In this document: one piece after another, positions 1 to 51,194 of the stretch | Numbering within the stretch: the stretch's first letter is position 1 | Layout: each line of letters starts with the position of its first letter | Source: a virus | Taxonomy: Duplodnaviria; Caudoviricetes | Virus record (IMG/VR): IMGVR_UViG_3300021560_000023 | Coordinates: 1 to 51,194 of that record | Length of the DNA: 51,194 bases | Direction: 5' to 3' (one strand) | The notes under the pieces: model-generated | The model's database searches: none | Told to the model about the DNA's origin: nothing | The model's input: only the letters and a program-made list of their open reading frames with translations | Made by a program: the position numbers and the translations under genes

Positions 1-123
1 CCGGAGTCGGGATCAAATGGACCCAGGACGAGGGCCACCCCTCCTCCGCGAGCCCCAGCCACGAGCGCAGCCATTCGGTGGGTCCCATAGCCCTCGTCCG
101 CTGGAGCCGTTTGTACCCAAGCC
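1..123. repeat. Terminal direct repeat copy 1 (circular-assembly overlap)
   Basis: Identical to 51072-51194 (CCGGAGTCGGGATC...TTGTACCCAAGCC). Confidence 0.97.
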
Positions 124-190
124 AGCCCCAGAAGTCCAGCTCAGATCGGACCAGTTTCGCGTCAATCTCCAGTGTCAAATGACTGATCAA
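1..190 (-). CDS. 5' part of a VOC/glyoxalase-fold gene spanning the circular junction (142 aa; continues 51071 down to 50833)
   Basis: Manual translation from TTG at 190: MISHLTLEIDAKLVRSELDFWGWLGYKRLQRTRAM, in frame with ORF 50833..51159; GAGGGAG upstream. Confidence 0.8.
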   Translation of the reverse strand, partial: MISHLTLEIDAKLVRSELDFWGWLGYKRLQRTRAMGPTEWLRSWLGLAEEGWPSSWVHLIPTP

Positions 191-213
191 ATTCGCACGT
201 CTCCCTCATTCCA

Positions 214-333
214 CCAATTGTTCATTAGAGCCATCTCCCTGCCATTCTCTGCCAATTGGACGCTTCAGCTGGCCCCTAGTCCAGGGCCAATCATCGCGTC
301 AATTCTTCCCTGCTATTGCCCAACTTTTTGGCC
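214..333. repeat. AT-rich multi-block element, copy A (inverted relative to 25271-25404)
   Basis: Six colinear blocks shared with the reverse complement of 25271-25404. Confidence 0.85.
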
Positions 334-415
334 TCCCCGGAGAGCCAATTCTCCGCAAAGTAGTTTTCCACAGTTTTGCCCCTCACCCCACCCAGACGCA
401 ACATCGTACTACGCA

Positions 416-1123
416 TCACGTACGATGGAGCCTAGTAGCCGTCCGCGGGCCAGCCGGGGTGCGCAAGTCCTCCACCCACTCGCGGAACTCCGCCGCCAGT
501 TCCCAGGCCTGTATTCGCGGGTCGCCCTCGACCACCCACGACTCCATCCCGGGACCTCCGGCGTACGTGCGCAGGACCTCGCCAACGTACCCGTCCGCTC
601 CGCCGCCGTGACGTGACGGCCAGCCCTCGTCCGCGTGCAAAATGCGCGCCACCCGGAGTGCCATGTGACGGGTCGCGTCCACCCTGTGGTCGCCCCTCCC
701 CAGAGCCCGTCCCTTGCGCTTGGCGTGCGCCATGGGCCACAGCCCCCACTCCTTCAGCCGCTTGTCGGTCGCCCACCCCTTGGCATCTGACGGAGTCTGC
801 TCGCAGACGGTCACTCCCATGGCGTACTGCGCGTCAGGCGAGGACCGCCCGGTGAGCGACAGCCGCCCGTCGAGCCCCGCCTCACGCGGCACGAGCAGTG
901 CCTTGAACCCGGCCGCGACCTCGACGCCGGTGAGGTCCACCGTCACCTGGCGGAGGGCGAATGACTCCAACACCAACCAGATTCTGAACCCCTCCTCGAC
1001 GCCGTACGCCTTCCCAACCCTCTCGCCGCGCAGCCGCTGCTCGATGGTGGTGTCTGCCCAGAACAGACCTCGTGCCACGCCGGTCGCCTTCCCCGGGTCG
1101 ATGGCCATCACCGCGAACCTCAT
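416..1123 (-). CDS. RuvC-like Holliday junction resolvase, apparently internally rearranged
   Basis: AIDPGKATG, WLVLESF, QTPSDAK..ATDKRLK, HRVDATRH motifs; last gene of the replication module. Confidence 0.7.
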   Translation of the reverse strand: MRFAVMAIDPGKATGVARGLFWADTTIEQRLRGERVGKAYGVEEGFRIWLVLESFALRQVTVDLTGVEVAAGFKALLVPREAGLDGRLSLTGRSSPDAQYAMGVTVCEQTPSDAKGWATDKRLKEWGLWPMAHAKRKGRALGRGDHRVDATRHMALRVARILHADEGWPSRHGGGADGYVGEVLRTYAGGPGMESWVVEGDPRIQAWELAAEFREWVEDLRTPAGPRTATRLHRT

Positions 1124-1144
1124 CCAGCCTCCTCTCGTGTTTGG

Positions 1145-1360
1145 GTGCGCCCGGCTAGCTGAAGGGGTGGCGTGAGCGGGTGCGCCCTAGAACCCCTAGA
1201 GGGGTTCGGCGCACTCCCACCCACCCCCAGTGCGCCCGCCCACCGGGGCGCACCGGGGCGCACTGACCACATTCCCGCTGCTAATCCCATGTTTTCAGTG
1301 CGCCCCGTGGTAGTACATTGTCGAGCGGTTCGGGCCAAACTCCTGCCTCAGTGCGCCCCG
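1145..1360. repeat. Iteron-like GTGCGCC array, putative replication origin
   Basis: 8 copies in both orientations plus near-palindrome GAACCCCTAGAGGGGTTC (1190-1207), at the 3' end of the primase-helicase gene. Confidence 0.6.
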
Positions 1361-2935
1361 CCCAGTAAGTACAGCTAATCCATCCCGTACTCGCTCCCTC
1401 CGGCCACCCATCGCACGCTCGACCTTGGACTGGCTCATCCCGTCCTCGATGACCCCCAGGAGTTCGGCCAGGTACACCGGGTCATTCGCCTCCTGCTCCT
1501 TGCGCTGCTCCTTCTGTTCCTCACGAGCCTCCTCCCGTCGAGCCGCCTTCTCCCGCATGAAGTCCTCCGGCAGGTACTCATCCCCGGCTGCTCCCCGGGT
1601 GACGTCCCAGACCATCGAGGTCCCCAACGACAGCTTCTCCATGCGCATCGCCTTGAGTGGTCCGTACCGGTTCTTGTCGACGTGGAACAGCCCCGCCTCG
1701 CGGGACCCCATAGCCTCCAGCTTCAGCACTGCCTCGCTGAACATCTGTAGGTGTTTCGTTCCGCGAGCCTCGCCCACCGCGTTGGTGTGCTGTAGGACGA
1801 TCACGGTGATGTCGAGGACGAGGGCGAGCGACCTCATCCCCAGCGCAAAGTCCCGGGTGTCCTCCACGCCGTCCTTGTTGACCGTCCCGTACAACCCGGC
1901 GGAGTCCACGATCACGACCCGGACGCCGCCGTGTCGCAGGACCTCCAAGGCGAGCCGGGCGAGTCCGGCCGGGCTCGTGATGTCCCAAGTCGCCTGCGTG
2001 AAGTAGCAGGGAGCCGCCCCGTTGAGGTCCCCGCGGGAGCGGACGAGAGCCCCGTACACCGGTCCCAGCTGCTGAGTCCCCTCGCCCTCCAGCATCAGGA
2101 CGGAGCCCTTGTCCACCCGGTAGCCGTTCCAGTCGTGGCCCCGGGCGATGGCGTCCGCGATGTCCGACACCAGGATGGTTTTACCCACGCCCGGAGCCCC
2201 GTACATCACGGTGTAGCCGACCTCTGGAACCCAACCCTCGACCTGCCACCGCGGCGGAGGTTGGTTGAGGATGTCCTCGACCGTGAGCCACTCAATCCGC
2301 GGCTCGCCGCCTGCGAACATCTCCAGGACCTCCTCCAGCTGCTCGCGGAACTCGCCCGCCCCGGACAGGACCGACTCGACAGCCTCCCGCTCCTTGTAGC
2401 CGTCCTCCGCCTGCTCCGGGACCGGTGGCGGGTCCTCCCTCACGAGGTCCCTCCAGCCTAAGCCATTATCCAGGTGGTCACTGACGTCCTTCCCACGCGC
2501 TGGCCGCCAACACTCATAGGAGGCTCCGACCTCCCTCAGAGCCTCCATCGTCCAGTGAGCCCGCCGGGAGCCGTCCACGTCCCGGTCCCAGATGATCATC
2601 ACGGTCGCCCCGGCCAGCGGGCGGGCGAGTCCCGCGGGCCACTTGCCGTTCTGGGGAGCAGTCGTGGCAGGACCAAACCCCTCCCTCACGAGCCGGTCCG
2701 CGTCCTTCTCGCCCTCGACCAGCACGATGTCCAGCCCCTCACCGACTCCCGCCACGACCTCCGGGAGCCGGTACAGCACGTCAAGCTCAGAGCCGTACCC
2801 GGCGGACCAGCCCGACTCTGTGTAACACTCCCACGCGAACCCCTTGGGCTCAAACCTGATCTTGCGGCGGATCGGCTCGCCCTGGCGGGTCACGTAGTGG
2901 TACGTCGCAACCTCCCTCCGTTCAGCCCTTGCCAT
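1295..2935 (-). CDS. TOPRIM primase / AAA_25 (RepA-like) helicase
   Basis: VEGEKDAD, WDRDVDG, GKDVSD; Walker A GAPGVGKT, Walker B VVIVDS, DKNRYG. Confidence 0.9.
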   Translation of the reverse strand: MARAERREVATYHYVTRQGEPIRRKIRFEPKGFAWECYTESGWSAGYGSELDVLYRLPEVVAGVGEGLDIVLVEGEKDADRLVREGFGPATTAPQNGKWPAGLARPLAGATVMIIWDRDVDGSRRAHWTMEALREVGASYECWRPARGKDVSDHLDNGLGWRDLVREDPPPVPEQAEDGYKEREAVESVLSGAGEFREQLEEVLEMFAGGEPRIEWLTVEDILNQPPPRWQVEGWVPEVGYTVMYGAPGVGKTILVSDIADAIARGHDWNGYRVDKGSVLMLEGEGTQQLGPVYGALVRSRGDLNGAAPCYFTQATWDITSPAGLARLALEVLRHGGVRVVIVDSAGLYGTVNKDGVEDTRDFALGMRSLALVLDITVIVLQHTNAVGEARGTKHLQMFSEAVLKLEAMGSREAGLFHVDKNRYGPLKAMRMEKLSLGTSMVWDVTRGAAGDEYLPEDFMREKAARREEAREEQKEQRKEQEANDPVYLAELLGVIEDGMSQSKVERAMGGRRERVRDGLAVLTGRGALRQEFGPNRSTMYYHGAH

Positions 2936-3008
2936 TTTCTGCCAATCTCTGATCGCGGACCATAGACCCTGGGCTACCCCCCAGGTGTCCCCCAGAACGC
3001 CTCAGAAA
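2935..3008. promoter_or_regulatory. Dispersed TCTGCCAAT / CCTGGGCTACCCCCCAGG module
   Basis: TCTGCCAATCTCT at 2938; 18-mer 2968-2985 identical to 26672-26689. Confidence 0.6.
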
Positions 3009-3084
3009 CCATGGCTCCGTCATGCCTCTGCCCACTTCCTGGGGCAGGCGTGGGGCGAATAGGTGGACGGGCACGAGTCCGGCT

Positions 3085-3939
3085 CTAGCGCACCCACCCT
3101 GCTGTCGGGTCAGTCAGCCATTCTCGCGGGTCCACCTCATCGAATGCCCCGCGGTCCACCCGCTCGCGGATCGTACAGCCCCGGTCAAAGTCCGCCTGGA
3201 ACGGGCACCGGCCGTGCGCGTAGCAGACAGGGCGGAACAGGTTGGACTCCGCGATGAACCGGAACTGCCACTCAGTCGAGCGGTCCGGCGGCTCATACGC
3301 CGCGAGAGCAGACACGATCTGGGAGCCGACCAGCCGCCACTCAAACTGGGCCTGTGTACACAGCCGGTTCCCCAGGTGGTCCACGAGGTTGCGGAGGTTG
3401 GTCTTGTAGTTCAGCCGGGTGAGCGTGTCGTGCGGGAGGAGCCCGCGAGCCTCCTCCGCGGGGACGCCGTTGGCGATCAGCGACCGGTACGCCTCCCACG
3501 TGTTCTTGATGTGCGCGTTCCAGACCCGCCTCGCCTGCTTGTTCGCTCCCACGAGCGGACCCGGGCGAGCCGCGATGTCCTCCTTGACCGCGAACCGCAT
3601 TGACTCCTGAGCGTACACCGCCGTCCGCTGGCGGACCATCTGGTGGGTGAACGCACGTGTGACGTTCTCCACCATAAAGTGGAGGTCCACCGCCTCCAGG
3701 GGAGCCTTGAGGTGCGTCGCATTAGCTTGGTCCCACGCCCAACGCCGCTCCTCGTCCGTTAGCTCCATCAGGGACCGGATCACCCGACCCTGGTACATGA
3801 AGGCGAATGCCGCTATGGACCCCAGCGGGTCCGGCGTGGCGGAGAGCAGGGTCACCGTTGGCATCCCGTGTCCCACGACCGGCTCCGCCGGATACATCGC
3901 CTTGTCCACGTATGTGCTGACTTCCGAACCTTCCGTCAT
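3085..3939 (-). CDS. thyX: FAD-dependent thymidylate synthase ThyX-like (RQR variant); start 3939 or 3948
   Basis: HLKAPLE, TRAFTHQMVRQRTAVYAQESMRF, AEEARGLLP, RLCTQAQFEW. Confidence 0.85.
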   Translation of the reverse strand: MTEGSEVSTYVDKAMYPAEPVVGHGMPTVTLLSATPDPLGSIAAFAFMYQGRVIRSLMELTDEERRWAWDQANATHLKAPLEAVDLHFMVENVTRAFTHQMVRQRTAVYAQESMRFAVKEDIAARPGPLVGANKQARRVWNAHIKNTWEAYRSLIANGVPAEEARGLLPHDTLTRLNYKTNLRNLVDHLGNRLCTQAQFEWRLVGSQIVSALAAYEPPDRSTEWQFRFIAESNLFRPVCYAHGRCPFQADFDRGCTIRERVDRGAFDEVDPREWLTDPTAGWVR

Positions 3940-4249
3940 CTCTCTCACTCCTGTGCTGCGCCAGGTGACGCTCGATGGTGTCCAAGGTAGCTTCTGCCAT
4001 CAGTGCCCGCTCCCGCCAGTAGAGTGCGTCATGCGACTCCGTGGGATCGTTGAGCAACCAGCTGAGCAGGAGGACCGTGGCAGAGCCGATCCGTCCCGCC
4101 TCCCATCTATAGAACGTTGACCGCGACACTCCCGCCTGCTCCGCCGCCTCCTTTGGGTCGAGGTCCCGGGCCAGCCTCGCCTCGCGGACGAGTCGCCCGA
4201 TGAACCGCTTCTGGTCACTGCTCGCCTCTGCCCACTCGTACGGTCTCAT
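3722..4249 (-). CDS. XRE-family HTH regulator
   Basis: IGRLVREARLARDLDPKEAAEQAGVSRSTFYRWEAG; ATGA overlap with dnaE stop; 3' tail overlaps thyX. Confidence 0.75.
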   Translation of the reverse strand: MRPYEWAEASSDQKRFIGRLVREARLARDLDPKEAAEQAGVSRSTFYRWEAGRIGSATVLLLSWLLNDPTESHDALYWRERALMAEATLDTIERHLAQHRSERDDGRFGSQHIRGQGDVSGGAGRGTRDANGDPALRHAGPAGVHSGIRLHVPGSGDPVPDGANGRGAALGVGPS

Positions 4250-7200
4250 GGAGTGATCACCCACATCCGCCGGACGTTGAGCTTGCGTACAGCCGACCTC
4301 GCGGGTTTGGACGCCTCGACCAGGAGGAGGTCGGAGCCCGTGTTGAACTCCATGATGTGGTCCCGGTACATCGGGAACCGCCAGCGGTCCACCGTGATCA
4401 GCAGCTGGTCGGTGTCGTCCTCGCCCGTCAACAGCGCCCACTCCCTGAGATGGGCGTCCTTCACCTGCGCCGGGTCTAGCTCGACGCCTCTGGCCCGGTT
4501 CTGTTCAAAGATGTCCCGGATGTTGAGCTTGAGGAACGTCCCCAGCCAGACGCACTTCACTGCTCGACCCACCAGGCTCTCGTCCGCGAGGTCCACGGCC
4601 GTATGAGTCGGCTCCGGGAGCCCGTGGCCCTCCTTCAACCACTCCCTCGTGTTGGCAATGTTCCGGTCGAGCAGGAACGCGCCAAACGGGTCCTCGTCCT
4701 CCAGCCATGCCTTGATCTTCTCCGCCGTCTTGGGGCCAAACCCCTTCAGCTCAACGATCTGGTCCCACGAGGTCGGTTGTCGGTCCCTCGCCCACTGAGC
4801 GACCACCGCCGCCGTCTTGGGTCCGATCCCATTGATGGCCCGGAACCCTGCCCTGATCCCGCCGTGTCGCCCGACCGGGGACCAGCCCTCCTCGCTCTTG
4901 GCCAGCGAGGGACGCCGGACCTTGATCTGGTGCTTGTCCGCGTCCCGGAGGAGGTTGCGTGTCCGCTCCGGGTCGCTCGCCGCCTCTGTGAGGCTCGCCG
5001 CGTAGAACACGTTGGTGTGATACTGCTTGAACCACTGGGTGTAGTAGCTCAGCAGTGCGTACCCGGCGCAGTGGGCCGCGTTGAAGGCGTACGCACCGCT
5101 GGTGACCATGTTCCCCCAGATGCGGTCCGCGAGAACCCGTGGCATCACCCGCTCCGCTCCAGCCAGGAACTCCTCCCGCCTCGCCTGGAACAGCTGCTCG
5201 CCCTTCTTGAGGGCGATGATCTTGCGTATCTCCGCGACACCGGCCGGAGGGAACCCGCCGATGTCCCGGGCCACGCTGAGTATCTGCTCCTGGTACACCA
5301 TCTGAAACTGGGTCGGAGCCGTGATGGCATCGTACGCCGGGTGGACCTTCTCCGGAGCCCGGAGCCCCGCCTTGATCTCCGCGTACTCGCGGGCGGCTCC
5401 GTTGTGGAGCGGTCCCGGGCGACAGAGGGCGATACAGTCCATCAACTCGCTGAACCGCTCCGGCTGGATGCCCGCCGTGACGTACCGGGTCGCCCGCCCC
5501 TCAAACTGGAAGATGCCCGTGAGGTCGCCCGCCCTGAACGCCTCGTACACCCGCGGGTCCCCTAGCTCCAGCCCGTACAGGTCGTGGGTCGTCATCCCGA
5601 CCCGCTTACAGCAGTCCCACAGCATTGACATCGTGTTGAGCCCCAGGAAGTCCATCTTGACGAGCCCCTGTCGCTCCGCGTCCGGCTTGTCGAGGGCGAC
5701 CACCTGAACGATCTGGCCGGAGCCCTTGGGGACCTCCCGCTCAGCGACCGTGGTCACCGATGTGATGGGTTCATTGCTCAACACCAACCCAGCCGCGTGG
5801 ACTCCGAACCCCTTGATGTTGCCCTCCAGCCAGCCGCCCTTGGCGAGGTCCGGGTTGCGGTCCCAGATGGCTCTCGCCTGTGGGAACTGTTCGATGGTGT
5901 CCTCAATGGTGCTGCTCGCCCGGAGGTCCCCGCTCGACCGCTCAATGAGGAACTTCTTCAACTCCTCGACCTCCCACTTGGGGATGCGGAACACCCGGGC
6001 GATGTCGTCCAAGGAGTTGCGCCCCTTGAACTGGATGTAGGTCCCGATGTTGTTGACGCAGCCGGGTCCCATCAGGTCCTCATAGAACCGCCGGAGCAGC
6101 GGGCGAGCCTCGCTGGGGAAGTCGAGGTCAATGTCCGGCAGGTCCTCGCGGGTCACGTCGATGAACCGGTCAAAGGACAGGAGCCCCTCAAACTCCCGGC
6201 GGAGCGGGTTGACCTCCGTTATCCCCAGCAGCCACGCCGCAATCGACGCAGCAGCCGAACCACGAGCCGGACCGACAGGAATGCCAAGAGACTTGACGTG
6301 GCGCACACCAGCAGCGACCAACAGGAAGTAGTCCACAAAGTCCTTCCCCTCGATGAGGGACATCTCGTGGCGCAGCTGGGCGCTGTACGGCTCCCGCTCC
6401 TCCGGGTCCAGCCGGTGTAGCCCGCGTTCACGCCAGCCCTGCTTGAGCAGGGCACGCCAATGCCCTGTCGCTGAGCCCTCCCCGGGCGGGAGCGGGTACC
6501 GGACCATTGGCAGCCGCGGGAGGGTAGCTGTACACTCCTGGGCAATCTCCTCTGTTGACACGATGGCTTCAATGGCCTCCTCCTTACTCAGCCCGGTCGC
6601 CCTCAGACGCCGGTACACGGTGGCATCGTTCGGTGGTGGGCAGAGTGGAGCCGTGTAGCCCCACTCCCTCGCCTGCTCCTCCAGGGTGCGCTTCTCGCCC
6701 GGCCGGAGGTTGTGGAGAATCTTCTGAACCTCCTGCTCCTCCAACATCGTGTAGTGGCAGTCGAGGGTGGCCACGAGCTGTGAGCCGATAGCCCGGGCGA
6801 GCCGCCCCGCGAGAGCGTTGAACCGCCGCGTGACCTCCAACTCCGGGAACGCCTGAACCTCGATCAGGTAGTTGTCCCCGAACGTCTCGCGGAACAGCTG
6901 GGCTATCCGGAGCCCTCTCGCGTACGAGGCACGCTCCTGGGGTATCCCCTTCCCGCCGACCGTCGCACACGCGAGGAGGCTGCCCTGACAGCCGGACAAC
7001 ACAAGGAGCCCGGCTCGCCGCCGGACGAGTTCGTCCCAGGTGACCGTGGGCTCATAGTAGAAGTGTTGCCACGAGCCGGTCACCAGGGCGAGGAGGTTGG
7101 CATAGCCCTGCTGGTCCTTGGCGATCAGGGTGAGGTGGTGCTTGCGCTGCGTCTCCGTGTCCGGCCGTCTCCAGAACCGGCCGCTGGGCATGTAGACCTC

Positions 7201-7509
7201 GCAGCCGAACAGAGGCTTGATCCCCGCCTTCTGAGCAGCCAACTCAAATTTGACGTGGGAGTCGATGTTTCCATGCTCCGTGAGGGCGAGGCTCCCCATC
7301 CCAATCTCACCCGCCCGGCGGACGTGAGCCTCAGGCATCTGGTACCCGTCGAGGTACGAGAGCGTGGTGTGGTGGTGAAGGCTCACGAACCGCATGGGCT
7401 TGAGGCTCCCGTTCGCGGAGCCCCGCCGCCGGATCGGGAGCCCGCCGCCGCCGTGCGAGCCGCCCACCTTGACCTCGTGGGCCGCAAAGTCACCTAGCCT
7501 TGCCGGCAT
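4246..7509 (-). CDS. dnaE: DNA polymerase III alpha subunit
   Basis: PHP domain (LHHHT..SYLDG, LTEHG), RGSAAAS, LPDIDLDF, GVHAAG, KMDFLGL, YAFNAAH. Confidence 0.95.
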   Translation of the reverse strand: MPARLGDFAAHEVKVGGSHGGGGLPIRRRGSANGSLKPMRFVSLHHHTTLSYLDGYQMPEAHVRRAGEIGMGSLALTEHGNIDSHVKFELAAQKAGIKPLFGCEVYMPSGRFWRRPDTETQRKHHLTLIAKDQQGYANLLALVTGSWQHFYYEPTVTWDELVRRRAGLLVLSGCQGSLLACATVGGKGIPQERASYARGLRIAQLFRETFGDNYLIEVQAFPELEVTRRFNALAGRLARAIGSQLVATLDCHYTMLEEQEVQKILHNLRPGEKRTLEEQAREWGYTAPLCPPPNDATVYRRLRATGLSKEEAIEAIVSTEEIAQECTATLPRLPMVRYPLPPGEGSATGHWRALLKQGWRERGLHRLDPEEREPYSAQLRHEMSLIEGKDFVDYFLLVAAGVRHVKSLGIPVGPARGSAAASIAAWLLGITEVNPLRREFEGLLSFDRFIDVTREDLPDIDLDFPSEARPLLRRFYEDLMGPGCVNNIGTYIQFKGRNSLDDIARVFRIPKWEVEELKKFLIERSSGDLRASSTIEDTIEQFPQARAIWDRNPDLAKGGWLEGNIKGFGVHAAGLVLSNEPITSVTTVAEREVPKGSGQIVQVVALDKPDAERQGLVKMDFLGLNTMSMLWDCCKRVGMTTHDLYGLELGDPRVYEAFRAGDLTGIFQFEGRATRYVTAGIQPERFSELMDCIALCRPGPLHNGAAREYAEIKAGLRAPEKVHPAYDAITAPTQFQMVYQEQILSVARDIGGFPPAGVAEIRKIIALKKGEQLFQARREEFLAGAERVMPRVLADRIWGNMVTSGAYAFNAAHCAGYALLSYYTQWFKQYHTNVFYAASLTEAASDPERTRNLLRDADKHQIKVRRPSLAKSEEGWSPVGRHGGIRAGFRAINGIGPKTAAVVAQWARDRQPTSWDQIVELKGFGPKTAEKIKAWLEDEDPFGAFLLDRNIANTREWLKEGHGLPEPTHTAVDLADESLVGRAVKCVWLGTFLKLNIRDIFEQNRARGVELDPAQVKDAHLREWALLTGEDDTDQLLITVDRWRFPMYRDHIMEFNTGSDLLLVEASKPARSAVRKLNVRRMWVITP

Positions 7510-7681
7510 CGCCCTCCTCCTTCTCGACCATCGTGGCCCCCATGAACCGGCCGTGGATCCAGCCCTGTTGGCCCTCGATCAGGACGGCCGTGGTCGGCTG
7601 CTCGCCCACGACCGCCTGTAGCTCGACGATGTCCCGGTCAGAGATCATCACGTCAATCAGCAGCCGAACCCTCATGATCAT
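7490..7681 (-). CDS. Hypothetical protein
   Basis: Translationally coupled small ORF within the operon. Confidence 0.6.
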   Translation of the reverse strand: MIMRVRLLIDVMISDRDIVELQAVVGEQPTTAVLIEGQQGWIHGRFMGATMVEKEEGDAGKAR

Positions 7682-8010
7682 TGCCACCACTCTCCGTCTC
7701 GTGTCGTCTCGCCCTCGATGGCTCTCACCAGGAACCCGCAGAAGTTGATGAGGTCGAGGGCATCGTCAGCCGCGGTCCCTGCTCCGCCGGTCCCCGGCCA
7801 CATCGTGTCCCACAGCCGGTCGGATCGCTCGCGGATGCGCACCACTACGCCTCGCCAGCCCGACCTCCGCCAGTTGTCGCAGTACCGCTCGTTGCGCTCC
7901 GCGTACAGGACGAGAGCCCGGAGCAGGACACGCGCCTGGCGGTGTACATCCTCTCGCCCGGTATATCCCAGCGTCCGGACCGTCCGGCGGACTTGGCTCT
8001 CAGTCAGCAT
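7678..8010 (-). CDS. Nucleotide-modification-associated domain protein (DUF1599/Nmad1-like)
   Basis: LYAERNERYCDNW..GWRGVVVRIRERSDRL...DDALDLINF. Confidence 0.65.
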   Translation of the reverse strand: MLTESQVRRTVRTLGYTGREDVHRQARVLLRALVLYAERNERYCDNWRRSGWRGVVVRIRERSDRLWDTMWPGTGGAGTAADDALDLINFCGFLVRAIEGETTRDGEWWQ

Positions 8011-8332
8011 ACGGGCGGACCTCCACCCGGAGCCCGTACGCCTCAAGCCAGATGCGGCCGGAGCCGGAGTCCCGTGTACACCACTCCCGCCGCCGGAGCC
8101 CGTCCCAGACGTGCCGCGGAACTGTGGCGCAGAAGTGCCCTAGCCCAAGCGGGACCGTATCCCGGCCCACCAGGTGTAGGGTAGTGTGGTTGACATCCTT
8201 GAACCACCGTAGCGGCCAGGGAGCGGGCTCCCCGGGCTCGACCTCCCGGAACCCCAGGATGCGCAACATCTCCTCCAGCCCCTCCTCGTGGAGGTCCGCC
8301 ATGTCAATCTCGTACGTCAGGTGGTGGAACAT
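8000..8332 (-). CDS. VOC/glyoxalase-fold protein
   Basis: FHHLTYEI..LGFREV..WF..LHLV..GHFC..GLRVEV. Confidence 0.6.
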   Translation of the reverse strand: MFHHLTYEIDMADLHEEGLEEMLRILGFREVEPGEPAPWPLRWFKDVNHTTLHLVGRDTVPLGLGHFCATVPRHVWDGLRRREWCTRDSGSGRIWLEAYGLRVEVRPYAD

Positions 8333-8640
8333 CAGAGCCGCTCCATCCACGCCACGGCCAGAGCCGCGATCTGAGCCAACTCCTTCCGGAGCCCCTTGTC
8401 GGAGAAGTCACCCTCATCGACCGCCAGCCCGGTCCGGTTCAACGCTGCTCTCGCGACCTCGCCCATCTCCTCCATCAGGCACGCCGCCCGCTCGATGTCG
8501 GTCATCCCGTCATCGGAGAGGGTGTACTTGAAACGTCCGTCCGCCTTCAGAGCCAGCTGGCGCTTGCGCTCCGACCCGACGATGATGAGGACCCGCTCCA
8601 GCTTGGAGCCGACCTCCAGTTCAGGATCGTACAAGCTCAT
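8332..8640 (-). CDS. MazG-like NTP pyrophosphohydrolase
   Basis: LMEEMGEVARA...LRKELAQIAALAVAW. Confidence 0.8.
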   Translation of the reverse strand: MSLYDPELEVGSKLERVLIIVGSERKRQLALKADGRFKYTLSDDGMTDIERAACLMEEMGEVARAALNRTGLAVDEGDFSDKGLRKELAQIAALAVAWMERL

Positions 8641-9317
8641 CGTGTCCCTCCATACAGGTTGATCCCGGAGCCCGCTGTCCACTTGGCGGCCGGAGCAGTG
8701 AGCAGCCAGGACACAACCTCCGCGACCTCGACCGGCTGAAGGTGATCGAACATCCTCAGGTCCTTCCGCTGATAGACCTCCGCCTCACCCCTGCTCAGGT
8801 CCTTGGTCTCCATCAGCTGCTCGACCACCCGGGCTCCCATGGGCGTATCTGGAACGTGGTACGGGTGGACGATGTGGAAGAAGAAGATGGGCGTCAACTC
8901 CCAAGCTAGCTCGCGGACCGCCGCCGCGAGTCCCGCCTTGGCCGCGCAGTACGCCGCCCCGTTGGTCAGTGGGTGATCGTGGGCATACGAGCCCACTAGG
9001 ACAGCCGCTCCGCCCTTGGAGCCACGATCCCTGACGTATCCCCTGGCTGCCATGAGCGGGAGGAGCAGGGAGCCCCGGATCACCTCATGGATGTCGTCCT
9101 CGCTCGCCTGGTCAAAGGGAACCATCCGCGTGTGCCCCAGGGTACAGACCATCGCATCGTACTGCCCCAGGTCCGTCGAGGGGATGCGGTACACCCCGTC
9201 AGTATCCAGGCAGTCTGAGCTGTCCACGGTCCATCCTTCCCGGGTCAACACGCCGCGGATCGCTGACCCGATGTTCCACGGCTCCTTCATCGCTGCTCCC
9301 AGCACCATTGCCTTCAT
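8637..9317 (-). CDS. SDR-family oxidoreductase
   Basis: VLGA..NIGSAI, VLVGS, YCAAK (YxxxK), GSGINLYGG. Confidence 0.85.
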   Translation of the reverse strand: MKAMVLGAAMKEPWNIGSAIRGVLTREGWTVDSSDCLDTDGVYRIPSTDLGQYDAMVCTLGHTRMVPFDQASEDDIHEVIRGSLLLPLMAARGYVRDRGSKGGAAVLVGSYAHDHPLTNGAAYCAAKAGLAAAVRELAWELTPIFFFHIVHPYHVPDTPMGARVVEQLMETKDLSRGEAEVYQRKDLRMFDHLQPVEVAEVVSWLLTAPAAKWTAGSGINLYGGTR

Positions 9318-9954
9318 CGTAGCTCCTCATCAGTTCCATGATTGCGCTCGCCACCCCGGTGAGGGAGGCGAACTCCCATCCACTCCAACTCGCTGCCATG
9401 TTCCACTCCGACCGGCGGAGGATCGGTTGGCCCAAGTGTTCGATGCGCGCCTGGTCCAGGATCCAGGTCAGGTCATCGAGGACCGCCACGACCCGCCGCG
9501 GGTCTATCCGCCGGGCGAGTTCGCCCAGCTTGTTCTCCCCGAACAGCAACCCATCGAACTCGATGTTGTTGCGCCTCGCCCACTCCACGGAGTCCGGGTC
9601 AATCCGGTCATACCGGTTGTGAGGGCGGGTCGTGGTCAACCAGACTTCCGCTCCCGCCTCCCGGAGCAGCCGGGTGAGGTCGCTCGCTCCCGGGTAGGTG
9701 CCCATCGTCCGCTTCAGACCTCCCTGCCTGTACGCCAGCTTGATCGACCGGAACGTTGAGAGGTCGATGCCGAACGTCTGACACATCCAGTCCCGGAACC
9801 GCTCCCCGCCCTCGTACTCGACCCGCTTGGGCTGGTAGCCTAGCCAGCTGCTCGCGAACTCGATGAAGTGGGGGTGATACGGAGCCAGCGTCCCGTCGAT
9901 GTCGATGGCGACCACGGGCGGGACCGGCTCTGAGCAGCGTGAGCACAGCATCAT
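9199..9954 (-). CDS. HAD-family phosphatase (5'-nucleotidase-like)
   Basis: AIDIDGTL, LTTTRP, K, VLDD; N-terminal CxxC. Confidence 0.85.
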   Translation of the reverse strand: MMLCSRCSEPVPPVVAIDIDGTLAPYHPHFIEFASSWLGYQPKRVEYEGGERFRDWMCQTFGIDLSTFRSIKLAYRQGGLKRTMGTYPGASDLTRLLREAGAEVWLTTTRPHNRYDRIDPDSVEWARRNNIEFDGLLFGENKLGELARRIDPRRVVAVLDDLTWILDQARIEHLGQPILRRSEWNMAASWSGWEFASLTGVASAIMELMRSYDEGNGAGSSDEGAVEHRVSDPRRVDPGRMDRGQLRLPGY

Positions 9955-10712
9955 GTAACAGCCTCCGCCGCCTCCCTCGCCCGTTCAAACGCCTCGTGTA
10001 GCAGGATGCCTGGCTTCCACATTCCGTACCTTCCGTTGCGCAGTATCTCTGGGTGGCAGTCGCAGTCCGTCTGGACCACCTTGAACCCCTTGCGGACCTT
10101 CCCATTCACGGCTCCCGGCGGCTGGGCGTACTCCGTCACCCGGTGGCCCCAGAGGTCCTGAGCCCTGTACCAGGCGTCCTGCTCCCGGCCGTTGTACAAC
10201 ACGGAGTTCGTCTCGACCTCCGGCGGAGCCCCATCGACCAGGTAGATGTCCGTCTGTTCAAAGAAGTGGTCGCCATCGCACAGCGCCCACGCCGGAGCCG
10301 TGTTGATCACCAGCCGGTAGTCCTTCACCAGCCGCCGGGCTCCGTGGGCGGTCACCTTCCGCTTCTGGACCCGCTCCCCGTACAGCGCCCACAGCGCATC
10401 GTACGCCGGGGCGAGGTACCAGCCGCCCTGCTGCCCCACCTTGTACCGATCCCAGGACGTGGGCCGGACGTACCCGTACACCTTCTTGGAGTACGTCCGG
10501 CCGTCACCGACCTTCTTGAACAGCATGAGGGCATCAGGCAGGCGGTGAGTGATGTCCGGGATCGCCCCTTGAAGGGACACCCCCAGAGCCATGGGCGACT
10601 GCTCCGGCCGGTCGGAGTAGATGTCCACCCGGAGTCCCGCTCGCGTACACGCGTGCGCGGAGAGGAGTCCGGCCGGTCCACATCCGATCACTGCCACGTC
10701 CGCGTCAACCAT
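9951..10712 (-). CDS. FAD/NAD-binding oxidoreductase (UDP-galactopyranose mutase-like fold)
   Basis: VAVIGCGPAGL, VINTAP, C-terminal GRYGMW; RBS GGAGG. Confidence 0.8.
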   Translation of the reverse strand: MVDADVAVIGCGPAGLLSAHACTRAGLRVDIYSDRPEQSPMALGVSLQGAIPDITHRLPDALMLFKKVGDGRTYSKKVYGYVRPTSWDRYKVGQQGGWYLAPAYDALWALYGERVQKRKVTAHGARRLVKDYRLVINTAPAWALCDGDHFFEQTDIYLVDGAPPEVETNSVLYNGREQDAWYRAQDLWGHRVTEYAQPPGAVNGKVRKGFKVVQTDCDCHPEILRNGRYGMWKPGILLHEAFERAREAAEAVT

Positions 10713-10989
10713 AGTCCTCCGCCTGCTCGACATAGCCCAGGAACCTGTGTAGCTCATTCCGGGCGAGCCGGAGAGCCCTCGCGTACCGCCGCGGCTCGAC
10801 CTCCGCGTCACCGCTCCGGAACTCCTGGAGCAGTGCCTGGAACCGCGGCCCAGCACTGAACACCCACTCGACCTCCTCCTTGTTCGTGGCCGGGTCCTCG
10901 ATGACCTCCATGGTCATGTGACGCATCCCCTTCATCATCAGGTACGCCGCCAGCGGGAGGTCGCCTGTTCTGAACACTTCATCGTTCAT
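10705..10989 (-). CDS. DUF5659-like small protein
   Basis: FRTGDLPLAAYL motif. Confidence 0.6.
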   Translation of the reverse strand: MNDEVFRTGDLPLAAYLMMKGMRHMTMEVIEDPATNKEEVEWVFSAGPRFQALLQEFRSGDAEVEPRRYARALRLARNELHRFLGYVEQAEDYG

Positions 10990-11057
10990 TCTCGCATCCC
11001 TTTGGGGCGAGGGTGTCCCGTAGCCCACGTGGAGCCCCGGGACACCCGCTCGCGTGG

Positions 11058-11864
11058 CTAGAACGGCTCCCCGCTGTCATCCTTGCGCAGCCGCTGGACG
11101 AGGACCGCCCGGGCTCCGTTGGTCGGCAGTTCCCGCTCCTTGAGTTCCGCCTTCAACTCCGCGACCGACAGGTCATCGTAGTTGTCGCCGCCCTCCTCGT
11201 CCTGCTCCTCGTCCTCGCCCTCCTCCTCGTCATCGTCCTCCTCGTCCTCGTCCTCCTCCTCGTCCTCCGGCATCGCCTCGACGATGGCCGTCCGGATGTC
11301 GTCGTCAGACATGGACTTCTTGACCGTGACGTCCAACTCCTCGTCCTTGATGAACTTCTTCAGGCCGGAGCGGTCGAGGCTGTCGAGGTCCACGGCGTCC
11401 TCGTCCTCCTCCTCGTCCGCCTCTGCCTCCTCCGCCTCCTCCGGCTCCGCCTCGTCCGCCTGCTCGACCTTCATGAGCTTGGCGATCCGCGGCCGGTAGT
11501 CCCCATCCTGGTCGGTGTCGGACTTGAGCCGCCCCAACACCTTCATCCCCTCGACCTTGTCCGTGTCGAATGAGCCCTTGAGCGGGAGCCCTAGCGCGGT
11601 GAAGAACTCCTTGGTGCGCGCCTGGACGAATGGGGAGTCATGCTCCAGCAGCGGGTAGTGCCAAATGGGCGCGTACTCCTCCTTGAGCCGCTCGCCCTGA
11701 GCGTTGTGGGTGGGGCGGAACCGGACCTCAAGCATGGCGTTGCCATTGCTGGACGGCTTGGGACCGTCGATGTCCTCGACCGTCAGGATGTACGTCCCGA
11801 CCGGAGCGTGGGCATCGCTCTGCGCATCTGCGAACTGCGACACATCGTACTTGACCTTGGGCAT
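11058..11864 (-). CDS. DUF669-like ssDNA-binding protein with acidic linkers and C-terminal SAP domain
   Basis: PVGTY..SSNGNAML; YDDLSVAELKAELKERELPTNGARAVLVQRL; ends in PF; follows the AAA_24 ATPase. Confidence 0.75.
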   Translation of the reverse strand: MPKVKYDVSQFADAQSDAHAPVGTYILTVEDIDGPKPSSNGNAMLEVRFRPTHNAQGERLKEEYAPIWHYPLLEHDSPFVQARTKEFFTALGLPLKGSFDTDKVEGMKVLGRLKSDTDQDGDYRPRIAKLMKVEQADEAEPEEAEEAEADEEEDEDAVDLDSLDRSGLKKFIKDEELDVTVKKSMSDDDIRTAIVEAMPEDEEEDEDEEDDDEEEGEDEEQDEEGGDNYDDLSVAELKAELKERELPTNGARAVLVQRLRKDDSGEPF

Positions 11865-12676
11865 TAGCTGCTCCTCTTGACTGTGCGGCGGGCTCCCCGC
11901 CGCGGTTGGCTATTGTTCGTCCTCGCGGGCTGTCCCAGCGGGACACCGCGGGACTTCTCGATGAGTTCAACCAGCTTGGACATTGTCGGATCAACGACAC
12001 GGAACGTCTTGGTGTCCATGTCGAACTGATCCTTGGCGTAGTACCGCTCTGTTGCGTGGGTCCGGATGACCCTCCGATTGTCTTGACCTCCGATCTTGGC
12101 GACCTCCATGAACAGGACCTGGTTCATGTAGCCGCAGAACTTGGGGCTCATGTTCTTGCCCTGAATCCAGGGCATCAGCTTCCGATCCTCCGCCGGGTCC
12201 TGCGACGGGAGGAGTTGCGCACAGTGCGCGGTGAAGCCAAAGTTGAAGAGGTCCGGACCGACCACGTGGCGTAACCACCGGCCCAGCCGGGCCATGTTGA
12301 TCCCGTACTCGCCCTGGTCCACGTCATAGCGGGCTCGCGCTGGCTTCTCGCGGACGGCCGTGTCCCAGACGTCATCCAACAGGTGGTCTTGGAGCAGGGA
12401 GAAGGAGTCCACCCACACCCAGTCATACTGCTCGCCCTCGTGGCGCAGGTACTCCAGCGAGTTGTTCATGTCGTCCCAGTCGTCCACAACCCACTCCTCG
12501 ACCCGCCGCTTGTCCGCCGGCAGCATGGCGTCCGTGTGATCGGTGGGCGGCCGGAGCAGGAGGACCCGCCCGGGACTCGTCCCCGCGAGCCGTGTCTTGC
12601 CCACCCCTGGGTCGGAGTACACCGCGATCCGTGCGTGTTTGGAGTCGATGACTGGCTTGATCTCCTTGGGCTTCAC
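11864..12676 (-). CDS. AAA_24 / Sak4-like recombination ATPase
   Basis: YSDPGVGKT, VWVDS, FTAH, YAKD; GTG start with GGAGGAG. Confidence 0.85.
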   Translation of the reverse strand: MKPKEIKPVIDSKHARIAVYSDPGVGKTRLAGTSPGRVLLLRPPTDHTDAMLPADKRRVEEWVVDDWDDMNNSLEYLRHEGEQYDWVWVDSFSLLQDHLLDDVWDTAVREKPARARYDVDQGEYGINMARLGRWLRHVVGPDLFNFGFTAHCAQLLPSQDPAEDRKLMPWIQGKNMSPKFCGYMNQVLFMEVAKIGGQDNRRVIRTHATERYYAKDQFDMDTKTFRVVDPTMSKLVELIEKSRGVPLGQPARTNNSQPRRGARRTVKRSS

Positions 12677-13029
12677 TGCTCCTCCGCGTGTTGTCGGTTC
12701 CGGCCGATTGAACAGCCTGGGCACTTACACTCCTCCATCACCCACATCAGCTGCCACGCCGCGTTCAGGGCGGAGTCGAATGAGAGGGACGCCGCCTCCT
12801 CCGCCGTCTCCATCGCGTGGATCAACTCCTTGTGCTCCGACCAGTTGGAGCCGGGCGAGTTCGCGACCCGCTGGGCGTACTCGCGGAGCCCGCGGGCGGA
12901 GTTGTACGCCGCCGCCGCGACCTGAAGGTGGGAGAAGGGCGGCCACGGAGCCGTGGCGAGGCTGAGCTGGAGTTCCAGCCCGCCCTCCAGGACATCCTGG
13001 CGCAGCTGCTCTCGCGAGGGGACAGTCAT
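12673..13029 (-). CDS. Hypothetical protein
   Basis: ATGA/GTGA coupling at both ends. Confidence 0.6.
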   Translation of the reverse strand: MTVPSREQLRQDVLEGGLELQLSLATAPWPPFSHLQVAAAAYNSARGLREYAQRVANSPGSNWSEHKELIHAMETAEEAASLSFDSALNAAWQLMWVMEECKCPGCSIGRNRQHAEEQ

Positions 13030-14051
13030 CGCCGCTCCGCTAGCTCGTGGGCCGCGTACCCGTCCCAGGGCACCGTGATCTGGTCGAGGACCGCCCGCCA
13101 GTCCCCGCCGGACTCGTGGACCTCGCACGACTCGCGGACGGGACACCCGCGACAGTTCGGGAAGAACATCGTGCCCGGGTTCTTGTAGATCAACGGCGGG
13201 AGGTCCCCGCGTCCATTCTCCTCCCACGCCTTCATCGCCGCCGTCATGATGTACATGTCCGCCGCCTGAGCCCGGAGCCGCTCATAGAACTGCGCCTTGT
13301 CCGCCTTGTCCCGGTACACCGGGACCCGCACAAAGTAGGGCGAGGGCTGGACCTTGGACACGGAGCCGTCCTTGTTGAGCTTCCGCCCCTCGTCATCGAA
13401 CCGGTAGTCAGGGTTGGGCAACGCCTTCCGCAGGAACGTGTATAAAATGTGGTCGATGTCCTCGCCCTCCTTGAGGATGCCCCGCCGCCGGAGCCACGCC
13501 GGTCCGAACGTCCAGTACATGCTCGCCTGCTCGTCCAGGGCCAGCGCATCGACGTTGATGGCCGTGGCCGTCTTGAACTCCTTGAAGATCACGCGGCCGG
13601 TCGGGAGATGGCGCCACACTCCATCCAACGTCCCGACAGCCTTGAAGCGGAAGGCTCGCGGCATCCGCCGGTACACCGGGACCTGGAACACCTGCTCACT
13701 GCTGATGACCTCGTACTCCGCGTCATCCGGCGTGTACTCCTCGACGTACCGGGTCAGCATGCCCCGGCCCAGGTCGAGCGCATCGACCCACGCCTCATCG
13801 GAGAACACGTTGAACCCCTGGTCTTGTAACAGGCTCGCCTGCTCCTCGTACAGCTGCGCGAACGTCTCCGCCGGAGCCGGTCCCCGCTTCCGCCCGGGGA
13901 TGTAGTACGCCGCGAGAGCCTGGTGTACGAGGTCCCCGAACCGGAGAGCCCGCGGTTGGTCAGTGGCCTGCCTTCCCAGCAGCCACGTGAGAGCCCACCG
14001 ATGCCGGCAGGTCAGGAACGTTGTCCGCTCTGAATTGCGGATCAGCCTCAT
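13026..14051 (-). CDS. PD-(D/E)XK exonuclease (RecB/Cas4-like, with Cys ligands)
   Basis: SERTTFLTC, FGDLVH, GTLDG, KEFKT, QASMY, CRGCP...C. Confidence 0.88.
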   Translation of the reverse strand: MRLIRNSERTTFLTCRHRWALTWLLGRQATDQPRALRFGDLVHQALAAYYIPGRKRGPAPAETFAQLYEEQASLLQDQGFNVFSDEAWVDALDLGRGMLTRYVEEYTPDDAEYEVISSEQVFQVPVYRRMPRAFRFKAVGTLDGVWRHLPTGRVIFKEFKTATAINVDALALDEQASMYWTFGPAWLRRRGILKEGEDIDHILYTFLRKALPNPDYRFDDEGRKLNKDGSVSKVQPSPYFVRVPVYRDKADKAQFYERLRAQAADMYIMTAAMKAWEENGRGDLPPLIYKNPGTMFFPNCRGCPVRESCEVHESGGDWRAVLDQITVPWDGYAAHELAERR

Positions 14052-14105
14052 CTTCCGTCCTTCTTTCAGTTGGTCCCCGGGACGGGAACTCCCGCCCGGA
14101 CCCGG

Positions 14106-14135
14106 ACCGTAGCCGATCCGACCGGCGGAGGTCTA
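14106..14135 (-). promoter_or_regulatory. Putative sigma70-type promoter for the replication operon
   Basis: TAGACC-N18-TACGGT, resembling the terminase promoter TTGACC-N18-TACGCT. Confidence 0.45.
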
Positions 14136-14180
14136 GTCCGGGCGAGAATCGCCCGCTATTTAGGGGATATTCCGGGTCAG

Positions 14181-14630
14181 CTATCCGACCCGGTACAGAA
14201 GCTCACAGAGGTCGGGGCAGCCCAACGCCTGCTTGAGGTTCACGTTGAGGTCGAATGCCCGGCCGCTGACGTACGGCCCATGATCGGACATCGTCCCCTC
14301 CGCGCACTGTCCCCGGTAGCAGAACCGCACCCGCGTTCCGCAGCTGAGGAACAACGAGGCGAACCGGAGCCCGGACTGGACGGAGCCGACTCCACAGGCT
14401 CCAGTCCCGTCAATGGTGTAGTAGCTCGCCAACGCCGGAGTCATCGGAGCAGGAGGCTTGCGCCGGTGCCGCCGGTGTCTCCGCCGCCGGGACTCGACCG
14501 CTTGTAGCCGATCCAACGCCGTAGCAGCCTGCGAGGCATACGGCGGAGAACTAGGCTGGGGGTCGGTCCAGGGTACGTCCACGGCTCCCGGGAGGATGGC
14601 AGCGAGTGTGGAGAGGATGCCAAGGATCAT
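14181..14630 (-). CDS. RlpA-like double-psi beta-barrel protein (lytic transglycosylase-like), signal peptide
   Basis: ASYY..TGACG..FASL..CGTRV..DHGPYVSGRAFDL; hydrophobic N-terminus. Confidence 0.8.
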   Translation of the reverse strand: MILGILSTLAAILPGAVDVPWTDPQPSSPPYASQAATALDRLQAVESRRRRHRRHRRKPPAPMTPALASYYTIDGTGACGVGSVQSGLRFASLFLSCGTRVRFCYRGQCAEGTMSDHGPYVSGRAFDLNVNLKQALGCPDLCELLYRVG

Positions 14631-14830
14631 GCCCGCGACCTCCGGGCATCACCCGACCTCGCCCGGTCCGCCCGCTCCCGCTCCGCGGCAGCCTCCCTCC
14701 AGGAGAGCAGGACATCCGTGATCACGTTGATCTGGTCCTCCCGCAAGTGGGCGATGTGGTCCACCACCTGCTGAGCGTGAGTGGGGTCCTCCGGTGCGGT
14801 GGTGATCCCGCTGAACTCTTCAATGGTCAT
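14627..14830 (-). CDS. Hypothetical protein
   Basis: Coupled ORF, high GC3. Confidence 0.6.
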   Translation of the reverse strand: MTIEEFSGITTAPEDPTHAQQVVDHIAHLREDQINVITDVLLSWREAAAERERADRARSGDARRSRA

Positions 14831-15252
14831 CCGTCCATCTCCTTCTCCAGTTGGTCTGCTTTGGCCGCGAACGCAGCCGCCTCCTCCGGCGTACGTCCCT
14901 TGTTGTTCCGCAGTAGCTCGATGCGCCTGCGCTTGTTGAGGTCGGGTCCGCGTAGCTTGTCGATGTCCGCCCGGAGCAGCCGGGCGAACTCCTCGATGTC
15001 GTCCACGAACCAGTCGAGCCGTTCTAGGTCATAGGTCCTCATCTCCATGTCGGTCGGATGGACAAGCTTGAACGCTCTGTTGATGTGGCGGCGGAAGGGT
15101 GTCATCGCCTTCTTGGCATCGTCGAGGGCATCCCACATGAACACCGTCCGCGAGGGCAGCTGGACGTACCTGTAGCCGGAGTCGGTGACCTGGATGTCGT
15201 CCTCCTCCCACGAGTACCGCTTGCGCCGCCAGGGACGCCTCGCCTCAGGCAT
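14827..15252 (-). CDS. Hypothetical protein with C-terminal DUF2786-like helix pair
   Basis: RIELLRNNKGRTPEEAAAFAAKADQL; RBS GGGAGG. Confidence 0.6.
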   Translation of the reverse strand: MPEARRPWRRKRYSWEEDDIQVTDSGYRYVQLPSRTVFMWDALDDAKKAMTPFRRHINRAFKLVHPTDMEMRTYDLERLDWFVDDIEEFARLLRADIDKLRGPDLNKRRRIELLRNNKGRTPEEAAAFAAKADQLEKEMDG

Positions 15253-15442
15253 CGCGGACCTCCCAGTGCCACTGATCGTACAGCCCCGGCCGGTCCTCCT
15301 CCGCGACGAACACGATGCGCGTCCCGCACATCCGACACCGCGGGTCCTCCTCCAGGGCTCTCCTCCGGCGGATGATGGCGGAGCAGGAGGGGCATGGGCT
15401 CCCCTCCTGTCCGTGGGATCGGTGGTTGGGCGGCTCAACCAT
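15245..15442 (-). CDS. Small Zn-finger protein
   Basis: CPSC, CRMC; RBS GGGAGG. Confidence 0.55.
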   Translation of the reverse strand: MVEPPNHRSHGQEGSPCPSCSAIIRRRRALEEDPRCRMCGTRIVFVAEEDRPGLYDQWHWEVRDA

Positions 15443-15611
15443 CGTTGACCTCCCACTCCACCGTCTCGTACATCCCGCCGTTCTCGCCATCGTACTGTTG
15501 AGGGTCCGCGGACTCCAGAGCCTCCCTGATCTGCTCGCTGATCTCGTCCCGCGAGGCGAACTTGCCCTCAGTCCTCTGGACCTCGACCGTCACCGTGTAT
15601 GTGAATCGCAT
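15435..15611 (-). CDS. Hypothetical protein
   Basis: MRFTYTVTVEV...; GGAG RBS. Confidence 0.6.
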   Translation of the reverse strand: MRFTYTVTVEVQRTEGKFASRDEISEQIREALESADPQQYDGENGGMYETVEWEVNDG

Positions 15612-15633
15612 GTTCTGCTCCATCTCTCTGTTG

Positions 15634-15708
15634 TTCTCTGCCAAAGCGGCATGGTTACCTGTACACTAGGCCAGCTGGCTCCGCTCGCCGCCAGAGATTG
15701 GCAGAGAG
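15634..15708. promoter_or_regulatory. Inverted pair TTCTCTGCCAA ... ATTGGCAGAGA (dispersed module)
   Basis: Same motif as at 246, 2938, 25372, 26642, 39765. Confidence 0.55.
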
Positions 15709-15727
15709 CGGAGCCTACCGGGTCCGG

Positions 15728-15919
15728 CTAGGCGTAGACACGCTCCTCGTGGGCCTTGACGGTCGCCCAAGGAGCAGGGGAGCCGACCTTGTAGGTCACG
15801 TCCGCCCCGTTCTCTCCAACGCCAAACATCGTCTCGTACATCTGGCCGCGCTGCGGTCGCCCCTGCTTGTCGGGCGACAACGGCTCCGCGTACCGCTCGA
15901 TGAGGAGTTCACGGGTCAT
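15728..15919 (-). CDS. Hypothetical protein
   Basis: Coupled ORF with GAGGAGGG RBS. Confidence 0.6.
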   Translation of the reverse strand: MTRELLIERYAEPLSPDKQGRPQRGQMYETMFGVGENGADVTYKVGSPAPWATVKAHEERVYA

Positions 15920-16125
15920 CGTCCCGCCCTCCTCGCCCGGGACGAGTGAGAGCGGAGGTCGCCCGCCAACTCCTCCGTCCACTCGCGGACTCGCGCAGCC
16001 CGGAACCGGTCAACACCGTAGTCGGCTCCCTGCGGAGCCCACGCCCGCTGTCCCGCCAGGTAGGCGATGTAGGCACGGAAGTACCTCAGCTCACCCGGCG
16101 TCATCTTCATGTTGGTCCTGCTCAT
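15916..16125 (-). CDS. Hypothetical protein
   Basis: ATGA coupling, AAGGAG RBS. Confidence 0.6.
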   Translation of the reverse strand: MSRTNMKMTPGELRYFRAYIAYLAGQRAWAPQGADYGVDRFRAARVREWTEELAGDLRSHSSRARRAGR

Positions 16126-16313
16126 GACTGCTCCTTCCGCTTGCGAGCCGCCTCGACCCGCTCCTGTTGTTCCCGGAGTTCGCGCTCACGCTGCTCCGGC
16201 GTCATCCGGACGCCCAGGATGGAGGCAATCTCCTCCATCGCTGACGTCTCGCCCCGGCGGACCCGGGCCACGCGGTCCTCCGTGGTGTCTCGCTTCTTAC
16301 CCATCTTCATCAC
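16122..16313 (-). CDS. Hypothetical basic/coiled-coil protein
   Basis: GTGA coupling, AAGGAG RBS. Confidence 0.6.
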   Translation of the reverse strand: MMKMGKKRDTTEDRVARVRRGETSAMEEIASILGVRMTPEQRERELREQQERVEAARKRKEQS

Positions 16314-18133
16314 TGCTCCTTCTTGGTCATACGCTCCCTGATCTTCAGGATCGCGTCATTGTTGATCTGCTTCCCGGCCGTGATCTCCCAGATGTACTCC
16401 TGGATGCTGTCCTCCGTCCGGTAGTACAGGACGTTCAGGCTCGTGGTCCGGTTCCGCATCCCGCGGTCCTCCAGCTGCTCCTGATCGTCCGGGTTCCACG
16501 TCTCATCGAGGATGTGGATGGAACCGGTCATCCCCAGGTTCAGGCCCACACCGCCGGTCTGGGTGGTCATGACGAGCGTGCGAGCCTCGTCCGTCTCCTC
16601 CCGGTACCAGTCGAGGACCGCGTTGCGCCGGGCACCGGTGACGGTCCCGTCGAGCCGCTTGACCGCGAGCCCCTGCTTGCGCAGCCAGCCCTCGACCATC
16701 TCGACCATCCGCTGGGACTCGCTCGCCACGATGGCCTTGGCCCCGGGCTCCGCGTCCGCCGCCCGGACGCCGTACGTGTCCAGCCGGTCGAGCAGGATGG
16801 GCAGCTTGCCGGAGTCCTCCGTGGGCGTGACCGATCCGTCCGCCGCGACCTCGCACTTGGCGTTGGCCAGCTGCTTCAGGCGGGCGAACTCCGCGAGGAC
16901 GCCGTCAGCAGCGATCACGCCGCCGTCCACCGCGACTTCCGCCGCCCGCGAGAACCGCTCGTACACCTTCCGCTGGCTCTCCGTCATCCCTACCGGGACG
17001 TTGATGACCACCTTGGGGGGTAGTCCAGGGAGGGCTGTCGCCCGGTCCCGGCGGATCATATGACCGCGGTGCGCGGCCCAGAATGCCTCCTCCTTCCCGG
17101 GGTACAGCTTGCCGATCCCGGTGCCTGCTCCCGGGTCCACCGGTCCCGTCCCGTCCGCGTTCATGAGCCAGCGCTGCGCCCACTTCCACTTGCCCGGGTA
17201 CCGCTCCGGCTCGATGAAGTGGAGGACACCCCAGAGGCGAACCGGCTTGCCGCCCATCGGCGTCCCGCTCAGCGCGTACTTGCGGGTGGCCATCCGGCCC
17301 AGAGCCTCGACGCCGCGAGCGAACAGGGTGTTGCGGTCCGCTCCCAGCCCGTACTTGTGGAACTCATCGAGGGTCAGGGACGCCCACTTGACTCCGAACA
17401 GGCGAGCCTGGTCCGCGTCCTTGGGCTGGTACTCCCGCCCCTTGTGGTCCCGCGAGAGGACCGTGAGCCCGTTGTCGGCGTCCCGCGTCACCCGCACCAT
17501 CTCCGGGTTCACGATCAGCCACACGTTCCGCTCGCCCTGCTCGATGGCCGCGAGAGCAGCGTGGACCGCCGCCTTGCGCTCCTTGACGGACTCGCCCCAG
17601 AACACGCGGGCTCCGGGAGCGTGAGCCTTCAACTCGTCCGCCCACGGGTCCTTGTGGAGGGTGATCGGAGCCACGACCAGGTTCGGACCTTCCAGCCCGG
17701 ACTCCTGGACCGCGTAGATGACCTCCACCGTCTTGCCGACTCCCGGCTGGTTGGCGTTCAGCACGTTCTTGACGGCCATCATCGCCACGTCCGCCCGCTG
17801 GTACGGCCGGAGCCACGCCGCCGCGTCCCCGTTGACCCGGGAGAGCGTGGCGTCATCGGCGTCTGCGACGTTGTTGATCCGCCGCTCCGTCTTGACCTGC
17901 TCCCGCCCCCAGGCCTTGAGTGCGTTGCCCAGGACGAGCCCGGGACCGAACGCATCCCGGAGAGCCCGGCCGCTGTCGAGGTCGAGCGGCACCGACCAGT
18001 GCTTGGGGCTCGCGTCCCCGTGGAACTTCCGGCCGGTGATCTCCTTGACTGCCTCGACCGCGGCCGGATCGTACTTGAAGTGGACGTTGATCCGGGTCCC
18101 CTGCTCGTTGATCTCTGCGAATGCCTTCATCAT
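16310..18133 (-). CDS. SNF2-family helicase with HARP-like N-terminus
   Basis: LRPYQ, NQPGVGKT, TLDEFH, LSGTP, GGVGLNL, WNP..QLEDRGMR. Confidence 0.93.
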   Translation of the reverse strand: MMKAFAEINEQGTRINVHFKYDPAAVEAVKEITGRKFHGDASPKHWSVPLDLDSGRALRDAFGPGLVLGNALKAWGREQVKTERRINNVADADDATLSRVNGDAAAWLRPYQRADVAMMAVKNVLNANQPGVGKTVEVIYAVQESGLEGPNLVVAPITLHKDPWADELKAHAPGARVFWGESVKERKAAVHAALAAIEQGERNVWLIVNPEMVRVTRDADNGLTVLSRDHKGREYQPKDADQARLFGVKWASLTLDEFHKYGLGADRNTLFARGVEALGRMATRKYALSGTPMGGKPVRLWGVLHFIEPERYPGKWKWAQRWLMNADGTGPVDPGAGTGIGKLYPGKEEAFWAAHRGHMIRRDRATALPGLPPKVVINVPVGMTESQRKVYERFSRAAEVAVDGGVIAADGVLAEFARLKQLANAKCEVAADGSVTPTEDSGKLPILLDRLDTYGVRAADAEPGAKAIVASESQRMVEMVEGWLRKQGLAVKRLDGTVTGARRNAVLDWYREETDEARTLVMTTQTGGVGLNLGMTGSIHILDETWNPDDQEQLEDRGMRNRTTSLNVLYYRTEDSIQEYIWEITAGKQINNDAILKIRERMTKKEQ

Positions 18134-18140
18134 CGTCTCC

Positions 18141-18497
18141 TTACAGGCCCACGTAGTGCCGCTCGTGGCCCCACTTGGAGCCCAGGGTCAGGTACGCCTT
18201 CCCGTCCTCGTCCCGCCGGACGTACCCGGCGGAGCGGGTCGCCCGCTCGCCGCGGTCCTTACCAACGAGGGTCAGCCACGCCTCCTCGCCCGGCTCCAGC
18301 AGGAGGGCGGTGTAGAACTGGCCGACCGTCTCCGTGCCGCGTAGCGTCCCGTCCGGGCTCCGCCGGTACCGGTACGCCGCCAGCTGCGCCTCGCTGGGCT
18401 GCTGGTACGTTCCGAACATGTCCGCGAACGTCAGCACCAGGTCCGCCTCCTTGTGGTGGGTCCCGATCCGGACTTCAATCTCATACGGTCCAATCAT
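18141..18497 (-). CDS. Hypothetical early protein
   Basis: Follows promoter element P3; AGAAGGAG RBS. Confidence 0.7.
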   Translation of the reverse strand: MIGPYEIEVRIGTHHKEADLVLTFADMFGTYQQPSEAQLAAYRYRRSPDGTLRGTETVGQFYTALLLEPGEEAWLTLVGKDRGERATRSAGYVRRDEDGKAYLTLGSKWGHERHYVGL

Positions 18498-18823
18498 GTC
18501 TGCTCCTTCTCTTCATCGCGGGTTCCGGCCGCGTCCGGCTCCTTCACACTACGTGTGAGTATACCCGGCGGCTGCGCAAAGGTTACGCGGTGCCGCCCAA
18601 CTGCGAGGAGGTCCCTCATCCGCTCGATGGACACGACCGTCTCACAGTCTAGCTCTCCGTCCACGTACGCCTGGACCTTGATGACTCCCTTCCCGCCGGG
18701 CTGGTAGCAGATGAGCCGGTGGTCGTGGATGTTGAACTCCCGCTTGTTCTCGCCCGTCGAGCGGACCTCGACGCCCAGCTGGGCCGCGTCCCGGTCGAGC
18801 CGGGCGATGGTCTCATTCAGCAT
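18494..18823 (-). CDS. Hypothetical protein (3' end contains promoter P3)
   Basis: Coupled ORF. Confidence 0.55.
   Translation of the reverse strand: MLNETIARLDRDAAQLGVEVRSTGENKREFNIHDHRLICYQPGGKGVIKVQAYVDGELDCETVVSIERMRDLLAVGRHRVTFAQPPGILTRSVKEPDAAGTRDEEKEQT
18516..18586 (-). promoter_or_regulatory. Early promoter element P3
   Basis: GTAACC-N17-TATACT, hairpin TCACAC-GTA-GTGTGA, leader motif CCGGACGCGGCCGGAACCCGCGA. Confidence 0.8.
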
Positions 18824-19007
18824 GGTCGATCACCCGCCAGCCGTTGTCGAACCGCTTGACCTTGTCCTCCTGGCGGAGGGCGGACATCCCCACCCACACC
18901 CGACCCGGCCGGAGCCCGGTCGAGGTCGCCAGCTGGATCATCGACTGGTCCGGCCGCTCGCGGAGGGAGGCGAGCAGTGCCGCCTTGATCTCGTCCATCT
19001 CGCTCAT
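18813..19007 (-). CDS. Small winged-HTH protein
   Basis: LASLRERPDQSMIQLATSTGL..VWVGMSAL..V..GWRV; GGAGGAG RBS. Confidence 0.6.
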   Translation of the reverse strand: MSEMDEIKAALLASLRERPDQSMIQLATSTGLRPGRVWVGMSALRQEDKVKRFDNGWRVIDHAE

Positions 19008-19252
19008 CGTAGCTCCTCCGGGATGACTGCTGTCTTGAAGCAGTAGGTGCACGGCCGGGTCCCGTACCCGCCTTGGGGCCAGGACTTGTCGACCAAGGCG
19101 GAGTGCCCGCACGCCTTCCGCGGGCACGTGATCTTGTAGCCTCCTGCTACCCGGCGGGTCCCCCAGAACGGGAGGACCCAGACCGGCGGGGTGGCCCCTT
19201 GTGCAGGAGCCACCCCCTCGCTGTTTCTCTGTGGCGTAGGCATGATCGGCAC
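19004..19252 (-). CDS. Small Zn-ribbon protein
   Basis: CPRKAC...CTYC. Confidence 0.6.
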   Translation of the reverse strand: MPIMPTPQRNSEGVAPAQGATPPVWVLPFWGTRRVAGGYKITCPRKACGHSALVDKSWPQGGYGTRPCTYCFKTAVIPEELR

Positions 19253-19264
19253 CGGTCCCCTGTA

Positions 19265-20335
19265 CTAGCCCTCAGGCAGCTGCCGGCGGGAGCCGATACG
19301 CTGTCCCGGGGAGTTGGAGAGGTCCGCCCGGTCCGCCGCGGCTGCTCCGTGGTTGGCCGCCTCGTACGAGTACGCACGCTCACGGGCCACCGCGGTTGAC
19401 TTCCGCTTCTTGCCCTTGGACGCGACCGGCTCCGGAGCAGGCCACATCTCGTTGTACAGGCTCACCGCGTTCTGGTAGATGTCGCGGAGGACGATGGCGG
19501 TGGAGCCGGTGTCCCCGCTCCCGCCGTCATCGCGGCGCATCCGTCGCAGCCGCTCATCGATGCGGTTGACGAACCCGTCCGCGTAGCTCCGCTGGTACAC
19601 CGCGGGGTTCACGTAGTTCCGCGGCAGCCCGTTCTCCTTGACGTACCGGCGGTTGAGGTTCGCGAGGTTGTTCTTGACGCCGGTCCAGTACGCCTCGCTG
19701 AGGGTCGAGAAGTCATCCTCAAGCGTGTGCTGCTCCGTCTCGTTGACGTACGCTCTGGCGGAGTAGTCCCACCGGCGGCTCGCGATGCCCTTGCGGAGGG
19801 GAGTGGCCTGGCGAGCCACCCACATCCGGCGGGTGATCTCCTTCCAGCCCATCCCGGCCATCCGCATCGTGTACACGTTCTTCCCGGGCTCCGCGGCCGG
19901 GTCCACGTCCGGCGTGAGGTTCCGGCTCATCTGGAGCATCAGGGACGTGAACAGCATGTCGAACCAGTCGAGGTCGGAGGAGAGCCCGATGACGGGCATC
20001 TTCTTGTAGTCGCCTCCCGCCTCGCGAGTCCCGTGGCCGCGGAGGGCGACCACGCAGCGGCAGTGGCGGGCAACGTCCCCGAACATCCACCACAGCTGGC
20101 TCGACTGGGGGTGACGGTACCACCAGTCAAAGTTGAACGTCCGGACCTCCGGCTTGGGCCGCTCCGTCGAGCCCTTCTGAGCCTCGTCCACCATCCACTG
20201 CTCGATGGCGTACTGGGCCATGATCTGATCCGCCTTGGCGCGGAAGGAGTCCGCCTCGCCCTCGAACTCCGTGGAGTCCGCCTTGGCGATGAGGGCACGT
20301 ACCCGCTCCAACATCTTCTCTGTCTTGGTGCTCAT
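19265..20335 (-). CDS. DUF2786-domain protein
   Basis: MLERVRALIAKADST..EAD.F.AKADQIMAQYAI; YQRSYADGF. Confidence 0.8.
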   Translation of the reverse strand: MSTKTEKMLERVRALIAKADSTEFEGEADSFRAKADQIMAQYAIEQWMVDEAQKGSTERPKPEVRTFNFDWWYRHPQSSQLWWMFGDVARHCRCVVALRGHGTREAGGDYKKMPVIGLSSDLDWFDMLFTSLMLQMSRNLTPDVDPAAEPGKNVYTMRMAGMGWKEITRRMWVARQATPLRKGIASRRWDYSARAYVNETEQHTLEDDFSTLSEAYWTGVKNNLANLNRRYVKENGLPRNYVNPAVYQRSYADGFVNRIDERLRRMRRDDGGSGDTGSTAIVLRDIYQNAVSLYNEMWPAPEPVASKGKKRKSTAVARERAYSYEAANHGAAAADRADLSNSPGQRIGSRRQLPEG

Positions 20336-20365
20336 GATCTGAATCTCCGTTCAGTCGGTGGGTTG

Positions 20366-21010
20366 TTAGTGGAACCGCCGGGCGCAGACGGGACCGATCC
20401 CGCGAGCCCTGCTCTCGTCATTGGTGAGTCCGCGGCCGCAGATGCCGCACCGGCCGTACTCGTGGCCGAACAGCGTGGCCGCCGCCGCCGGGTCCTCCGC
20501 GATCTGCGCCAGCACCTTCAGCTGGAGCGGGAACCCGATCTTGTACTTGTCGTCCGACACGTACATCCGGATGTTCCAGCCGCCGCGGTCCCCGATCCAC
20601 AGCTGGAAGAACGTGGTGTCGTTGGTGAAGTCCTCGCCCGGCGTCTCGACGCCGTACGAGCCCGCGTACACCTTCCGCCCGTCCGGGAGGACGAGGACGC
20701 CGGTGCGCTTGGTCCCCTTGTCCGTCTCCTGCTCCTCGTACGTGACCTGCGGCCGGTCCTGGCCGTTGGCGGCTCCCGCCTTCCGCGGGAGGGACTTGAG
20801 GAAGTCGATGACCTCGCTCGCCTTCTCCTTGGTGAACTCGCCGCGGTCCATCAGCTGCGCGACCCGCTGGTCAAACGCCTCCCGCCGCTTGGGGGTCATC
20901 TCCTTCTGCTCCAGCAGGCTCGTGATGTAGCCCAACTGGGGGTCGGTCGCCCCGCCGTGGTCGCTCGTGGCGTCCGTGAACTCCGCGGGGACTTGAGACC
21001 TTTCAACCAT
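20366..21010 (-). CDS. DUF6011-domain protein
   Basis: C-terminal CGICGRGLTNDESRARGIGPVC; N-terminal ATDPQLGYI. Confidence 0.8.
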   Translation of the reverse strand: MVERSQVPAEFTDATSDHGGATDPQLGYITSLLEQKEMTPKRREAFDQRVAQLMDRGEFTKEKASEVIDFLKSLPRKAGAANGQDRPQVTYEEQETDKGTKRTGVLVLPDGRKVYAGSYGVETPGEDFTNDTTFFQLWIGDRGGWNIRMYVSDDKYKIGFPLQLKVLAQIAEDPAAAATLFGHEYGRCGICGRGLTNDESRARGIGPVCARRFH

Positions 21011-21035
21011 TTCATGCTCCTTCTGTCTGCTGACT

Positions 21036-21106
21036 TCCCGGGTTCCGGCCGGGTCCGGTCACTTCGCACTCCGTGCGAGTATACCCGGCGGCTCACCAAA
21101 GGTTAC
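21036..21106 (-). promoter_or_regulatory. Early promoter element P2
   Basis: GTAACC-N17-TATACT, hairpin TCGCAC-GGA-GTGCGA, leader CCGGACCCGGCCGGAACCCGGGA. Confidence 0.82.
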
Positions 21107-21119
21107 GCCGCCGGGCTCC

Positions 21120-21344
21120 TCACAGCGCTATCAGGTCGCTCACCGCGCAAGTCCGGATGCCTCCGTGTTGGGCGATGAACTGGACCAACGTCTCCCGCCG
21201 GTAGCCGGGCTCTCCGTCGAGCCCGGGTCCGGTCGGTCCGGCGGGGAGCCACTTGAGCAGCTTCACGCAGACGTGATCTGACTCGATGGTCCCGCCGCCA
21301 AGGGAGCGGGGCATCCTGGTGATCTGGTGTAGCTTCCGATTCAT
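21120..21344 (-). CDS. Hypothetical protein
   Basis: 74-aa ORF filling a gap on the coding strand. Confidence 0.5.
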   Translation of the reverse strand: MNRKLHQITRMPRSLGGGTIESDHVCVKLLKWLPAGPTGPGLDGEPGYRRETLVQFIAQHGGIRTCAVSDLIAL

Positions 21345-21370
21345 CAGGAGCCCCGCTCGCTCGTCAAACG

Positions 21371-22297
21371 TCAGTCCGTCTTGGAAGGGTTTGCCTTGGT
21401 GGCCGCCTTCCGTCCACGCTTGGCCGTGGTCGCCTTCTTGGCGGGAGCCGCCTCCTCCTGCGCTCCCTCCTCCTTGGTGTCCGCGGACTCCGTGGCCGCC
21501 TTGGCGGACGCCTTCCGCCCGCCGCCGGAGGGAGCAGCGTCACCCACGACCTCGCGCAGGTCCGCCTCGCTCTTGCCGGTCATGAGGGCGAGCATGTACC
21601 ACGCGGTGCCCTCCTCCCGCTCCTTGACGAGGCGAGCCTTGAGCTTGGCCCCGGAGAGCCCGCTGATGTCCTCGTACTCCAGAGCCTCGCCCTTGGAGTT
21701 GAACCCGGCTCGCGCCAGAGCCTCGCGCATCGGCACGTCACTGCTGACGCCGTACTTCTTCTTGAGGCTCTGCATCGTCTCGCCGCCCTGGCGAGCCGTC
21801 CTGATCTCGCCCACGAGCCCGTCCCAGTCCTCCGCGGTCCGGCGGGCGGACCCGTTGGACTTGGCCGCGGTGGCGGTCGTGGTCTTGGTCTCCTCCGCCT
21901 TCTTGGTGGCGGACTTGCTGCGTGTTACCTTGGCCATGGTGGCCTCCTTGTTGGTTGTTGTTTCGCTGCTGTTGTCCTGCTCGCGGAGCAGGCGAGCGTA
22001 CAGCCTCGCCTTCTCCGCCGTCTTGACGCACGAACGGGCACCCGCGTAGTTGGGTCCGCCGTCCATGCCTCCTCCCTCGCTGTTCCCGATGGCCATCGCA
22101 TCGAGCCACTCAGCTAGGTCATCGAGGTCGAGAGCGGTGAGCCTGACGGTCCCACCGCTGCTCCCGACCCGGTGTAGCTCCTCCGCCAGGTGCGGGCTGT
22201 ACCCGCTGTCCTTGGTCGGGTCGCTGATCTCGCTCCCGCTCGCCTCGCCCGCGATGAACCGGGTGATCTTGAGCGGGCGGGTCGCCTGGAAGGTCAT
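21371..22297 (-). CDS. Hypothetical protein; internal start at 21937 gives a Lys/Ala-rich HTH-like DNA-binding protein
   Basis: ATG 22297 with GGGAGG; second in-frame ATG 21937 preceded by AACAACCAACAAGGAGG. Confidence 0.7.
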   Translation of the reverse strand: MTFQATRPLKITRFIAGEASGSEISDPTKDSGYSPHLAEELHRVGSSGGTVRLTALDLDDLAEWLDAMAIGNSEGGGMDGGPNYAGARSCVKTAEKARLYARLLREQDNSSETTTNKEATMAKVTRSKSATKKAEETKTTTATAAKSNGSARRTAEDWDGLVGEIRTARQGGETMQSLKKKYGVSSDVPMREALARAGFNSKGEALEYEDISGLSGAKLKARLVKEREEGTAWYMLALMTGKSEADLREVVGDAAPSGGGRKASAKAATESADTKEEGAQEEAAPAKKATTAKRGRKAATKANPSKTD

Positions 22298-22536
22298 CGG
22301 TCCTCCCAGCTGAGTCCGTGGGGGTTGATGATCTGCTCCGCGGAACACATGAAGCAGAACCCCATGAACGTCTCGCCCGTGGCGTCATCCGGGGCGAGAG
22401 CGTGAGGCTGCCCCCTCCGGATAGCGCCACACCCGTCACACGTGTAGGTGACGGTCGAGTGATAGCCGCGATGTCCCTGGGCTAGGGTACAGACCCCACC
22501 CCCACGGACCGGAGACTGGCAGAGAGCAGTCGCCAT
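22294..22536 (-). CDS. Small Cys/His-rich Zn-binding protein
   Basis: C..CTLAQGHRGYH..CDGC..CFMC. Confidence 0.6.
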   Translation of the reverse strand: MATALCQSPVRGGGVCTLAQGHRGYHSTVTYTCDGCGAIRRGQPHALAPDDATGETFMGFCFMCSAEQIINPHGLSWEDR

Positions 22537-22539
22537 CGA

Positions 22540-22917
22540 TCAGCCCTCCAGCTTCCGGTCGAGGCGAGCCAGTTCCCTCCGGCGTGCCTCGTCCATCGCG
22601 AGGTCCCGGGAGCCGTGGGGCGCATCCTCGCCCACCCAATCCCCGGTCCAGGTGTCGGTGACCATCCACCGCTCCTCCCCGAACTCGTCCCTGGTGACCT
22701 CGACGCCATAGCGCGGGTCCGGCTCCTCGTCCGGCTCCCCGGCGTACGGGTCCGGGTCGCCCCAGCCCTCCCACCGGTCCGCGTCCCCGTACGTGGCGTC
22801 ATCGGCACGCTCCTGCTCCGCCGTGTAGTAGTGGTCGGAGTTCGGGCAGATGTGGTAGCAGCCGCTCCCCATAGGGGAGCAGCCGCAGTTGGGGCAGGTG
22901 TTCTCGTTGGCGGCCAT
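22540..22917 (-). CDS. Hypothetical protein with N-terminal Zn finger
   Basis: CPNCGC..GC..ICP; GGAGGG RBS. Confidence 0.65.
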   Translation of the reverse strand: MAANENTCPNCGCSPMGSGCYHICPNSDHYYTAEQERADDATYGDADRWEGWGDPDPYAGEPDEEPDPRYGVEVTRDEFGEERWMVTDTWTGDWVGEDAPHGSRDLAMDEARRRELARLDRKLEG

Positions 22918-22921
22918 CGTG

Positions 22922-23434
22922 TTAGCCCTCCGCCTTGGTCGAGGACTTCCGTGCCCGCTTGGTCTTGGCCGCCTCGCGGTCCGCCTCCCGCTTGCGCAGG
23001 ACCTTGGCGAGGTACGCCGTGGCCTTGATGTCGAGGGCGAGCCCGATGGCCTTGTAGCTCTCGCCCTTGGCCCGCCGTGCCTCCGCGTCCTTCAGCTGCT
23101 CCTCCGTGTACCGCGGACCGGTCGCCCCGCTCCCGCCCGTACGTCCGGCCGCGACTGCCTCCTTGGCCGGGAACGCCTTGTTGAAGTCCGCCGCCGCCGC
23201 CTTGCGTGCGCCCTGCTCATTCTGGACATCGTGGTAGCTCTGCCAGGTCAGCGTCCGCTCCCCGTTGATGTGCTCGCTCGCGAGGAGCCCGCCCAGACGC
23301 CGGAGGAGGCTGTTGACCTCCTTGACGTCCCGGCCGGTGTGCTTGGCGATGTCGGCCGCTTCCACGGCCCAGTTGTCAACGACAAACATGTAGACCTCGC
23401 GGAGGGCGGGGCGGATATTCGTGGTGGTGCTCAT
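22922..23434 (-). CDS. Double-HTH DNA-binding protein, first early gene
   Basis: wHTH-like N-terminus and KGESYKAIGLALDI HTH; downstream of P1. Confidence 0.65.
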   Translation of the reverse strand: MSTTTNIRPALREVYMFVVDNWAVEAADIAKHTGRDVKEVNSLLRRLGGLLASEHINGERTLTWQSYHDVQNEQGARKAAAADFNKAFPAKEAVAAGRTGGSGATGPRYTEEQLKDAEARRAKGESYKAIGLALDIKATAYLAKVLRKREADREAAKTKRARKSSTKAEG

Positions 23435-23464
23435 CAGGTGGTTCCCTTCTGTTCGGTCCTGCTC

Positions 23465-23541
23465 TCCCGGGTTCCGGCCGGGTCCGGTCCGTCATCACTC
23501 CAACTCCGTTGGAGTATACCCGCGTACGTGGAGAACGTTAC
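23465..23541 (-). promoter_or_regulatory. Early promoter element P1
   Basis: GTAACG-N17-TATACT, hairpin ACTCCAAC-GGA-GTTGGAGT, leader CCGGACCCGGCCGGAACCCGGGA. Confidence 0.82.
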
Positions 23542-23627
23542 GCCGCCGGTCAAATCCCCAGCGGGTGCGGGGGAGTCCTGCTCCCCAGGTTATCGGCCGG
23601 AGCCGCCGGGACGTTAGCCGGTGACGG

Positions 23628-25136
23628 CTACCCGCCCGCCCCGCTAGTGAACGACCACCCGGCCAGTAGCTCCGCGGTCCCCAGCGGACCGGTCACTCGT
23701 ACGTCACAGGGACCTGTAGCCCCAGCCGGAGCCGATGCCATCACGCACGTCACGGTGGAATCGTCCACGACCACCACATTGGTGGCCAGCGTCATGTACC
23801 CGTTGTCAAGCACCACTGTAACCACGCCGGTCAGCCCGGTCCCGCTGAGCGTGACCGCCGTCCCCTCCGGACCTTCAGCCGGAGTACAGCTGGTCAAGGT
23901 CGGAGCCTGCTCCGCAATGGACGTGAGCGGGAGCGTGTTGGTCCAAGGCGTGTAGTCCGCGTTGGCGACAAAGATCACACCCTCACCCGCGGGGACCGTC
24001 ATCAGGTTCGCCTCCGCGGTGATCTCGTACGTCCCGCCCACGGTGATCGTCAACTCCCAGTCGGAGCCGTACTCCGCATCTTGGAAGATGACCCGCTTGG
24101 CGGTGAGGTCGCCCGGGAAGAACCCGGAGAGCGTGAAGCTGGTGACGGCGTCAATCGTGGAGTCGAACTCCTCCGGCACTACGCTGCTCAGAGTCGGGTC
24201 AGACACGACCACATACGGGACCGCGTTGGTGTAGTCGGTGTAGGTGTCGAGGTCGTGTAGCTTGATCGTCCCTGATCCGGGAGCGACCGGGCTGAAGTCG
24301 AATGTTGACGTGACCAGCGTGTCCGACACCTTGACCGCGTCCCCATAGTGGTGGGTGTTGTCCGCCATCACCAAGTCCACCGCCATGTTCACGGAGAACG
24401 GCTCCGGGAAGTAGCCGTTGAGCGTGAGGGCAATGCCCGCCTCGTTGGGCGCGATGCGAGGGATGACACTGCTGAGGGAGGGACCGCGGACCGCTCCGCC
24501 GTGTTCCCGGAGGTCGTGATAGGTCGCGTACGCGAGGGCGAGGTCAGCATACGTCCCCGGCGGAGTCATCTCCGCGGACTCGTCCGTCATGGCCTGGTAG
24601 TCCCAACCCTCGATGTGCCTGTACGCCAGCACCAGCCCGCCTGGGAGGACCGATTCCAACACCCTCTGAGTGAGAGCCGGGTCCGGCGTCTCCGGGTCGA
24701 GCGTCACGACCTCCAGCCGGTACGCGGAGCCGTCCCGCTCGCGGAAGTACACCGTGGCCGGAGCAGGAGGACGGGCGGAGACGAGGGTGCCCATGAGGCT
24801 CGCCCGGATCGCCTCCACGGTCCCCACGTTGTGACCCGCCGCCTGCTTGAGGAACACCCGCGTGTCCTCCTCCGACATCCCCGCCGGGATGCGAACTCCG
24901 ACCAGCTGAGCCAGCCACGGCAGCGCCCATGCTGGACACACGTTGACGTCGAACAGAGGACCCCACGGTGGGTACGGCTCCGGCGGGTCGATGAGCGCAC
25001 ACACCTGGAGATACGGCTGCGCGAGTGCCTCACAGAGGATGGCGTGCGCCCACCCGTACAACTCGTCATTCGGCTGGAGCGGCTGCGTCCGCTCGCGGAG
25101 CCGCTCACCCCACTGCGACATCACCGGCTCAGCCAC
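23628..25136 (-). CDS. Baseplate wedge protein (P2 gpI-like) with C-terminal IPT/TIG Ig-like repeats
   Basis: CPAWALPWLAQLVG..GTVEAI; repeated P.L.S..P..G....TL.G. Confidence 0.75.
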   Translation of the reverse strand: MAEPVMSQWGERLRERTQPLQPNDELYGWAHAILCEALAQPYLQVCALIDPPEPYPPWGPLFDVNVCPAWALPWLAQLVGVRIPAGMSEEDTRVFLKQAAGHNVGTVEAIRASLMGTLVSARPPAPATVYFRERDGSAYRLEVVTLDPETPDPALTQRVLESVLPGGLVLAYRHIEGWDYQAMTDESAEMTPPGTYADLALAYATYHDLREHGGAVRGPSLSSVIPRIAPNEAGIALTLNGYFPEPFSVNMAVDLVMADNTHHYGDAVKVSDTLVTSTFDFSPVAPGSGTIKLHDLDTYTDYTNAVPYVVVSDPTLSSVVPEEFDSTIDAVTSFTLSGFFPGDLTAKRVIFQDAEYGSDWELTITVGGTYEITAEANLMTVPAGEGVIFVANADYTPWTNTLPLTSIAEQAPTLTSCTPAEGPEGTAVTLSGTGLTGVVTVVLDNGYMTLATNVVVVDDSTVTCVMASAPAGATGPCDVRVTGPLGTAELLAGWSFTSGAGG

Positions 25137-25270
25137 GGCTCGACCTCCGATCCTCCATAGTACGAGGGCCATAGTACGATGCGCCGTAGTACCAACTACT
25201 TGGCCTCGTACTACGCATCCCGTTGGTCCGTTTCACAAAATAGGTGTAATGTTTCAGACATTTGAAAACT

Positions 25271-25404
25271 GGCCAAAAATTTGTGCCAAAATAGCAGGGA
25301 CTTTTGACGCTAACAAAAGGCGTGAGGGGGTACCTGCATTAGGGGCCAGCTGAATGGCCCGAACACGGGAGATTGGCAGAGAGTTGGCTCTAGTGAACAA
25401 TTGG
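25271..25404. repeat. AT-rich multi-block element, copy B (inverted relative to 214-333)
   Basis: e.g. TGGCTCTAGTGAACAATTGG (19/20) and TAGGGGCCAGCTGAA (15/15) match the reverse complement of copy A. Confidence 0.85.
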
Positions 25405-25413
25405 CCCGAACCC

Positions 25414-26649
25414 CTAGACCACCATAAAACTACAATTCGGACCGGGCTCCGGCATGGGCACGCAGCCACCCAAAATGATGTCCGCGGCTGCCCACGCGGA
25501 GTCCGCGGACTTCTTCATCTCAACGTTCTGAACCCAGTGTATCCCGGTCGCCCGGTTGAGCCAGTCGACAGCCTCGTACAGACGCACCCGGTCGTCAGTC
25601 GCCCAGTCCACGTGCGAGGTCGCTCCGGGGACCAGCCCCCACTGCTCCGGGTCGAGCCAGAGAGCGACCTGATCCATGGCCATCTGGATCGCGTCCTCCT
25701 CCGTCACACCTGGGTAGGGGTGAATCTCCGCCCGCACGTCGATGGGTGTGTACACGCCGTTCTCCCCTGGTGAGAGGACGTACACCAGGAAGTTGACCTC
25801 ACGGTTCGCCTTCAGGTCCTCGTACACCTCAAGGAGGAGGTCATCCGGCGGAGCGGTCCCCTTCTCCGCGGTGATGACGGTCGTGACGCACCGCTCGACG
25901 CCGGTGTGACTCGCTCCGTCCCGCGGGAGCCCGTACCCGCCCTCAGCGTCAGACGGCTGGTACAGGTTGACGCCCACTGCTCGACCGACCCGCGGATTCA
26001 GCAGCGCACGCTGGGCGTGGTCCCCGGAGAGGATCGGCCGTCCGTTGAGGATGGACAGGTAAATGGAGAACCGCCCCAGGTACGCAAGCGGGTCCTCCTC
26101 GTCCGATCCGCCCGCCGTAGTCTCACACGTGATGCTGCTCACGCCATCGTACGCCTCCTGGAAGTCCCCCAGGCCAAAGCAGCCATTCTGGGCGGAGCCC
26201 CGCTCCGTGGCGACCACCTTGAGCCCGGGGACCGTCCCGCCGCCTTGAGGAGCGAACACGTCCCGGTCCGTCTCAAACAGGTAGCTCGCCCCGCTGGGGT
26301 GCGGGAACGTCACCTGGGCTCCCTCCGGGACCATCGTGGCCGGAGTGTCCGCAGCGAACACGATGGACGCCGCTCCGCTCGCCGCCAGCCCGTCATCGAC
26401 CGGGAACCCGTACACGGTGGTGCCCAGGTACCCCATCGCCTCGCTTGGTATCTGAGACGCCTGCTCCACGACCTCGCTGGCCATCTGCCCGTTGGCCTCC
26501 ATCATGATCGTCTCCGGGCTCCCCGGCCGGGACACCCAGCCCGGGATGGCTGTCTCCATGTACTCGATGGAGTACAGCGTCATCTGATCGGAGTCCATCA
26601 TCAGGTCGAGGTCGGTGTACTCCGTGTCAATGCTCATGTTCTCTGCCAT
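25414..26649 (-). CDS. Baseplate J-like protein (start 26649 or 26637)
   Basis: VPEGAQV..VVA...GSAQN..GGSDEEDPLAYLGR; follows gp25. Confidence 0.85.
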   Translation of the reverse strand: MAENMSIDTEYTDLDLMMDSDQMTLYSIEYMETAIPGWVSRPGSPETIMMEANGQMASEVVEQASQIPSEAMGYLGTTVYGFPVDDGLAASGAASIVFAADTPATMVPEGAQVTFPHPSGASYLFETDRDVFAPQGGGTVPGLKVVATERGSAQNGCFGLGDFQEAYDGVSSITCETTAGGSDEEDPLAYLGRFSIYLSILNGRPILSGDHAQRALLNPRVGRAVGVNLYQPSDAEGGYGLPRDGASHTGVERCVTTVITAEKGTAPPDDLLLEVYEDLKANREVNFLVYVLSPGENGVYTPIDVRAEIHPYPGVTEEDAIQMAMDQVALWLDPEQWGLVPGATSHVDWATDDRVRLYEAVDWLNRATGIHWVQNVEMKKSADSAWAAADIILGGCVPMPEPGPNCSFMVV

Positions 26650-26711
26650 TCTCCCGGTTGCGAGTGTGGGACCTGGGCTACCCCCCAGGGAAGGTCTGCG
26701 CGTTGGCAGAG
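26639..26711. promoter_or_regulatory. Dispersed module TCTGCCATT..CCTGGGCTACCCCCCAGG..TTGGCAGAG
   Basis: 18-mer identical to 2968-2985. Confidence 0.6.
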
Positions 26712-26746
26712 GCAGTGCCGTACGTGGTCAGGCATTGGCTCCCTGC

Positions 26747-27091
26747 TCACTCCTCCCCCAGAGGACCGTGCGACGTGTCCTCAGAAGTGGGGATATGGAC
26801 CTCCATCCGGACCCGGACCCGGCCGTCCGGAGCGAACTCCTGGAAGATGTCCACAATGGCCCGGTCCTCGTACGCCGCCAGAGCCCGGGAGATGTCCTCC
26901 GTGTCGATGGGCATGACGGTGAAGGTCGGGTCAGCGATCCCAAAGTCAGGGTCCTCAATCCGGAACCCACGCTCAAACGCGCAGATGTTCCGGACGCAGT
27001 GGGCAACCTCCTCGTCCGTGTCCTGCTCGACCGTGACCCACTGACCGTTGAGGACCTGGAGAGGGACCGCCAGGTGCGGGATGTTCGCCAT
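26747..27091 (-). CDS. Baseplate gp25/gpW-like protein
   Basis: EVAHCVRNICAFERGFRIEDPDFGI..YEDRA. Confidence 0.8.
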   Translation of the reverse strand: MANIPHLAVPLQVLNGQWVTVEQDTDEEVAHCVRNICAFERGFRIEDPDFGIADPTFTVMPIDTEDISRALAAYEDRAIVDIFQEFAPDGRVRVRMEVHIPTSEDTSHGPLGEE

Positions 27092-27354
27092 CAGTCCTCA
27101 GCAGGCTCCGCCCCGGTGGGCGGGAGGTCCGGCGGAGGAGGAGGCTCCACGGTCGCAGTCCTCGCTCCGTTGTCGCCAATCTCCGGCGGGTCGGGCTCGA
27201 CGATGTCCCCACCCTCCACGATCCCACCCGCCAAGTCCTCCGTCAACGACACGTGGATCTGAGTCCCGTCCGCGAGTTGCCAAGCCTCGATGATGGCAGT
27301 GGCTTCCGCCGCGTCCGCCGCTTCAAACTGAATCGCAACACTGACCGTAGCCAT
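27091..27354 (-). CDS. Putative fibre chaperone/partner (paralog of 28446..28715)
   Basis: MATVSV..FEA.D.AEA.AI..W...GT..PPPPPDLPP. Confidence 0.6.
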   Translation of the reverse strand: MATVSVAIQFEAADAAEATAIIEAWQLADGTQIHVSLTEDLAGGIVEGGDIVEPDPPEIGDNGARTATVEPPPPPDLPPTGAEPAED

Positions 27355-28139
27355 TACAACCTCCCAGCGTAGATACAGACCAGCAGGGCGATACTGGGCT
27401 GTGCGTTGTTATGGGCTCCGCCGCCGCCCTCCGCGTTGATCCCGTGTTGATGTCGAGCAGATGCCCCGCCTGACCACGCAGCAGCCGACCAGGAGTGCGC
27501 GTGGTCGCTGGAGAACCCGCCGGTGTCAAAGTAGCTCGACCCCACGCCGGGAGCGATCCAGTTCTGACCCTGGCCGCCGCCGGTCCACACGACCACCTTG
27601 CAGTTGCCCTGAGCCAAGTTCCCGATCCAGACACCGTGGGAGTGGTTCGCGTTGACGCCGGAGGTCCAGGCGGACATCGACGTGTAGTGAGCGTGGTCCG
27701 GGTAGTCCCCGCCGGTCGCCCCGCCGTGCGAGTGGTAGGGCATCTCCGTGGTGTTGAGGGTGTGCGACTCCTCGCCCCACCGCGAGCCCGGAGCCCGGTT
27801 GGTCAGCCCCGATCCTTGACCAGCGCCCACGAGGGACCGGCCGGAGCAGTTGGGGACCCGGAACTGAGTGGGTGACTCGCCGCCGGTGTTGAAGCGGGCT
27901 CCCAGGGCATCGAACAACTCCGGGTAGTCCGCCTGTTCCAGGGCGGCACCGTCGCAAGCGATCCAGCGAGGAGGAGCAGCCGCGAGCCCAAACGTCCGGA
28001 CCTCTCCGATGATGACGGCTGCTGCGTTCCCGTCGATGGCAAACGCCAGAGCCTCGACGTCACGCGGAACGTCCACGGTGTCGTCCGGGACTGAGTACGG
28101 GTACCCGCCAACAGGAGTCCTTCCGCTTGGGCCAGTCAT
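27354..28139 (-). CDS. Tail fibre protein with one tail-collar domain and HxH needle
   Basis: IGEV..PPRWIACDG..YPELF..FRVPN..G; several HxH; AHNNAQP. Confidence 0.85.
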   Translation of the reverse strand: MTGPSGRTPVGGYPYSVPDDTVDVPRDVEALAFAIDGNAAAVIIGEVRTFGLAAAPPRWIACDGAALEQADYPELFDALGARFNTGGESPTQFRVPNCSGRSLVGAGQGSGLTNRAPGSRWGEESHTLNTTEMPYHSHGGATGGDYPDHAHYTSMSAWTSGVNANHSHGVWIGNLAQGNCKVVVWTGGGQGQNWIAPGVGSSYFDTGGFSSDHAHSWSAAAWSGGASARHQHGINAEGGGGAHNNAQPSIALLVCIYAGRL

Positions 28140-28444
28140 TACGCCGCCGCTCCGATCCGGGTGAAGGGCATCATCGACTGGACCTGGGCGAGGATGTTGG
28201 CGTCTTGGATGACTGCCTCGTCCGTTCCGGGCTGGTAGCCGGGAGGCTTGGAGGCATCCGCCAGAGCCGCCTCCCAGCTGGTGTCCCAGCCGGGCGAGGC
28301 TGCCCAAGTCAGGCTCCACTCCTTGGTCCACGTCAGCGGGTCAATCCCGGCGTCTGACGCGCAGCCTTGTTGAGCAGCCGCCGCCGCGACCCGCTGTTGC
28401 ATGAACGGGTCCGCCGCGATGGTGCTGGTAGTCAGGTATCCCAT
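28139..28444 (-). CDS. Hypothetical tail-associated protein
   Basis: RVAAAAAQQG..WAASPGW..ILAQVQ; coupled. Confidence 0.7.
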   Translation of the reverse strand: MGYLTTSTIAADPFMQQRVAAAAAQQGCASDAGIDPLTWTKEWSLTWAASPGWDTSWEAALADASKPPGYQPGTDEAVIQDANILAQVQSMMPFTRIGAAA

Positions 28445-28445
28445 G

Positions 28446-28715
28446 TCACGTCCCTCCGTTGGTCATCCGCTGGGGCGGTGGCGGAGGAGGGAGGTCTGAT
28501 GGTGGTGGTGGGTTGATCATCTCCATCCTCGCCTTCTCGACCGCGGTGCCCAAGTTCCCGTCCACTCCAACCATCGTGGGCCTGAAGTTGGGCTGGATCG
28601 TCCCCTGGAGGCTCGTGATGGTAGTCCCCGGGGTGACCGTCCAGGTCCCCACGATGGCTTCCGCCTCCGCCAGGTCCTCCGCCTCAAACATGAAGTTGAC
28701 GGAGAAGGTTGCCAT
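28446..28715 (-). CDS. Putative fibre chaperone/partner (paralog of 27091..27354)
   Basis: MATFSV..FEA.D.AEA.AI..W...GT..PPPPSDLPP; AAAGGAG RBS. Confidence 0.65.
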   Translation of the reverse strand: MATFSVNFMFEAEDLAEAEAIVGTWTVTPGTTITSLQGTIQPNFRPTMVGVDGNLGTAVEKARMEMINPPPPSDLPPPPPPQRMTNGGT

Positions 28716-28725
28716 GATGCTCCTT

Positions 28726-33634
<4,909 letters not shown>

Positions 33635-33635
<1 letters not shown>

Positions 33636-34363
33636 CACTTCTTCTTCTTGGGCGGAGGAGGAGGCATGACCGGGACCATGATCTGGATCCCAACCTTGAG
33701 CTTCTGGTTGGCCGTCTTGATCACACCCTTCTTGTTGAGGTTCATGATGTCCTTCCACCCACACCGGCGGCTCCGGGCGATCTTGGCCGGAGTGTCGCCC
33801 TTCTTGACCTTGTAGATCACCGTCTTGGGACGAGGCTTGGCGAGAGCAGCCGCCCTCAACGTCTCATAGAGCGGTGGCATGTACTCGATGAGGTGAAGGG
33901 TCATGTCCTGGCGGATGCGCGCCATGCCCCGGTTCCGGAGGACGATGTCACCAAAGCCCAAGGAGCCGATGACCCAGCGGTCCGCCGGGAGGTTGGCGAT
34001 GCCGTCCAGCCACACGATCCCCGGAGCCGCACGAGCCGTCCCGCGGGTGACGTCGATCAACTCCTGGATGTACTGCTCGACACCGTTGACGTTGTTCCAG
34101 AGGATGTGGAGGTCACCCTCAAGGGGAGGGACGCCCAGCCAGTCGGTCATCCCGATGGCGCGTGGGCGTTGAGTCGCCTCCCACCCTCCCGCGACATCGT
34201 TGAGCTTCCAGCCGTCCGGCCCAAGCCAGACCGTCCGGTTGAGCGGCGGAGCGGAGCACATCAAGTGGACCCGCCCCGGCGTGTGCTGGTGGCCCAGCTT
34301 CCCGACCCGGACCGCCTGGCGTTGGGCTCCGCCGTAGCTCTGGTTGAGAGCGACTGTAGCCAT
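33635..34363 (-). CDS. Tail tube initiator with LysM domain
   Basis: YKVKKGDTPAKIA..IMNLN..LKVGIQI.VP; follows tape measure. Confidence 0.82.
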
Positions 34364-36045
34364 CAGCCCACCTGCTTCCCTTGTCGAGCAGCCTGGTCAG
34401 CGTACCACGAGCCCGTGGCCAGCGCGATCTGACGCCGGTCGAGGTACACCGGCACCGTGATGTTGGCCGACATCGAGCCGGACGCCGGAGTGAGCGGGAT
34501 CACAGAGGCTCCGGCCGGCAGCGTGACTAGCTCCGGTCCCTGCTCGCCCACCAGCGCGGTCCCGCCGGTGAGCATGGTCCCGCCGCCCGCGAGAGCAGGC
34601 AGGGTGAAGTCCACCGGACCGACCTTGATGTGGTCCCCGAATGGTGTGCTGGCGTTGAGCCAGTCGGCTATCTCCCGGCCCACGTTGGCCGCGAACCCGC
34701 CGGAGAAGATGGACTTGATCACGCCCGGTATCTTGCCAAAGATGTCCTTGACCGTGTTCAGGACGGACTGAGCCGCAGACTTGATCTTGTCGAAGTGGGT
34801 GATGATCACCGCCACCGCCACCCCGAACGGTCCGCCCAGGATACCCGCGAGGAGCGGCCAGTTGCCCTTGATCCAGTTGAACACCGTCTTGGCTGCTCCG
34901 ACCATCCAGTTGAACGCCGCCACCGCCCCGCCCATCGCCGCCTGGACACCGTCCCGGAACCAGCCGACCTTCATGTAGGCCACGACCATGATCGCGATGA
35001 GGGCGGCAATCGCCGCCACCACGAGGACGATGGGGTTGGCCGTCATCGCCGCGTTCAGCAGCCACTGAGCCGCCGCCCACGCCTTGGTCGCCGCGGAGGT
35101 CGCGAGGCTCGCCACCTTCTGAGCGATGGTTGCCCCGGTCAGAGCGGAGACCATCGCGGTGATCTTGGAGATCACGAACAGCCCCACGAGGGCGGCTCCC
35201 AGGGCCAGGACCGCGTACGTCAGCAGCTTGGAGTGCGACATCCACCCGGAGAAGGTTGTGATCACCGGGACGAGGACTTGGGTCAGGGACGAGATGACCG
35301 GGAGGAGAGCCGACCCCACCGCCACCTTGACGCCCATCGTTGCCATCTTCATCTCCCGCTGCTTCTTGGCGAGGTCCAGAGCCGCCTTCCCGGAGTCGCC
35401 CAACGGCGGGACCAGCTTCTGCGCAGCGTCCAGCTGCTCCTTGAGCCCGGCGGACCCGGAGTTGAGGATGGGGAGGAGAGCCTGGCCCGACCGTCCAAAC
35501 AGCTTCTGAGCCAGAGCCGCCTTCTGAGCACCATCGGGCATCGCTTTGAAGGCGTCCGCGATCTGGTACATCCGCTGGTCCATCGGGAGGGCGGCCAGCT
35601 TCTTGGACGAGAGCCCCAGCTGGGAGAGGGCGGTGTCCGCGGACTTGGAGGGACCTCCCAGGGCTCCAAGCGACCGACCCAGCGAGGCCATGCCCATCTG
35701 TAGCTGGCTCGTCTCGATGCCCCGCTGTTTGGTCATCACCGCCCAGTTCTGAGCCGTCTTGGCGTCGAGCCCGGTGACCCGCTGGAGTGTCTTGGTGGAC
35801 TTGGCGAGGTCCGCCGTTGTCTGGACGGAGCCCTTGAGGAACCCCATCGCCTTGTAGGTCGCTCCCGCCGCCGCCGCCGTCTTGAGCAGGGAGGTTGCCG
35901 ACACCTTCCCGCTGGCGGCTGTCTTCTTGGAGGAGTCCTCCGCGGACTTCCCGATGCCGGTGACGTCCTTGGACGCCTGCTGCGCACCGGCGGAGAACTG
36001 TCGCTGGCCGTCGAGGACGAGCCGGGCTGCGATCAGGTCAGCCAC
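34363..36045 (-). CDS. Tape measure protein (short, 560 aa)
   Basis: Ala/Gly-rich, LFGRSG..LLP, LNAAMTANP, LVGEQGPEL. Confidence 0.92.
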   Translation of the reverse strand: MADLIAARLVLDGQRQFSAGAQQASKDVTGIGKSAEDSSKKTAASGKVSATSLLKTAAAAGATYKAMGFLKGSVQTTADLAKSTKTLQRVTGLDAKTAQNWAVMTKQRGIETSQLQMGMASLGRSLGALGGPSKSADTALSQLGLSSKKLAALPMDQRMYQIADAFKAMPDGAQKAALAQKLFGRSGQALLPILNSGSAGLKEQLDAAQKLVPPLGDSGKAALDLAKKQREMKMATMGVKVAVGSALLPVISSLTQVLVPVITTFSGWMSHSKLLTYAVLALGAALVGLFVISKITAMVSALTGATIAQKVASLATSAATKAWAAAQWLLNAAMTANPIVLVVAAIAALIAIMVVAYMKVGWFRDGVQAAMGGAVAAFNWMVGAAKTVFNWIKGNWPLLAGILGGPFGVAVAVIITHFDKIKSAAQSVLNTVKDIFGKIPGVIKSIFSGGFAANVGREIADWLNASTPFGDHIKVGPVDFTLPALAGGGTMLTGGTALVGEQGPELVTLPAGASVIPLTPASGSMSANITVPVYLDRRQIALATGSWYADQAARQGKQVG

Positions 36046-36211
36046 GGTTCGCCTTCTTGGTCGCGTCCTCCATCAGCTTGTGAGCCATGGCCGCCGCCTC
36101 GACCAGTAGCTCACGGTCCACCGGACCTGCGTTGATGACGCCCACCGGGTCCACTCCTGCTAGCGCGCACATGGCCAGCGTCCTTACCCAGCCGCGTCCG
36201 ATGATTCCCCC
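36038..36211 (-). CDS. -1 frameshift extension of the tail assembly chaperone
   Basis: Slippery GGGGGAA at 36205-36211; -1 frame open (IIGRGWVRTLAMCALAG...KANRG) to a TGA overlapping the tape measure start region. Confidence 0.75.
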   Translation of the reverse strand, partial: GGIIGRGWVRTLAMCALAGVDPVGVINAGPVDRELLVEAAAMAHKLMEDATKKANRG

Positions 36212-36753
36212 ACGCCCACGTCCTCTGTGGTCGAGGGGTCGATCATCCAGTTGGCCAGCTTGTCCCCGTGGCTGGTGATCGCTGCTCCGTTGCGACCGAA
36301 CAGCCGGGTAATGACCTCGTGGGAGGACAGGACCGGCTCACTTGGCCCGCGGAGGTCGAGCAGCCGGGCCAGCCGGTCCTCCAGCCGGACCGGTCCCTGG
36401 TCATCGCACAACTCCTCCTCCTCGCCCTCGTACCGGCCGATGAGGCACACGCAGGCTCGCGCCATCATGTCCATCGTCACGGAGGTCGCTGAGATGTCGT
36501 TGAGGTCCACACCCGTCCGCGAGGCGACAAAGCGGTCCATCTCGCCCGGCGGCAGGACGCCGTACTTGATCCAGAGCCGGTCCCCGAACTCCCCGCCGAC
36601 AGCTAGCTCTGTCTGCTTGGTCTCCTGCTGGGCTCTCGCACGTTCTCTGAGCCTCGCGACAATGCTCCCAGGGGTCGGGACAGGGGAGGAGCCCTCCGGC
36701 GGCTCGTGCCCATTCTCCTGGGTGGCCGGATGGAGTGTGACTCGCCCCTCCAT
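36184..36753 (-). CDS. Tail assembly chaperone
   Basis: Between tube and tape measure; ends just after the slippery site. Confidence 0.8.
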   Translation of the reverse strand: MEGRVTLHPATQENGHEPPEGSSPVPTPGSIVARLRERARAQQETKQTELAVGGEFGDRLWIKYGVLPPGEMDRFVASRTGVDLNDISATSVTMDMMARACVCLIGRYEGEEEELCDDQGPVRLEDRLARLLDLRGPSEPVLSSHEVITRLFGRNGAAITSHGDKLANWMIDPSTTEDVGVGESSDAAG

Positions 36754-37169
36754 CAGGACACCGTGTCGATAGTGAACTCCATCTCGATGCGGGACTCAGA
36801 GGACCCGGTGGAGTCCGGCTCCGGCGGGAGGACCCGCTTGAGCGTCCCGCTCATCGCCAGAGGCTTGCCCTGAGGGTTCTTGTGGATGTCGCCCGGCTGC
36901 TGGCCGATGGTCCCGCGAGCAGCGCCAGCCATGTTCATCCAGCCCGGGACCTTGGGCCAGTCGCGAGCCCAGTCGCAGAACCGGCTGATGGTCACGTTCC
37001 CGTATGACTTCCGGCCGCCCATGCTGATCTCGTCCACCATCCCTCCGGGCGGGTATTTCAACTCCTCAGAGTCCGCCTCGCCGCCCTCCTTCTTGTCCCA
37101 GACTCCCTCGTCCACCCCCTCCAGGTTGAGGGTCACGATCCAGGTGTCTTCCCTTGTTGGGTTCGGCAT
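36753..37169 (-). CDS. Tail tube protein
   Basis: GG..DSEE.KY.PGG..GNVTISR; follows sheath. Confidence 0.82.
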   Translation of the reverse strand: MPNPTREDTWIVTLNLEGVDEGVWDKKEGGEADSEELKYPPGGMVDEISMGGRKSYGNVTISRFCDWARDWPKVPGWMNMAGAARGTIGQQPGDIHKNPQGKPLAMSGTLKRVLPPEPDSTGSSESRIEMEFTIDTVS

Positions 37170-37178
37170 GTCTCCTCC

Positions 37179-38615
37179 TTACGCTGCGATTGACCGTTGG
37201 AGCGGGACCTTGACGATGTCGAGGGCGATCCACTCCGCGATGCGCGAGGTCCGGAGGAGGACCTGGGCGTGAATCTCCCCGGCCGCCACCGTCTCGACTG
37301 TGTTGATGCCCGGGTAGCTCGTGTCCACCCGGAACCCCTCGTCAGGCGTCTCCCCGAACAGAGCGTCAGCCTTCCAGTACCGCTGACAGACGCCGGTGAG
37401 CGCCACGTTGACCCGGCCAAATATCTTGCCCCGGCCGTCGATGGTCTTGAGGACAAAGTCCTCCATGATCGCGTCGCACTCGTGGGCGACCATCATGACC
37501 ACCCTGCTCTCCTGGAAGAACACCCAGTTGGACTCGTCCTGTCCGGCGGAGGTCCTGTACCCGTACGTCCGGAACTGGTTGTTGACGACCTTCCCCAGCG
37601 TGACGCCCGCATAGTTCAGCTGCTCACGGTCGTCATCGCTGAAGTCCCGTTTGGGTCCGATGGCCAGCCGTGAGTAGCCAGTCGAGCCGGCAGCGACCTG
37701 CGACGGATCGTTGAGCCCGTCCACCCGGGCGATGATCCCCATCTGGACGCCGCTGTACGGGACCTCCCAGACGGCCGGAGCGACCTCGCCTGGGTAGTCC
37801 AGCACCTGGCCAAGTGACAGAATCTTCCGCCCCTTGCCCGGGAGGTCCGCGATGGCCTGGACTGCTCCCTTCAACTCCGCGGGCTCCCCGGAGTCCGGGA
37901 GGTCCGCGCATGCCACGCGGTGGTACTTGTCGCAGTGCGCGTCGAGCAGTGCGTGGCTGTCCGGGTCGGTGGAGCCCGGGAGAGCGACCTGAGCCGGTCC
38001 CAGGTCATAGCTGAGGGTGTCGAGGGCGATGCCCAACTCATCCGCGTCCGGCTCGCCGCCCGCCACCCCGCCCGCGAGGGCGACCACGATGGCCGGATCA
38101 TCCTCCGCCGGGTAGGTGGGGCTGTCCTGCTCCGTGATGCTGATCGTGTCGGACTTGAACCCGGGGACCTGCGCCGCGGAGAGCGGCACCGACTGCTCCT
38201 TGAGTTGAGCGTCCTCGCGGACCTGTATCACATAGTCCGGCTCCCCGCCCGGACCCGGCTGGGGAGTAATCGTCACCTCAACATCGTTGCCCCACTCGCC
38301 CGGTCCGTTGGCGTGGATGTCGAGCCAGCCGGGAGCCTCGCCGCTTGCCGGCACTCCCTCGCTCGACGTGGCGCGCACGACCCAGAGGATCAGTCCGCCC
38401 TCCTGGAAGAAGGCATACGCCGCCTTGTACATGTCCGGTCCTCCGGCCAGAGCCCCGAACGTGTCCTTGTAGTTGCGGAAGGAGAGGCACTTGGTCGGCT
38501 GAAACGCTGGCCCCTTCTCCGTGATCCCGACGATCATGCCCGTCCCCGTGTTGAGGACGGCTCCCGCCGGGGTGAAGTCATCGAGGACCTGTGTGGTTAC
38601 TCCTGGTCTGGGCAT
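37179..38615 (-). CDS. Tail sheath protein
   Basis: MPRPGV, IVGITEKGP, AFFQEGG, GPGEWGN, LNYAGV, YGYRT, ALFGETPDEGF, AEWI. Confidence 0.92.
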   Translation of the reverse strand: MPRPGVTTQVLDDFTPAGAVLNTGTGMIVGITEKGPAFQPTKCLSFRNYKDTFGALAGGPDMYKAAYAFFQEGGLILWVVRATSSEGVPASGEAPGWLDIHANGPGEWGNDVEVTITPQPGPGGEPDYVIQVREDAQLKEQSVPLSAAQVPGFKSDTISITEQDSPTYPAEDDPAIVVALAGGVAGGEPDADELGIALDTLSYDLGPAQVALPGSTDPDSHALLDAHCDKYHRVACADLPDSGEPAELKGAVQAIADLPGKGRKILSLGQVLDYPGEVAPAVWEVPYSGVQMGIIARVDGLNDPSQVAAGSTGYSRLAIGPKRDFSDDDREQLNYAGVTLGKVVNNQFRTYGYRTSAGQDESNWVFFQESRVVMMVAHECDAIMEDFVLKTIDGRGKIFGRVNVALTGVCQRYWKADALFGETPDEGFRVDTSYPGINTVETVAAGEIHAQVLLRTSRIAEWIALDIVKVPLQRSIAA

Positions 38616-39310
38616 CAGCCCTCCGTTGTTGGGAATGGTTCATCCAGCGGGACCTTCTCCACGTCGAGGTCCCATGTCTCAACGACCGGCCAGACCGGTC
38701 GATCAGTCGGTGGTTGGTCGCCTTCCGGCGGGTACATCGGCTCAGTCGGTCCTGCTCCCCACTCGCCCCAGTGGTCCGTCTCGATCAAGAAGGAGGTCAC
38801 CGCGAGACAGGTGGTGCGGTCATCCTCGATGGCGAGGACCGCGTTGGGCCGCTCCGTGACCGGGTCGATCATCCCCAGCAAGCCATCATCGTCTCGCTGC
38901 TGGATCATCGCCAGCCGGATCGCGAGCGACTGCATCCGGGAGATGGTCAGGGCTCGCGGAGCCGCCCGGACCTTGGAGCCCTTGGCGGACACGTGGACGC
39001 CCAGGTCAACAGCCCACTGGGCCAAGAACACGGAGGAGCCGTCCTCATCGTTGTGCTTGCGCGGCGGAGCAGGGATGCCGTTGTTCACGAGGATGACGCA
39101 TGGCAGCTGGTCCTCCGGGAACCGCGCCATGTCAGTGGCGACCCGCCACGAGCGGATCGGGAGCAGATAGCTTGGCTCACTCCCCGCCTCCCTGCTGACC
39201 TCGTGTTGGTAGGTGGGGAGCCACTTCCACAGGAGGTTGAGGATGGCCGCCTCCAGATGGTGGGCTCCGACGAACTCCCCGAACACATGGGTGTACTGGC
39301 CTGCGCTCAC
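38615..39310 (-). CDS. Putative tail terminator
   Basis: Position before sheath; FPEDQLPCVILV. Confidence 0.65.
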   Translation of the reverse strand: MSAGQYTHVFGEFVGAHHLEAAILNLLWKWLPTYQHEVSREAGSEPSYLLPIRSWRVATDMARFPEDQLPCVILVNNGIPAPPRKHNDEDGSSVFLAQWAVDLGVHVSAKGSKVRAAPRALTISRMQSLAIRLAMIQQRDDDGLLGMIDPVTERPNAVLAIEDDRTTCLAVTSFLIETDHWGEWGAGPTEPMYPPEGDQPPTDRPVWPVVETWDLDVEKVPLDEPFPTTEG

Positions 39311-39753
39311 TGGTATCCCTCGATCAGGACTCGTTGGATGGTCTTGATGATCTCCCGCTTCTCCGTCTCGCGGAGCCGGAGCGGACGAGCGGGCATCGGC
39401 GTCCTCGTCCCGAACTGGTGGAACTTGCCCGGGACCTCCGGGGCGAGGGCGACCAGTTCACCCGGGTTCTTGTGGACCACGAGCCCGCTGGTCATCGCCT
39501 TCCGGTACGCACCCGACCTCGTGAGGATGGGTCCCGGGGAGTAGCCCTGGGCAATGCGGTCCCGGATCGTGGACGCCTTGAGGGGAGCCCAGCCAGGTCC
39601 CTCGCTCGCAAAGTTGCGCTCAAACGCCTTCTGTAGCTGGGGCTCGACCTCATCCCAAGCAGGGGTCATGTCCATCGCCCGCTCCGCGAACCGCAGCAGC
39701 TTGCGGGCGACAATGGTGTCCCCGAACACTTCCACTTTCATCTGGAAGGGCAT
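39307..39753 (-). CDS. Virion morphogenesis/neck protein (Mu gpG-like)
   Basis: F.SEGPGWAPLKAST..IL.RSG..HQFGT..MPARP. Confidence 0.85.
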   Translation of the reverse strand: MPFQMKVEVFGDTIVARKLLRFAERAMDMTPAWDEVEPQLQKAFERNFASEGPGWAPLKASTIRDRIAQGYSPGPILTRSGAYRKAMTSGLVVHKNPGELVALAPEVPGKFHQFGTRTPMPARPLRLRETEKREIIKTIQRVLIEGYQ

Positions 39754-39764
39754 GGCCCTCCCGA

Positions 39765-39849
39765 TTCTCTGCCAATCTCTGGTCGGCCAGGGATGGCCCT
39801 GACCCGTAGCCCAGGTGGACCTGCGCGAGCCTCAGAGAATTGGCGAGAG
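39765..39849. promoter_or_regulatory. Dispersed module TTCTCTGCCAATCTCT..CCCGTAGCCCAGG..GCCTCAGAGAATTGGCGAGAG
   Basis: Shares motifs with 2938-3008, 15634-15708, 26639-26711. Confidence 0.6.
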
Positions 39850-39919
39850 TGGGCACAGACGATGAATCTGCGGACCCGCCGCCGGTAGTTTCGCACCTGC
39901 CACGTGGCGAACCCCTTAC

Positions 39920-40441
39920 TCACCATCGGGTCTGCCACCCCACCATCCCACCTGCGTCCACTGGGAAGGCGTAGTGGGGCTCTGTCGAGCCCTCTGCGCC
40001 GCCGCTGTCCGGCTCGACTGCTCCGCCTGTGACGCACTCGCGGACTGCTTCCACGAGGTCGCCTATCAGCCCGGACTTGCCGTCAGGACCCCAGAAGAGT
40101 TCTCTGTACTGGTCATACGCGGAGCGGCTGGACTGCACCTGCTCCGGGAAGTAGCTCAACTCCACCAACATCGCCGCGAGCAGGGCGACAGTGGTCGCCG
40201 CCTGCGTCATGATGTCGGCCGCGGAGGAGCAGGTCAGGACCTCCGGCGTCAGCGGACCCGTCTGGCCCAGGATGGTCGCCTGCGCCATGGCCAGCAGCCG
40301 CTCGACCTCGCCCAGAGTCGGGCGAGTGTCATCCGTCCACTCGCCCAACTCCTTGTCAGTGCTGTCCTGGGTGCGAGCCCGGAGAAGGACAGCTACATCG
40401 TCCGGCGTTGCCGGCCAGGTGACGGTGGGCGTGGTGCTCAC
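39920..40441 (-). CDS. Head-to-tail adaptor
   Basis: TPDDVA.LLRART..TRPT..V; ELSYFPEQ; position. Confidence 0.75.
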   Translation of the reverse strand: MSTTPTVTWPATPDDVAVLLRARTQDSTDKELGEWTDDTRPTLGEVERLLAMAQATILGQTGPLTPEVLTCSSAADIMTQAATTVALLAAMLVELSYFPEQVQSSRSAYDQYRELFWGPDGKSGLIGDLVEAVRECVTGGAVEPDSGGAEGSTEPHYAFPVDAGGMVGWQTRW

Positions 40442-40881
40442 TCGTCCTCCTCGTCCGCCTCGCCCTCGTGGATGATCCGGTTGAGGTCGTGCGACACCCC
40501 CTTGCGAGGCTGTCCGCCGGTCGCCTCCTCCTCCGCGGCCAGCAACAACTCCGCCTTCTCAGGGTCATCCTCCGCCGCCTCGACCACGACCCTGATGCTG
40601 GGGTGTTCGCGCCTGATCCAGTTGACCAGGGCGGTGTGGTCGGAGAAGTCGAGCCCGCCGGTGTCCTCCTCGACCTCCGCCGGGCTCGCCTGCTCGACTG
40701 CAAACGACCGTGCCCGCTCGCCCCGCTCAACGTCCTCGTCTCGCGGGATGTCCACGGTGTCCCCGCGGAGGGCATGCCTGACGGACAGGATGTCCTCCTC
40801 TGTACCGTCCCGCCGGAGCCGCACGCGGCCGGTCGGGACAAAGTACATGAACTGCGCTGCGCGGATCGTTCGGGTGGCCAT
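40438..40881 (-). CDS. Head-associated hypothetical protein
   Basis: Immediately after capsid gene; LLAAEE.ATGGQPRKGV. Confidence 0.65.
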   Translation of the reverse strand: MATRTIRAAQFMYFVPTGRVRLRRDGTEEDILSVRHALRGDTVDIPRDEDVERGERARSFAVEQASPAEVEEDTGGLDFSDHTALVNWIRREHPSIRVVVEAAEDDPEKAELLLAAEEEATGGQPRKGVSHDLNRIIHEGEADEEDE

Positions 40882-40886
40882 GGCTG

Positions 40887-41852
40887 CTACGCTGTCCCGG
40901 CCAGCCCGGTGAACCGCAGGATCGCGAACTTGTTGTCCACGAACCAGAGCGGGCGAACAGAGGACTGAACCCACGTGCGCTCTGTCTTCTGCTCGCGCCA
41001 CGTCTCCGTTCCCAGTGGCTTCTCGATGCGCATCTGGCCCACCTGTCGCTCCGCCACCGCGAGAGCCTCACCAGCAGGCTGACGTGGGGTGGAGTAGATG
41101 GACGGGATGTTGGGCCCAACGACCTGGGCACCGTAGATGGCGGTGAGGGCCAGAGCCTCCTGCGGATTGACGATCCACAGGTTGTACTCAATGCCCATCT
41201 CCTCCGTCTCCGCCTGCATCTGCGCCCGCCCAAAGTCATAGGCGGGTGACAGCTGCGGCGTGTCCGTCTCCGGGTTGTAGCTCGACCAGTCGTTGCCGAC
41301 CACGTCACGAGAGCCGTCCGCGATGGCCGCGTTGACCTCCGCGATGGCCCTCTGGTTGAGCTTCCGGGTGACCGTGTTCGCCAGCTGACGCATCAGCTTG
41401 GTGAACCCGGCCGTGTCGTTACGGTCGCGAGCCTCGTCCGTCACGAACGTCTTGCCGCCCCACTTCTCGACCTCTGCGACCTTGGGGGCCAGACGCTCAC
41501 TCGTGACCAGCGGGAACTCCGCCGCCGGGCTGACCTGCTCGATGTCGCGGTTGAGATACATCTCATTCTCTTGCGCTTCATCGTACACCACGGCTCCGCC
41601 GGTGACGCCGCCGCCGGATGCGAACAGCCGGTCAGCCACGAACCGCTCTTGGGTCAGGTCCATGATCATCCGTGTGACCCGGGTCGGCTGCTGGAGCATG
41701 GTGTCCACCGTGATCGAGGTCCCGACTGTCGTGGGAGGACCCAGCGGGTGGGTGGTGGGGGACGGGTAGCGGGTCACCGCAGCGTGAACGCGACCTTGAC
41801 ACGCGATGATCCCGTGCCGCTCGACACTTCTCTTGTATGCGCTTGTGTTCAT
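40887..41852 (-). CDS. Major capsid protein
   Basis: ERFVADRLF..GGAVVY..EFP..KWGG...TDEA; size and position. Confidence 0.88.
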   Translation of the reverse strand: MNTSAYKRSVERHGIIACQGRVHAAVTRYPSPTTHPLGPPTTVGTSITVDTMLQQPTRVTRMIMDLTQERFVADRLFASGGGVTGGAVVYDEAQENEMYLNRDIEQVSPAAEFPLVTSERLAPKVAEVEKWGGKTFVTDEARDRNDTAGFTKLMRQLANTVTRKLNQRAIAEVNAAIADGSRDVVGNDWSSYNPETDTPQLSPAYDFGRAQMQAETEEMGIEYNLWIVNPQEALALTAIYGAQVVGPNIPSIYSTPRQPAGEALAVAERQVGQMRIEKPLGTETWREQKTERTWVQSSVRPLWFVDNKFAILRFTGLAGTA

Positions 41853-41866
41853 TCTCTCACCCCCTC

Positions 41867-42292
41867 TCAGAACAACTTGACGATGGCGTCTTCACCTGCT
41901 GCGGCGTCCGCGAGGGCGAGCCCCCTCGCAGTCGTGCGGTCCGCCACGACCGCTGCTTGACCGTTGGCCCCGACACCGACCAACGCACCGGCCGTGATGG
42001 CCGCTGACGCCGTGACCGGGACCGTGAACCCGCCGCAGAGGACAGTGGTGGTCTTGCCGTCATCCGCGTCATGCTCCGCGACACCCAGCGTGGCCGGGTC
42101 ATCCGCTCCCGCCGGAGCGATGAGGACGTTGCCGCCGGTCGCACCCGGGTCCAGTCCCCTGCTCCCCGGGTCCTTGGCCGCCGCGACCTTCACGAACGTC
42201 TTGCCAACGACCCTGGCCCCGTCCGCACGTCCCGTGATCCGTGAGCTTGGCTCATAGTACGGGACGCAGAGGTTGTCCGTGTTGTTGGCCAT
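41867..42292 (-). CDS. Capsid decoration/cement protein (DUF2190-like)
   Basis: LGVA..DA..G..V.ASAAITAG..V.VGANGQA..GLALADA. Confidence 0.8.
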   Translation of the reverse strand: MANNTDNLCVPYYEPSSRITGRADGARVVGKTFVKVAAAKDPGSRGLDPGATGGNVLIAPAGADDPATLGVAEHDADDGKTTTVLCGGFTVPVTASAAITAGALVGVGANGQAAVVADRTTARGLALADAAAGEDAIVKLF

Positions 42293-43872
42293 CAGTTACC
42301 ACCTCCTCTCTGAACCTCCGGCAGCCACTCCGCCGGGTACGCCTCGATGGTTGTGTCCTCCAGCGGGCTCTCCATGCCCTTGGCCGCCACCGGGACGAGT
42401 CCCTTGGCGAGCCCGCCCTTGTCCTCCGCAGCCGTGAGCAACGTCCTTGCGCCCTCCGGGTCCTGCTCCAGCATGTTCAGCCAGTGCGGCCGTCGAGAGG
42501 GCGGGATGCGACCCTCACCAATGGCCGCGGTGAGGATGCGCTCCCGGTCCTCCGCCGTCTGACGGGCGAATGCCTGCGCTCCCTGTTCCGCTGCCCGGCG
42601 TGTCGTCTCCCACGTCGAGCGGTCCACCGTGACTGTCCCGGACGCCGCCGCCGCGGGCTCCACCGCTCCGGCGTCACCCTCTGTGGGCTCCGGGACCTCC
42701 TCCGGCTCCGCGGTGGCCGGGTCTGTAGGACCGCCTGGGGCTGTGTTGTCCCGGGCTCCCGGCTGGTTAGATGCGCTCGTGCCCGGCTGTTCCGCCGCCG
42801 GAGCCCGCTCGCCCTGCTCGCCCGACTCGTGACCGGGCGGAGTGATGATGCCGGCAGACGCCAGAGCCGTCCGGACCTCCTCGTCACTCGCGTCCTCCGC
42901 GAGCCCAAGTGAGTTCCGGAGGGCAACTGGGTCCACTTCAGTGGTCACACCCACTGTTCGTCCCTCCTGTTCGGGGCGACTGTCCGCCCGGTTTGCGTAC
43001 ACAGCGATGGATCGCCCCTTGGGAAGTTCCGGGACCACCCACGCTGCTCCTGCTGCCTGCTTGTCCGGCTGCTGCCCAGCAGGCTTGTCCTTGTACACGA
43101 TCTTGACCGCGATGGGGTCAGAGAAGTTGACTTCATCGCCCTTGGTTGTGAACGGCACCCGGTACAAGGAGCCGGAGTCCTCGTCCTCAACGATCAACTC
43201 GTTGGGGTCAACGAACATCGACCTGATCCACCACCAGAAGTTCTCCTGGGGCAGCTGGTCATAGTACTGACGCCGGATGTCCTCCGCGTCCACTTGTGCG
43301 CGGACCGCTGCTCCCCGCGCAGGGCGAGTCATAGCCTCGACCTCCTCCTTGGTTGTCAGGACGGAGATGTTGTCAGGTCCGTCCTCGCTGTACAGAGCCT
43401 GGATGTCCTCAAGAGTCCCCACACCGGGCCAGACCACCCCCAACAGGGCGAGGTCGGTCAGCACCATCCGCCAGTGGTGGCCGGTGTTCGTGTCCACGCC
43501 AATCGCCGCCTCGATGGAGCGGGCGGGATACGCGGAAGGCAGGACCTCCGCGAGCCAGGAGGGGACACCGATGTAGTCACCGACCACAAGGTGCCCCTCC
43601 TGCTCCAGACGGAGATTGCCCACGGTCCCGATGGCAGGCTGCCCGTCCGCGAGCAGCCCAAGGTTGGCGGTGTGCCCCAGCTTGAGCCGCGGAGCCTTGA
43701 TGGCCGGGTCCCCCTGGCTCTCCACGATGTCGCTCAGGTCCTCTGTCGTGAACGTCTTGGGTCCAGTGCTGAGCGGGTACTCGATGCCCGTCTGGACCAG
43801 TTCAACGTCCTTGATCGTCACCGTGTTGGGGGTGGCGAGAGCGACCGCCTGGATGTTGACGCTGGGCGTCAC
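42292..43872 (-). CDS. Prohead protease-scaffold fusion
   Basis: LKLGH, YPARSIE, LTDLALLGVVWPGV; C-terminal AAIGEGRIPPSRR scaffold. Confidence 0.85.
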   Translation of the reverse strand: MTPSVNIQAVALATPNTVTIKDVELVQTGIEYPLSTGPKTFTTEDLSDIVESQGDPAIKAPRLKLGHTANLGLLADGQPAIGTVGNLRLEQEGHLVVGDYIGVPSWLAEVLPSAYPARSIEAAIGVDTNTGHHWRMVLTDLALLGVVWPGVGTLEDIQALYSEDGPDNISVLTTKEEVEAMTRPARGAAVRAQVDAEDIRRQYYDQLPQENFWWWIRSMFVDPNELIVEDEDSGSLYRVPFTTKGDEVNFSDPIAVKIVYKDKPAGQQPDKQAAGAAWVVPELPKGRSIAVYANRADSRPEQEGRTVGVTTEVDPVALRNSLGLAEDASDEEVRTALASAGIITPPGHESGEQGERAPAAEQPGTSASNQPGARDNTAPGGPTDPATAEPEEVPEPTEGDAGAVEPAAAASGTVTVDRSTWETTRRAAEQGAQAFARQTAEDRERILTAAIGEGRIPPSRRPHWLNMLEQDPEGARTLLTAAEDKGGLAKGLVPVAAKGMESPLEDTTIEAYPAEWLPEVQRGGGN

Positions 43873-43874
43873 TG

Positions 43875-44303
43875 CTACCCCAGGAGAGCCCTCGTGTTGA
43901 AGATGGCCGCGGAGTCCCGCCTGATCTTCTCCCGGCGTCCGGCCGGAGTGTTGATCAACACGGCGTACGGGTCCCACACCGGTATCTCGCCAGCGAACAC
44001 GTCCACGCTGACCTCGCAGGTGCCGTTGAAGCAGTTGATGTCGTGAGGACCGGCCGCGAGCGGTCCCATCGTGCACTGCCACTCCCCGGCGTTGGCCCCT
44101 GAGGGAGCCGTGGTCTGGGCCATCGCGATCACATCTGTGTCGTCCACCTTGCAGTACGGCTGCTCAAAGGAGCCGCACGTGACCTGGAAGGTCGAATCAC
44201 CTGCGCTGATCGCGGGCTCGACCACCATTGAGATTGCGCCCTCACACCCCTTGATCGGGCCAAGGACTTCTTCCGGCGCAGTTCGGACTTCTGGGGTTCC
44301 CAT
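43875..44303 (-). CDS. Hypothetical Cys-containing beta-rich protein
   Basis: TGATG coupling to the portal stop. Confidence 0.65.
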   Translation of the reverse strand: MGTPEVRTAPEEVLGPIKGCEGAISMVVEPAISAGDSTFQVTCGSFEQPYCKVDDTDVIAMAQTTAPSGANAGEWQCTMGPLAAGPHDINCFNGTCEVSVDVFAGEIPVWDPYAVLINTPAGRREKIRRDSAAIFNTRALLG

Positions 44304-46507
44304 CAATAGCTCCTCTCGCCTTCATAGACAGCCACAACAGTTCCGCGGCACCGTCCACCGCCCTCGCAGTCGATGTACCCGCCGCCCGCGTACAGGGCAA
44401 AGGCGTCCTCCTGGGATAGCTCCGTCCCGTCGATGTCCATACACGCGCCACAGGTGTTGGAGTCGAGGAGTTCGCTGGCGTACATGGTGATCACGTTGCC
44501 ATCGTCCTCCGCGTCCCCGAACACCTCAGCCCGGGACTCGTTGACTGCCTCGTTGATCATCCCCTTGATCTGGTCGCTGGCGAACATGTCCTGGCGGGCG
44601 AGGATGTCGTTGTAGACCTTCTCCGCGAGGTCATCGAGGTTGGGGAAGGACGCCTTGACCTTGGCGGTGAGCCGCTGCGCGTTCCCGGTGAGGGTCGCCC
44701 GGAGGGAGGACACCTGATCCGCCGCCATGACCCGCCCCTTGTCGCCCGCGATCAGGTGTTTGGCCCCGCCGTACTCGACTGCCTTGAGGAGCCCCTGCTT
44801 GACCAGCTCATCGCGAGCCTGGCCGGTCGCCACGCGAGCAGTCTCCGCGATCACCTTCATGAACGCCTCCTCAGCAGCCGCCGCGGACTCCGCCGTGGCT
44901 GCTCCCGCCTCCTCCATCGCCGCCGCTGCTCGCTCCGCCGCGTCCGCCCCTGCTTGGGCGACAGTCGCGACCACGTTGTCTGCGGTCGCTCCCTTGATCG
45001 CGGTCCGGATGTCCCCCAGCAACACCGCCCGCTCCGCGTTCCACGCCGCCTCAGCGGAGACGCCGCCCGCCTCTGCGGTGGCATCGAGAGCCTCAAAGTC
45101 CACACCGGCCGCTATCTCGTGGGGATAGGGCTGACGGCGGAGCGTACGCATGGGGAGACGTGGCGGAGGCATGGCGCTAGTGGAGACGCTGGGGTCCGCT
45201 TCAGCCCGTACCGGGCGAGCGGGTTGCGCAGCCGCGCTGTGCGCGTGCGCTGCACGTCGAATGTGCCCCGCTCGCCCGGCGGAGGTCGGTGGGGGCGCAG
45301 TGACCTCCGGGGGCAGTTGCGCACCGGCAAAGTCGGCCATGGTGGGAGCCTGCGAGATGTAGCCCAGCGTGGGAGTCTGCTCCGCCGTGGGGTCCACGTT
45401 CCAGTTCCACCAGTCCTCGATGACGTACTGGACGGTCACCGCAACCACCCAGTCCGCGATGTACACCTGTTGCTCCTTGAACCAGTCGATGAACTCCTGG
45501 CCCAGAGCCCGGGAGCCGGTAGCCGTCTGGCCCAGCTGCATGAACATCATCAGCATGGAGCGGGCCATCTCCTCATTCTGGAACCTGATCGAGCCGATGG
45601 TGTCGGGCATCGAGCCCTCTGTACCCACGAGCCGGAGCCGGGTCTGGTACGGGACCGCCCCGCCTCCTCGCTCGCCCGCCTTGTACTCCTGGGCCATGTG
45701 GTCGAGGTCCGCGATGTCTGCTCGTGTCGCACCCGGCGGAGCCTCGATGATCGGCATCCCGACTCCGTTGCGCTCATGCTTGATGGCGTCCACCCGCAGC
45801 AGCCGGTCCTTGACCAGCCAGTTCCGGTACATCGGCCGGTAGATGGACCGGCCCACCCAGTTGCCCGGCTCCTGGTCCCAGACGTACGCCACGAGCCGGT
45901 CCACCGGTATCTCCGGCGGAGCCTTGCCCACCTGGCCGAACCCCTGGACGATGGAGACGAGCCCGCCGTCAGGAGCCACCCTGATCTGCGTGATCGTCCG
46001 CGGGTGGCGCGGTCCCAGCTTCTTGAGCCGCCAGACCTGGGAGCCGCCCGGCCCATCGTTGGTGATGTCGCCCACCTGCTCAAAGTAGTAGTGGCCATAG
46101 ATCATCGCCCGGAGCAGGGTGCCCAGGTGACGGTACCAGCCGAACCGCCCCTGGGACCGGAACCCCGCTGACTTGGACCCGGCAGCGAGGGACTCACGAC
46201 AAGCCTCCTCCCCCACTACCAGGTTCAAGTCATTGGCGAGGAGTTCGGTGTAGAACGGGTCGCACTCATTGGGGTCGATGTACCAGCCATAGCGCATCAG
46301 CGCAGCGGTTGCGCCCAAGTACAGACCTTGGCACTGGGCGTCATTCCGCATCTGGTCATACCACTCGATTGAGCGCGGCCACTGGAGGTCGGGAGCCTTC
46401 TCGACATCGTCCATGAACTGCGACCATGGGAGGGCTCCTGTCCAGGTGTACGCGGACGAGTTGGCCGTGCCGCGCTCAGTCGTGGGTGCGTTCCCGTTGA
46501 CCGACAT
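44303..46507 (-). CDS. Portal protein (DUF935-like) fused to a MuF-like minor head domain
   Basis: YDQMRNDAQ, YGHYYFEQV, GNWVGRS, ERNGVGMP, GSRALG; C-terminal LDSNTCGAC..DG..CEGGGRCRG. Confidence 0.88.
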   Translation of the reverse strand: MSVNGNAPTTERGTANSSAYTWTGALPWSQFMDDVEKAPDLQWPRSIEWYDQMRNDAQCQGLYLGATAALMRYGWYIDPNECDPFYTELLANDLNLVVGEEACRESLAAGSKSAGFRSQGRFGWYRHLGTLLRAMIYGHYYFEQVGDITNDGPGGSQVWRLKKLGPRHPRTITQIRVAPDGGLVSIVQGFGQVGKAPPEIPVDRLVAYVWDQEPGNWVGRSIYRPMYRNWLVKDRLLRVDAIKHERNGVGMPIIEAPPGATRADIADLDHMAQEYKAGERGGGAVPYQTRLRLVGTEGSMPDTIGSIRFQNEEMARSMLMMFMQLGQTATGSRALGQEFIDWFKEQQVYIADWVVAVTVQYVIEDWWNWNVDPTAEQTPTLGYISQAPTMADFAGAQLPPEVTAPPPTSAGRAGHIRRAAHAHSAAAQPARPVRAEADPSVSTSAMPPPRLPMRTLRRQPYPHEIAAGVDFEALDATAEAGGVSAEAAWNAERAVLLGDIRTAIKGATADNVVATVAQAGADAAERAAAAMEEAGAATAESAAAAEEAFMKVIAETARVATGQARDELVKQGLLKAVEYGGAKHLIAGDKGRVMAADQVSSLRATLTGNAQRLTAKVKASFPNLDDLAEKVYNDILARQDMFASDQIKGMINEAVNESRAEVFGDAEDDGNVITMYASELLDSNTCGACMDIDGTELSQEDAFALYAGGGYIDCEGGGRCRGTVVAVYEGERSY

Positions 46508-46511
46508 CGGG

Positions 46512-46682
46512 TCAGTCCTCGTCCTTGTCCTCGCCCTTGGCGTCCTCGTCCTCGCTGCCGGCGTCCTCGTCCGGCTCCGACAGCTTGCGCTCCTGCTCCA
46601 CCCGCTCCTTCTCCGGGTTGGTCTCCTCCTCCTCCTGCTCCTCCGCGGGCTCCTGGCCCTCCGGCTCCTTCTCTTCAGTCAC
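46512..46682 (-). CDS. Small highly acidic protein (56 aa, not in ORF track)
   Basis: AAGGAGG RBS plus GTG; MTEEKEPEGQEPAEEQEEEE...DKDED. Confidence 0.75.
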   Translation of the reverse strand: MTEEKEPEGQEPAEEQEEEETNPEKERVEQERKLSEPDEDAGSEDEDAKGEDKDED

Positions 46683-46711
46683 TGCGCCTCCTTGGGGTTG
46701 AAGGTTCTAGG

Positions 46712-47569
46712 TCACTTTGGGAGGTTGGTGAACCCGGCAATCTGCTTGCCAGCCTCGCCGCCGCTCCACGAGGTCTTGCCCTTGGACTGCCAGCAGTGAA
46801 CCGGCGTCCCGTCCTCGTACACAGCGAACAGCTCAAGGACTTCTGACGCGGTGAGGGTGGCGGAGAGCCCCGCGATGGTCTTGGGAGCCTTGGTGAACAC
46901 CTTCCCGTCGATCCAGTCCGTCTTGCCCTTCTGCTGGTACCTGTACCAGACCGTCTTGCCGTCAGTCCCGACCCACCACACGTGGGTGGTCCCGCCCGCG
47001 CTCACTGCTGATGTGATCATGTCTGCTCCTTCTCCAGTTGAGGGACCTCCTCCCGGGCTCTCGCCGCGGGCCATGTCCAGAACGTAGTCCATGGGGAACC
47101 CGGAGCCGCAGTCATGGTGGCCGCCGCCCCTGCTCCCCAGGTCCACGTGCTGACAGACGCCGCGGCCGGAGCCCTGCGCCTGACTCGCATTGAGCCGGGT
47201 GATCGGGATACCAAAGTGAGCCGCCTCCTCCGCGATCCACTTGGCGCAGTTGACCAGCATCTCGTGGTTGTTGTTCCGCCACTCCGACTCCGACCACGAG
47301 GCGAACCCGCACAGCTCATTGGACGTGGCGACCGGGTTGAACTCGCTCTGGGTCCAGGACTTGTTCGACCGCGAGACGTACTCGCCCACGGTGTTGGGCT
47401 TATTGTCGGTCCCGACCTGGGAGGAGGCTGACACATCGCCCTGGAAGAAGGAGCCCAGGGACTCGATGGTGCGGGCTCCCTCCGCCGTGTGGAGGACGAT
47501 CAGCCGGACGCTGGCCCCGCCGCGGCTGCTGTAGTTGGGCGATGGGATCCAGACCCGCTTGAGCGCCAT
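46712..47569 (-). CDS. Endolysin, N-acetylmuramoyl-L-alanine amidase (amidase_2)
   Basis: SPNYSSR, IVLHTAEG, NELCG, QHVDL..HHDCG.GFP; beta-rich C-terminal domain. Confidence 0.9.
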   Translation of the reverse strand: MALKRVWIPSPNYSSRGGASVRLIVLHTAEGARTIESLGSFFQGDVSASSQVGTDNKPNTVGEYVSRSNKSWTQSEFNPVATSNELCGFASWSESEWRNNNHEMLVNCAKWIAEEAAHFGIPITRLNASQAQGSGRGVCQHVDLGSRGGGHHDCGSGFPMDYVLDMARGESPGGGPSTGEGADMITSAVSAGGTTHVWWVGTDGKTVWYRYQQKGKTDWIDGKVFTKAPKTIAGLSATLTASEVLELFAVYEDGTPVHCWQSKGKTSWSGGEAGKQIAGFTNLPK

Positions 47570-47751
47570 CAGTCCTCCTCTCCGAACGGGCGACCACGCT
47601 TGCGCTCGATGTCGAGCCGCCGCGGGTCGCTGGGGTCAAGGTAGCGTGCGTCATCCTCGTCATCGAGGGGACCCATGTGCGGGTCAAACGGCTCGCGAGC
47701 GGGCTCCCGGTTCGGTCTCACCTGCTCGCGATCCTCACTTGATGCATCCAT
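47569..47751 (-). CDS. Hypothetical protein
   Basis: 60 aa, coupled to the endolysin. Confidence 0.55.
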
Positions 47752-48130
47752 AGATGGTCACCTGTCCTCCAGGGTGGTTGATGATCACGTCCCCGGGGAC
47801 GAACCCCGCAGGACAGGACACGGACCCGCTTGGCCCTTGAGGTCCGGCCGGTCCAGCGGGTCCGGCGGGTCCCGTTTGGCCGGTGGGTCCCGCCGGTCCC
47901 GCGTCACCCTTGGCGCCAACGGCTCCGGCTGCTCCGGCGGGTCCGGCCGGTCCCGCGGGTCCGCGAGGACCGCGTGGCCCAGGCGTCCCGTTGTGGAGCG
48001 TGATCGTCACCGTCTTGACGGGCGGTGGCGGAGTCCCCGCCCCCAGCGCCACAGCTGCGAGGGCTCCCGCGGAACCCGCGAGGACGAGGGACCCGGCCAT
48101 GATCGCCCTAATGGTCTTCATGCTCGCCAT
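47735..48130 (-). CDS. Membrane-anchored/secreted collagen-like protein
   Basis: Hydrophobic N-terminus, long Gly-X-Y tract, C-terminal CPAGF...GC. Confidence 0.8.
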
Positions 48131-48269
48131 GCTTGAGCCCCTCCTTGTAGGCGTCCAGCCTGGCGTCGCACTGCTCGCTCTCGTGTTTGACGATCAACTT
48201 CCAAGCCTGTACGGAACCCGCCACGGCGGCAACGGCGGAGACAATCGCTGCGATCCACTCCCACCACAC
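48108..48269 (-). CDS. Small single-TM membrane protein (holin-like, 53 aa; not in ORF track)
   Basis: [53 protein letters not shown]. Confidence 0.6.
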
Positions 48270-48374
48270 TCACCGGCCCATCCTGTCGATCAGGGTCCCA
48301 GTCGCGATGCCGACCAGCAGGGCGATCAAGCACCAGAGGACGAGGGCGAGGGCGATGACCGCAGCCAGGCACAC
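48270..48374 (-). CDS. Very small TM peptide (34 aa; not in ORF track)
   Basis: MCLAAVIALALVLWCLIALLVGIATGTLIDRMGR; high GC3. Confidence 0.45.
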   Translation of the reverse strand: MCLAAVIALALVLWCLIALLVGIATGTLIDRMGR

Positions 48375-48377
48375 AAG

Positions 48378-49892
48378 CTACCACTTGCGCTCCAGGAGGT
48401 CCGCGGTCAGGCTCGACTCGTCAACGCCGCGTGAGTCTGCTCGACCGGCCGGTGGGAGCCAGAACTCACGGCCACCACCACAAGTGGACTGCATCGCCGC
48501 GTCCGCCCGGTCCGGGGAGGGCAGCCCTCGCTTCTCCATGTCCTCCTTGGACTCGATGAGGATGCGGCCGTCAGAGCGGATGCGGTACTTGATCGACAGC
48601 AGCTGGCTGATCAGCTGATCGTCCTCGCCCTCCGGCGGGAGGTCATACAGCCCCTGCTCAAGTCCCTCGCGGAACGCCCACCACTGCTCCGCCCGGCGGT
48701 TGACGAACCGGACCTGGCTGTGGGCCGTGGTCGGTCGCTCGCTCGCCACGAATGGGATGACCGGGAACCCCTGCTCACGGAGCCTGTCGTACACCCCTCC
48801 GCCGATGCCTACCGTGTCGATGTGACTGGGGGCATAGCCGTATGTGGCGTTGAGAGCCTGCGCCATACGGCCACTCGTAACCATCGTGTCCTGCTTGAGC
48901 GCGGTCCACTCCAGCCGGATCATCCCCGCCCGGTTGCGGTAACACGCCGTCTCGTTGTTGCCTGTGCGCGCCACGTCGAGCCCGAACACGCCGGGCTCGC
49001 TGATCGCTGCTCCAGACAGGTCCTGCTCCTGAGCCTGCCTGATCCAGGACGGGTAGATCAGTGTCTCCTCGCTGACCTCCGGGAACTCCGCCAGCACCTT
49101 GGAGATGTACAGAGGCGAGCCCTCGCCCCAGGATCGCTTGCGCTCCTCGACCCACTCCGGGGACACCAGGCGGTCGAGGACATCCTGTGGACAGGACTCG
49201 CCAGTGAACGCGGGAGTGTCGAACGCACTGATGGTGATCACGCTCCAGCCGGAGCCCGGCCGACAGACCCGCTCAAACTCGCTGGAGGGATCGTCAGGGT
49301 TGCCGATGGCGAGGACCCGGTTGGTCCGGCTCGTCAGCAGCGTATCCACCGCGGTCCAGAGCCACTTGGGGACGCCGCCCGCCTCGTCCAGCAACACGAG
49401 GACGTACTTGGCGTGGATGCCCTGGAAGGCTGTCGCCGCCTCCTCCGCGTTGCGCAGGTCCTGAGGCTTGCGACCGTACGCAACCAAGGTCCCGTCCCAC
49501 TTCCACTCTGGCGTGTCGCCCTCCGTGATGTAGCCCGGGAGCCCCGCCTTGCGATGAGCGACCCGGATGTAGCGCCAGAGGATCGCCTTGACCTGGTTGG
49601 TCGAGGGAGCAGTGGTGACCACGAACACATCGTCAATCGGATGAGTGTCCAGCCACCAGGCGACTGCTCGCGAGGCGATGTGGGACTTGCCCGTGGCGTG
49701 GGCGGACTTGACGGCCGTCCGCCTGCTGTCGCGGATCGCGTCCATGATCTCCTCCTGGCGCGACCAGACGTGTTCACGGAGCCGGGTGCGCACCCACTCC
49801 GGTCCCTTGGCCGCCATCGGGTCCGGCTGCGGGTCGAGCCCGTCCGCGATGCGCGCCAGGAACCGCGTGGACTCCGGAGCGAACACGCTCAC
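48378..49892 (-). CDS. terL: Terminase large subunit
   Basis: WSRQ, SAHATGKS, VLLDEA, IGNP, GLDVAR, IDTVGIG, SPDRADA. Confidence 0.95.
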   Translation of the reverse strand: MSVFAPESTRFLARIADGLDPQPDPMAAKGPEWVRTRLREHVWSRQEEIMDAIRDSRRTAVKSAHATGKSHIASRAVAWWLDTHPIDDVFVVTTAPSTNQVKAILWRYIRVAHRKAGLPGYITEGDTPEWKWDGTLVAYGRKPQDLRNAEEAATAFQGIHAKYVLVLLDEAGGVPKWLWTAVDTLLTSRTNRVLAIGNPDDPSSEFERVCRPGSGWSVITISAFDTPAFTGESCPQDVLDRLVSPEWVEERKRSWGEGSPLYISKVLAEFPEVSEETLIYPSWIRQAQEQDLSGAAISEPGVFGLDVARTGNNETACYRNRAGMIRLEWTALKQDTMVTSGRMAQALNATYGYAPSHIDTVGIGGGVYDRLREQGFPVIPFVASERPTTAHSQVRFVNRRAEQWWAFREGLEQGLYDLPPEGEDDQLISQLLSIKYRIRSDGRILIESKEDMEKRGLPSPDRADAAMQSTCGGGREFWLPPAGRADSRGVDESSLTADLLERKW

Positions 49893-50149
49893 ACGTCACC
49901 CACCAGTGCGTCTCGCCACCACGCCGCCAACTCCTCGCCTGTGATGATCGTCCCGTGGCCTACCCTACAGGCGTACTCGTCCCGTTGGCAGACGTACACG
50001 GAGCGCAACAGACACTGTGGGCAGAGCAGGGGAGCCGTCCCCTCCTCGCCCTTCAGCCGCGGATCGGTCGGTGGATCCATCCGCTTCACGATCCTGACGT
50101 TGACCTGCTGCGCATAGGGCGGGAGCCTGAAGATGAACCTGATCGTCAC
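49889..50149 (-). CDS. Small Zn-ribbon protein
   Basis: CPQC..C..GH; coupled. Confidence 0.6.
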   Translation of the reverse strand: MTIRFIFRLPPYAQQVNVRIVKRMDPPTDPRLKGEEGTAPLLCPQCLLRSVYVCQRDEYACRVGHGTIITGEELAAWWRDALVGDV

Positions 50150-50676
50150 GCCGCGACCTCTGGAACAGGAGTCCCCTCCACCAATCTCCTCCTGATCCCG
50201 TCTCCCAAGCGGCGGACCTGATCGTTGTCGAGCCCGGCGTCAGCAGCCGCCGCCCGGATCGCGGCCAACACCCACGCCGCCTTCCGCTCCTCGACCTCGA
50301 CCAGCCGCTCAGCGATGCCTAGCCGGGTCATGTCGGCTGCTATGGCGTGGACCTCCTCGCGCAGAGCAGCCTCAAGCTTGTACCACTTGTTCGGCTCGAC
50401 CCGGACGTTGCCCTGGGCGTCCCAGTACTTGACCCAGAACTCCTCGACCGGCACGTCATCCGCGAACGTGGCCGCCACGTACAGGGAGCCCATGGCGCGG
50501 TCGAGGACGAGTTGGAGAGCCGCGGCAATGCTGACGTTCGCTGTCTGCTCCCACCTGGGATCGTCAGCGCACAACTCCCTCGCCTCATGCCACAACACGA
50601 CCCGGCGGGTCATGCGACGCCGCCGCTTGGATCGCTCACCTTTGGACATCACAGGTCCGCCGTCTCGCCCGCTCAC
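50146..50676 (-). CDS. Putative terminase small subunit (possibly leaderless)
   Basis: Upstream of terL; LGIAERLVEVEE motif. Confidence 0.65.
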   Translation of the reverse strand: MSGRDGGPVMSKGERSKRRRRMTRRVVLWHEARELCADDPRWEQTANVSIAAALQLVLDRAMGSLYVAATFADDVPVEEFWVKYWDAQGNVRVEPNKWYKLEAALREEVHAIAADMTRLGIAERLVEVEERKAAWVLAAIRAAAADAGLDNDQVRRLGDGIRRRLVEGTPVPEVAA

Positions 50677-50683
50677 GGCCGGG

Positions 50684-50713
50684 AGCGTAGCTCGCCCGGC
50701 GTTGGACGGTCAA
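50684..50713 (-). promoter_or_regulatory. Putative sigma70-type promoter of the packaging/structural operon
   Basis: TTGACC-N18-TACGCT ending 7 nt before GTG 50676. Confidence 0.55.
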
Positions 50714-50832
50714 GCCATCGCCCGCCCGCGGCTCCTCCGCGTACGCGGGCGAGGCTGCGCCACCGCCGGGCGGGTCGAGAGCCGCCCTCTCCCTGCTGCG
50801 TAGGCAACGCGGAGAGGCTGCCTCCCGGCCGC

Positions 50833-51194
50833 TCAGTCCTCGACCGGAGCGGACGGCCACGTGGCGGCCGGGTGGTTGCGGAGGAGTTCGACACGCCAGC
50901 CGGTCGGGCAGAGCGTGAACACTCGCGGACCCCAGTGCGACTCCGCCTGCGACACAGGGTACGTCCGCGAGGCGACAACACGGTCGAACTGACTACCCAG
51001 CACCACGGCCGCGTGCGAGCGACCTCCGACGCAGCGGTGTCCGTCAATCCACGACACAGGTAGCTGCTCCACCGGAGTCGGGATCAAATGGACCCAGGAC
51101 GAGGGCCACCCCTCCTCCGCGAGCCCCAGCCACGAGCGCAGCCATTCGGTGGGTCCCATAGCCCTCGTCCGCTGGAGCCGTTTGTACCCAAGCC
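50833..51194 (-). CDS. 3' part of the junction-spanning VOC/glyoxalase-fold gene
   Basis: WVHLI..SHAAVV..FDRVVA..HWGPRVFTLCPTGWRVELL. Confidence 0.8.
   Translation of the reverse strand, partial: LGYKRLQRTRAMGPTEWLRSWLGLAEEGWPSSWVHLIPTPVEQLPVSWIDGHRCVGGRSHAAVVLGSQFDRVVASRTYPVSQAESHWGPRVFTLCPTGWRVELLRNHPAATWPSAPVED
51072..51194. repeat. Terminal direct repeat copy 2
   Basis: Identical to 1-123. Confidence 0.97.

Follow-up and report, generated by a model that had tools for sequence, protein, structure and literature searches.

The RuvC-like gene located near one end of the 51,194-nucleotide stretch of viral DNA analysed here (the window) raises the question of whether the elements of its fold are encoded in a changed order and, if so, how this order arose. 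The first-pass annotation proposed that an internal block of the gene had been relocated in frame and offered three readings of this: a natural non-circular permutation, a reversible switch, and an assembly artefact. The comparison with homologues described below supports the first of them.

Order of fold elements in the encoded protein

Three parts of the fold were distinguished. Part A comprises strand 1 with the catalytic Asp and strand 2; part B consists of strand 3 and helix 1; part C extends from strand 4 with the Glu residue through the last helix with the His-x-x-Asp motif. Canonical homologues have the order A-B-C, while the window protein has the order A-C-tether-B-tail (Table 1). 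The relocated block, which we infer to be strand 3 and helix 1 of the fold, has a constant length of 42 aa in six permuted proteins, while the flexible tether preceding it varies between 9 and 19 residues; the tail following it is short and disordered.

Table 1. Coordinates of the RuvC-like gene, its parts and short sequence elements in the window
Feature	Position	Strand	Basis
Permuted RuvC-like resolvase, whole gene, 235 aa	416..1123	-	ORF list, phrog_1981 E 6e-14, three-piece profile match
Ribosome-binding site GGAGG, 4 nt, ATG start	1121..1132	-	sequence and pattern scan
Core piece 1, residues 2-36: strand 1 with catalytic Asp9 (IDPG), strand 2 (GVARGLF), short helix-like stretch	1016..1120	-	canonical HMM positions 7-43, 30.2 bits
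N-terminal junction zone, residues 37-44: about 33 residues of the sister clade absent; contains CGTACG	992..1015	-	HMM positions 44-77 unmatched
Core piece 2, residues 45-164: strand with Glu53, mid-fold, last helix with His146, Asp149, His153	632..991	-	canonical HMM positions 78-169, 101.1 bits
Gly-rich tether, residues 165-179	587..631	-	variable length and sequence
Relocated block, residues 180-221 (VGEVLRTYAGGPGM-ESWVVEG-DPRIQAWELAAEFREWVEDLR)	461..586	-	HMM match, identity to P0006, dN/dS
Tail, residues 222-235, and stop codon	416..460	-	unconserved, 8-25 residues long among permuted proteins
First pointer of the first-pass annotation, CGTACG, codons Ala39-Tyr40-Gly41	1003..1008	.	sequence
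Composite pointer of the first-pass annotation, TGCGCACGTACG, Leu184-Arg-Thr-Tyr187-Ala	562..573	-	sequence
Second pointer of the first-pass annotation, TGCGCAC, Leu220-Arg-Thr222	459..465	-	sequence
Internal in-frame GGAGG, 7 nt, ATG (Met193), just before the strand of the block	545..559	-	pattern scan

A profile built exclusively from 99 canonical members matched the window protein in three non-colinear pieces with a total of 148.0 bits. Two of these pieces are the core pieces listed in Table 1; the third places profile positions 35-72 on residues 184-222. The same three-piece pattern was obtained for all six permuted proteins. With an HMM of the sister clade, positions 35-65 were aligned to residues 190-220, giving the block a score of 32.9 bits. 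None of 2000 shuffles of residues 165-235 matched the real scores of 36.4 and 21.2 bits, the shuffle maxima being 5.8 and 4.7 bits. Exchange of B and C in frame raised the score from 148.0 to 168.6 bits and yielded one colinear match. Two non-colinear matches, with E-values of 8e-23 and 1e-7, were also found by BLASTP against the canonical gene of a related phage (L096). The gene is scrambled at the protein level, far beyond chance; the short repeats in its DNA do not exceed chance.

Several statements of the first-pass annotation agree well with these data. Changed order of the gene, its central claim, is confirmed by canonical homologues and by the profile. The distance between Asp9 and Glu53 is 44 residues, as it stated, versus 77-78 residues in the sister clade. 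The missing stretch of approximately 35-42 residues lies between the Asp and Glu motifs in 152 of the 158 family sequences but follows the last catalytic helix here. The 36-aa block singled out in the annotation (residues 187-222) is the part of the family profile that is normally found between these two motifs, and its boundaries lie within 0-8 residues of those defined by homology. The unscrambled order that it predicted is exactly that of the canonical homologues.

Block B is present in a single copy at the C-terminus, is homologous to canonical B, and is absent from the canonical site. The colinear order strand 1-strand 2-strand 3-helix 1-strand 4 does not occur in the window protein. The permutation is non-circular: part A stays at the N-terminus, and A-C-B cannot be obtained from A-B-C by joining the ends of the chain and cutting it elsewhere. 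Two further alignment signals were discarded. Profile positions 35-43 were matched twice, which might have hinted at a partial duplication, but this overlap vanished with the sister-clade profile. An alignment of the tether to strands 1-2, obtained with low gap penalties, was judged to be an over-extension.

Family membership and distribution of the two orders

The match of the window protein to phrog_1981 covers residues 3-176. Residues Asp9, Glu53, His146, Asp149, and His153 are all present and are conserved in, respectively, 152, 157, 152, 145, and 149 of the 158 family sequences. The canonical homologue P0011 matched 21 phage records, which were annotated as 'RuvC-like resolvase' (18 records), 'resolvase' (2), and hypothetical (1). 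The gene probably encodes a working, non-circularly permuted representative of the 'RuvC-like resolvases' of actinophages (phrog_1981).

The window protein matched no Pfam family at E-values up to 1 and no NCBIfam family. Profile PF02075 gave no match in the genome at E-values up to 10 and none in the 99 and 50 relatives screened with it. A sequence search of the PDB matched the window protein to no solved RuvC-type structure, and the only protein retrieved by a profile search was an unrelated fusion protein with a weak E-value of 0.0099. The alignment of canonical members was also compared by hhalign with three templates: the single RuvC sequence of E. coli, a set of 24 close RuvCs, and a set of 79 RuvCs from gammaproteobacteria. 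Probabilities were only 5-9% and referred to the first-strand motif alone; the templates were too shallow (Neff 1.5-2.4). Searches for RuvC relatives returned only proteins with 84% identity or more and genome loci with 60% identity or more. Matches to DUF460 below the threshold (best E 8.2e-5) were detected in 11 of the 99 relatives and in 4 of the 50, and those to Tex_YqgF in 2 of 99 and 1 of 50. Majorek et al. (2014; PMC3985635) placed both families in the Holliday-junction-resolvase clade of the RNase H-like superfamily. The connection with RuvC itself appears weak and is drawn from motifs and from depositors' annotations.

Scans of positions 1-1500 for promoters and terminators, a tRNA scan, and an Rfam scan revealed no features, and PADLOC returned no matches for 14 proteins. 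Feature matches in the ESM Atlas (0.85-0.93) pointed to viral clusters, one of which was auto-named a putative RuvC-like resolvase; we regard these as leads only.

The search for family sequences covered the best 150 of 320 profile matches and proteins of 129-412 residues. The census of 158 sequences identified 6 non-colinear and 152 colinear proteins, 99 of the latter being those used to build the profile; no sequence had two blocks. In an alignment of nine homologues, five had the order of the window protein, and in the other four the block lay between the Asp and Glu motifs. The permuted order was represented by five database protein clusters from several sources, which shared 59-86% identity, and a block word search in 5.8 billion clusters returned only the same five. 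The permuted proteins formed a clade with support of 100/99, which was joined by the canonical 'GPGME' clade with support of 96/83, and the change in order mapped once on this tree. The block shares 76% identity (19 of 25 residues) with the N-terminally placed block of P0006 from this canonical sister clade, as compared to 38% identity in the best whole-protein alignment.

The canonical gene of L096 and the permuted gene of L001 occupy a common slot: thymidylate synthase and a primase-type gene are followed by the resolvase gene. One resolvase copy was found in each of three related genomes searched over their whole length, and no other resolvase-named family was matched among the 55 ORFs of the window that were scanned. 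Species-representative genomes contained no prophage copies, and a collection of 50,697 records contained no cultured phage with a match to the window protein at an E-value of 1e-5. All permuted members are metagenomic.

The genome is a metagenome assembly and the junctions carry short repeats, so that mis-joining of a truly canonical gene by the assembler has to be considered. Repeats of 6-7 nt are far below the word size used by assemblers. The same permuted order is present in L001, L002, and L004, which are independent assemblies, as well as in the five diverged protein clusters mentioned above. In addition, contigs of two other sequencing runs cover positions 200-1007 and 200-668 with zero differences. 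Two of the three junctions are spanned by contigs of runs X2 and X3, which display no alternative joints; the junction at 1003-1008 is, for this exact genome, bridged only by a run that is possibly its own source. The probability of an assembly artefact is therefore negligible. The first-pass annotation held that homologues colinear with the order as given would speak against it. Such homologues do exist, in five clusters; they contradict the artefact and the switch, while the scramble itself stands.

Pairwise comparisons of the permuted lineages gave whole-gene dN/dS values of 0.12-0.20 at dS values of 0.73-1.15. Within the gene, constraint is strongest at residues 188-221 of the block, with dN/dS values of 0.04-0.11. 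The corresponding values for tether residues 166-176 were 0.16-0.94 in four computable pairs, dS being saturated in the other two, and those for the tail were 0.37-3.05 in three computable pairs, with saturated dS in the other three. Purifying selection on tether and tail is not consistent. The occurrence of the same order in independent assemblies and throughout a clade, together with this selection, indicates that we are almost certainly dealing with a natural non-circular permutation that is fixed and selected at the sequence level rather than with a misassembly.

Origin of the permuted order and role of the relocated block

The first-pass annotation saw in the changed order the footprint expected from excision of a 108-bp circle between CGTACG repeats and its re-insertion at TGCGCAC; the repeats might also be parts of a reversible switch. 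The repeats are present where it placed them (Table 1), and a third CGTACG occurs at 419-424. Exchange of B and C through the repeats involves stretches of 429 nt and 96 nt, the latter making up 108 bp together with the 12-nt composite repeat; it is in frame, creates no stop codon, and restores the colinear match. Only 0.58% of 5000 codon shuffles had both repeat pairs adjacent within the junction zones, and two of the three TGCGCAC sites on the coding strand of the genome are these two. The Logan contigs of X2 and X3 happen to stop close to the CGTACG site, at 984-1007 and 992. Contig ends in this region and the uncovered parts in runs X3 and X4 were, however, not accepted as evidence of anything.

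Other tests weaken this explanation. When the protein was kept and the codons were redrawn, the repeat configuration appeared in 6.3% of 5000 trials. With position ignored, the gene contains 14 configurations versus a shuffle mean of 7.1, and at least one was present in 99% of shuffles. CGTACG is common in the genome (39 sites as compared to 9.7 in shuffles). Among the four permuted genes with DNA, the TGCGCAC pair occurs in one and the CGTACG pair in two. In L004, the first Leu-Arg-Thr is encoded without the TGCGCAC word. Thr222 is confined to the lineage of the window, the other permuted proteins having A, A, S, R, and G, and the deepest lineage, P0282, does not possess the Tyr and Arg-Thr residues needed, so that neither pair can be encoded. 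The left pointer sits 4-8 residues inside the conserved block and not at its edge. Finally, the permutation predates the split of the five protein clusters, and at the dS values given above any ancestral repeat would have been erased. The pointer repeats, rather than being footprints of the event, result from codon usage and from a Leu-Arg-Thr repeat specific to the lineage, and excision and re-insertion of a circle is highly improbable. The switch fares no better: the order is identical in all permuted relatives, and contigs of four runs, which cannot show rare variants, contain no alternative joints. No integrase- or site-specific-recombinase-named match was obtained for the 55 ORFs scanned.

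Scrambled genes of ciliates use pointer repeats for unscrambling of DNA in each generation. They share with the gene described here the presence of out-of-order segments flanked by short direct repeats. The difference is that the repeats in the phage gene are not conserved and that selection maintains the coding sequence in its scrambled order.

The rearrangement presumably arose once and in situ. The likeliest route would be that a segment containing B was duplicated to the 3' end of the gene and that the original B was then lost in frame, which would be permutation by duplication acting on the B-C part. We give this duplication-and-loss route about an even chance. No surviving intermediate of it was found among the sequences inspected, and near-saturated synonymous change has presumably removed the DNA traces of the event.

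In the RNase H-like fold, the sheet has the strand order 3-2-1-4-5 with strand 3 at the edge (Majorek et al., 2014; PMC3985635). Delivery of strand 3 from the C-terminus would be topologically easy for this reason. The tethered B may fold back onto the core and supply the edge strand and the packing helix. With B docked in this way, the three-dimensional fold and the active site for junction cutting would be kept. Retention of canonical-block residues and the strongest constraint within the gene fit an unchanged structural role of B. Fold-preserving docking of the block, in cis or in trans, is regarded as likely.

The permutation could also be real without the block complementing its own core. 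B might be inserted into the partner subunit, giving a domain-swapped obligate dimer, or it might be an appended copy with a new role in binding DNA or a partner, in which case the trimmed core would work without it. RuvC-type resolvases function as dimers, and the tether of 9-19 residues is long, flexible, and unconstrained. A precedent is T7 endonuclease I, which is listed as a domain-swapped nuclease in the survey of Steczkiewicz et al. (2012; PMC3424549). Five distant canonical members accommodate strand 3 and helix 1 within an Asp-to-Glu spacing of 46-52 residues. Since such a compact arrangement can suffice, the 26 residues that remain near the N-terminus could form a minimal element and the C-terminal B could serve another purpose. 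The block, however, retains 19 of 25 residues of its P0006 counterpart under the strongest constraint in the gene, while the deepest lineage shows little conservation of the N-terminal remnant. We consider non-complementation of the own core unlikely.

An unlikely alternative to duplication is an origin by fission and fusion, one of the two main models of permutation (Bliven and Prlic, 2012; PMC3320104). According to it, the block once was, or still is as well, made as a separate small protein that starts at Met193 and complements a block-less core, the two frames having been fused and the spacer between them having become the tether. The in-frame GGAGG and ATG directly before the strand of the block would suit such a start. 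The rare codon GGA at Gly189 is kept in three of four permuted genes, while GGA accounts for 15.4% of Gly codons and only 15 of 112 Gly-Gly pairs start with it. The variable and unconstrained tether resembles a former spacer. On the other hand, internal in-frame sites of the GGAGG type are not exceptional (11 in 21 genes, which corresponds to 0.25 in a gene of equal length), and L004 carries GGTGG instead. Residues 180-192, which precede Met193, show conservation at the protein level and can be aligned with the canonical sequence before strand 3. No split form was found among the proteins of 129-412 residues.

There is a small chance that the RNase H-like core is built from two non-adjacent parts of the chain and possibly from two molecules, with B inserted into the dimer partner or also made as a 43-residue peptide from Met193. 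The active enzyme would then be a RuvC-like nuclease that either is obligately intertwined or consists of two pieces.

Comparison with known systems

Canonical phrog_1981 members, such as those of Streptomyces phage phiRKBJ001, Gordonia phage Ennea, and Mycobacterium phage MrMiyagi, possess the same Asp, Glu, and His-x-x-Asp residues as the window protein, and one related phage has the same gene neighbourhood. They differ in that strand 3 and helix 1 precede the Glu strand instead of following the last helix. In comparison with bacterial RuvC (PF02075), the first-strand motif can be aligned (hydrophobic residues, Asp-Pro-Gly, then Thr-Gly), and the four acidic and His residues occur in the same order of elements. 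RuvC, however, is colinear, and the sequence match is insignificant.

Elements of a nuclease core may also be provided by the C-terminus in other folds. In Hef endonuclease, a PD-(D/E)XK nuclease, the C-terminal region contributes the first core helix (Steczkiewicz et al., 2012; PMC3424549). The likeness is in the delivery of a core element from the C-terminus; the permutation in Hef is circular and the fold is different. In permuted DNA methyltransferases, parts of a domain were reordered with retention of function, and the model of permutation by duplication, with subsequent loss of the redundant part, is favoured (Bliven and Prlic, 2012; Eckert et al., 2023; PMC3320104, PMC10085705). These permutations are mostly circular and have documented intermediates, in contrast to the phage gene, for which none was found.

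Non-circular domain permutations have been described as rare (PMC10085705, PMC3863775). A limited literature search did not retrieve any account of permutation in a RuvC or RNase H-like fold, and the string 'permut' is absent from the 2014 superfamily survey (Majorek et al., PMC3985635). As far as this limited search extends, the window protein would be the first sequence-traceable non-circular permutation reported in the RNase H-like superfamily, even if the block docks in cis. Both chain orders are available in sister clades of related soil phages, in the same gene slot and with closely similar blocks, which makes several questions testable. These include whether an RNase H-like core can accept its edge strand and helix 1 from the C-terminus, whether the natural and the swapped-back orders fold and cut junctions equally, and whether duplication and loss or fission and fusion was the evolutionary route. 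The answers bear on engineering of split or permuted RuvC-type nuclease domains. The case also calls for caution in annotation: for genes of this kind, profile searches report fragments or a family of unknown function.

A further parallel is the major capsid protein of Bordetella phage BPP-1, an HK97-like protein with a non-circular permutation from A-B-C to A-C-B (Zhang et al., 2013; PMC3863775). As in the window protein, two elements of the fold are swapped and the N-terminal element stays in place. The capsid protein has a different fold, and its permutation is known from a solved structure, while ours is recognized from sequence. The two capsid topologies share no recognizable sequence similarity, so that their origin is obscure; non-circular permutations are usually recognized only from structures of proteins that have lost sequence resemblance to each other, which leaves their origin to guesswork. 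In the resolvase family, both topologies occur in sister clades and the block is 76% identical between them, so that the event is recent enough to be traced.

Chain order of the window protein and its relatives

The window protein matched no Pfam or NCBIfam family, and matched phrog_1981 (annotated as function unknown) with an E value of 6e-14. A search of 5.8 billion protein clusters revealed nine homologues. Five of them (59-86% identical) share its chain order; in the other four (34-40% identical), an evidently homologous stretch, …ETWVVEGDYRVQSWELAAEF…, stands between the Asp and Glu motifs, at a place where the alignment leaves a gap in the window protein. The Asp9-Glu53 spacing was confirmed to be 44 residues, and the Asp, Glu, His and Asp residues of the family are kept.

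A profile built from 99 canonical members only was matched by the window protein in three pieces (see table). The piece covering profile positions 35-72 falls on the C-terminal strand-plus-helix block, in agreement with the first-pass annotation, which had assigned this block to the region between Asp and Glu. The same multi-piece match was obtained for 6/6 permuted proteins, with two pieces in the N-terminally truncated P0005. With a sister-clade profile (6 sequences), positions 35-65 matched residues 190-220 at 32.9 bits. When residues 165-235 were shuffled 2000 times, no shuffle approached the real score (real, 36.4 and 21.2 bits; shuffle maxima, 5.8 and 4.7 bits). Compared by BLASTP with the canonical gene on viral contig L096, the window protein aligned over residues 3-162 with 2-199 (E 8e-23) and, as a second, non-colinear match, 193-220 with 38-65 (E 1e-7).

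The three repeats named in the first-pass annotation, CGTACG (1003-1008), a composite repeat (562-573) and TGCGCAC (459-465), are all present, and when the stretches that they delimit (429 nt and 96 nt) are exchanged, the reading frame is kept and no stop arises. The swapped order gave a single colinear canonical-profile match (positions 7-169, 168.6 bits). In six-frame searches of whole related genomes, two genomes held the three pieces within a single open frame and the genome of L096 gave one colinear match; no second gene copy was found in any.

Canonical homologue P0011 matches 21 actinophage records named by their depositors as RuvC-like resolvase (18), resolvase (2) or hypothetical (1). 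Pfam matches of the relatives were all sub-threshold and lay over the first-strand motif: DUF460 (11/99 and 4/50) and Tex_YqgF (2/99 and 1/50), families that Majorek et al. (2014, PMC3985635) assign to the resolvase clade within the RNase H-like superfamily. Comparison of the canonical alignment with RuvC alignments by hhalign gave 5-9% probability, over the first-strand motif and with shallow templates (Neff 1.5-2.4); membership in Pfam RuvC was not found. 'RuvC-like' is thus used as a putative family label, resting on motifs and depositors' annotation. In the description by Majorek et al. (2014, PMC3985635), the sheet of the RNase H-like core is ordered 3-2-1-4-5; strands 3 and 5 form its edges, and helix 1 packs against one face. 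Judged from its position and sequence pattern, the relocated block would correspond to strand 3 (ESWVVEG) and helix 1 (PRIQAWELAAEFREWVEDLR), a reading shared with the first-pass annotation.

Features of the window genome and of the resolvase-like protein
Feature	Position	Strand	Value	Remark
Resolvase-like gene	416-1123	-		last gene of replication module; start GGAGG-N4-ATG
Candidate internal start GGAGG-N7-ATG (Met193)	545-559	-		in frame; directly before the block's strand
Canonical profile positions 7-43	residues 2-36		30.2 bits	
Canonical profile positions 78-169	residues 45-164		101.1 bits	
Canonical profile positions 35-72	residues 184-222		17.3 bits	
Whole gene			dN/dS 0.12-0.20	
Block	residues 188-221		dN/dS 0.04-0.11	
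Block, extended	residues 177-221		dN/dS 0.06-0.13	
Tether	residues 166-176		dN/dS 0.16-0.94 where computable	without consistent constraint
Tail	residues 222-235		dN/dS 0.37-3.05 where computable	without consistent constraint
Short-chain dehydrogenase/FabG-like gene (Pfam adh_short_C2, E 1.2e-11); neighbour with weak FAD-binding N-terminus; polynucleotide-kinase-like gene	8637-9317; 9951-10856; 9199-9954	-		in the replication module
Protein with C-terminal SAP DNA-binding domain; HTH_31 gene	11058-11864 and 3722-4441	-		SAP protein adjoins Sak4-like annealing protein

Distribution, constraint and origin of the permuted order

The profile search of 1.84 billion representatives yielded 320 proteins at E ≤ 0.001, the best 150 of which were inspected. 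Chain order was scored in 158 proteins (157 from databases plus that of the window): 6 were non-colinear and 152 colinear, 99 of the latter having built the profile. No sequence with two block copies occurred among those examined in this census. A word search by the block alone returned the same five clusters, together comprising 12 member sequences, and nothing beyond. No cultured phage record in a collection of 50,697 matched the window protein at E 1e-5.

The permuted proteins formed one clade (bootstrap/SH-aLRT 100/99) in an unrooted maximum-likelihood tree of 57 sequences. This clade grouped with the canonical 'GPGME' clade (P0006, P0007, P0008, P0010 and P0012) at 96/83 and in 92% of bootstrap trees. 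Since all other lineages are canonical, a single derived permutation is the parsimonious reading. Block identity between the window protein and canonical homologues was 76% for P0006, 64% for P0007, and about 60% for P0011, P0014 and P0009. These values match the core tree, which argues that the block was relocated inside its own lineage and not acquired from a distant relative.

Selection was compared among the four permuted genes with DNA (window and viral contigs L001, L002 and L004), whose synonymous divergence is 0.73-1.15. In six proteins the conserved block has a fixed length of 42 residues (180-221), while the Gly-rich tether and the tail of these proteins vary from 9 to 19 and from 8 to 25 residues, respectively. 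The extreme conservation of the block fits an unchanged structural role. An edge strand and helix would be supplied from the C-terminus via the flexible tether, without threading problems, and the block may dock in cis or into a partner subunit.

Permutations are explained mainly by two models, duplication with subsequent loss and fission with subsequent fusion (Bliven and Prlic 2012, PMC3320104). We favour duplication and loss: a 3' duplication including the block would have come first, and the original block would then have been lost in frame; no intermediate was present among the sequences searched. The candidate Met193 start site and a rare GGA codon at Gly189, retained in 3/4 permuted genes, are compatible with a block that was once separate or is still separately translated. 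In-frame internal sites of the GGAGG-ATG type are, however, common (11 in 21 genes). The possible product of the Met193 start is a separate 43-residue peptide.

Repeats, assembly and upstream region

The first-pass annotation had noted that CGTACG and TGCGCAC would fit the footprint of an excised and re-inserted 108-bp circle, a reading not borne out by the related genes. Among the permuted genes with DNA, the CGTACG pair occurs in 2/4 and the TGCGCAC pair in 1/4, and P0282, the deepest permuted lineage, is unable to encode either. A configuration was counted where a 6-mer and a 7-mer stood side by side, with a further copy of the 6-mer upstream and of the 7-mer downstream. With position ignored, the gene contains 14, against a mean of 7.1 per codon-shuffled gene; 99% of the shuffles (n=2000) had at least one and 70% had one in frame. 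Confined to three homology-defined junction zones, configurations arose in 0.58% of 5000 codon shuffles and in 6.3% of 5000 sequences with the protein kept and codons redrawn. Most of the coincidence therefore lies at the amino-acid level, in Ala-Tyr-Gly / Thr-Tyr-Ala and in Leu-Arg-Thr twice. L004 has a single Leu-Arg-Thr, located at the upstream junction of the block and written with other codons, and Thr222 is confined to the window's lineage. The left repeat sits inside the conserved block. Moreover, an ancestral 6-7-nt repeat would not survive, because synonymous sites are near saturation. The CGTACG palindrome is four-fold over-represented genome-wide (39 sites versus 9.7 expected from dinucleotide shuffles), which probably reflects NCG-TAC-GNN codon strings. 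TGCGCAC shows no such excess (8 versus 9.4), and of its three copies on the coding strand two are the pointer sites.

An assembly artefact, also considered earlier, is refuted by independent assemblies with the same permuted order. In two soil runs of other studies, contigs match 200-1007 and 200-668 without difference and bridge the 459-465 and 562-573 junctions; the 1003-1008 junction of the exact window genome is bridged by one run only, possibly the source of the genome. The suggested reversible switch gained no support, as alternative joints were not reported in four runs, examined as contigs, which cannot show rare variants. Logan contigs of the independent soil runs X2 and X3 (depth 3-6) end at 984-1007 and 992, near CGTACG, probably through fragmentation at low depth.

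Upstream of the gene, GGGCGCAC, the core of CAGTGCGCCCCG, occurs in both orientations in 7 copies within 214 bp (1145-1358), out of 9 in the genome. This stretch extends over the 3' end of the primase/helicase gene and the intergenic spacer upstream of the resolvase gene, and may be an element of the iteron or operator type. The words repeated at the same place in relatives differ: CGGACGGTCCCGGACG x3 plus inverted pairs in L002, GGGCGGGGTTG x4 in L096, and a 19-mer x2 in L001. As RNA, 1110-1370 (minus strand) folds into a row of strong predicted hairpins (-135.2 kcal/mol, z -3.64, 0/200 shuffles as stable). Neither a sigma-70-like promoter nor an intrinsic terminator was detected in 1-1500.

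Phage genome and known permutations

The window genome (51,194 bp, G+C 66.3%) is complete, with direct terminal repeats of 123 bp. PHROG matches identified tail sheath, tube, baseplate, tape measure, capsid, portal, terminase and endolysin genes, and a replication and recombination module with DNA polymerase, helicase, exonuclease, Sak4-like annealing protein, thymidylate synthase and primase/helicase. Almost every long ORF is encoded by the minus strand. No tRNA genes and no Rfam families at gathering score were found in the whole genome. Since the closest cultured relatives of the capsid protein belong to Gordonia, Mycobacterium and Arthrobacter phages (identity ≤47.5%), we infer an uncultured actinophage with a presumably actinobacterial host.

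Thymidylate synthase, a primase-type gene and the resolvase-like gene follow in this order in the window, L096 (canonical) and L001 (permuted). The primase-type gene of L096 versus that of the window is a mosaic replacement within a conserved slot. The two proteins (L096 766-2652 and window 1295-2935) are unrelated, with a best BLASTP E of 0.024; the thymidylate synthase C-termini flanking the slot resemble each other. No further resolvase-named family was found among the 55 window ORFs scanned. The dehydrogenase/FabG-like, weak-FAD-binding and polynucleotide-kinase-like genes are unusual cargo within the replication module, and the HTH_31 protein gene has the thymidylate synthase gene on one side and the polymerase gene on the other.

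Of 3,336 structures in an early structural screen, one possible case of natural non-cyclic permutation was reported (Dundas et al. 2007, PMC2096629). In the portions of the literature covered by our search, neither a description of a permuted RuvC or RNase H-like fold nor the phrase 'permuted RuvC' was found. The nearest precedent in kind is the non-circularly permuted, HK97-like capsid protein of phage BPP-1, whose two topologies are described as having no linking sequence similarity (PMC3863775). The Hef nuclease likewise receives a core helix from the C-terminus, but by circular permutation (PMC3424549).

What the first reader, a model, noticed from the sequence alone, without database searches (positions are those of the whole stretch)
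7678..10712. Candidate uncharacterised DNA-modification operon coupled to the phage DnaE
Six tightly overlapping genes: FAD oxidoreductase (mutase-like), HAD phosphatase, SDR, MazG-like, VOC-like and Nmad1/DUF1599-like. They are followed by dnaE and the variant thyX. Known: MazG and HAD enzymes deplete canonical nucleotides in phages that substitute bases. The redox/isomerase-type trio suggests synthesis of a modified base or sugar moiety. I recognise no glycosyltransferase, PurZ, DpdA or methylase, so it does not match the pathways I know. The product cannot be predicted from sequence.
Basis: partly seen in the sequence, partly recalled or inferred. Interest (0 to 1): 0.7.

Follow-up and report, generated by a model that had tools for sequence, protein, structure and literature searches.

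The report
Conserved phage flavoprotein–ThyX–DnaE nucleotide cassette
Just upstream of this uncultured actinophage's DNA polymerase is a real, widely conserved but biochemically untested set of nucleotide-handling enzymes, built around a virus-only flavoprotein and an atypical ThyX; it may make or manage a thymidine-type DNA precursor, but nothing yet shows that the DNA is modified.

Summary
At 7678-10712 (minus strand), six co-directional genes with overlapping stop and start codons run into a small ORF, dnaE and a ThyX-like gene.

Gene identities, strongest first:
- SDR: strong.
- VOC: fold confirmed.
- Flavoprotein: GR2 fold, with UDP-galactopyranose mutase the top but tied match.
- HAD: catalytic motifs intact, weakly deoxyribonucleotidase-like.
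- MazG-like and DUF1599-like: leads only.

The six genes are not a fixed unit. Of 52 dereplicated relatives that have DnaE in the locus:
- 47 keep the DUF1599-like gene;
- 42 keep HAD;
- 21 keep SDR;
- 5 keep VOC.

Every record I checked also carries a ThyX-like gene. In 0 of 37 of these is the canonical RHR motif present, although the four dUMP-binding residues are invariant. The flavoprotein family is large and essentially virus-only.

Cultured actinophages (Mycobacterium cluster D, Gordonia DV and others) already carry the same cassette. [quoted passage not shown]

My best reading is a mononucleotide-level pyrimidine pathway that feeds the phage DnaE. Whether its product is dTMP or a modified base is open; I put a modified base at about 0.3. 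No DNA-level transferase, kinase or glycosyltransferase was found.

The parts
9951..10712 (-). FADox: a 253-aa virus-only flavoprotein (phrog_8720) with a two-domain GR2 fold
   Evidence: ATG at 10712 with GGAGG upstream. PHROG 8720, 5.8e-37, function unknown. Pfam matches only the N-terminal GxGxxG region. AF2 model has pLDDT 96.5. Best solved folds are UDP-galactopyranose mutases at Z 13.8-14.9, then FAD monooxygenases at Z 13.6. The family has 1032 representatives at E<=1e-10.
9199..9954 (-). HAD-superfamily phosphatase, weakly like a 5'(3')-deoxyribonucleotidase
   Evidence: Pfam Hydrolase 17.5 bits and NT5C 16.2 bits, both below cut-off. PHROG 415, 1.2e-08. Invariant D18, D20, T108/T109, K142 and D161 in 22 sequences. 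The family profile's best PDB match is 2jao, a 5'(3')-deoxyribonucleotidase, at E 0.021. Homologues in 83 cultured phages are annotated as phosphatase or 5' nucleotidase.
8637..9317 (-). Classical short-chain dehydrogenase/reductase (FabG-like ketoreductase)
   Evidence: Pfam adh_short_C2 1.2e-11 and adh_short 1.5e-10, both above cut-off. Invariant S110, Y123 and K127 in 17 sequences. Family profile against the PDB: MabA/FabG 1uzl at 1.9e-27. 34% identity over 120 aa to Prager gp66 'FabG-like reductase', E 2.6e-11.
8332..8640 (-). Small MazG-like all-alpha protein (putative NTP pyrophosphohydrolase); lineage-specific insert
   Evidence: ATG at 8640 with GGAGGG upstream. PHROG 2831, 1.2e-08, function unknown. 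No Pfam hit. Only PDB hit is YpjD (2gta) at E 1.1. ESM Atlas: feature score 0.90 to a MazG cluster and TM 0.51-0.67 to MazG-like clusters. tblastn matches in 4 of 82 related loci, all at other positions.
8000..8332 (-). VOC (glyoxalase / bleomycin / fosfomycin-resistance) fold protein, 110 aa
   Evidence: No Pfam or PDB sequence hit. AF2 model has pLDDT 90.5. The 20 best VIA rows are all VOC proteins, Z 8.7-10.7 over residues 1-110. Foldseek top hits are FosB/FosA/FosX, 1e-5 to 1e-4. Invariant H4, H53, H66 and E104 in 7 sequences. Fused to the DUF1599-like domain in L035.
7678..8010 (-). DUF1599 (Nmad1)-like / MazG-like helical protein; core member of the cassette
   Evidence: The window protein itself has no Pfam hit. 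5 of 31 family members match Pfam DUF1599, best 8.1e-05. Family profile's best PDB match is 2p06 at E 0.04. The gene lies between FADox and DnaE in 69 of 75 loci. The family HMM hits Prager gp65, Haunter gp54, Xenia2 gp71 and Yara gp48 at 4e-21 to 2e-19.
7490..7681 (-). Small ORF (about 63 aa) between the DUF1599-like gene and dnaE, no known family
   Evidence: GC3 0.87. Overlapping start and stop codons on both sides. tblastn matches only in the two closest relatives, L004 and L005. No Pfam or PHROG hit.
4246..7509 (-). DnaE-type DNA polymerase III alpha subunit
   Evidence: Pfam DNA_pol3_alpha 2e-52, finger domain 5.5e-33, PHP 5.2e-32. Strong RBS upstream of the ATG at 7509.
3085..3948 (-). 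ThyX-like flavin-dependent thymidylate synthase homologue with an altered motif (RQR-x7-S-x-R)
   Evidence: Pfam Thy1 105.2 bits, above cut-off. TIGR02170 81.9 bits, below its 87.9 cut-off. 0 of 37 relatives have RHR. R106, R108, S116 and R118 are invariant in 32 sequences.

Best explanation
This is the local version of a conserved phage cassette that works on free pyrimidine deoxynucleotides and feeds the phage's own DnaE polymerase. All of the steps below are inferred; none is shown.
1. The DUF1599-like protein, and here also the extra MazG-like protein, hydrolyse a dNTP to the monophosphate. The substrate is most plausibly dUTP or dCTP.
2. The atypical ThyX-like enzyme keeps the four dUMP-binding residues and performs flavin/folate one-carbon chemistry at C5 of dUMP.
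3. The virus-only flavoprotein always accompanies this ThyX type. It acts either as its redox partner or as a second flavin enzyme on the same uridine-type nucleotide.
4. The HAD enzyme dephosphorylates a competing or surplus dNMP.
5. The SDR and the VOC protein are lineage-specific additions, for tailoring or for cofactor recycling.

The default product is thymidylate or a close analogue. The evidence does not decide between these.
For: Operon structure.
- Stop and start codons overlap from FADox through to dnaE.

Co-conservation.
- 75 of the 85 loci with FADox also hold DnaE. Among those 75, the DUF1599-like gene lies between FADox and DnaE in 69, HAD in 55 and SDR in 22.
- After dereplication at 60% FADox identity, 52 of 54 clusters have DnaE. 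Of those 52, 47 have the DUF1599-like gene, 42 HAD, 21 SDR and 35 a ThyX-like gene within the 8-kb flank.
- All 10 records I checked that lacked ThyX in the flank hold one elsewhere.
- A minimal form, FADox - DUF1599-like - DnaE, exists (L020-L024, L027, L036). In L002, L017, L034, L041 and L081 the ThyX-like gene lies next to, or one small gene from, FADox.
- Genus counts in cultured phages mirror each other. FADox: Gordonia 46, Microbacterium 36, Mycobacterium 32. ThyX-like: 46, 36, 28.
- The pham table of PMC11385102 (passage read) gives oxidoreductase, phosphatase, FabG-like and ThyX-like nearly the same cluster range.

Pyrimidine theme.
- Relatives place dCTP deaminase-like genes (7.9e-36) and UDG-family genes (3.8e-26) in the same slot.
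- The HAD family's best solved relative is a 5'(3')-deoxyribonucleotidase, at E 0.021, which is weak.
- R106, R108, S116 and R118 of the ThyX-like protein are invariant. Their spacing matches R78, R80, S88 and R90, the dUMP ligands of T. maritima ThyX (PMC3498832, passage read).
- The flavoprotein's top solved folds are UDP-sugar mutases, which bind a uridine nucleotide.

Catalytic competence.
- The catalytic residues of HAD and SDR are invariant.

Fusion.
- A natural VOC-DUF1599 fusion ORF in L035 links those two proteins.
Against: - No activity has been measured for any member, and I found no functional study.
- The pyrophosphatase role rests on weak matches. The window's own protein has no DUF1599 hit, and the MazG-like calls are leads only.
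- The deoxyribonucleotidase call is below Pfam cut-off and only E 0.021 against the PDB.
- The flavoprotein's fold matches form a plateau: mutases at Z 13.8-14.9 against monooxygenases at Z 13.6. That gives no substrate.
- SDR, VOC, methyltransferase, UDG and dCTP deaminase come and go between lineages, so no single fixed pathway exists.
- No thymidylate or dNMP kinase was found in this complete genome. Host kinases would therefore have to accept the product.
- ThyX is not always adjacent, so its coupling to FADox is a genome-level co-occurrence.
Confidence: 0.5

Rival explanations
1. The cassette makes a non-canonical pyrimidine: a C5-modified dUMP/dUTP, or a base tailored further by the flavoprotein, SDR, VOC or methyltransferase. 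The phage DnaE then incorporates it into virion DNA. The nucleotidase and pyrophosphatases exclude the canonical nucleotide.
For: - The flavoprotein family is large (1032 representatives at E<=1e-10) yet essentially virus-only. A scan of one genome for each of 185,579 species found only two full-length relatives and one cut by a contig end. The two full-length ones sit on phage-like contigs that carry the same cassette.
- All 37 associated ThyX-like proteins have lost the canonical RHR: 26 read RQR, 5 RSR and 6 RTR.
- A thymidylate-synthase homologue together with an NTP pyrophosphatase and a dNMP nucleotidase, and in some loci a dCTP deaminase, is the classical enzyme set of base-substituting phages (my recollection of SPO1, PBS2 and T4).
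- Variable 'tailoring' genes occupy the slot: SAM methyltransferase, VOC, SDR and an Asn-synthase-like PP-loop enzyme.
- Pfam names DUF1599 'Nucleotide modification associated domain 1'.
- There are precedents for flavin enzymes in pyrimidine modification. PaMx11 gp47 is a flavin-dependent lyase acting on DNA (PMC8989533, passages). Flavin-binding ThyA homologues make 5-hydroxy-dCMP (PMC13326640, abstract and outline).
Against: - No 5-hmdU DNA kinase, aGPT-Pplase, glycosyltransferase, DpdA or PurZ turned up in Pfam or PHROG scans of the window's ORFs.
- No phage dNMP kinase was found.
- UDG and dCTP deaminase in relatives fit ordinary dTTP supply equally well.
- The dUMP ligands of ThyX are intact.
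- More than 100 cultured phages carry the cassette, and my literature searches found no report of modified DNA in them. This is absence of evidence only.
Confidence: 0.3
2. The flavoprotein and the SDR serve only to regenerate cofactors for a canonical but divergent ThyX (reduced flavin, reduced folate or pterin). The cassette then simply boosts dTMP supply.
For: - The flavoprotein co-occurs strictly with this ThyX type.
- The central residue of the ThyX RHR motif is altered in all 37.
- Among the SDR's weaker NCBIfam matches is pteridine reductase, PRK09135, at 5.4e-08.
Against: - The SDR's best matches are generic FabG/MabA ketoreductases, not pteridine reductases, and it is absent from 31 of 52 lineages.
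- A GR2-fold enzyme of this type is not a known flavin reductase (my recollection).
- This reading leaves the nucleotidase, the VOC protein and the methyltransferase unexplained.
Confidence: 0.12
3. The genes are unrelated auxiliary 'moron' genes that happen to collect in a permissive slot upstream of dnaE. There is no common pathway.
For: - Accessory content varies widely between lineages.
- PHROG places the FabG-like family among 'moron, auxiliary metabolic gene' families.
- In relatives the MazG-like gene sits at other positions.
Against: - The core is kept in order across contigs of 50-68% GC and across six host genera.
- Translational coupling runs through to dnaE.
- A VOC-DUF1599 fusion exists.
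Confidence: 0.08

Closest known systems
Gene block in cultured actinobacteriophages: 'oxidoreductase - 5' nucleotidase/phosphatase - (methyltransferase) - hypothetical - FabG-like reductase - DnaE-like Pol III alpha - ThyX-like'. Seen in Mycobacterium cluster D (e.g. Prager), Gordonia DV (e.g. Xenia2), Streptomyces (Yara) and Microbacterium Krampusvirus (Haunter).
   Same: - Same order and the same replication-module setting: helicase, Cas4 exonuclease, Sak4/RecA-like ATPase, then the block.
- Homologous flavoprotein (E 2e-23 to Prager gp62), HAD (1e-45), SDR (3e-11) and ThyX-like (4e-80). The DUF1599-like family HMM hits the 'hypothetical' Prager gp65 at 4e-21.
   Different: - The window has no methyltransferase. 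Between SDR and the DUF1599-like gene it carries a MazG-like and a VOC-fold gene instead.
- Protein identities are only 27-47%, and there is no DNA-level match to any cultured phage.
- The block's function is unknown in the cultured phages as well.
Nucleotide-pool enzyme sets of base-substituting phages, such as the SPO1/SP8 hmU system and the T4 hmC system (recalled, not fetched here)
   Same: A thymidylate-synthase-type enzyme combined with a dNTP pyrophosphatase and a dNMP nucleotidase, and in some relatives a dCTP deaminase.
   Different: - Those systems use ThyA-family hydroxymethylases and a phage dNMP kinase. Here the enzyme is ThyX-family and no kinase was found.
- No modified base has been shown here.
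Thymidine hypermodification pathways (M6, ViI, PaMx11; PMC8989533)
   Same: A flavin enzyme of the same broad GR2/DAAO superfamily takes part in pyrimidine tailoring there: PaMx11 gp47, a flavin-dependent lyase.
   Different: - The defining 5-hmdU DNA kinase and aGPT-Pplase are not found in the window.
- tblastn with the flavoprotein found no Pseudomonas phage record. Any resemblance is at fold level only.
UDP-galactopyranose mutase (GLF family)
   Same: It is the best solved fold for the flavoprotein: Z 14.9, rmsd 3.6 A, 247 residues aligned for 3ukk. The first 28 rows of the second-look list are all mutases. It binds a uridine nucleotide and uses flavin N5 as a covalent catalyst (recalled).
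   Different: - The protein is 253 aa, against 360-516 aa for the mutases, so a large part of the mutase has no counterpart.
- 10-18% identity.
- No Pfam GLF hit.
- Monooxygenases score within about 1 Z unit.

Membership tests
Short-chain dehydrogenase/reductase (SDR) | Pfam adh_short / adh_short_C2 score above the gathering threshold | tested here: met
   45.1 bits against a cut-off of 27, and 41.4 against 26.6.
Short-chain dehydrogenase/reductase (SDR) | Catalytic Ser-Tyr-x3-Lys and an N-terminal glycine-rich cofactor motif | tested here: met
   S110, Y123, K127, G7 and G17 are invariant in 17 sequences.
HAD-superfamily phosphatase | Motifs I (DxDGT), II (Thr/Ser), III (Lys) and IV (Asp) | tested here: met
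   D18, D20, G21, T108/T109, K142 and D161 are invariant in 22 sequences. Assigning these residues to the four motifs is my own reading.
HAD-superfamily phosphatase | Pfam Hydrolase or NT5C score above the gathering threshold | tested here: not met
   17.5 bits against 26.4, and 16.2 against 24.8.
5'(3')-deoxyribonucleotidase (NT5C type) | Specific sequence relationship to solved dNT enzymes | tested here: inconclusive
   The family profile's best PDB match is 2jao, but only at E 0.021.
VOC (glyoxalase / bleomycin / fosfomycin-resistance) superfamily | Paired beta-alpha-beta-beta-beta fold | tested here: met
   Model pLDDT 90.5. The 20 best VIA rows are all VOC proteins, Z 8.7-10.7, with 97-106 residues aligned. 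Foldseek gives FosB/FosA/FosX at 1e-5 to 1e-4.
VOC (glyoxalase / bleomycin / fosfomycin-resistance) superfamily | Pfam Glyoxalase-family sequence match | tested here: not met
   No Pfam hit at E<=0.01 and no PDB sequence hit at E<=10. ESM Atlas gives feature-score leads of 0.93 only.
VOC (glyoxalase / bleomycin / fosfomycin-resistance) superfamily | Metal-ligand His/Glu residues | tested here: inconclusive
   H4, H53, H66 and E104 are invariant in 7 sequences. I could not check their positions in the metal site because no model coordinates were available.
MazG-type all-alpha NTP pyrophosphohydrolase (8332-8640) | Pfam MazG / PRA-PH match or a clear solved relative | tested here: inconclusive
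   No Pfam hit. The only PDB hit is YpjD at E 1.1. ESM Atlas gives 0.90 to a cluster in which 29% of members carry MazG, and TM 0.51-0.67.
DUF1599 / Nmad1 (7678-8010) | Pfam PF07659 match | tested here: inconclusive
   The window protein has no match. 5 of 31 family members match, best 8.1e-05.
ThyX (flavin-dependent thymidylate synthase) | Pfam Thy1 domain | tested here: met
   105.2 bits against a cut-off of 24.8.
ThyX (flavin-dependent thymidylate synthase) | NCBIfam equivalog TIGR02170 cut-off | tested here: not met
   81.9 bits against 87.9.
ThyX (flavin-dependent thymidylate synthase) | ThyX motif RHR-x7-S (motif recalled) | tested here: not met
   The window reads RQR-x7-S. 0 of 37 relatives have RHR.
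ThyX (flavin-dependent thymidylate synthase) | dUMP-binding Arg, Arg, Ser, Arg (T. maritima R78, R80, S88, R90; PMC3498832) | tested here: met
   R106, R108, S116 and R118 are invariant in 32 sequences, with identical spacing.
UDP-galactopyranose mutase (GLF) | Pfam GLF domain and the full three-domain size (360-516 aa) | tested here: not met
   No GLF hit. The protein is 253 aa against 360-516 aa for the matched mutases.
Thymidine hypermodification system (5-HMUDK + aGPT-Pplase) | A P-loop 5-hmdU DNA kinase and an aGPT-Pplase transferase in the genome | tested here: not met
   Neither appears in the Pfam or PHROG scans of the window's ORFs. Several small ORFs remain without any family.
Actinophage oxidoreductase-nucleotidase-FabG-like-DnaE-ThyX-like block | Homologous flavoprotein, HAD, DUF1599-like, SDR, DnaE and ThyX-like genes in the same order | tested here: met
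Actinophage oxidoreductase-nucleotidase-FabG-like-DnaE-ThyX-like block | SAM methyltransferase between HAD and SDR (cluster D / DV form) | tested here: not met
   No methyltransferase in the window.

The most novel reading that the evidence does not exclude
The virus-only flavoprotein, the RHR-less ThyX and the DUF1599-like protein together make a previously undescribed C5-modified deoxyuridine (or related pyrimidine) nucleotide. The phage DnaE incorporates it, and SDR, VOC or methyltransferase genes diversify it between lineages. If so, a whole set of readily cultured actinophages carries an unrecognised DNA base.
Probability: 0.3. Interest if true: 0.85.

Novelty: new variant of a known kind. 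Interest (0 to 1): 0.6.

Why it matters
The cassette is widespread. It occurs in 126 cultured phage records across six actinobacterial host genera, and the flavoprotein family has over a thousand 50%-identity clusters in metagenomes. It sits next to the replicative polymerase, and no activity has been assigned to it.

It pairs a flavoprotein with no cellular counterpart with a ThyX subtype whose signature motif is changed.

Because easily grown carriers exist on the laboratory strain M. smegmatis mc2 155 and on Gordonia and Microbacterium hosts, the question 'canonical thymidylate or a new base?' can be answered directly by nucleoside mass spectrometry and simple enzyme assays.

Either answer would be useful. 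One gives a new two-component form of flavin-dependent thymidylate synthesis. The other gives a new DNA modification with its own polymerase.

Tried and rejected
- DNA-level search of 7400-11100 against cultured phages: no match.
- tblastn with the window's SDR against cultured phages: no match at 1e-3. A direct BLASTP against the annotated FabG-like proteins of Prager and Xenia2 later found 33-34% identity over the C-terminal half. The first miss was therefore a sensitivity limit, not absence.
- Complex prediction of the flavoprotein with the ThyX-like protein: no verdict. The score was 0.00 in two runs and the controls were not run. It counts neither for nor against binding.
- Sequence search of the flavoprotein against the PDB and NCBIfam: only the roughly 40-residue dinucleotide-binding motif matches.
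- Sequence search of the VOC-like and MazG-like proteins against the PDB: nothing, and one hit at E 1.1.
I repeated it with a 12-sequence alignment. That scan depends on one N-terminal peptide pattern, so distant cellular relatives could be missed.
- Profile search of 1.84 billion representatives: only the best 150 are listed, and all are full-length family members. No bridge to a named family could be read from it.
- The roughly 200-aa C-terminal extensions of long DUF1599-like proteins: no Pfam family, and no similarity to the window's VOC, MazG-like, SDR or HAD proteins.
- Promoter and terminator scan: not above shuffles.
- TrmFO, MnmC1, Thi4 and flavin reductases do not appear among the 50 rows shown of either VIA list for the flavoprotein. 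This does not exclude them.
- Literature: four searches found no functional study of the block. Ulmer et al. 2008 on the extended ThyX motif is not held, so the role of the motif's histidine could not be checked.
- Earlier-findings look-ups by place and by sequence returned nothing.

Full report
**What is there**

The window is a complete 51,194-bp virus record with direct terminal repeats. It is about 66% GC, and all credible genes lie on the minus strand. It is an uncultured tailed phage. Pfam and PHROG scans find a terminase, a Mu-type portal, a capsid protein, a tail-collar/collagen fibre protein and an endolysin.

The replication module matches that of actinobacteriophages: an SNF2 helicase, a Cas4-type exonuclease, a Sak4/AAA_24 ATPase, a SAP-domain protein and a DUF5659 protein. 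After these comes the block in question, followed by dnaE, a ThyX-like gene and a primase/helicase.

**Checking the observation**

Six ORFs with GC3 of 0.80-0.85 fill 7678-10712 exactly. With start codons chosen by upstream GGAGG-like sites, each gene overlaps its neighbour:

| Gene | Coordinates | Overlap with the previous gene |
|---|---|---|
| FADox | 9951-10712 | 8 nt (with the DUF5659 gene) |
| HAD | 9199-9954 | 4 nt |
| SDR | 8637-9317 | 119 nt |
| MazG-like | 8332-8640 | 4 nt |
| VOC-like | 8000-8332 | 1 nt |
| DUF1599-like | 7678-8010 | 11 nt |
| dnaE | 4246-7509 | 20 nt |

A consensus scan found no excess of promoter-like or terminator-like sites in the region. The block therefore looks like one translationally coupled unit that includes dnaE.

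**Identities of the six proteins**

- *SDR.* It is a secure classical SDR. Pfam scores are above cut-off. Ser-Tyr-Lys is invariant in 17 relatives. A family profile matches 496 PDB sequences at E<=1e-8, with mycobacterial MabA/FabG first. None of this gives a substrate.
- *HAD.* Pfam scores are below cut-off. Even so, the aspartates, threonine, lysine and aspartate of the four HAD motifs are invariant in 22 relatives. The family profile's best solved relative is a 5'(3')-deoxyribonucleotidase at a weak E of 0.021. Cultured-phage homologues are annotated as phosphatase, 5' nucleotidase or deoxyribonucleotidase.
- *VOC-like.* There is no sequence hit. An AlphaFold model from seven relatives has pLDDT 90.5. 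Its 20 best structural matches are all glyoxalase, bleomycin-resistance or fosfomycin-resistance proteins, at Z 8.7-10.7 over the whole chain. Foldseek agrees. Three histidines and a glutamate are invariant.
- *MazG-like.* Support is limited to leads. The only PDB sequence hit is the MazG-type YpjD at E 1.1. The ESM Atlas gives a feature score of 0.90 and TM scores of 0.51-0.67 to MazG-like clusters.
- *DUF1599-like.* The window protein has no Pfam hit of its own. In an alignment of 31 relatives, 5 members match Pfam DUF1599, 'Nucleotide modification associated domain 1', with a best E of 8.1e-05. The family profile's best PDB match is AF_0060 (2p06) at E 0.04.
- *Flavoprotein (FADox).* It matches Pfam, NCBIfam and the PDB only over the N-terminal dinucleotide-binding motif. 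A model from 49 sequences has pLDDT 96.5 and shows a compact two-domain GR2 flavoprotein. UDP-galactopyranose mutases rank first, at Z 13.8-14.9, and fill the first 28 rows of the second-look list. FAD monooxygenases follow at Z 13.6, with protoporphyrinogen and amino-acid oxidases at 12-13. At 253 aa the protein also lacks a large part of the 360-516-aa mutases.

**Is the block conserved?**

tblastn with the flavoprotein finds 126 cultured phage records, all annotated 'oxidoreductase': Gordonia 46, Microbacterium 36, Mycobacterium 32, Streptomyces 9, Arthrobacter 2 and Nocardia 1.

Annotated regions show the same order in four cultured phages.
- Mycobacterium phage Prager: oxidoreductase, 5' nucleotidase, methyltransferase, hypothetical, FabG-like reductase, DnaE, hypothetical, ThyX-like.
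- Gordonia phage Xenia2: similar.
- Streptomyces phage Yara: oxidoreductase, phosphatase, hypothetical, DnaE, with ThyX further on.
- Microbacterium phage Haunter: oxidoreductase, ThyX-like, hypothetical, DnaE.

The 'hypothetical' genes in all four are the DUF1599-like family, with HMM E-values from 4e-21 to 2e-19.

I fetched 80 IMG/VR loci. With the four cultured loci and the window this makes 85 loci holding the flavoprotein. DnaE is in the locus in 75 of them. The table gives HMM counts before and after dereplication at 60% flavoprotein identity.

| Gene | Of 75 loci with DnaE | Of 52 dereplicated clusters with DnaE (54 clusters in all) |
|---|---|---|
| DUF1599-like | 69, all between FADox and DnaE | 47 |
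| HAD | 55, all between | 42 |
| SDR | 25 (22 between) | 21 |
| ThyX-like, within the 8-kb flank | 47 | 35 |
| Methyltransferase | 10 (9 between) | 10 |
| VOC | 7 | 5 |
| UDG-family | 7 | 6 |
| dCTP-deaminase-like | 6 (5 between) | 5 |

All 10 records I checked that lacked ThyX in the flank hold a Thy1-domain gene elsewhere. A minimal form, flavoprotein - DUF1599-like - DnaE, exists in L020-L024, L027 and L036. In L002, L017, L034, L041 and L081 the ThyX-like gene lies next to, or one small gene from, the flavoprotein.

The MazG-like gene has tblastn matches in only 4 of 82 related loci, and there it lies elsewhere in the genome. The window's exact six-gene arrangement is therefore its own. 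The nearest relatives (L004, L005, L006, L007, L025) share the run flavoprotein-HAD-SDR-VOC-DUF1599-like.

**The partner ThyX**

The window's ThyX-like protein passes Pfam Thy1 but falls below the NCBIfam equivalog cut-off. None of the 37 distinct complete ThyX-like proteins from flavoprotein-bearing loci has the canonical RHR. 26 read RQR, 5 RSR and 6 RTR.

R106, R108, S116 and R118 are invariant in 32 sequences. Their spacing matches that of R78, R80, S88 and R90, which hydrogen-bond dUMP in T. maritima ThyX (PMC3498832, passage read). This is a distinct ThyX subtype that very probably still binds dUMP.

Its close relatives in cultured phages follow the flavoprotein's host distribution: Gordonia 46, Microbacterium 36, Mycobacterium 28. 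The pham table of the Xenia2 genome announcement gives oxidoreductase, phosphatase, FabG-like and ThyX-like nearly the same cluster range (AE, BN, D, DG, DV, EF). The DnaE pham is far wider (PMC11385102, passage read).

**How widespread is the flavoprotein?**

A profile search of 1.84 billion representatives gives 1281 hits at E<=1e-3, 1032 at 1e-10 and 625 at 1e-30. The 150 listed are all 242-343 aa.

A scan of one genome for each of 185,579 prokaryotic species returned only two full-length relatives and one cut off by a contig end. The two full-length ones lie on 25-34-kb contigs of about 50% GC. Those contigs carry flavoprotein-HAD-DUF1599-like-(SDR)-DnaE(-ThyX), so they are phage-like contigs inside MAG bins. 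That scan used a single N-terminal peptide pattern, so distant cellular relatives may have been missed. On present evidence the family is virus-only.

**Interpretation**

The variable genes that relatives place in the same slot are a dCTP-deaminase-like gene, a UDG-family gene, a SAM methyltransferase, DUF6378, an Asn-synthase-like PP-loop enzyme and a TSCPD domain. Together with the core, they point to pyrimidine deoxynucleotide chemistry at the mononucleotide level.

My best reading is a pathway that feeds the phage DnaE:
- pyrophosphatase-type proteins produce a dNMP;
- the ThyX subtype does C5 one-carbon chemistry on dUMP;
- the flavoprotein is its obligatory companion, either as redox partner or as a second flavin catalyst on a uridine nucleotide;
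- the HAD enzyme drains a competing dNMP;
- SDR and VOC are lineage-specific additions.

A natural VOC-DUF1599 fusion ORF in L035 ties those two proteins together. Every step is inferred and none has been measured.

**Canonical thymidylate or a new base?**

In favour of a modified base:
- the flavoprotein is virus-only;
- the ThyX motif change is universal in this group;
- the pairing of a nucleotidase with pyrophosphatases is, as I recall it, the classical pattern of base-substituting phages;
- the variable genes look like tailoring enzymes;
- there are precedents for flavin enzymes in pyrimidine modification (PMC8989533, passages; PMC13326640, abstract).

Against it:
- no DNA-level kinase, transferase, glycosyltransferase, DpdA or PurZ was found;
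- no phage dNMP kinase was found;
- UDG and dCTP deaminase fit ordinary dTTP supply;
- I found no report of modified DNA in the many cultured carriers.

I put the modified-base reading at about 0.3.

**Relation to earlier work**

A previous agent of this scan described the same kind of module in another genome and reached a similar verdict (finding e1-6032315). I treat that as agreement, not as independent evidence. The co-occurrence, the motif change and the virus-only status were re-derived here.

**Verdict**

The locus is a new variant (MazG-like and VOC-like genes in place of the methyltransferase) of a gene block that is known and annotated but functionally uncharacterised. It is a good and directly testable lead rather than a demonstrated DNA-modification system.

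Noticed in passing
L035:10376-11182: A single open frame fuses a VOC-like domain to a DUF1599-like domain. In the window the same two domains are adjacent separate genes (8000-8332 and 7678-8010).
   Followed up: partly
window 9199-9317: The HAD gene runs 119 nt into the SDR gene in another frame. Its last 35 or so residues are not conserved in relatives, whose matches end at about residue 186-216. The closest relative, L004, shows a similar 110-nt overlap.
   Followed up: partly
window 9951-10712: The flavoprotein family has an invariant or nearly invariant Cys/His cluster (C145, H149, C217, C219, H220; motif TDCDCHP) plus R183, K211 and R228. These may form a metal or redox site and an anion-binding site. 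I could not place them in 3D.
   Followed up: no
window 3085-3300 (C-terminal part of the ThyX-like gene): The ThyX-like proteins carry a conserved Cys-rich C-terminal extension (consensus CYxxGxCPF...DRGCTIR, with C248 invariant). As I recall, canonical ThyX lacks this. Lengths in relatives range from 287 to 485 aa.
   Followed up: no
L003:8417-9427, L053, L055, L059, L062, L063, L045, L049: Long forms (315-400 aa) of the DUF1599-like protein carry a C-terminal extension of roughly 200 aa. It has no Pfam family and no similarity to the window's proteins.
   Followed up: partly
L066, L068, L076, L077, L080 (between the flavoprotein and DnaE): Some relatives insert a UDG-family glycosylase and a dCTP-deaminase-like gene in the same slot. 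L076 and L077 have a DUF6378 protein where the DUF1599-like gene usually sits.
   Followed up: partly
L086, L087 (genome contigs): Contigs binned into a Saccharibacteria MAG and a 'Scandinavium sp.' MAG, both about 50% GC, carry the full cassette. They are probably phage contigs, so the block extends beyond high-GC actinophages.
   Followed up: partly
window 11058-11864: A very acidic 268-aa protein ending in a SAP DNA-binding domain (Pfam 2.2e-11) lies between the Sak4-like ATPase and the DUF5659 gene. It is conserved in 26 of 82 related loci.
   Followed up: no
window 28726-31659: A 977-aa tail protein has three tail-collar domains, collagen triple-helix repeats and a Gp10-like C-terminal domain.
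   Followed up: no
BFVD hits of the flavoprotein model: After its own family (TM 0.91), the nearest viral models are an uncultured-phage protein of 306 aa (TM 0.69) and a 280-aa protein of Pseudomonas phage PA5 (TM 0.56). I did not check whether the PA5 protein is related to the PaMx11-type flavin lyase.
   Followed up: no

Follow-up and report, generated by a model that had tools for sequence, protein, structure and literature searches.

Three near-identical, probable phage promoter modules with a covarying C-GNA-G inverted repeat at the predicted start site

The window, i.e. the whole stretch of 51,194 nucleotides analysed here, is a complete 51-kb phage genome in which every gene lies on one strand. 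The phage is an uncultured, lytic-looking soil virus of high GC content, with contractile-tail genes and actinophage-like proteins. Three sites, P1, P2 and P3, stand at the head of the replication arm, which they presumably drive as an early or middle unit. The first gene behind P1 (22922..23434, minus strand, as for the features below) encodes P0001, a 170-aa protein whose N-terminal region is winged-helix-like and whose C-terminal region is HTH-like; the family matches all fall under curated cut-offs, and the protein is a candidate phage DNA-binding factor. P2 is followed by the gene for a 214-aa protein with a C-terminal DUF6011 domain (20366..21010), P3 by the gene for the 118-aa protein P0004 (18141..18497) and then by a SNF2-type helicase gene (16310-18133). 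The P3 module lies wholly inside the last ~35 codons of P0005, a conserved 109-aa ORF (18494..18823), the stop of which overlaps the next start codon (ATGA); this had been missed in the preliminary description of the locus. The P0005 homologue of the related contig L015 also reads through its module copy. An HTH_24-like 64-aa ORF is found at 18813-19007, and among the other products of the genome are a primase/helicase-like protein (1295-2935) and a DnaE-type polymerase. Neither a phage RNA polymerase, already noted as not evident, nor a sigma factor was detected among the proteins of the genome. No terminator-like site was found between the modules, GC skew does not switch in the P1-P3 region, and neither an AT-rich unwinding element nor iterons are present in the sequence beside the three sites.

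Each site carries two boxes. The upstream box GCGTAAC, located in the -35 region, resides at 23537..23543 in P1, where it is followed by G, and at 21102..21108 and 18582..18588 in P2 and P3, where it is followed by C; in P2 it starts 12 nt past the TGA of an upstream 74-aa ORF. The -10 hexamer TATACT, preceded by GG, occupies positions 23513..23520, 21078..21085 and 18558..18565, respectively. The motif GCGTAAC-N16-GGTATACT, equivalent to the GCGTAAC(C/G)-N17-TATACT originally reported, has exactly three exact matches in the window (23513-23543, 21078-21108 and 18558-18588), all on the minus strand, which is the gene strand; none is expected, and 100 of 100 dinucleotide shuffles contain none. 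The reported distances between -10 boxes, 2435 and 2520 bp, agree with these coordinates. The 8-mer GGTATACT occurs in exact form only at P1, P2 and P3, and its 9 matches with one mismatch, against 6.96 expected, are not significant by themselves. The -35 region matches TTGACA at only three of six positions, and an E. coli-type promoter scan finds nothing. A Shine-Dalgarno sequence and a start codon follow each copy 47-79 nt downstream. The three sites are real, near-identical modules, and the fixed distance between the boxes, the variable spacer, the translation signals and the synteny in relatives argue that they are promoters, as had been proposed.

An inverted repeat with a 6-8 bp stem and a C-GNA-G triloop, hereafter repeat 1, begins within the -10 hexamer of each module. 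Sequences and positions are those first described, namely ACTCCAAC-GGA-GTTGGAGT in P1 (23497..23515; 8 bp stem, overlapping the ACT of the -10), TCGCAC-GGA-GTGCGA in P2 (21064..21078) and TCACAC-GTA-GTGTGA in P3 (18544..18558), with the loop on the coding, non-template strand at all three sites. C-GNA-G hairpins with a stem of at least 5 bp number only four in the whole window, all on the minus strand, and three of them are the P1-P3 repeats. As single-stranded DNA, repeat 1 is the minimum-energy fold each time (z-scores between -2.8 and -2.9 for the coding strand and between -2.0 and -3.7 for its complement). The start is predicted ~7 nt after the hexamer, inside the loop, and relative to it the hairpin spans -7 to +8; of repeat 1, the transcript of the module itself would thus contain just the 3' arm, together with a complete second hairpin.

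Hairpin 2, absent from the preliminary description, lies 5-11 nt downstream of repeat 1, covaries, and would be an RNA structure in the 5' leader. It has a conserved 7-nt loop. It reads CCCGG-CCGGAAC-CCGGG in P1 (23466..23482) and P2 (21037..21053), and with a compensatory change CGCGG-CCGGAAC-CCGCG in P3 (18517..18533). Modules are thus ordered as bipartite promoter, triloop inverted repeat, leader hairpin, ribosome-binding site and start codon.

Nine module copies from four contigs were aligned. Both boxes are invariant in all of them, and the spacer is fixed in length and variable in sequence. All 96 pair cells are Watson-Crick; four of the 11 pairs vary at both partners, and no pair varies at a single partner, counts to be read knowing that copies within one genome can homogenise by recombination. 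When partners are slid out of register, only 15-46% remain paired. The observed percentage paired and the covariation score are matched by none of 500 shuffles; the remaining two of the four measures are not extreme, being reached by 32 and 40 shuffles of 500. The hairpin scans demanded perfect Watson-Crick stems, and the lack of G:T pairs is therefore informative only for the nine aligned copies. In repeat 1 the outer positions TC..GA and the inner ones AC..GT never change among these copies, nor do the C:G closing pair, the 5' G and the 3' A of the loop. Mixed half-sites do not occur in the nine copies, and three different self-complementary stems coexist in the window genome. The earlier statement that stems differ while pairing is kept, which was to be checked by covariation across related phages, stands, and the pattern indicates that pairing is under selection.

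Contigs L015, L016 and L018 carry syntenic copies, which precede the helicase gene by about 0.4, 3 and 5.5-6 kb. In L016 the first module has been lost through a deletion ending in the 3' arm, and the first gene and its leader are driven by a different promoter, TTGTGC-N17-TATAGT, without repeat 1 and with hairpin 2. Because this variant has only hairpin 2, repeat 1 goes with the promoter, hairpin 2 with the transcript. More distant versions were also found. L018 (helicase 65% identical) hosts three copies: TACGCT with GCTcTGTCC-GAA-GGACAtAGC, and two of TACGAT, with GATGTGCT-TGC-AGCACATC and GATGTGTT-TGC-AACACATC, in which atypical TGC loops are closed by T:A. L017 (68% identical) has TAGGAT with GCGC-GCA-GCGC, and a copy with a weak hairpin of ~2 bp only; L044 (42% identical) has TATACT with CCCC-GTA-GGGG. 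In these three contigs stems are unrelated in sequence, the centre of the loop lies 6-9 nt past the respective -10 hexamer, and GNA loops are always on the coding strand. No such promoter-hairpin element was seen in L019. In the window plus 31 loci, C-GNA-G makes up 12 of the 77 gene-strand triloop hairpins located 4-8 nt after TANNNT, as compared with 61 of 3010 at other places; for the opposite strand the count is one of 83 at such hexamers, and the mirror form C-TNC-G is missing near them. Three closely related genomes supply eight of the 12 cases, and one more, in L037, is known from the scan only, so that independent lineages are about four. Repeat 1 appears to be selected both for pairing and for a coding-strand C-GNA-G mini-hairpin.

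The background given in the preliminary description, on coliphage N4 and GNA mini-hairpins, agrees with PMC4496689 and PMC13037366. According to both, the early promoters P1-P3 of N4 are read by an injected virion RNA polymerase. These too are three, and carry a small hairpin, in which a stem of 5-7 bp closes a triloop of the C-GNA-G type (GGA or GAA); some stem bases are conserved and the rest are free as long as pairing holds. Critical positions are likewise the closing C:G and the G and A of the loop, which are required for extrusion of the N4 hairpin (PMC4496689); a test of 64 triloops in the context GCNNNGC found the mini-hairpin for GNA alone, with a Tm of 70-76 C (PMC13037366). In contrast, the N4 hairpin belongs to the template strand and has its centre at -11, upstream of the start, whereas the coding strand bears repeat 1, whose centre coincides with the predicted start; N4 depends on a 3,500-aa T7-like polymerase of its own, none of which is encoded here; and N4 promoters lack the sigma-type -10 and the upstream box at promoter spacing. 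The ops element, read by RfaH as a hairpin of non-template-strand DNA (bioRxiv 10.1101/324400), sets a precedent: when a bacterial RNA polymerase transcribes, a small hairpin in the non-template strand that it exposes can be a specific regulatory signal. Yet ops is a fixed 12-nt leader word, recognised by a NusG paralogue while the elongation complex is paused, whereas the hairpin here spans the promoter itself. Ops-like words with one mismatch number five in the window against 4.2 expected, none near the promoters.

The main rival to a role of repeat 1 as DNA, though itself unlikely, is an RNA stem-loop resembling PeSLs, the promoter-early stem-loop cassettes of the T4-type phages RB49 and phi1 (PMC2839356; PMC4122927). 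According to this view, the repeat folds in transcripts reading through from late genes into P1, or from P1 into P2 and P3, and attenuates, pauses or is cut, each module resetting expression; a two-hairpin RNA element would arise from repeat 1 together with hairpin 2. Read-through RNA holding both arms must exist, given that the genes all run in one direction and that the modules are not separated by any terminator-like site, and both hairpins are part of the minimum-energy RNA fold when the 5' arm is included (first three folds). PeSLs similarly repeat a host-type early promoter with a stem-loop often overlapping the -10, followed by Shine-Dalgarno and start codon, and one PeSL stem-loop cut reporter expression like a strong terminator (PMC2839356). 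Copies look exchangeable here as well, the CCAAC-GGA stem belonging to the first promoter of the window and of L015 but to the second of L016. But PeSLs are many and flank small ORFan cassettes, have consensus sigma70 boxes and an AT-rich upstream element, and their G/C-tract stems, shown to terminate, vary in position; the three copies here, 2.4-2.5 kb apart, have short stems and GNA triloops fixed on the start site. No T-run follows either hairpin at P1-P3, and at P3 translation extends over both hairpins, in the tail of an ORF, so that ribosomes would open them. The stability of the RNA folds is unremarkable (z-scores between -0.7 and -1.5), and an Rfam search matched no family. A coding-strand GNA suits RNA and non-template DNA equally; placement of the loop 6-9 nt after the -10 in four lineages, and the preference for the DNA-specific C-GNA-G mini-hairpin, are left unexplained.

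A separate matter, compatible with any role of the hairpin, is who reads the promoters. The reader could be an actinobacterial ECF sigma of the SigD type, or host polymerase that a phage activator redirects by binding GCGTAAC, much as in the MotA-dependent middle promoters of T4; both are doubtful. SigD-type promoters of Mycobacteriales share GTAAC followed by a purine or C, and a 16-nt gap (PMC13537577; PMC6338062): the motif is GTAAC(A/G)-N16-CGAT in M. abscessus (PMC13537577) and GTAAC(A/G)-N17-18-GAT in C. glutamicum (PMC6338062), and the window sites read GTAAC(G/C)-N16-GTAT. Yet the downstream element is GTAT, within TATACT, rather than CGAT or GAT, GTAACC at P2 and P3 is outside the A/G consensus, and a start-site hairpin is not among the features given for SigD promoters in the relevant passages of the two papers. 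Also in favour of such readers are an AAC word ~17 nt upstream of the -10 in L018 and at one L044 site, and the two HTH-like regions of the conserved P0001, though its family matches are all below cut-off. Against them, TATACT preceded by G is a good housekeeping-type -10, and L017 and the L016 variant of P1 use TTGnnn-N17-TANNNT for the same genes. Repeat 1 might also be a palindromic operator, on which a dimeric phage or host protein sits to shut the promoters off. Its centre on the predicted start is a classic repressor position, its outer and inner positions are invariant in the nine close copies, and P0001 and the HTH_24-like ORF are nearby. Such an operator is quite improbable: the three stems of the genome are always self-complementary, with no mixed half-sites in nine copies, L018 hosts two unrelated stems, covariation at uncontacted positions would have no reason, and the strand asymmetry of the loop (12 versus 0) is unexpected for a symmetric duplex site. 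Least plausible of all, the mini-hairpins would be priming or origin sites for the phage primase-helicase, on the coding strand displaced when promoters fire. GNA mini-hairpins do occur at priming sites of G4-type phage origins and in ssiA of RSF1010 (PMC13037366), and the phage has the primase/helicase-like protein and the DnaE-type polymerase. But each of the three copies is tied to a promoter and a gene start, unwinding element, iterons and skew switch are missing, and nothing links the primase to the sites.

The reading we favour, with a probability of roughly 0.5, is that P1-P3 serve as promoters for the host polymerase and that their start-site repeat works at the level of DNA. The polymerase is most likely that of the host, and would read the TATACT -10 together with GCGTAAC, an upstream box specific to the lineage at a distance of 17 bp. 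That the structure would be DNA, as first suggested, is indirectly supported by the invariance of the positions needed for extrusion in N4, by the loop at the predicted start in four lineages, and by translation of the P3 hairpin. Further pointers to DNA rather than RNA are that the E. coli rrnB promoter lost its activity, gyrase-dependently, once the N4 hairpin was placed inside it (PMC4496689), and that in L016 repeat 1 is missing along with the promoter, whereas hairpin 2 stays with the transcript. Against it, a 15-nt cruciform is energetically costly, a non-template fold competes with the hold of sigma on the -10, L016 dispenses with repeat 1 in its first operon, and the PeSL precedent (PMC2839356) gives such stem-loops an RNA-level role.

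A standard open complex has a bubble of about -11 to +2. The idea that the hairpin stabilises the open complex does not hold as worded, as the 3' arm (+3 to +8) would still be duplex, and the 5' arm holds the -7 T kept by sigma. Because of this geometry the hairpin could form only before polymerase binding, as a cruciform, or in a scrunched initial transcribing complex. In the former case, negative supercoiling would extrude repeat 1 as a small cruciform, removing the -10 end and the start site from the duplex and making the promoter sensitive to template topology. In the latter, the displaced non-template strand would fold into repeat 1 once initial transcription unwinds +3 to +8, pulling the -7 T off sigma and favouring promoter escape. 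The promoter function, the start site, the action at the DNA level and the sign of the effect, positive or negative, are all inferred; on the favoured reading, repeat 1 probably tunes how the host polymerase starts.

The three promoter-like sites of the preliminary description, P1, P2 and P3, stand out clearly in the genome: an exact search for GCGTAAC-N16-GGTATACT returns these three sites and no others, each on the gene strand, with no match in any of 100 shuffled sequences. The hairpins reported at the predicted start sites were likewise recovered at the positions assigned to them (P1 23497-23515, P2 21064-21078, P3 18544-18558). These inverted repeats, hereafter repeat 1, begin 1-3 nt inside the hexamer TATACT, and have, in P1, P2 and P3, stems of 8, 6 and 6 bp and triloops GGA, GGA and GTA. 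Only four C-GNA-G hairpins with a stem of at least 5 bp occur in the whole genome, and three of them are those of P1-P3. As single-stranded DNA, repeat 1 is the minimum-energy fold, with a z of about -2.8 on the coding strand. The promoter-hairpin unit is larger than originally described. Every copy includes a second hairpin, hairpin 2, made of a 5-bp G+C stem and the 7-nt loop CCGGAAC (P1 23466-23482, P2 21037-21053, P3 18517-18533), and every copy is completed by a Shine-Dalgarno sequence and start codon located 47-79 nt downstream of the -10. The P2 module opens 12 nt beyond the stop of the preceding ORF. P3 is contained in the 3' end (~35 codons) of a conserved ORF of 109 aa, the stop of which overlaps the next start codon; translation of the whole module (18494-18588), with its box, its -10 and its two hairpins, gives the C-terminal ~35 residues of the product. 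The homologue in the related contig L015 likewise reads through its own module copy (L015 9224-9652). The promoter sequence therefore dictates the protein sequence there, in L015 as well. Within a phage, the hairpin 2 loop and the upstream box are alike, CGGAACC versus CGTAACC in the modules of the window (18517-18588, 21037-21108, 23466-23543), and CCAACG versus TCAACG in two of the three copies of the more distant relative L018 (3813-3933, 9561-9681). The likeness was noticed post hoc; the same reader might touch both the loop and the box.

P1-P3 sit exactly at the head of the second of the two arms of the genome. All convincing genes are on the minus strand, and, reading along it, packaging, head, contractile-tail and baseplate genes come first, from 51 kb down to 23.6 kb (terminase, Mu-type portal, protease, capsid, sheath, tape measure, baseplate J and a collar-domain fibre). 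The second arm, down to 0.4 kb, carries replication and nucleotide genes, encoding a SNF2 helicase, a PD-(D/E)XK nuclease, an AAA_24 protein, DnaE, ThyX and a primase/helicase-like protein. The genome, one contig of 51,194 bases, is complete, and circular or terminally redundant, because both ends share the same 123 bases (1-123 and 51072-51194). G+C content is 64-68% throughout, and no tRNA genes were found in the search made for them. The phage is an uncultured soil virus, and the 16 runs listed with the region 17000-24500 are all soil DNA metagenomes. In contigs of four DNA runs, none of the differences listed for a variant strain, X4, falls inside the P2 or P3 modules, the nearest of those listed being at 18612, 21033 and 21029, and an insertion behind 21014. 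Other non-coding features were observed in passing. A stretch of ~290 nt lies just ahead of the first packaging-side gene. The word CTCTGCCAATCTC recurs in both orientations, at 15694-15706(-), 25369-25381(-) and 39767-39779(+), and with one mismatch at 2937-2949(+), 22512-22524(-) and 26641-26653(+); allowing up to two mismatches it has nine matches against 1.76 expected, a number reached by none of 100 shuffles. Most copies are housed in non-coding gaps, and the word may be an operator or a late-promoter element. An AT-richer non-coding gap of ~240 nt, 25173-25416(-), precedes the gene of a 514-aa TIG-domain tail protein; a long stretch of it is common to the related contig L016 (about 3950-4060), and the gap may be a conserved regulatory or small-RNA region within the tail module.

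A helicase-based search of IMG/VR retrieved 31 loci. The closest, L015 and L016, encode helicases 87% identical to that of the window and carry the same module, in three and two full copies, respectively; one more full copy is found in the fragment L003, and the same sequence as in L003 occurs in L046. In the alignment of nine copies (three from the window, three from L015, two from L016, one from L003) both boxes are invariant, TATACT being found in all nine, and the spacer is fixed in length and variable in sequence. Columns C48, G49, A51 and G52, that is the closing C:G pair and the 5' G and 3' A of the triloop, are invariant in all copies. Both helices covary: all 96 pair cells are Watson-Crick, with two-sided changes at two positions per helix and no one-sided change. 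Neither the observed pairing nor the covariation score was reached by any of 500 shuffles, and sliding the partners by 1-3 columns leaves just 15-46% of the cells paired; the two count-based covariation measures are less extreme, being reached by 32 and 40 of 500 shuffles. Homogenisation between the copies of one genome is possible, so that about three independent compensatory events can be counted for repeat 1 in this close group, and about two for hairpin 2.

Distant relatives provide a stronger argument than covariation in the close group. In L018, whose helicase is 65% identical, a 121-nt repeat occupies all three syntenic places. The boxes there are different (TCAACG ... TACGAT or TACGCT), and the stems bear no relation to those of the close group (GCTcTGTCC-GAA-GGACAtAGC; GATGTGCT-TGC-AGCACATC; GATGTGTT-TGC-AACACATC), two of the three loops not being GNA. 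Here too the repeat begins inside the -10 hexamer, and a second hairpin follows. In L017 (68%) TTGnnn-N17-TAGGAT is followed by GCGC-GCA-GCGC, and in L044 (42%) TATACT is followed by CCCC-GTA-GGGG, both in an intergenic gap before a ribosome-binding site; one L017 copy is weak, with a stem of ~2 bp. The -10 hexamers of the relatives read TACGAT, TACGCT, TAGGAT, TAGGTT or TATACT, and in all four lineages the loop centre lies 6-9 nt after the hexamer. No similar element was seen in L019. Over the window and the 31 loci, C-GNA-G accounts for 12 of the 77 gene-strand triloop hairpins that lie 4-8 nt after a TANNNT, eight of the 12 coming from three close genomes and one further, a putative case, from the locus L037; at other positions the proportion is 61 of 3010. 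For the opposite strand the count at the same position is one in 83, and the mirror form, in which GNA would be on the template strand, has no occurrence in this set. Each L018 promoter copy is also preceded by long-range inverted words, CCTAAGGCCCTG ... CAGGGCCTTAGGG (3720-3812, 6427-6512, 9465-9550), which could be large stem structures or terminators.

On these grounds P1-P3 are taken to be genuine promoter modules with two selected hairpins of putative function; that they are promoter modules with a selected start-site repeat is given a probability of 0.8. TATACT has the TANNNT form of sigma70/sigma-A -10 elements, and 17 bp upstream GTAACC or GTAACG matches TTGACA at three of six positions. 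A consensus promoter scan returned no site in 17800-24200; actinobacterial -35 elements are loose. With the -10 hexamer placed at -12 to -7, textbook geometry would put the start at about the seventh base after TATACT, in the G-N-A loop. As the preliminary description had noted, no polymerase of the phage is apparent: Pfam, PHROGs and NCBIfam scans of the ORFs, the largest of which encode a 1087-aa DnaE and a tail fibre of 958-977 aa, found neither an RNA polymerase nor a sigma factor, and the host enzyme is therefore the likely reader. A natural variant is consistent with a start in the loop. In L016 the same first gene and leader, including hairpin 2, are driven by a different promoter, TTGTGC-N17-TATAGT, devoid of both the GCGTAAC box and repeat 1, homology resuming in the 3' arm; in L015 both promoter types are found in tandem. 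Repeat 1 is thus a part of the promoter, whereas hairpin 2 goes with the transcript. A TTGAC(C/T)...TATAGT element upstream of the first early gene (L015 4080-4170, L016 4760-4810) replaces the GCGTAAC promoter in L016 and precedes it in L015, and the window retains just the TTGACC word. Judging from these sequences, this looks like promoter turnover by short-homology deletion at the first early gene.

Sigma-A is the first choice as reader. A rival is that the promoters are read by SigD, or via a phage activator, as the upstream box resembles the -35 of actinobacterial SigD promoters, the motif of which is given as GTAAC(A/G)-N16-CGAT in M. abscessus (PMC13537577) and GTAAC(A/G)-N17-18-GAT in C. 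glutamicum (PMC6338062). The SigD-type GTAAC(A/G) is found in P1 (GTAACG), P2, P3 and six related copies having GTAACC. Yet the downstream element is GTAT, within TATACT, in all nine copies rather than CGAT or GAT, and TTG-type boxes serve the same genes in relatives; for both reasons sigma-A is preferred. The notion that TAACCT inside the upstream box is the real -10 was discarded, because the first L015 copy has TAACCG and L018 no equivalent. P0001, the 170-aa product of the first gene behind P1 (22922..23434, -), is shared by 11 relatives and combines winged-helix-like with HTH-like parts, all its family matches being below cut-offs. Of a phage sigma or polymerase the sole hint is a Sigma70_r4_2 match in P0001 (E = 0.036), far below cut-off and in the wrong part of the protein. 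A profile search of P0001 against solved structures gave nothing below E = 0.1, and its Atlas matches (scores up to 0.86) are leads only. P0001 is a candidate factor, nothing more.

How repeat 1 works is less settled, and we give about even odds to an action as DNA in initiation. The preliminary description had suggested that the hairpin stabilises the open complex. In this complex, by textbook geometry, the stretch from +3 to +8 is still duplex, and the T at -7 is held by sigma. The 3' arm of repeat 1 spans +3 to +8 and the 5' arm includes the sigma-held T, so the fold cannot stabilise the open complex as that geometry has it, which refines this part of the proposal. Repeat 1 could instead form as a cruciform before the polymerase binds, or fold on the non-template strand once scrunching unwinds DNA to about +8, the template arm being meanwhile held in the RNA-DNA hybrid; the latter would account for the constant placement of the stable loop on the non-template strand. 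A DNA-level role is favoured by the finding that the invariant positions are exactly those reported as needed for extrusion and stability of the N4 hairpin (PMC4496689). The same paper reports that an N4 hairpin moved into the E. coli rrnB promoter caused gyrase-dependent silencing, and, according to PMC13037366, of the 64 triloops tested in GCNNNGC only GNA gives a very stable DNA mini-hairpin. At ops, a hairpin in the non-template DNA strand has been proven to act as a signal for bacterial RNA polymerase (bioRxiv 10.1101/324400). The genome has five one-mismatch matches to the ops consensus versus 4.2 expected, and close to the modules the gene strand has none. A more specific and tentative possibility, which we would not rate as probable, is that a clade of soil actinophages uses a structural switch in host-polymerase promoters, a non-template C-GNA-G mini-hairpin that spans the end of the -10 to about +8 and folds only when unwound. 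In the scrunched initial transcribing complex, the folded hairpin would take the -10 away from sigma and drive escape from the promoter; at high negative supercoiling, cruciform extrusion would gate the promoter. Initiation by a multisubunit RNA polymerase would then be controlled by a signal encoded in the DNA, with no protein involved.

Repeat 1 might alternatively act in RNA. With all genes in one direction and no terminator between the modules, a role in read-through transcripts is conceivable, and the PeSL cassettes of T4-type phages are a real precedent: PMC2839356 describes sigma70-like early promoters joined to a stem-loop with terminator activity, which in many cases overlaps the -10. 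We regard a PeSL-type RNA stem-loop as doubtful here, as no T-run follows either hairpin, P3 lies within translated sequence, the RNA folds are not unusually stable, and an RNA role would account neither for the constant position of the loop on the start site nor for the preference for C-GNA-G. For want of a T-run, intrinsic terminators were dismissed too; a terminator scan gave three sites versus 2.7 expected, all on the plus strand and none at the modules. An inverted repeat may also be the operator of a dimeric protein. This is unlikely, because three stems coexist in one genome with no mixed half-sites, L018 has two unrelated stems, and the loop is strand-asymmetric.

The preferred reading, promoters with a selected start-site repeat, may be compared with the two known systems. 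With N4-type promoters, as portrayed in PMC4496689, the modules share a small hairpin (5-7 bp stem in N4), a 3-nt loop and the required closing C:G pair and loop 5' G and 3' A. However, the stable GNA hairpin of N4 is on the template strand, centred at about -11, upstream of the start, whereas here it is on the coding strand, downstream of a -10-like box; and N4 encodes a T7-like virion RNA polymerase, whereas none was found in the scanned ORFs of this phage. Because two defining features, strand and polymerase, differ, the modules are not N4-type promoters, and an N4-like mechanism was rejected. With PeSLs they share a host-type early promoter fused to a stem-loop overlapping the -10. PeSLs flank small ORFan cassettes in many copies, whereas here there are only three per genome, 2.4-3 kb apart. 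PeSL copies recombine; here stem types occur at different promoter positions across phages, and one L016 deletion ends in the repeat. The modules have the form of PeSLs, but differ from them in number, in where the hairpin lies and in terminator features.

Megablast revealed no close cultured relative; the only match of a distant DNA search is 80-130 nt of a DUF6011-type gene in mycobacteriophages, and the best protein matches, 30-35% identical, are to phages of Arthrobacter, Gordonia, Rhodococcus, Streptomyces and Mycobacterium. A scan for the bipartite motif returned 14 viral stretches, six from family members (three contigs) and eight lacking hairpins; including the hairpin 2 loop gave 12, four from the same contigs and eight unrelated. 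The metagenome scan gave one stretch, identical in module sequence to L003. A prokaryote scan with free stem positions (one genome per species) gave three, all from Clostridia-type assemblies without the upstream box, and in one of the three the free positions are complementary; they were treated as chance matches and give no host. Rfam gave no match at gathering level, and a microRNA family match on the other strand (E = 0.016) is at chance level. The open-access literature searched, on hairpin or cruciform promoters in actinophages and on phiC31 early promoters, yielded no description of this element. No start-site hairpins were seen in Arthrobacter phage PrincessTrina, a distant cultured relative. 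PrincessTrina has a repeated word of its own, AAAACAGGCACG, before many right-arm genes, followed ~15 nt on by a GAGAATAT- or GGAAATA-like word, and located in intergenic gaps (e.g. 21370-21399, 34608-34637, 44279-44350).

Hairpin promoters are known in two forms, the N4 template-strand hairpin read by the phage's own polymerase, and the T4-type PeSL, a promoter plus an RNA terminator. As judged from sequence, the modules described here are a third arrangement, in which a mini-hairpin of N4 chemistry is on the other strand, on the predicted start site of a promoter that looks made for the host polymerase. The arrangement has been kept by compensatory change across phages whose helicases are just 42-87% identical. 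The structural switch, if real, would mirror the template-strand hairpin of N4. If repeat 1 acts in RNA, the PeSL idea, which comes from T4-type phages with Gram-negative hosts, would also hold for actinophage-like soil viruses. Should repeat 1 act as DNA, phages would be able to tune initiation or promoter escape of bacterial RNA polymerase by non-template-strand structure alone, and the modules would be compact, portable promoter parts for high-GC actinobacteria.
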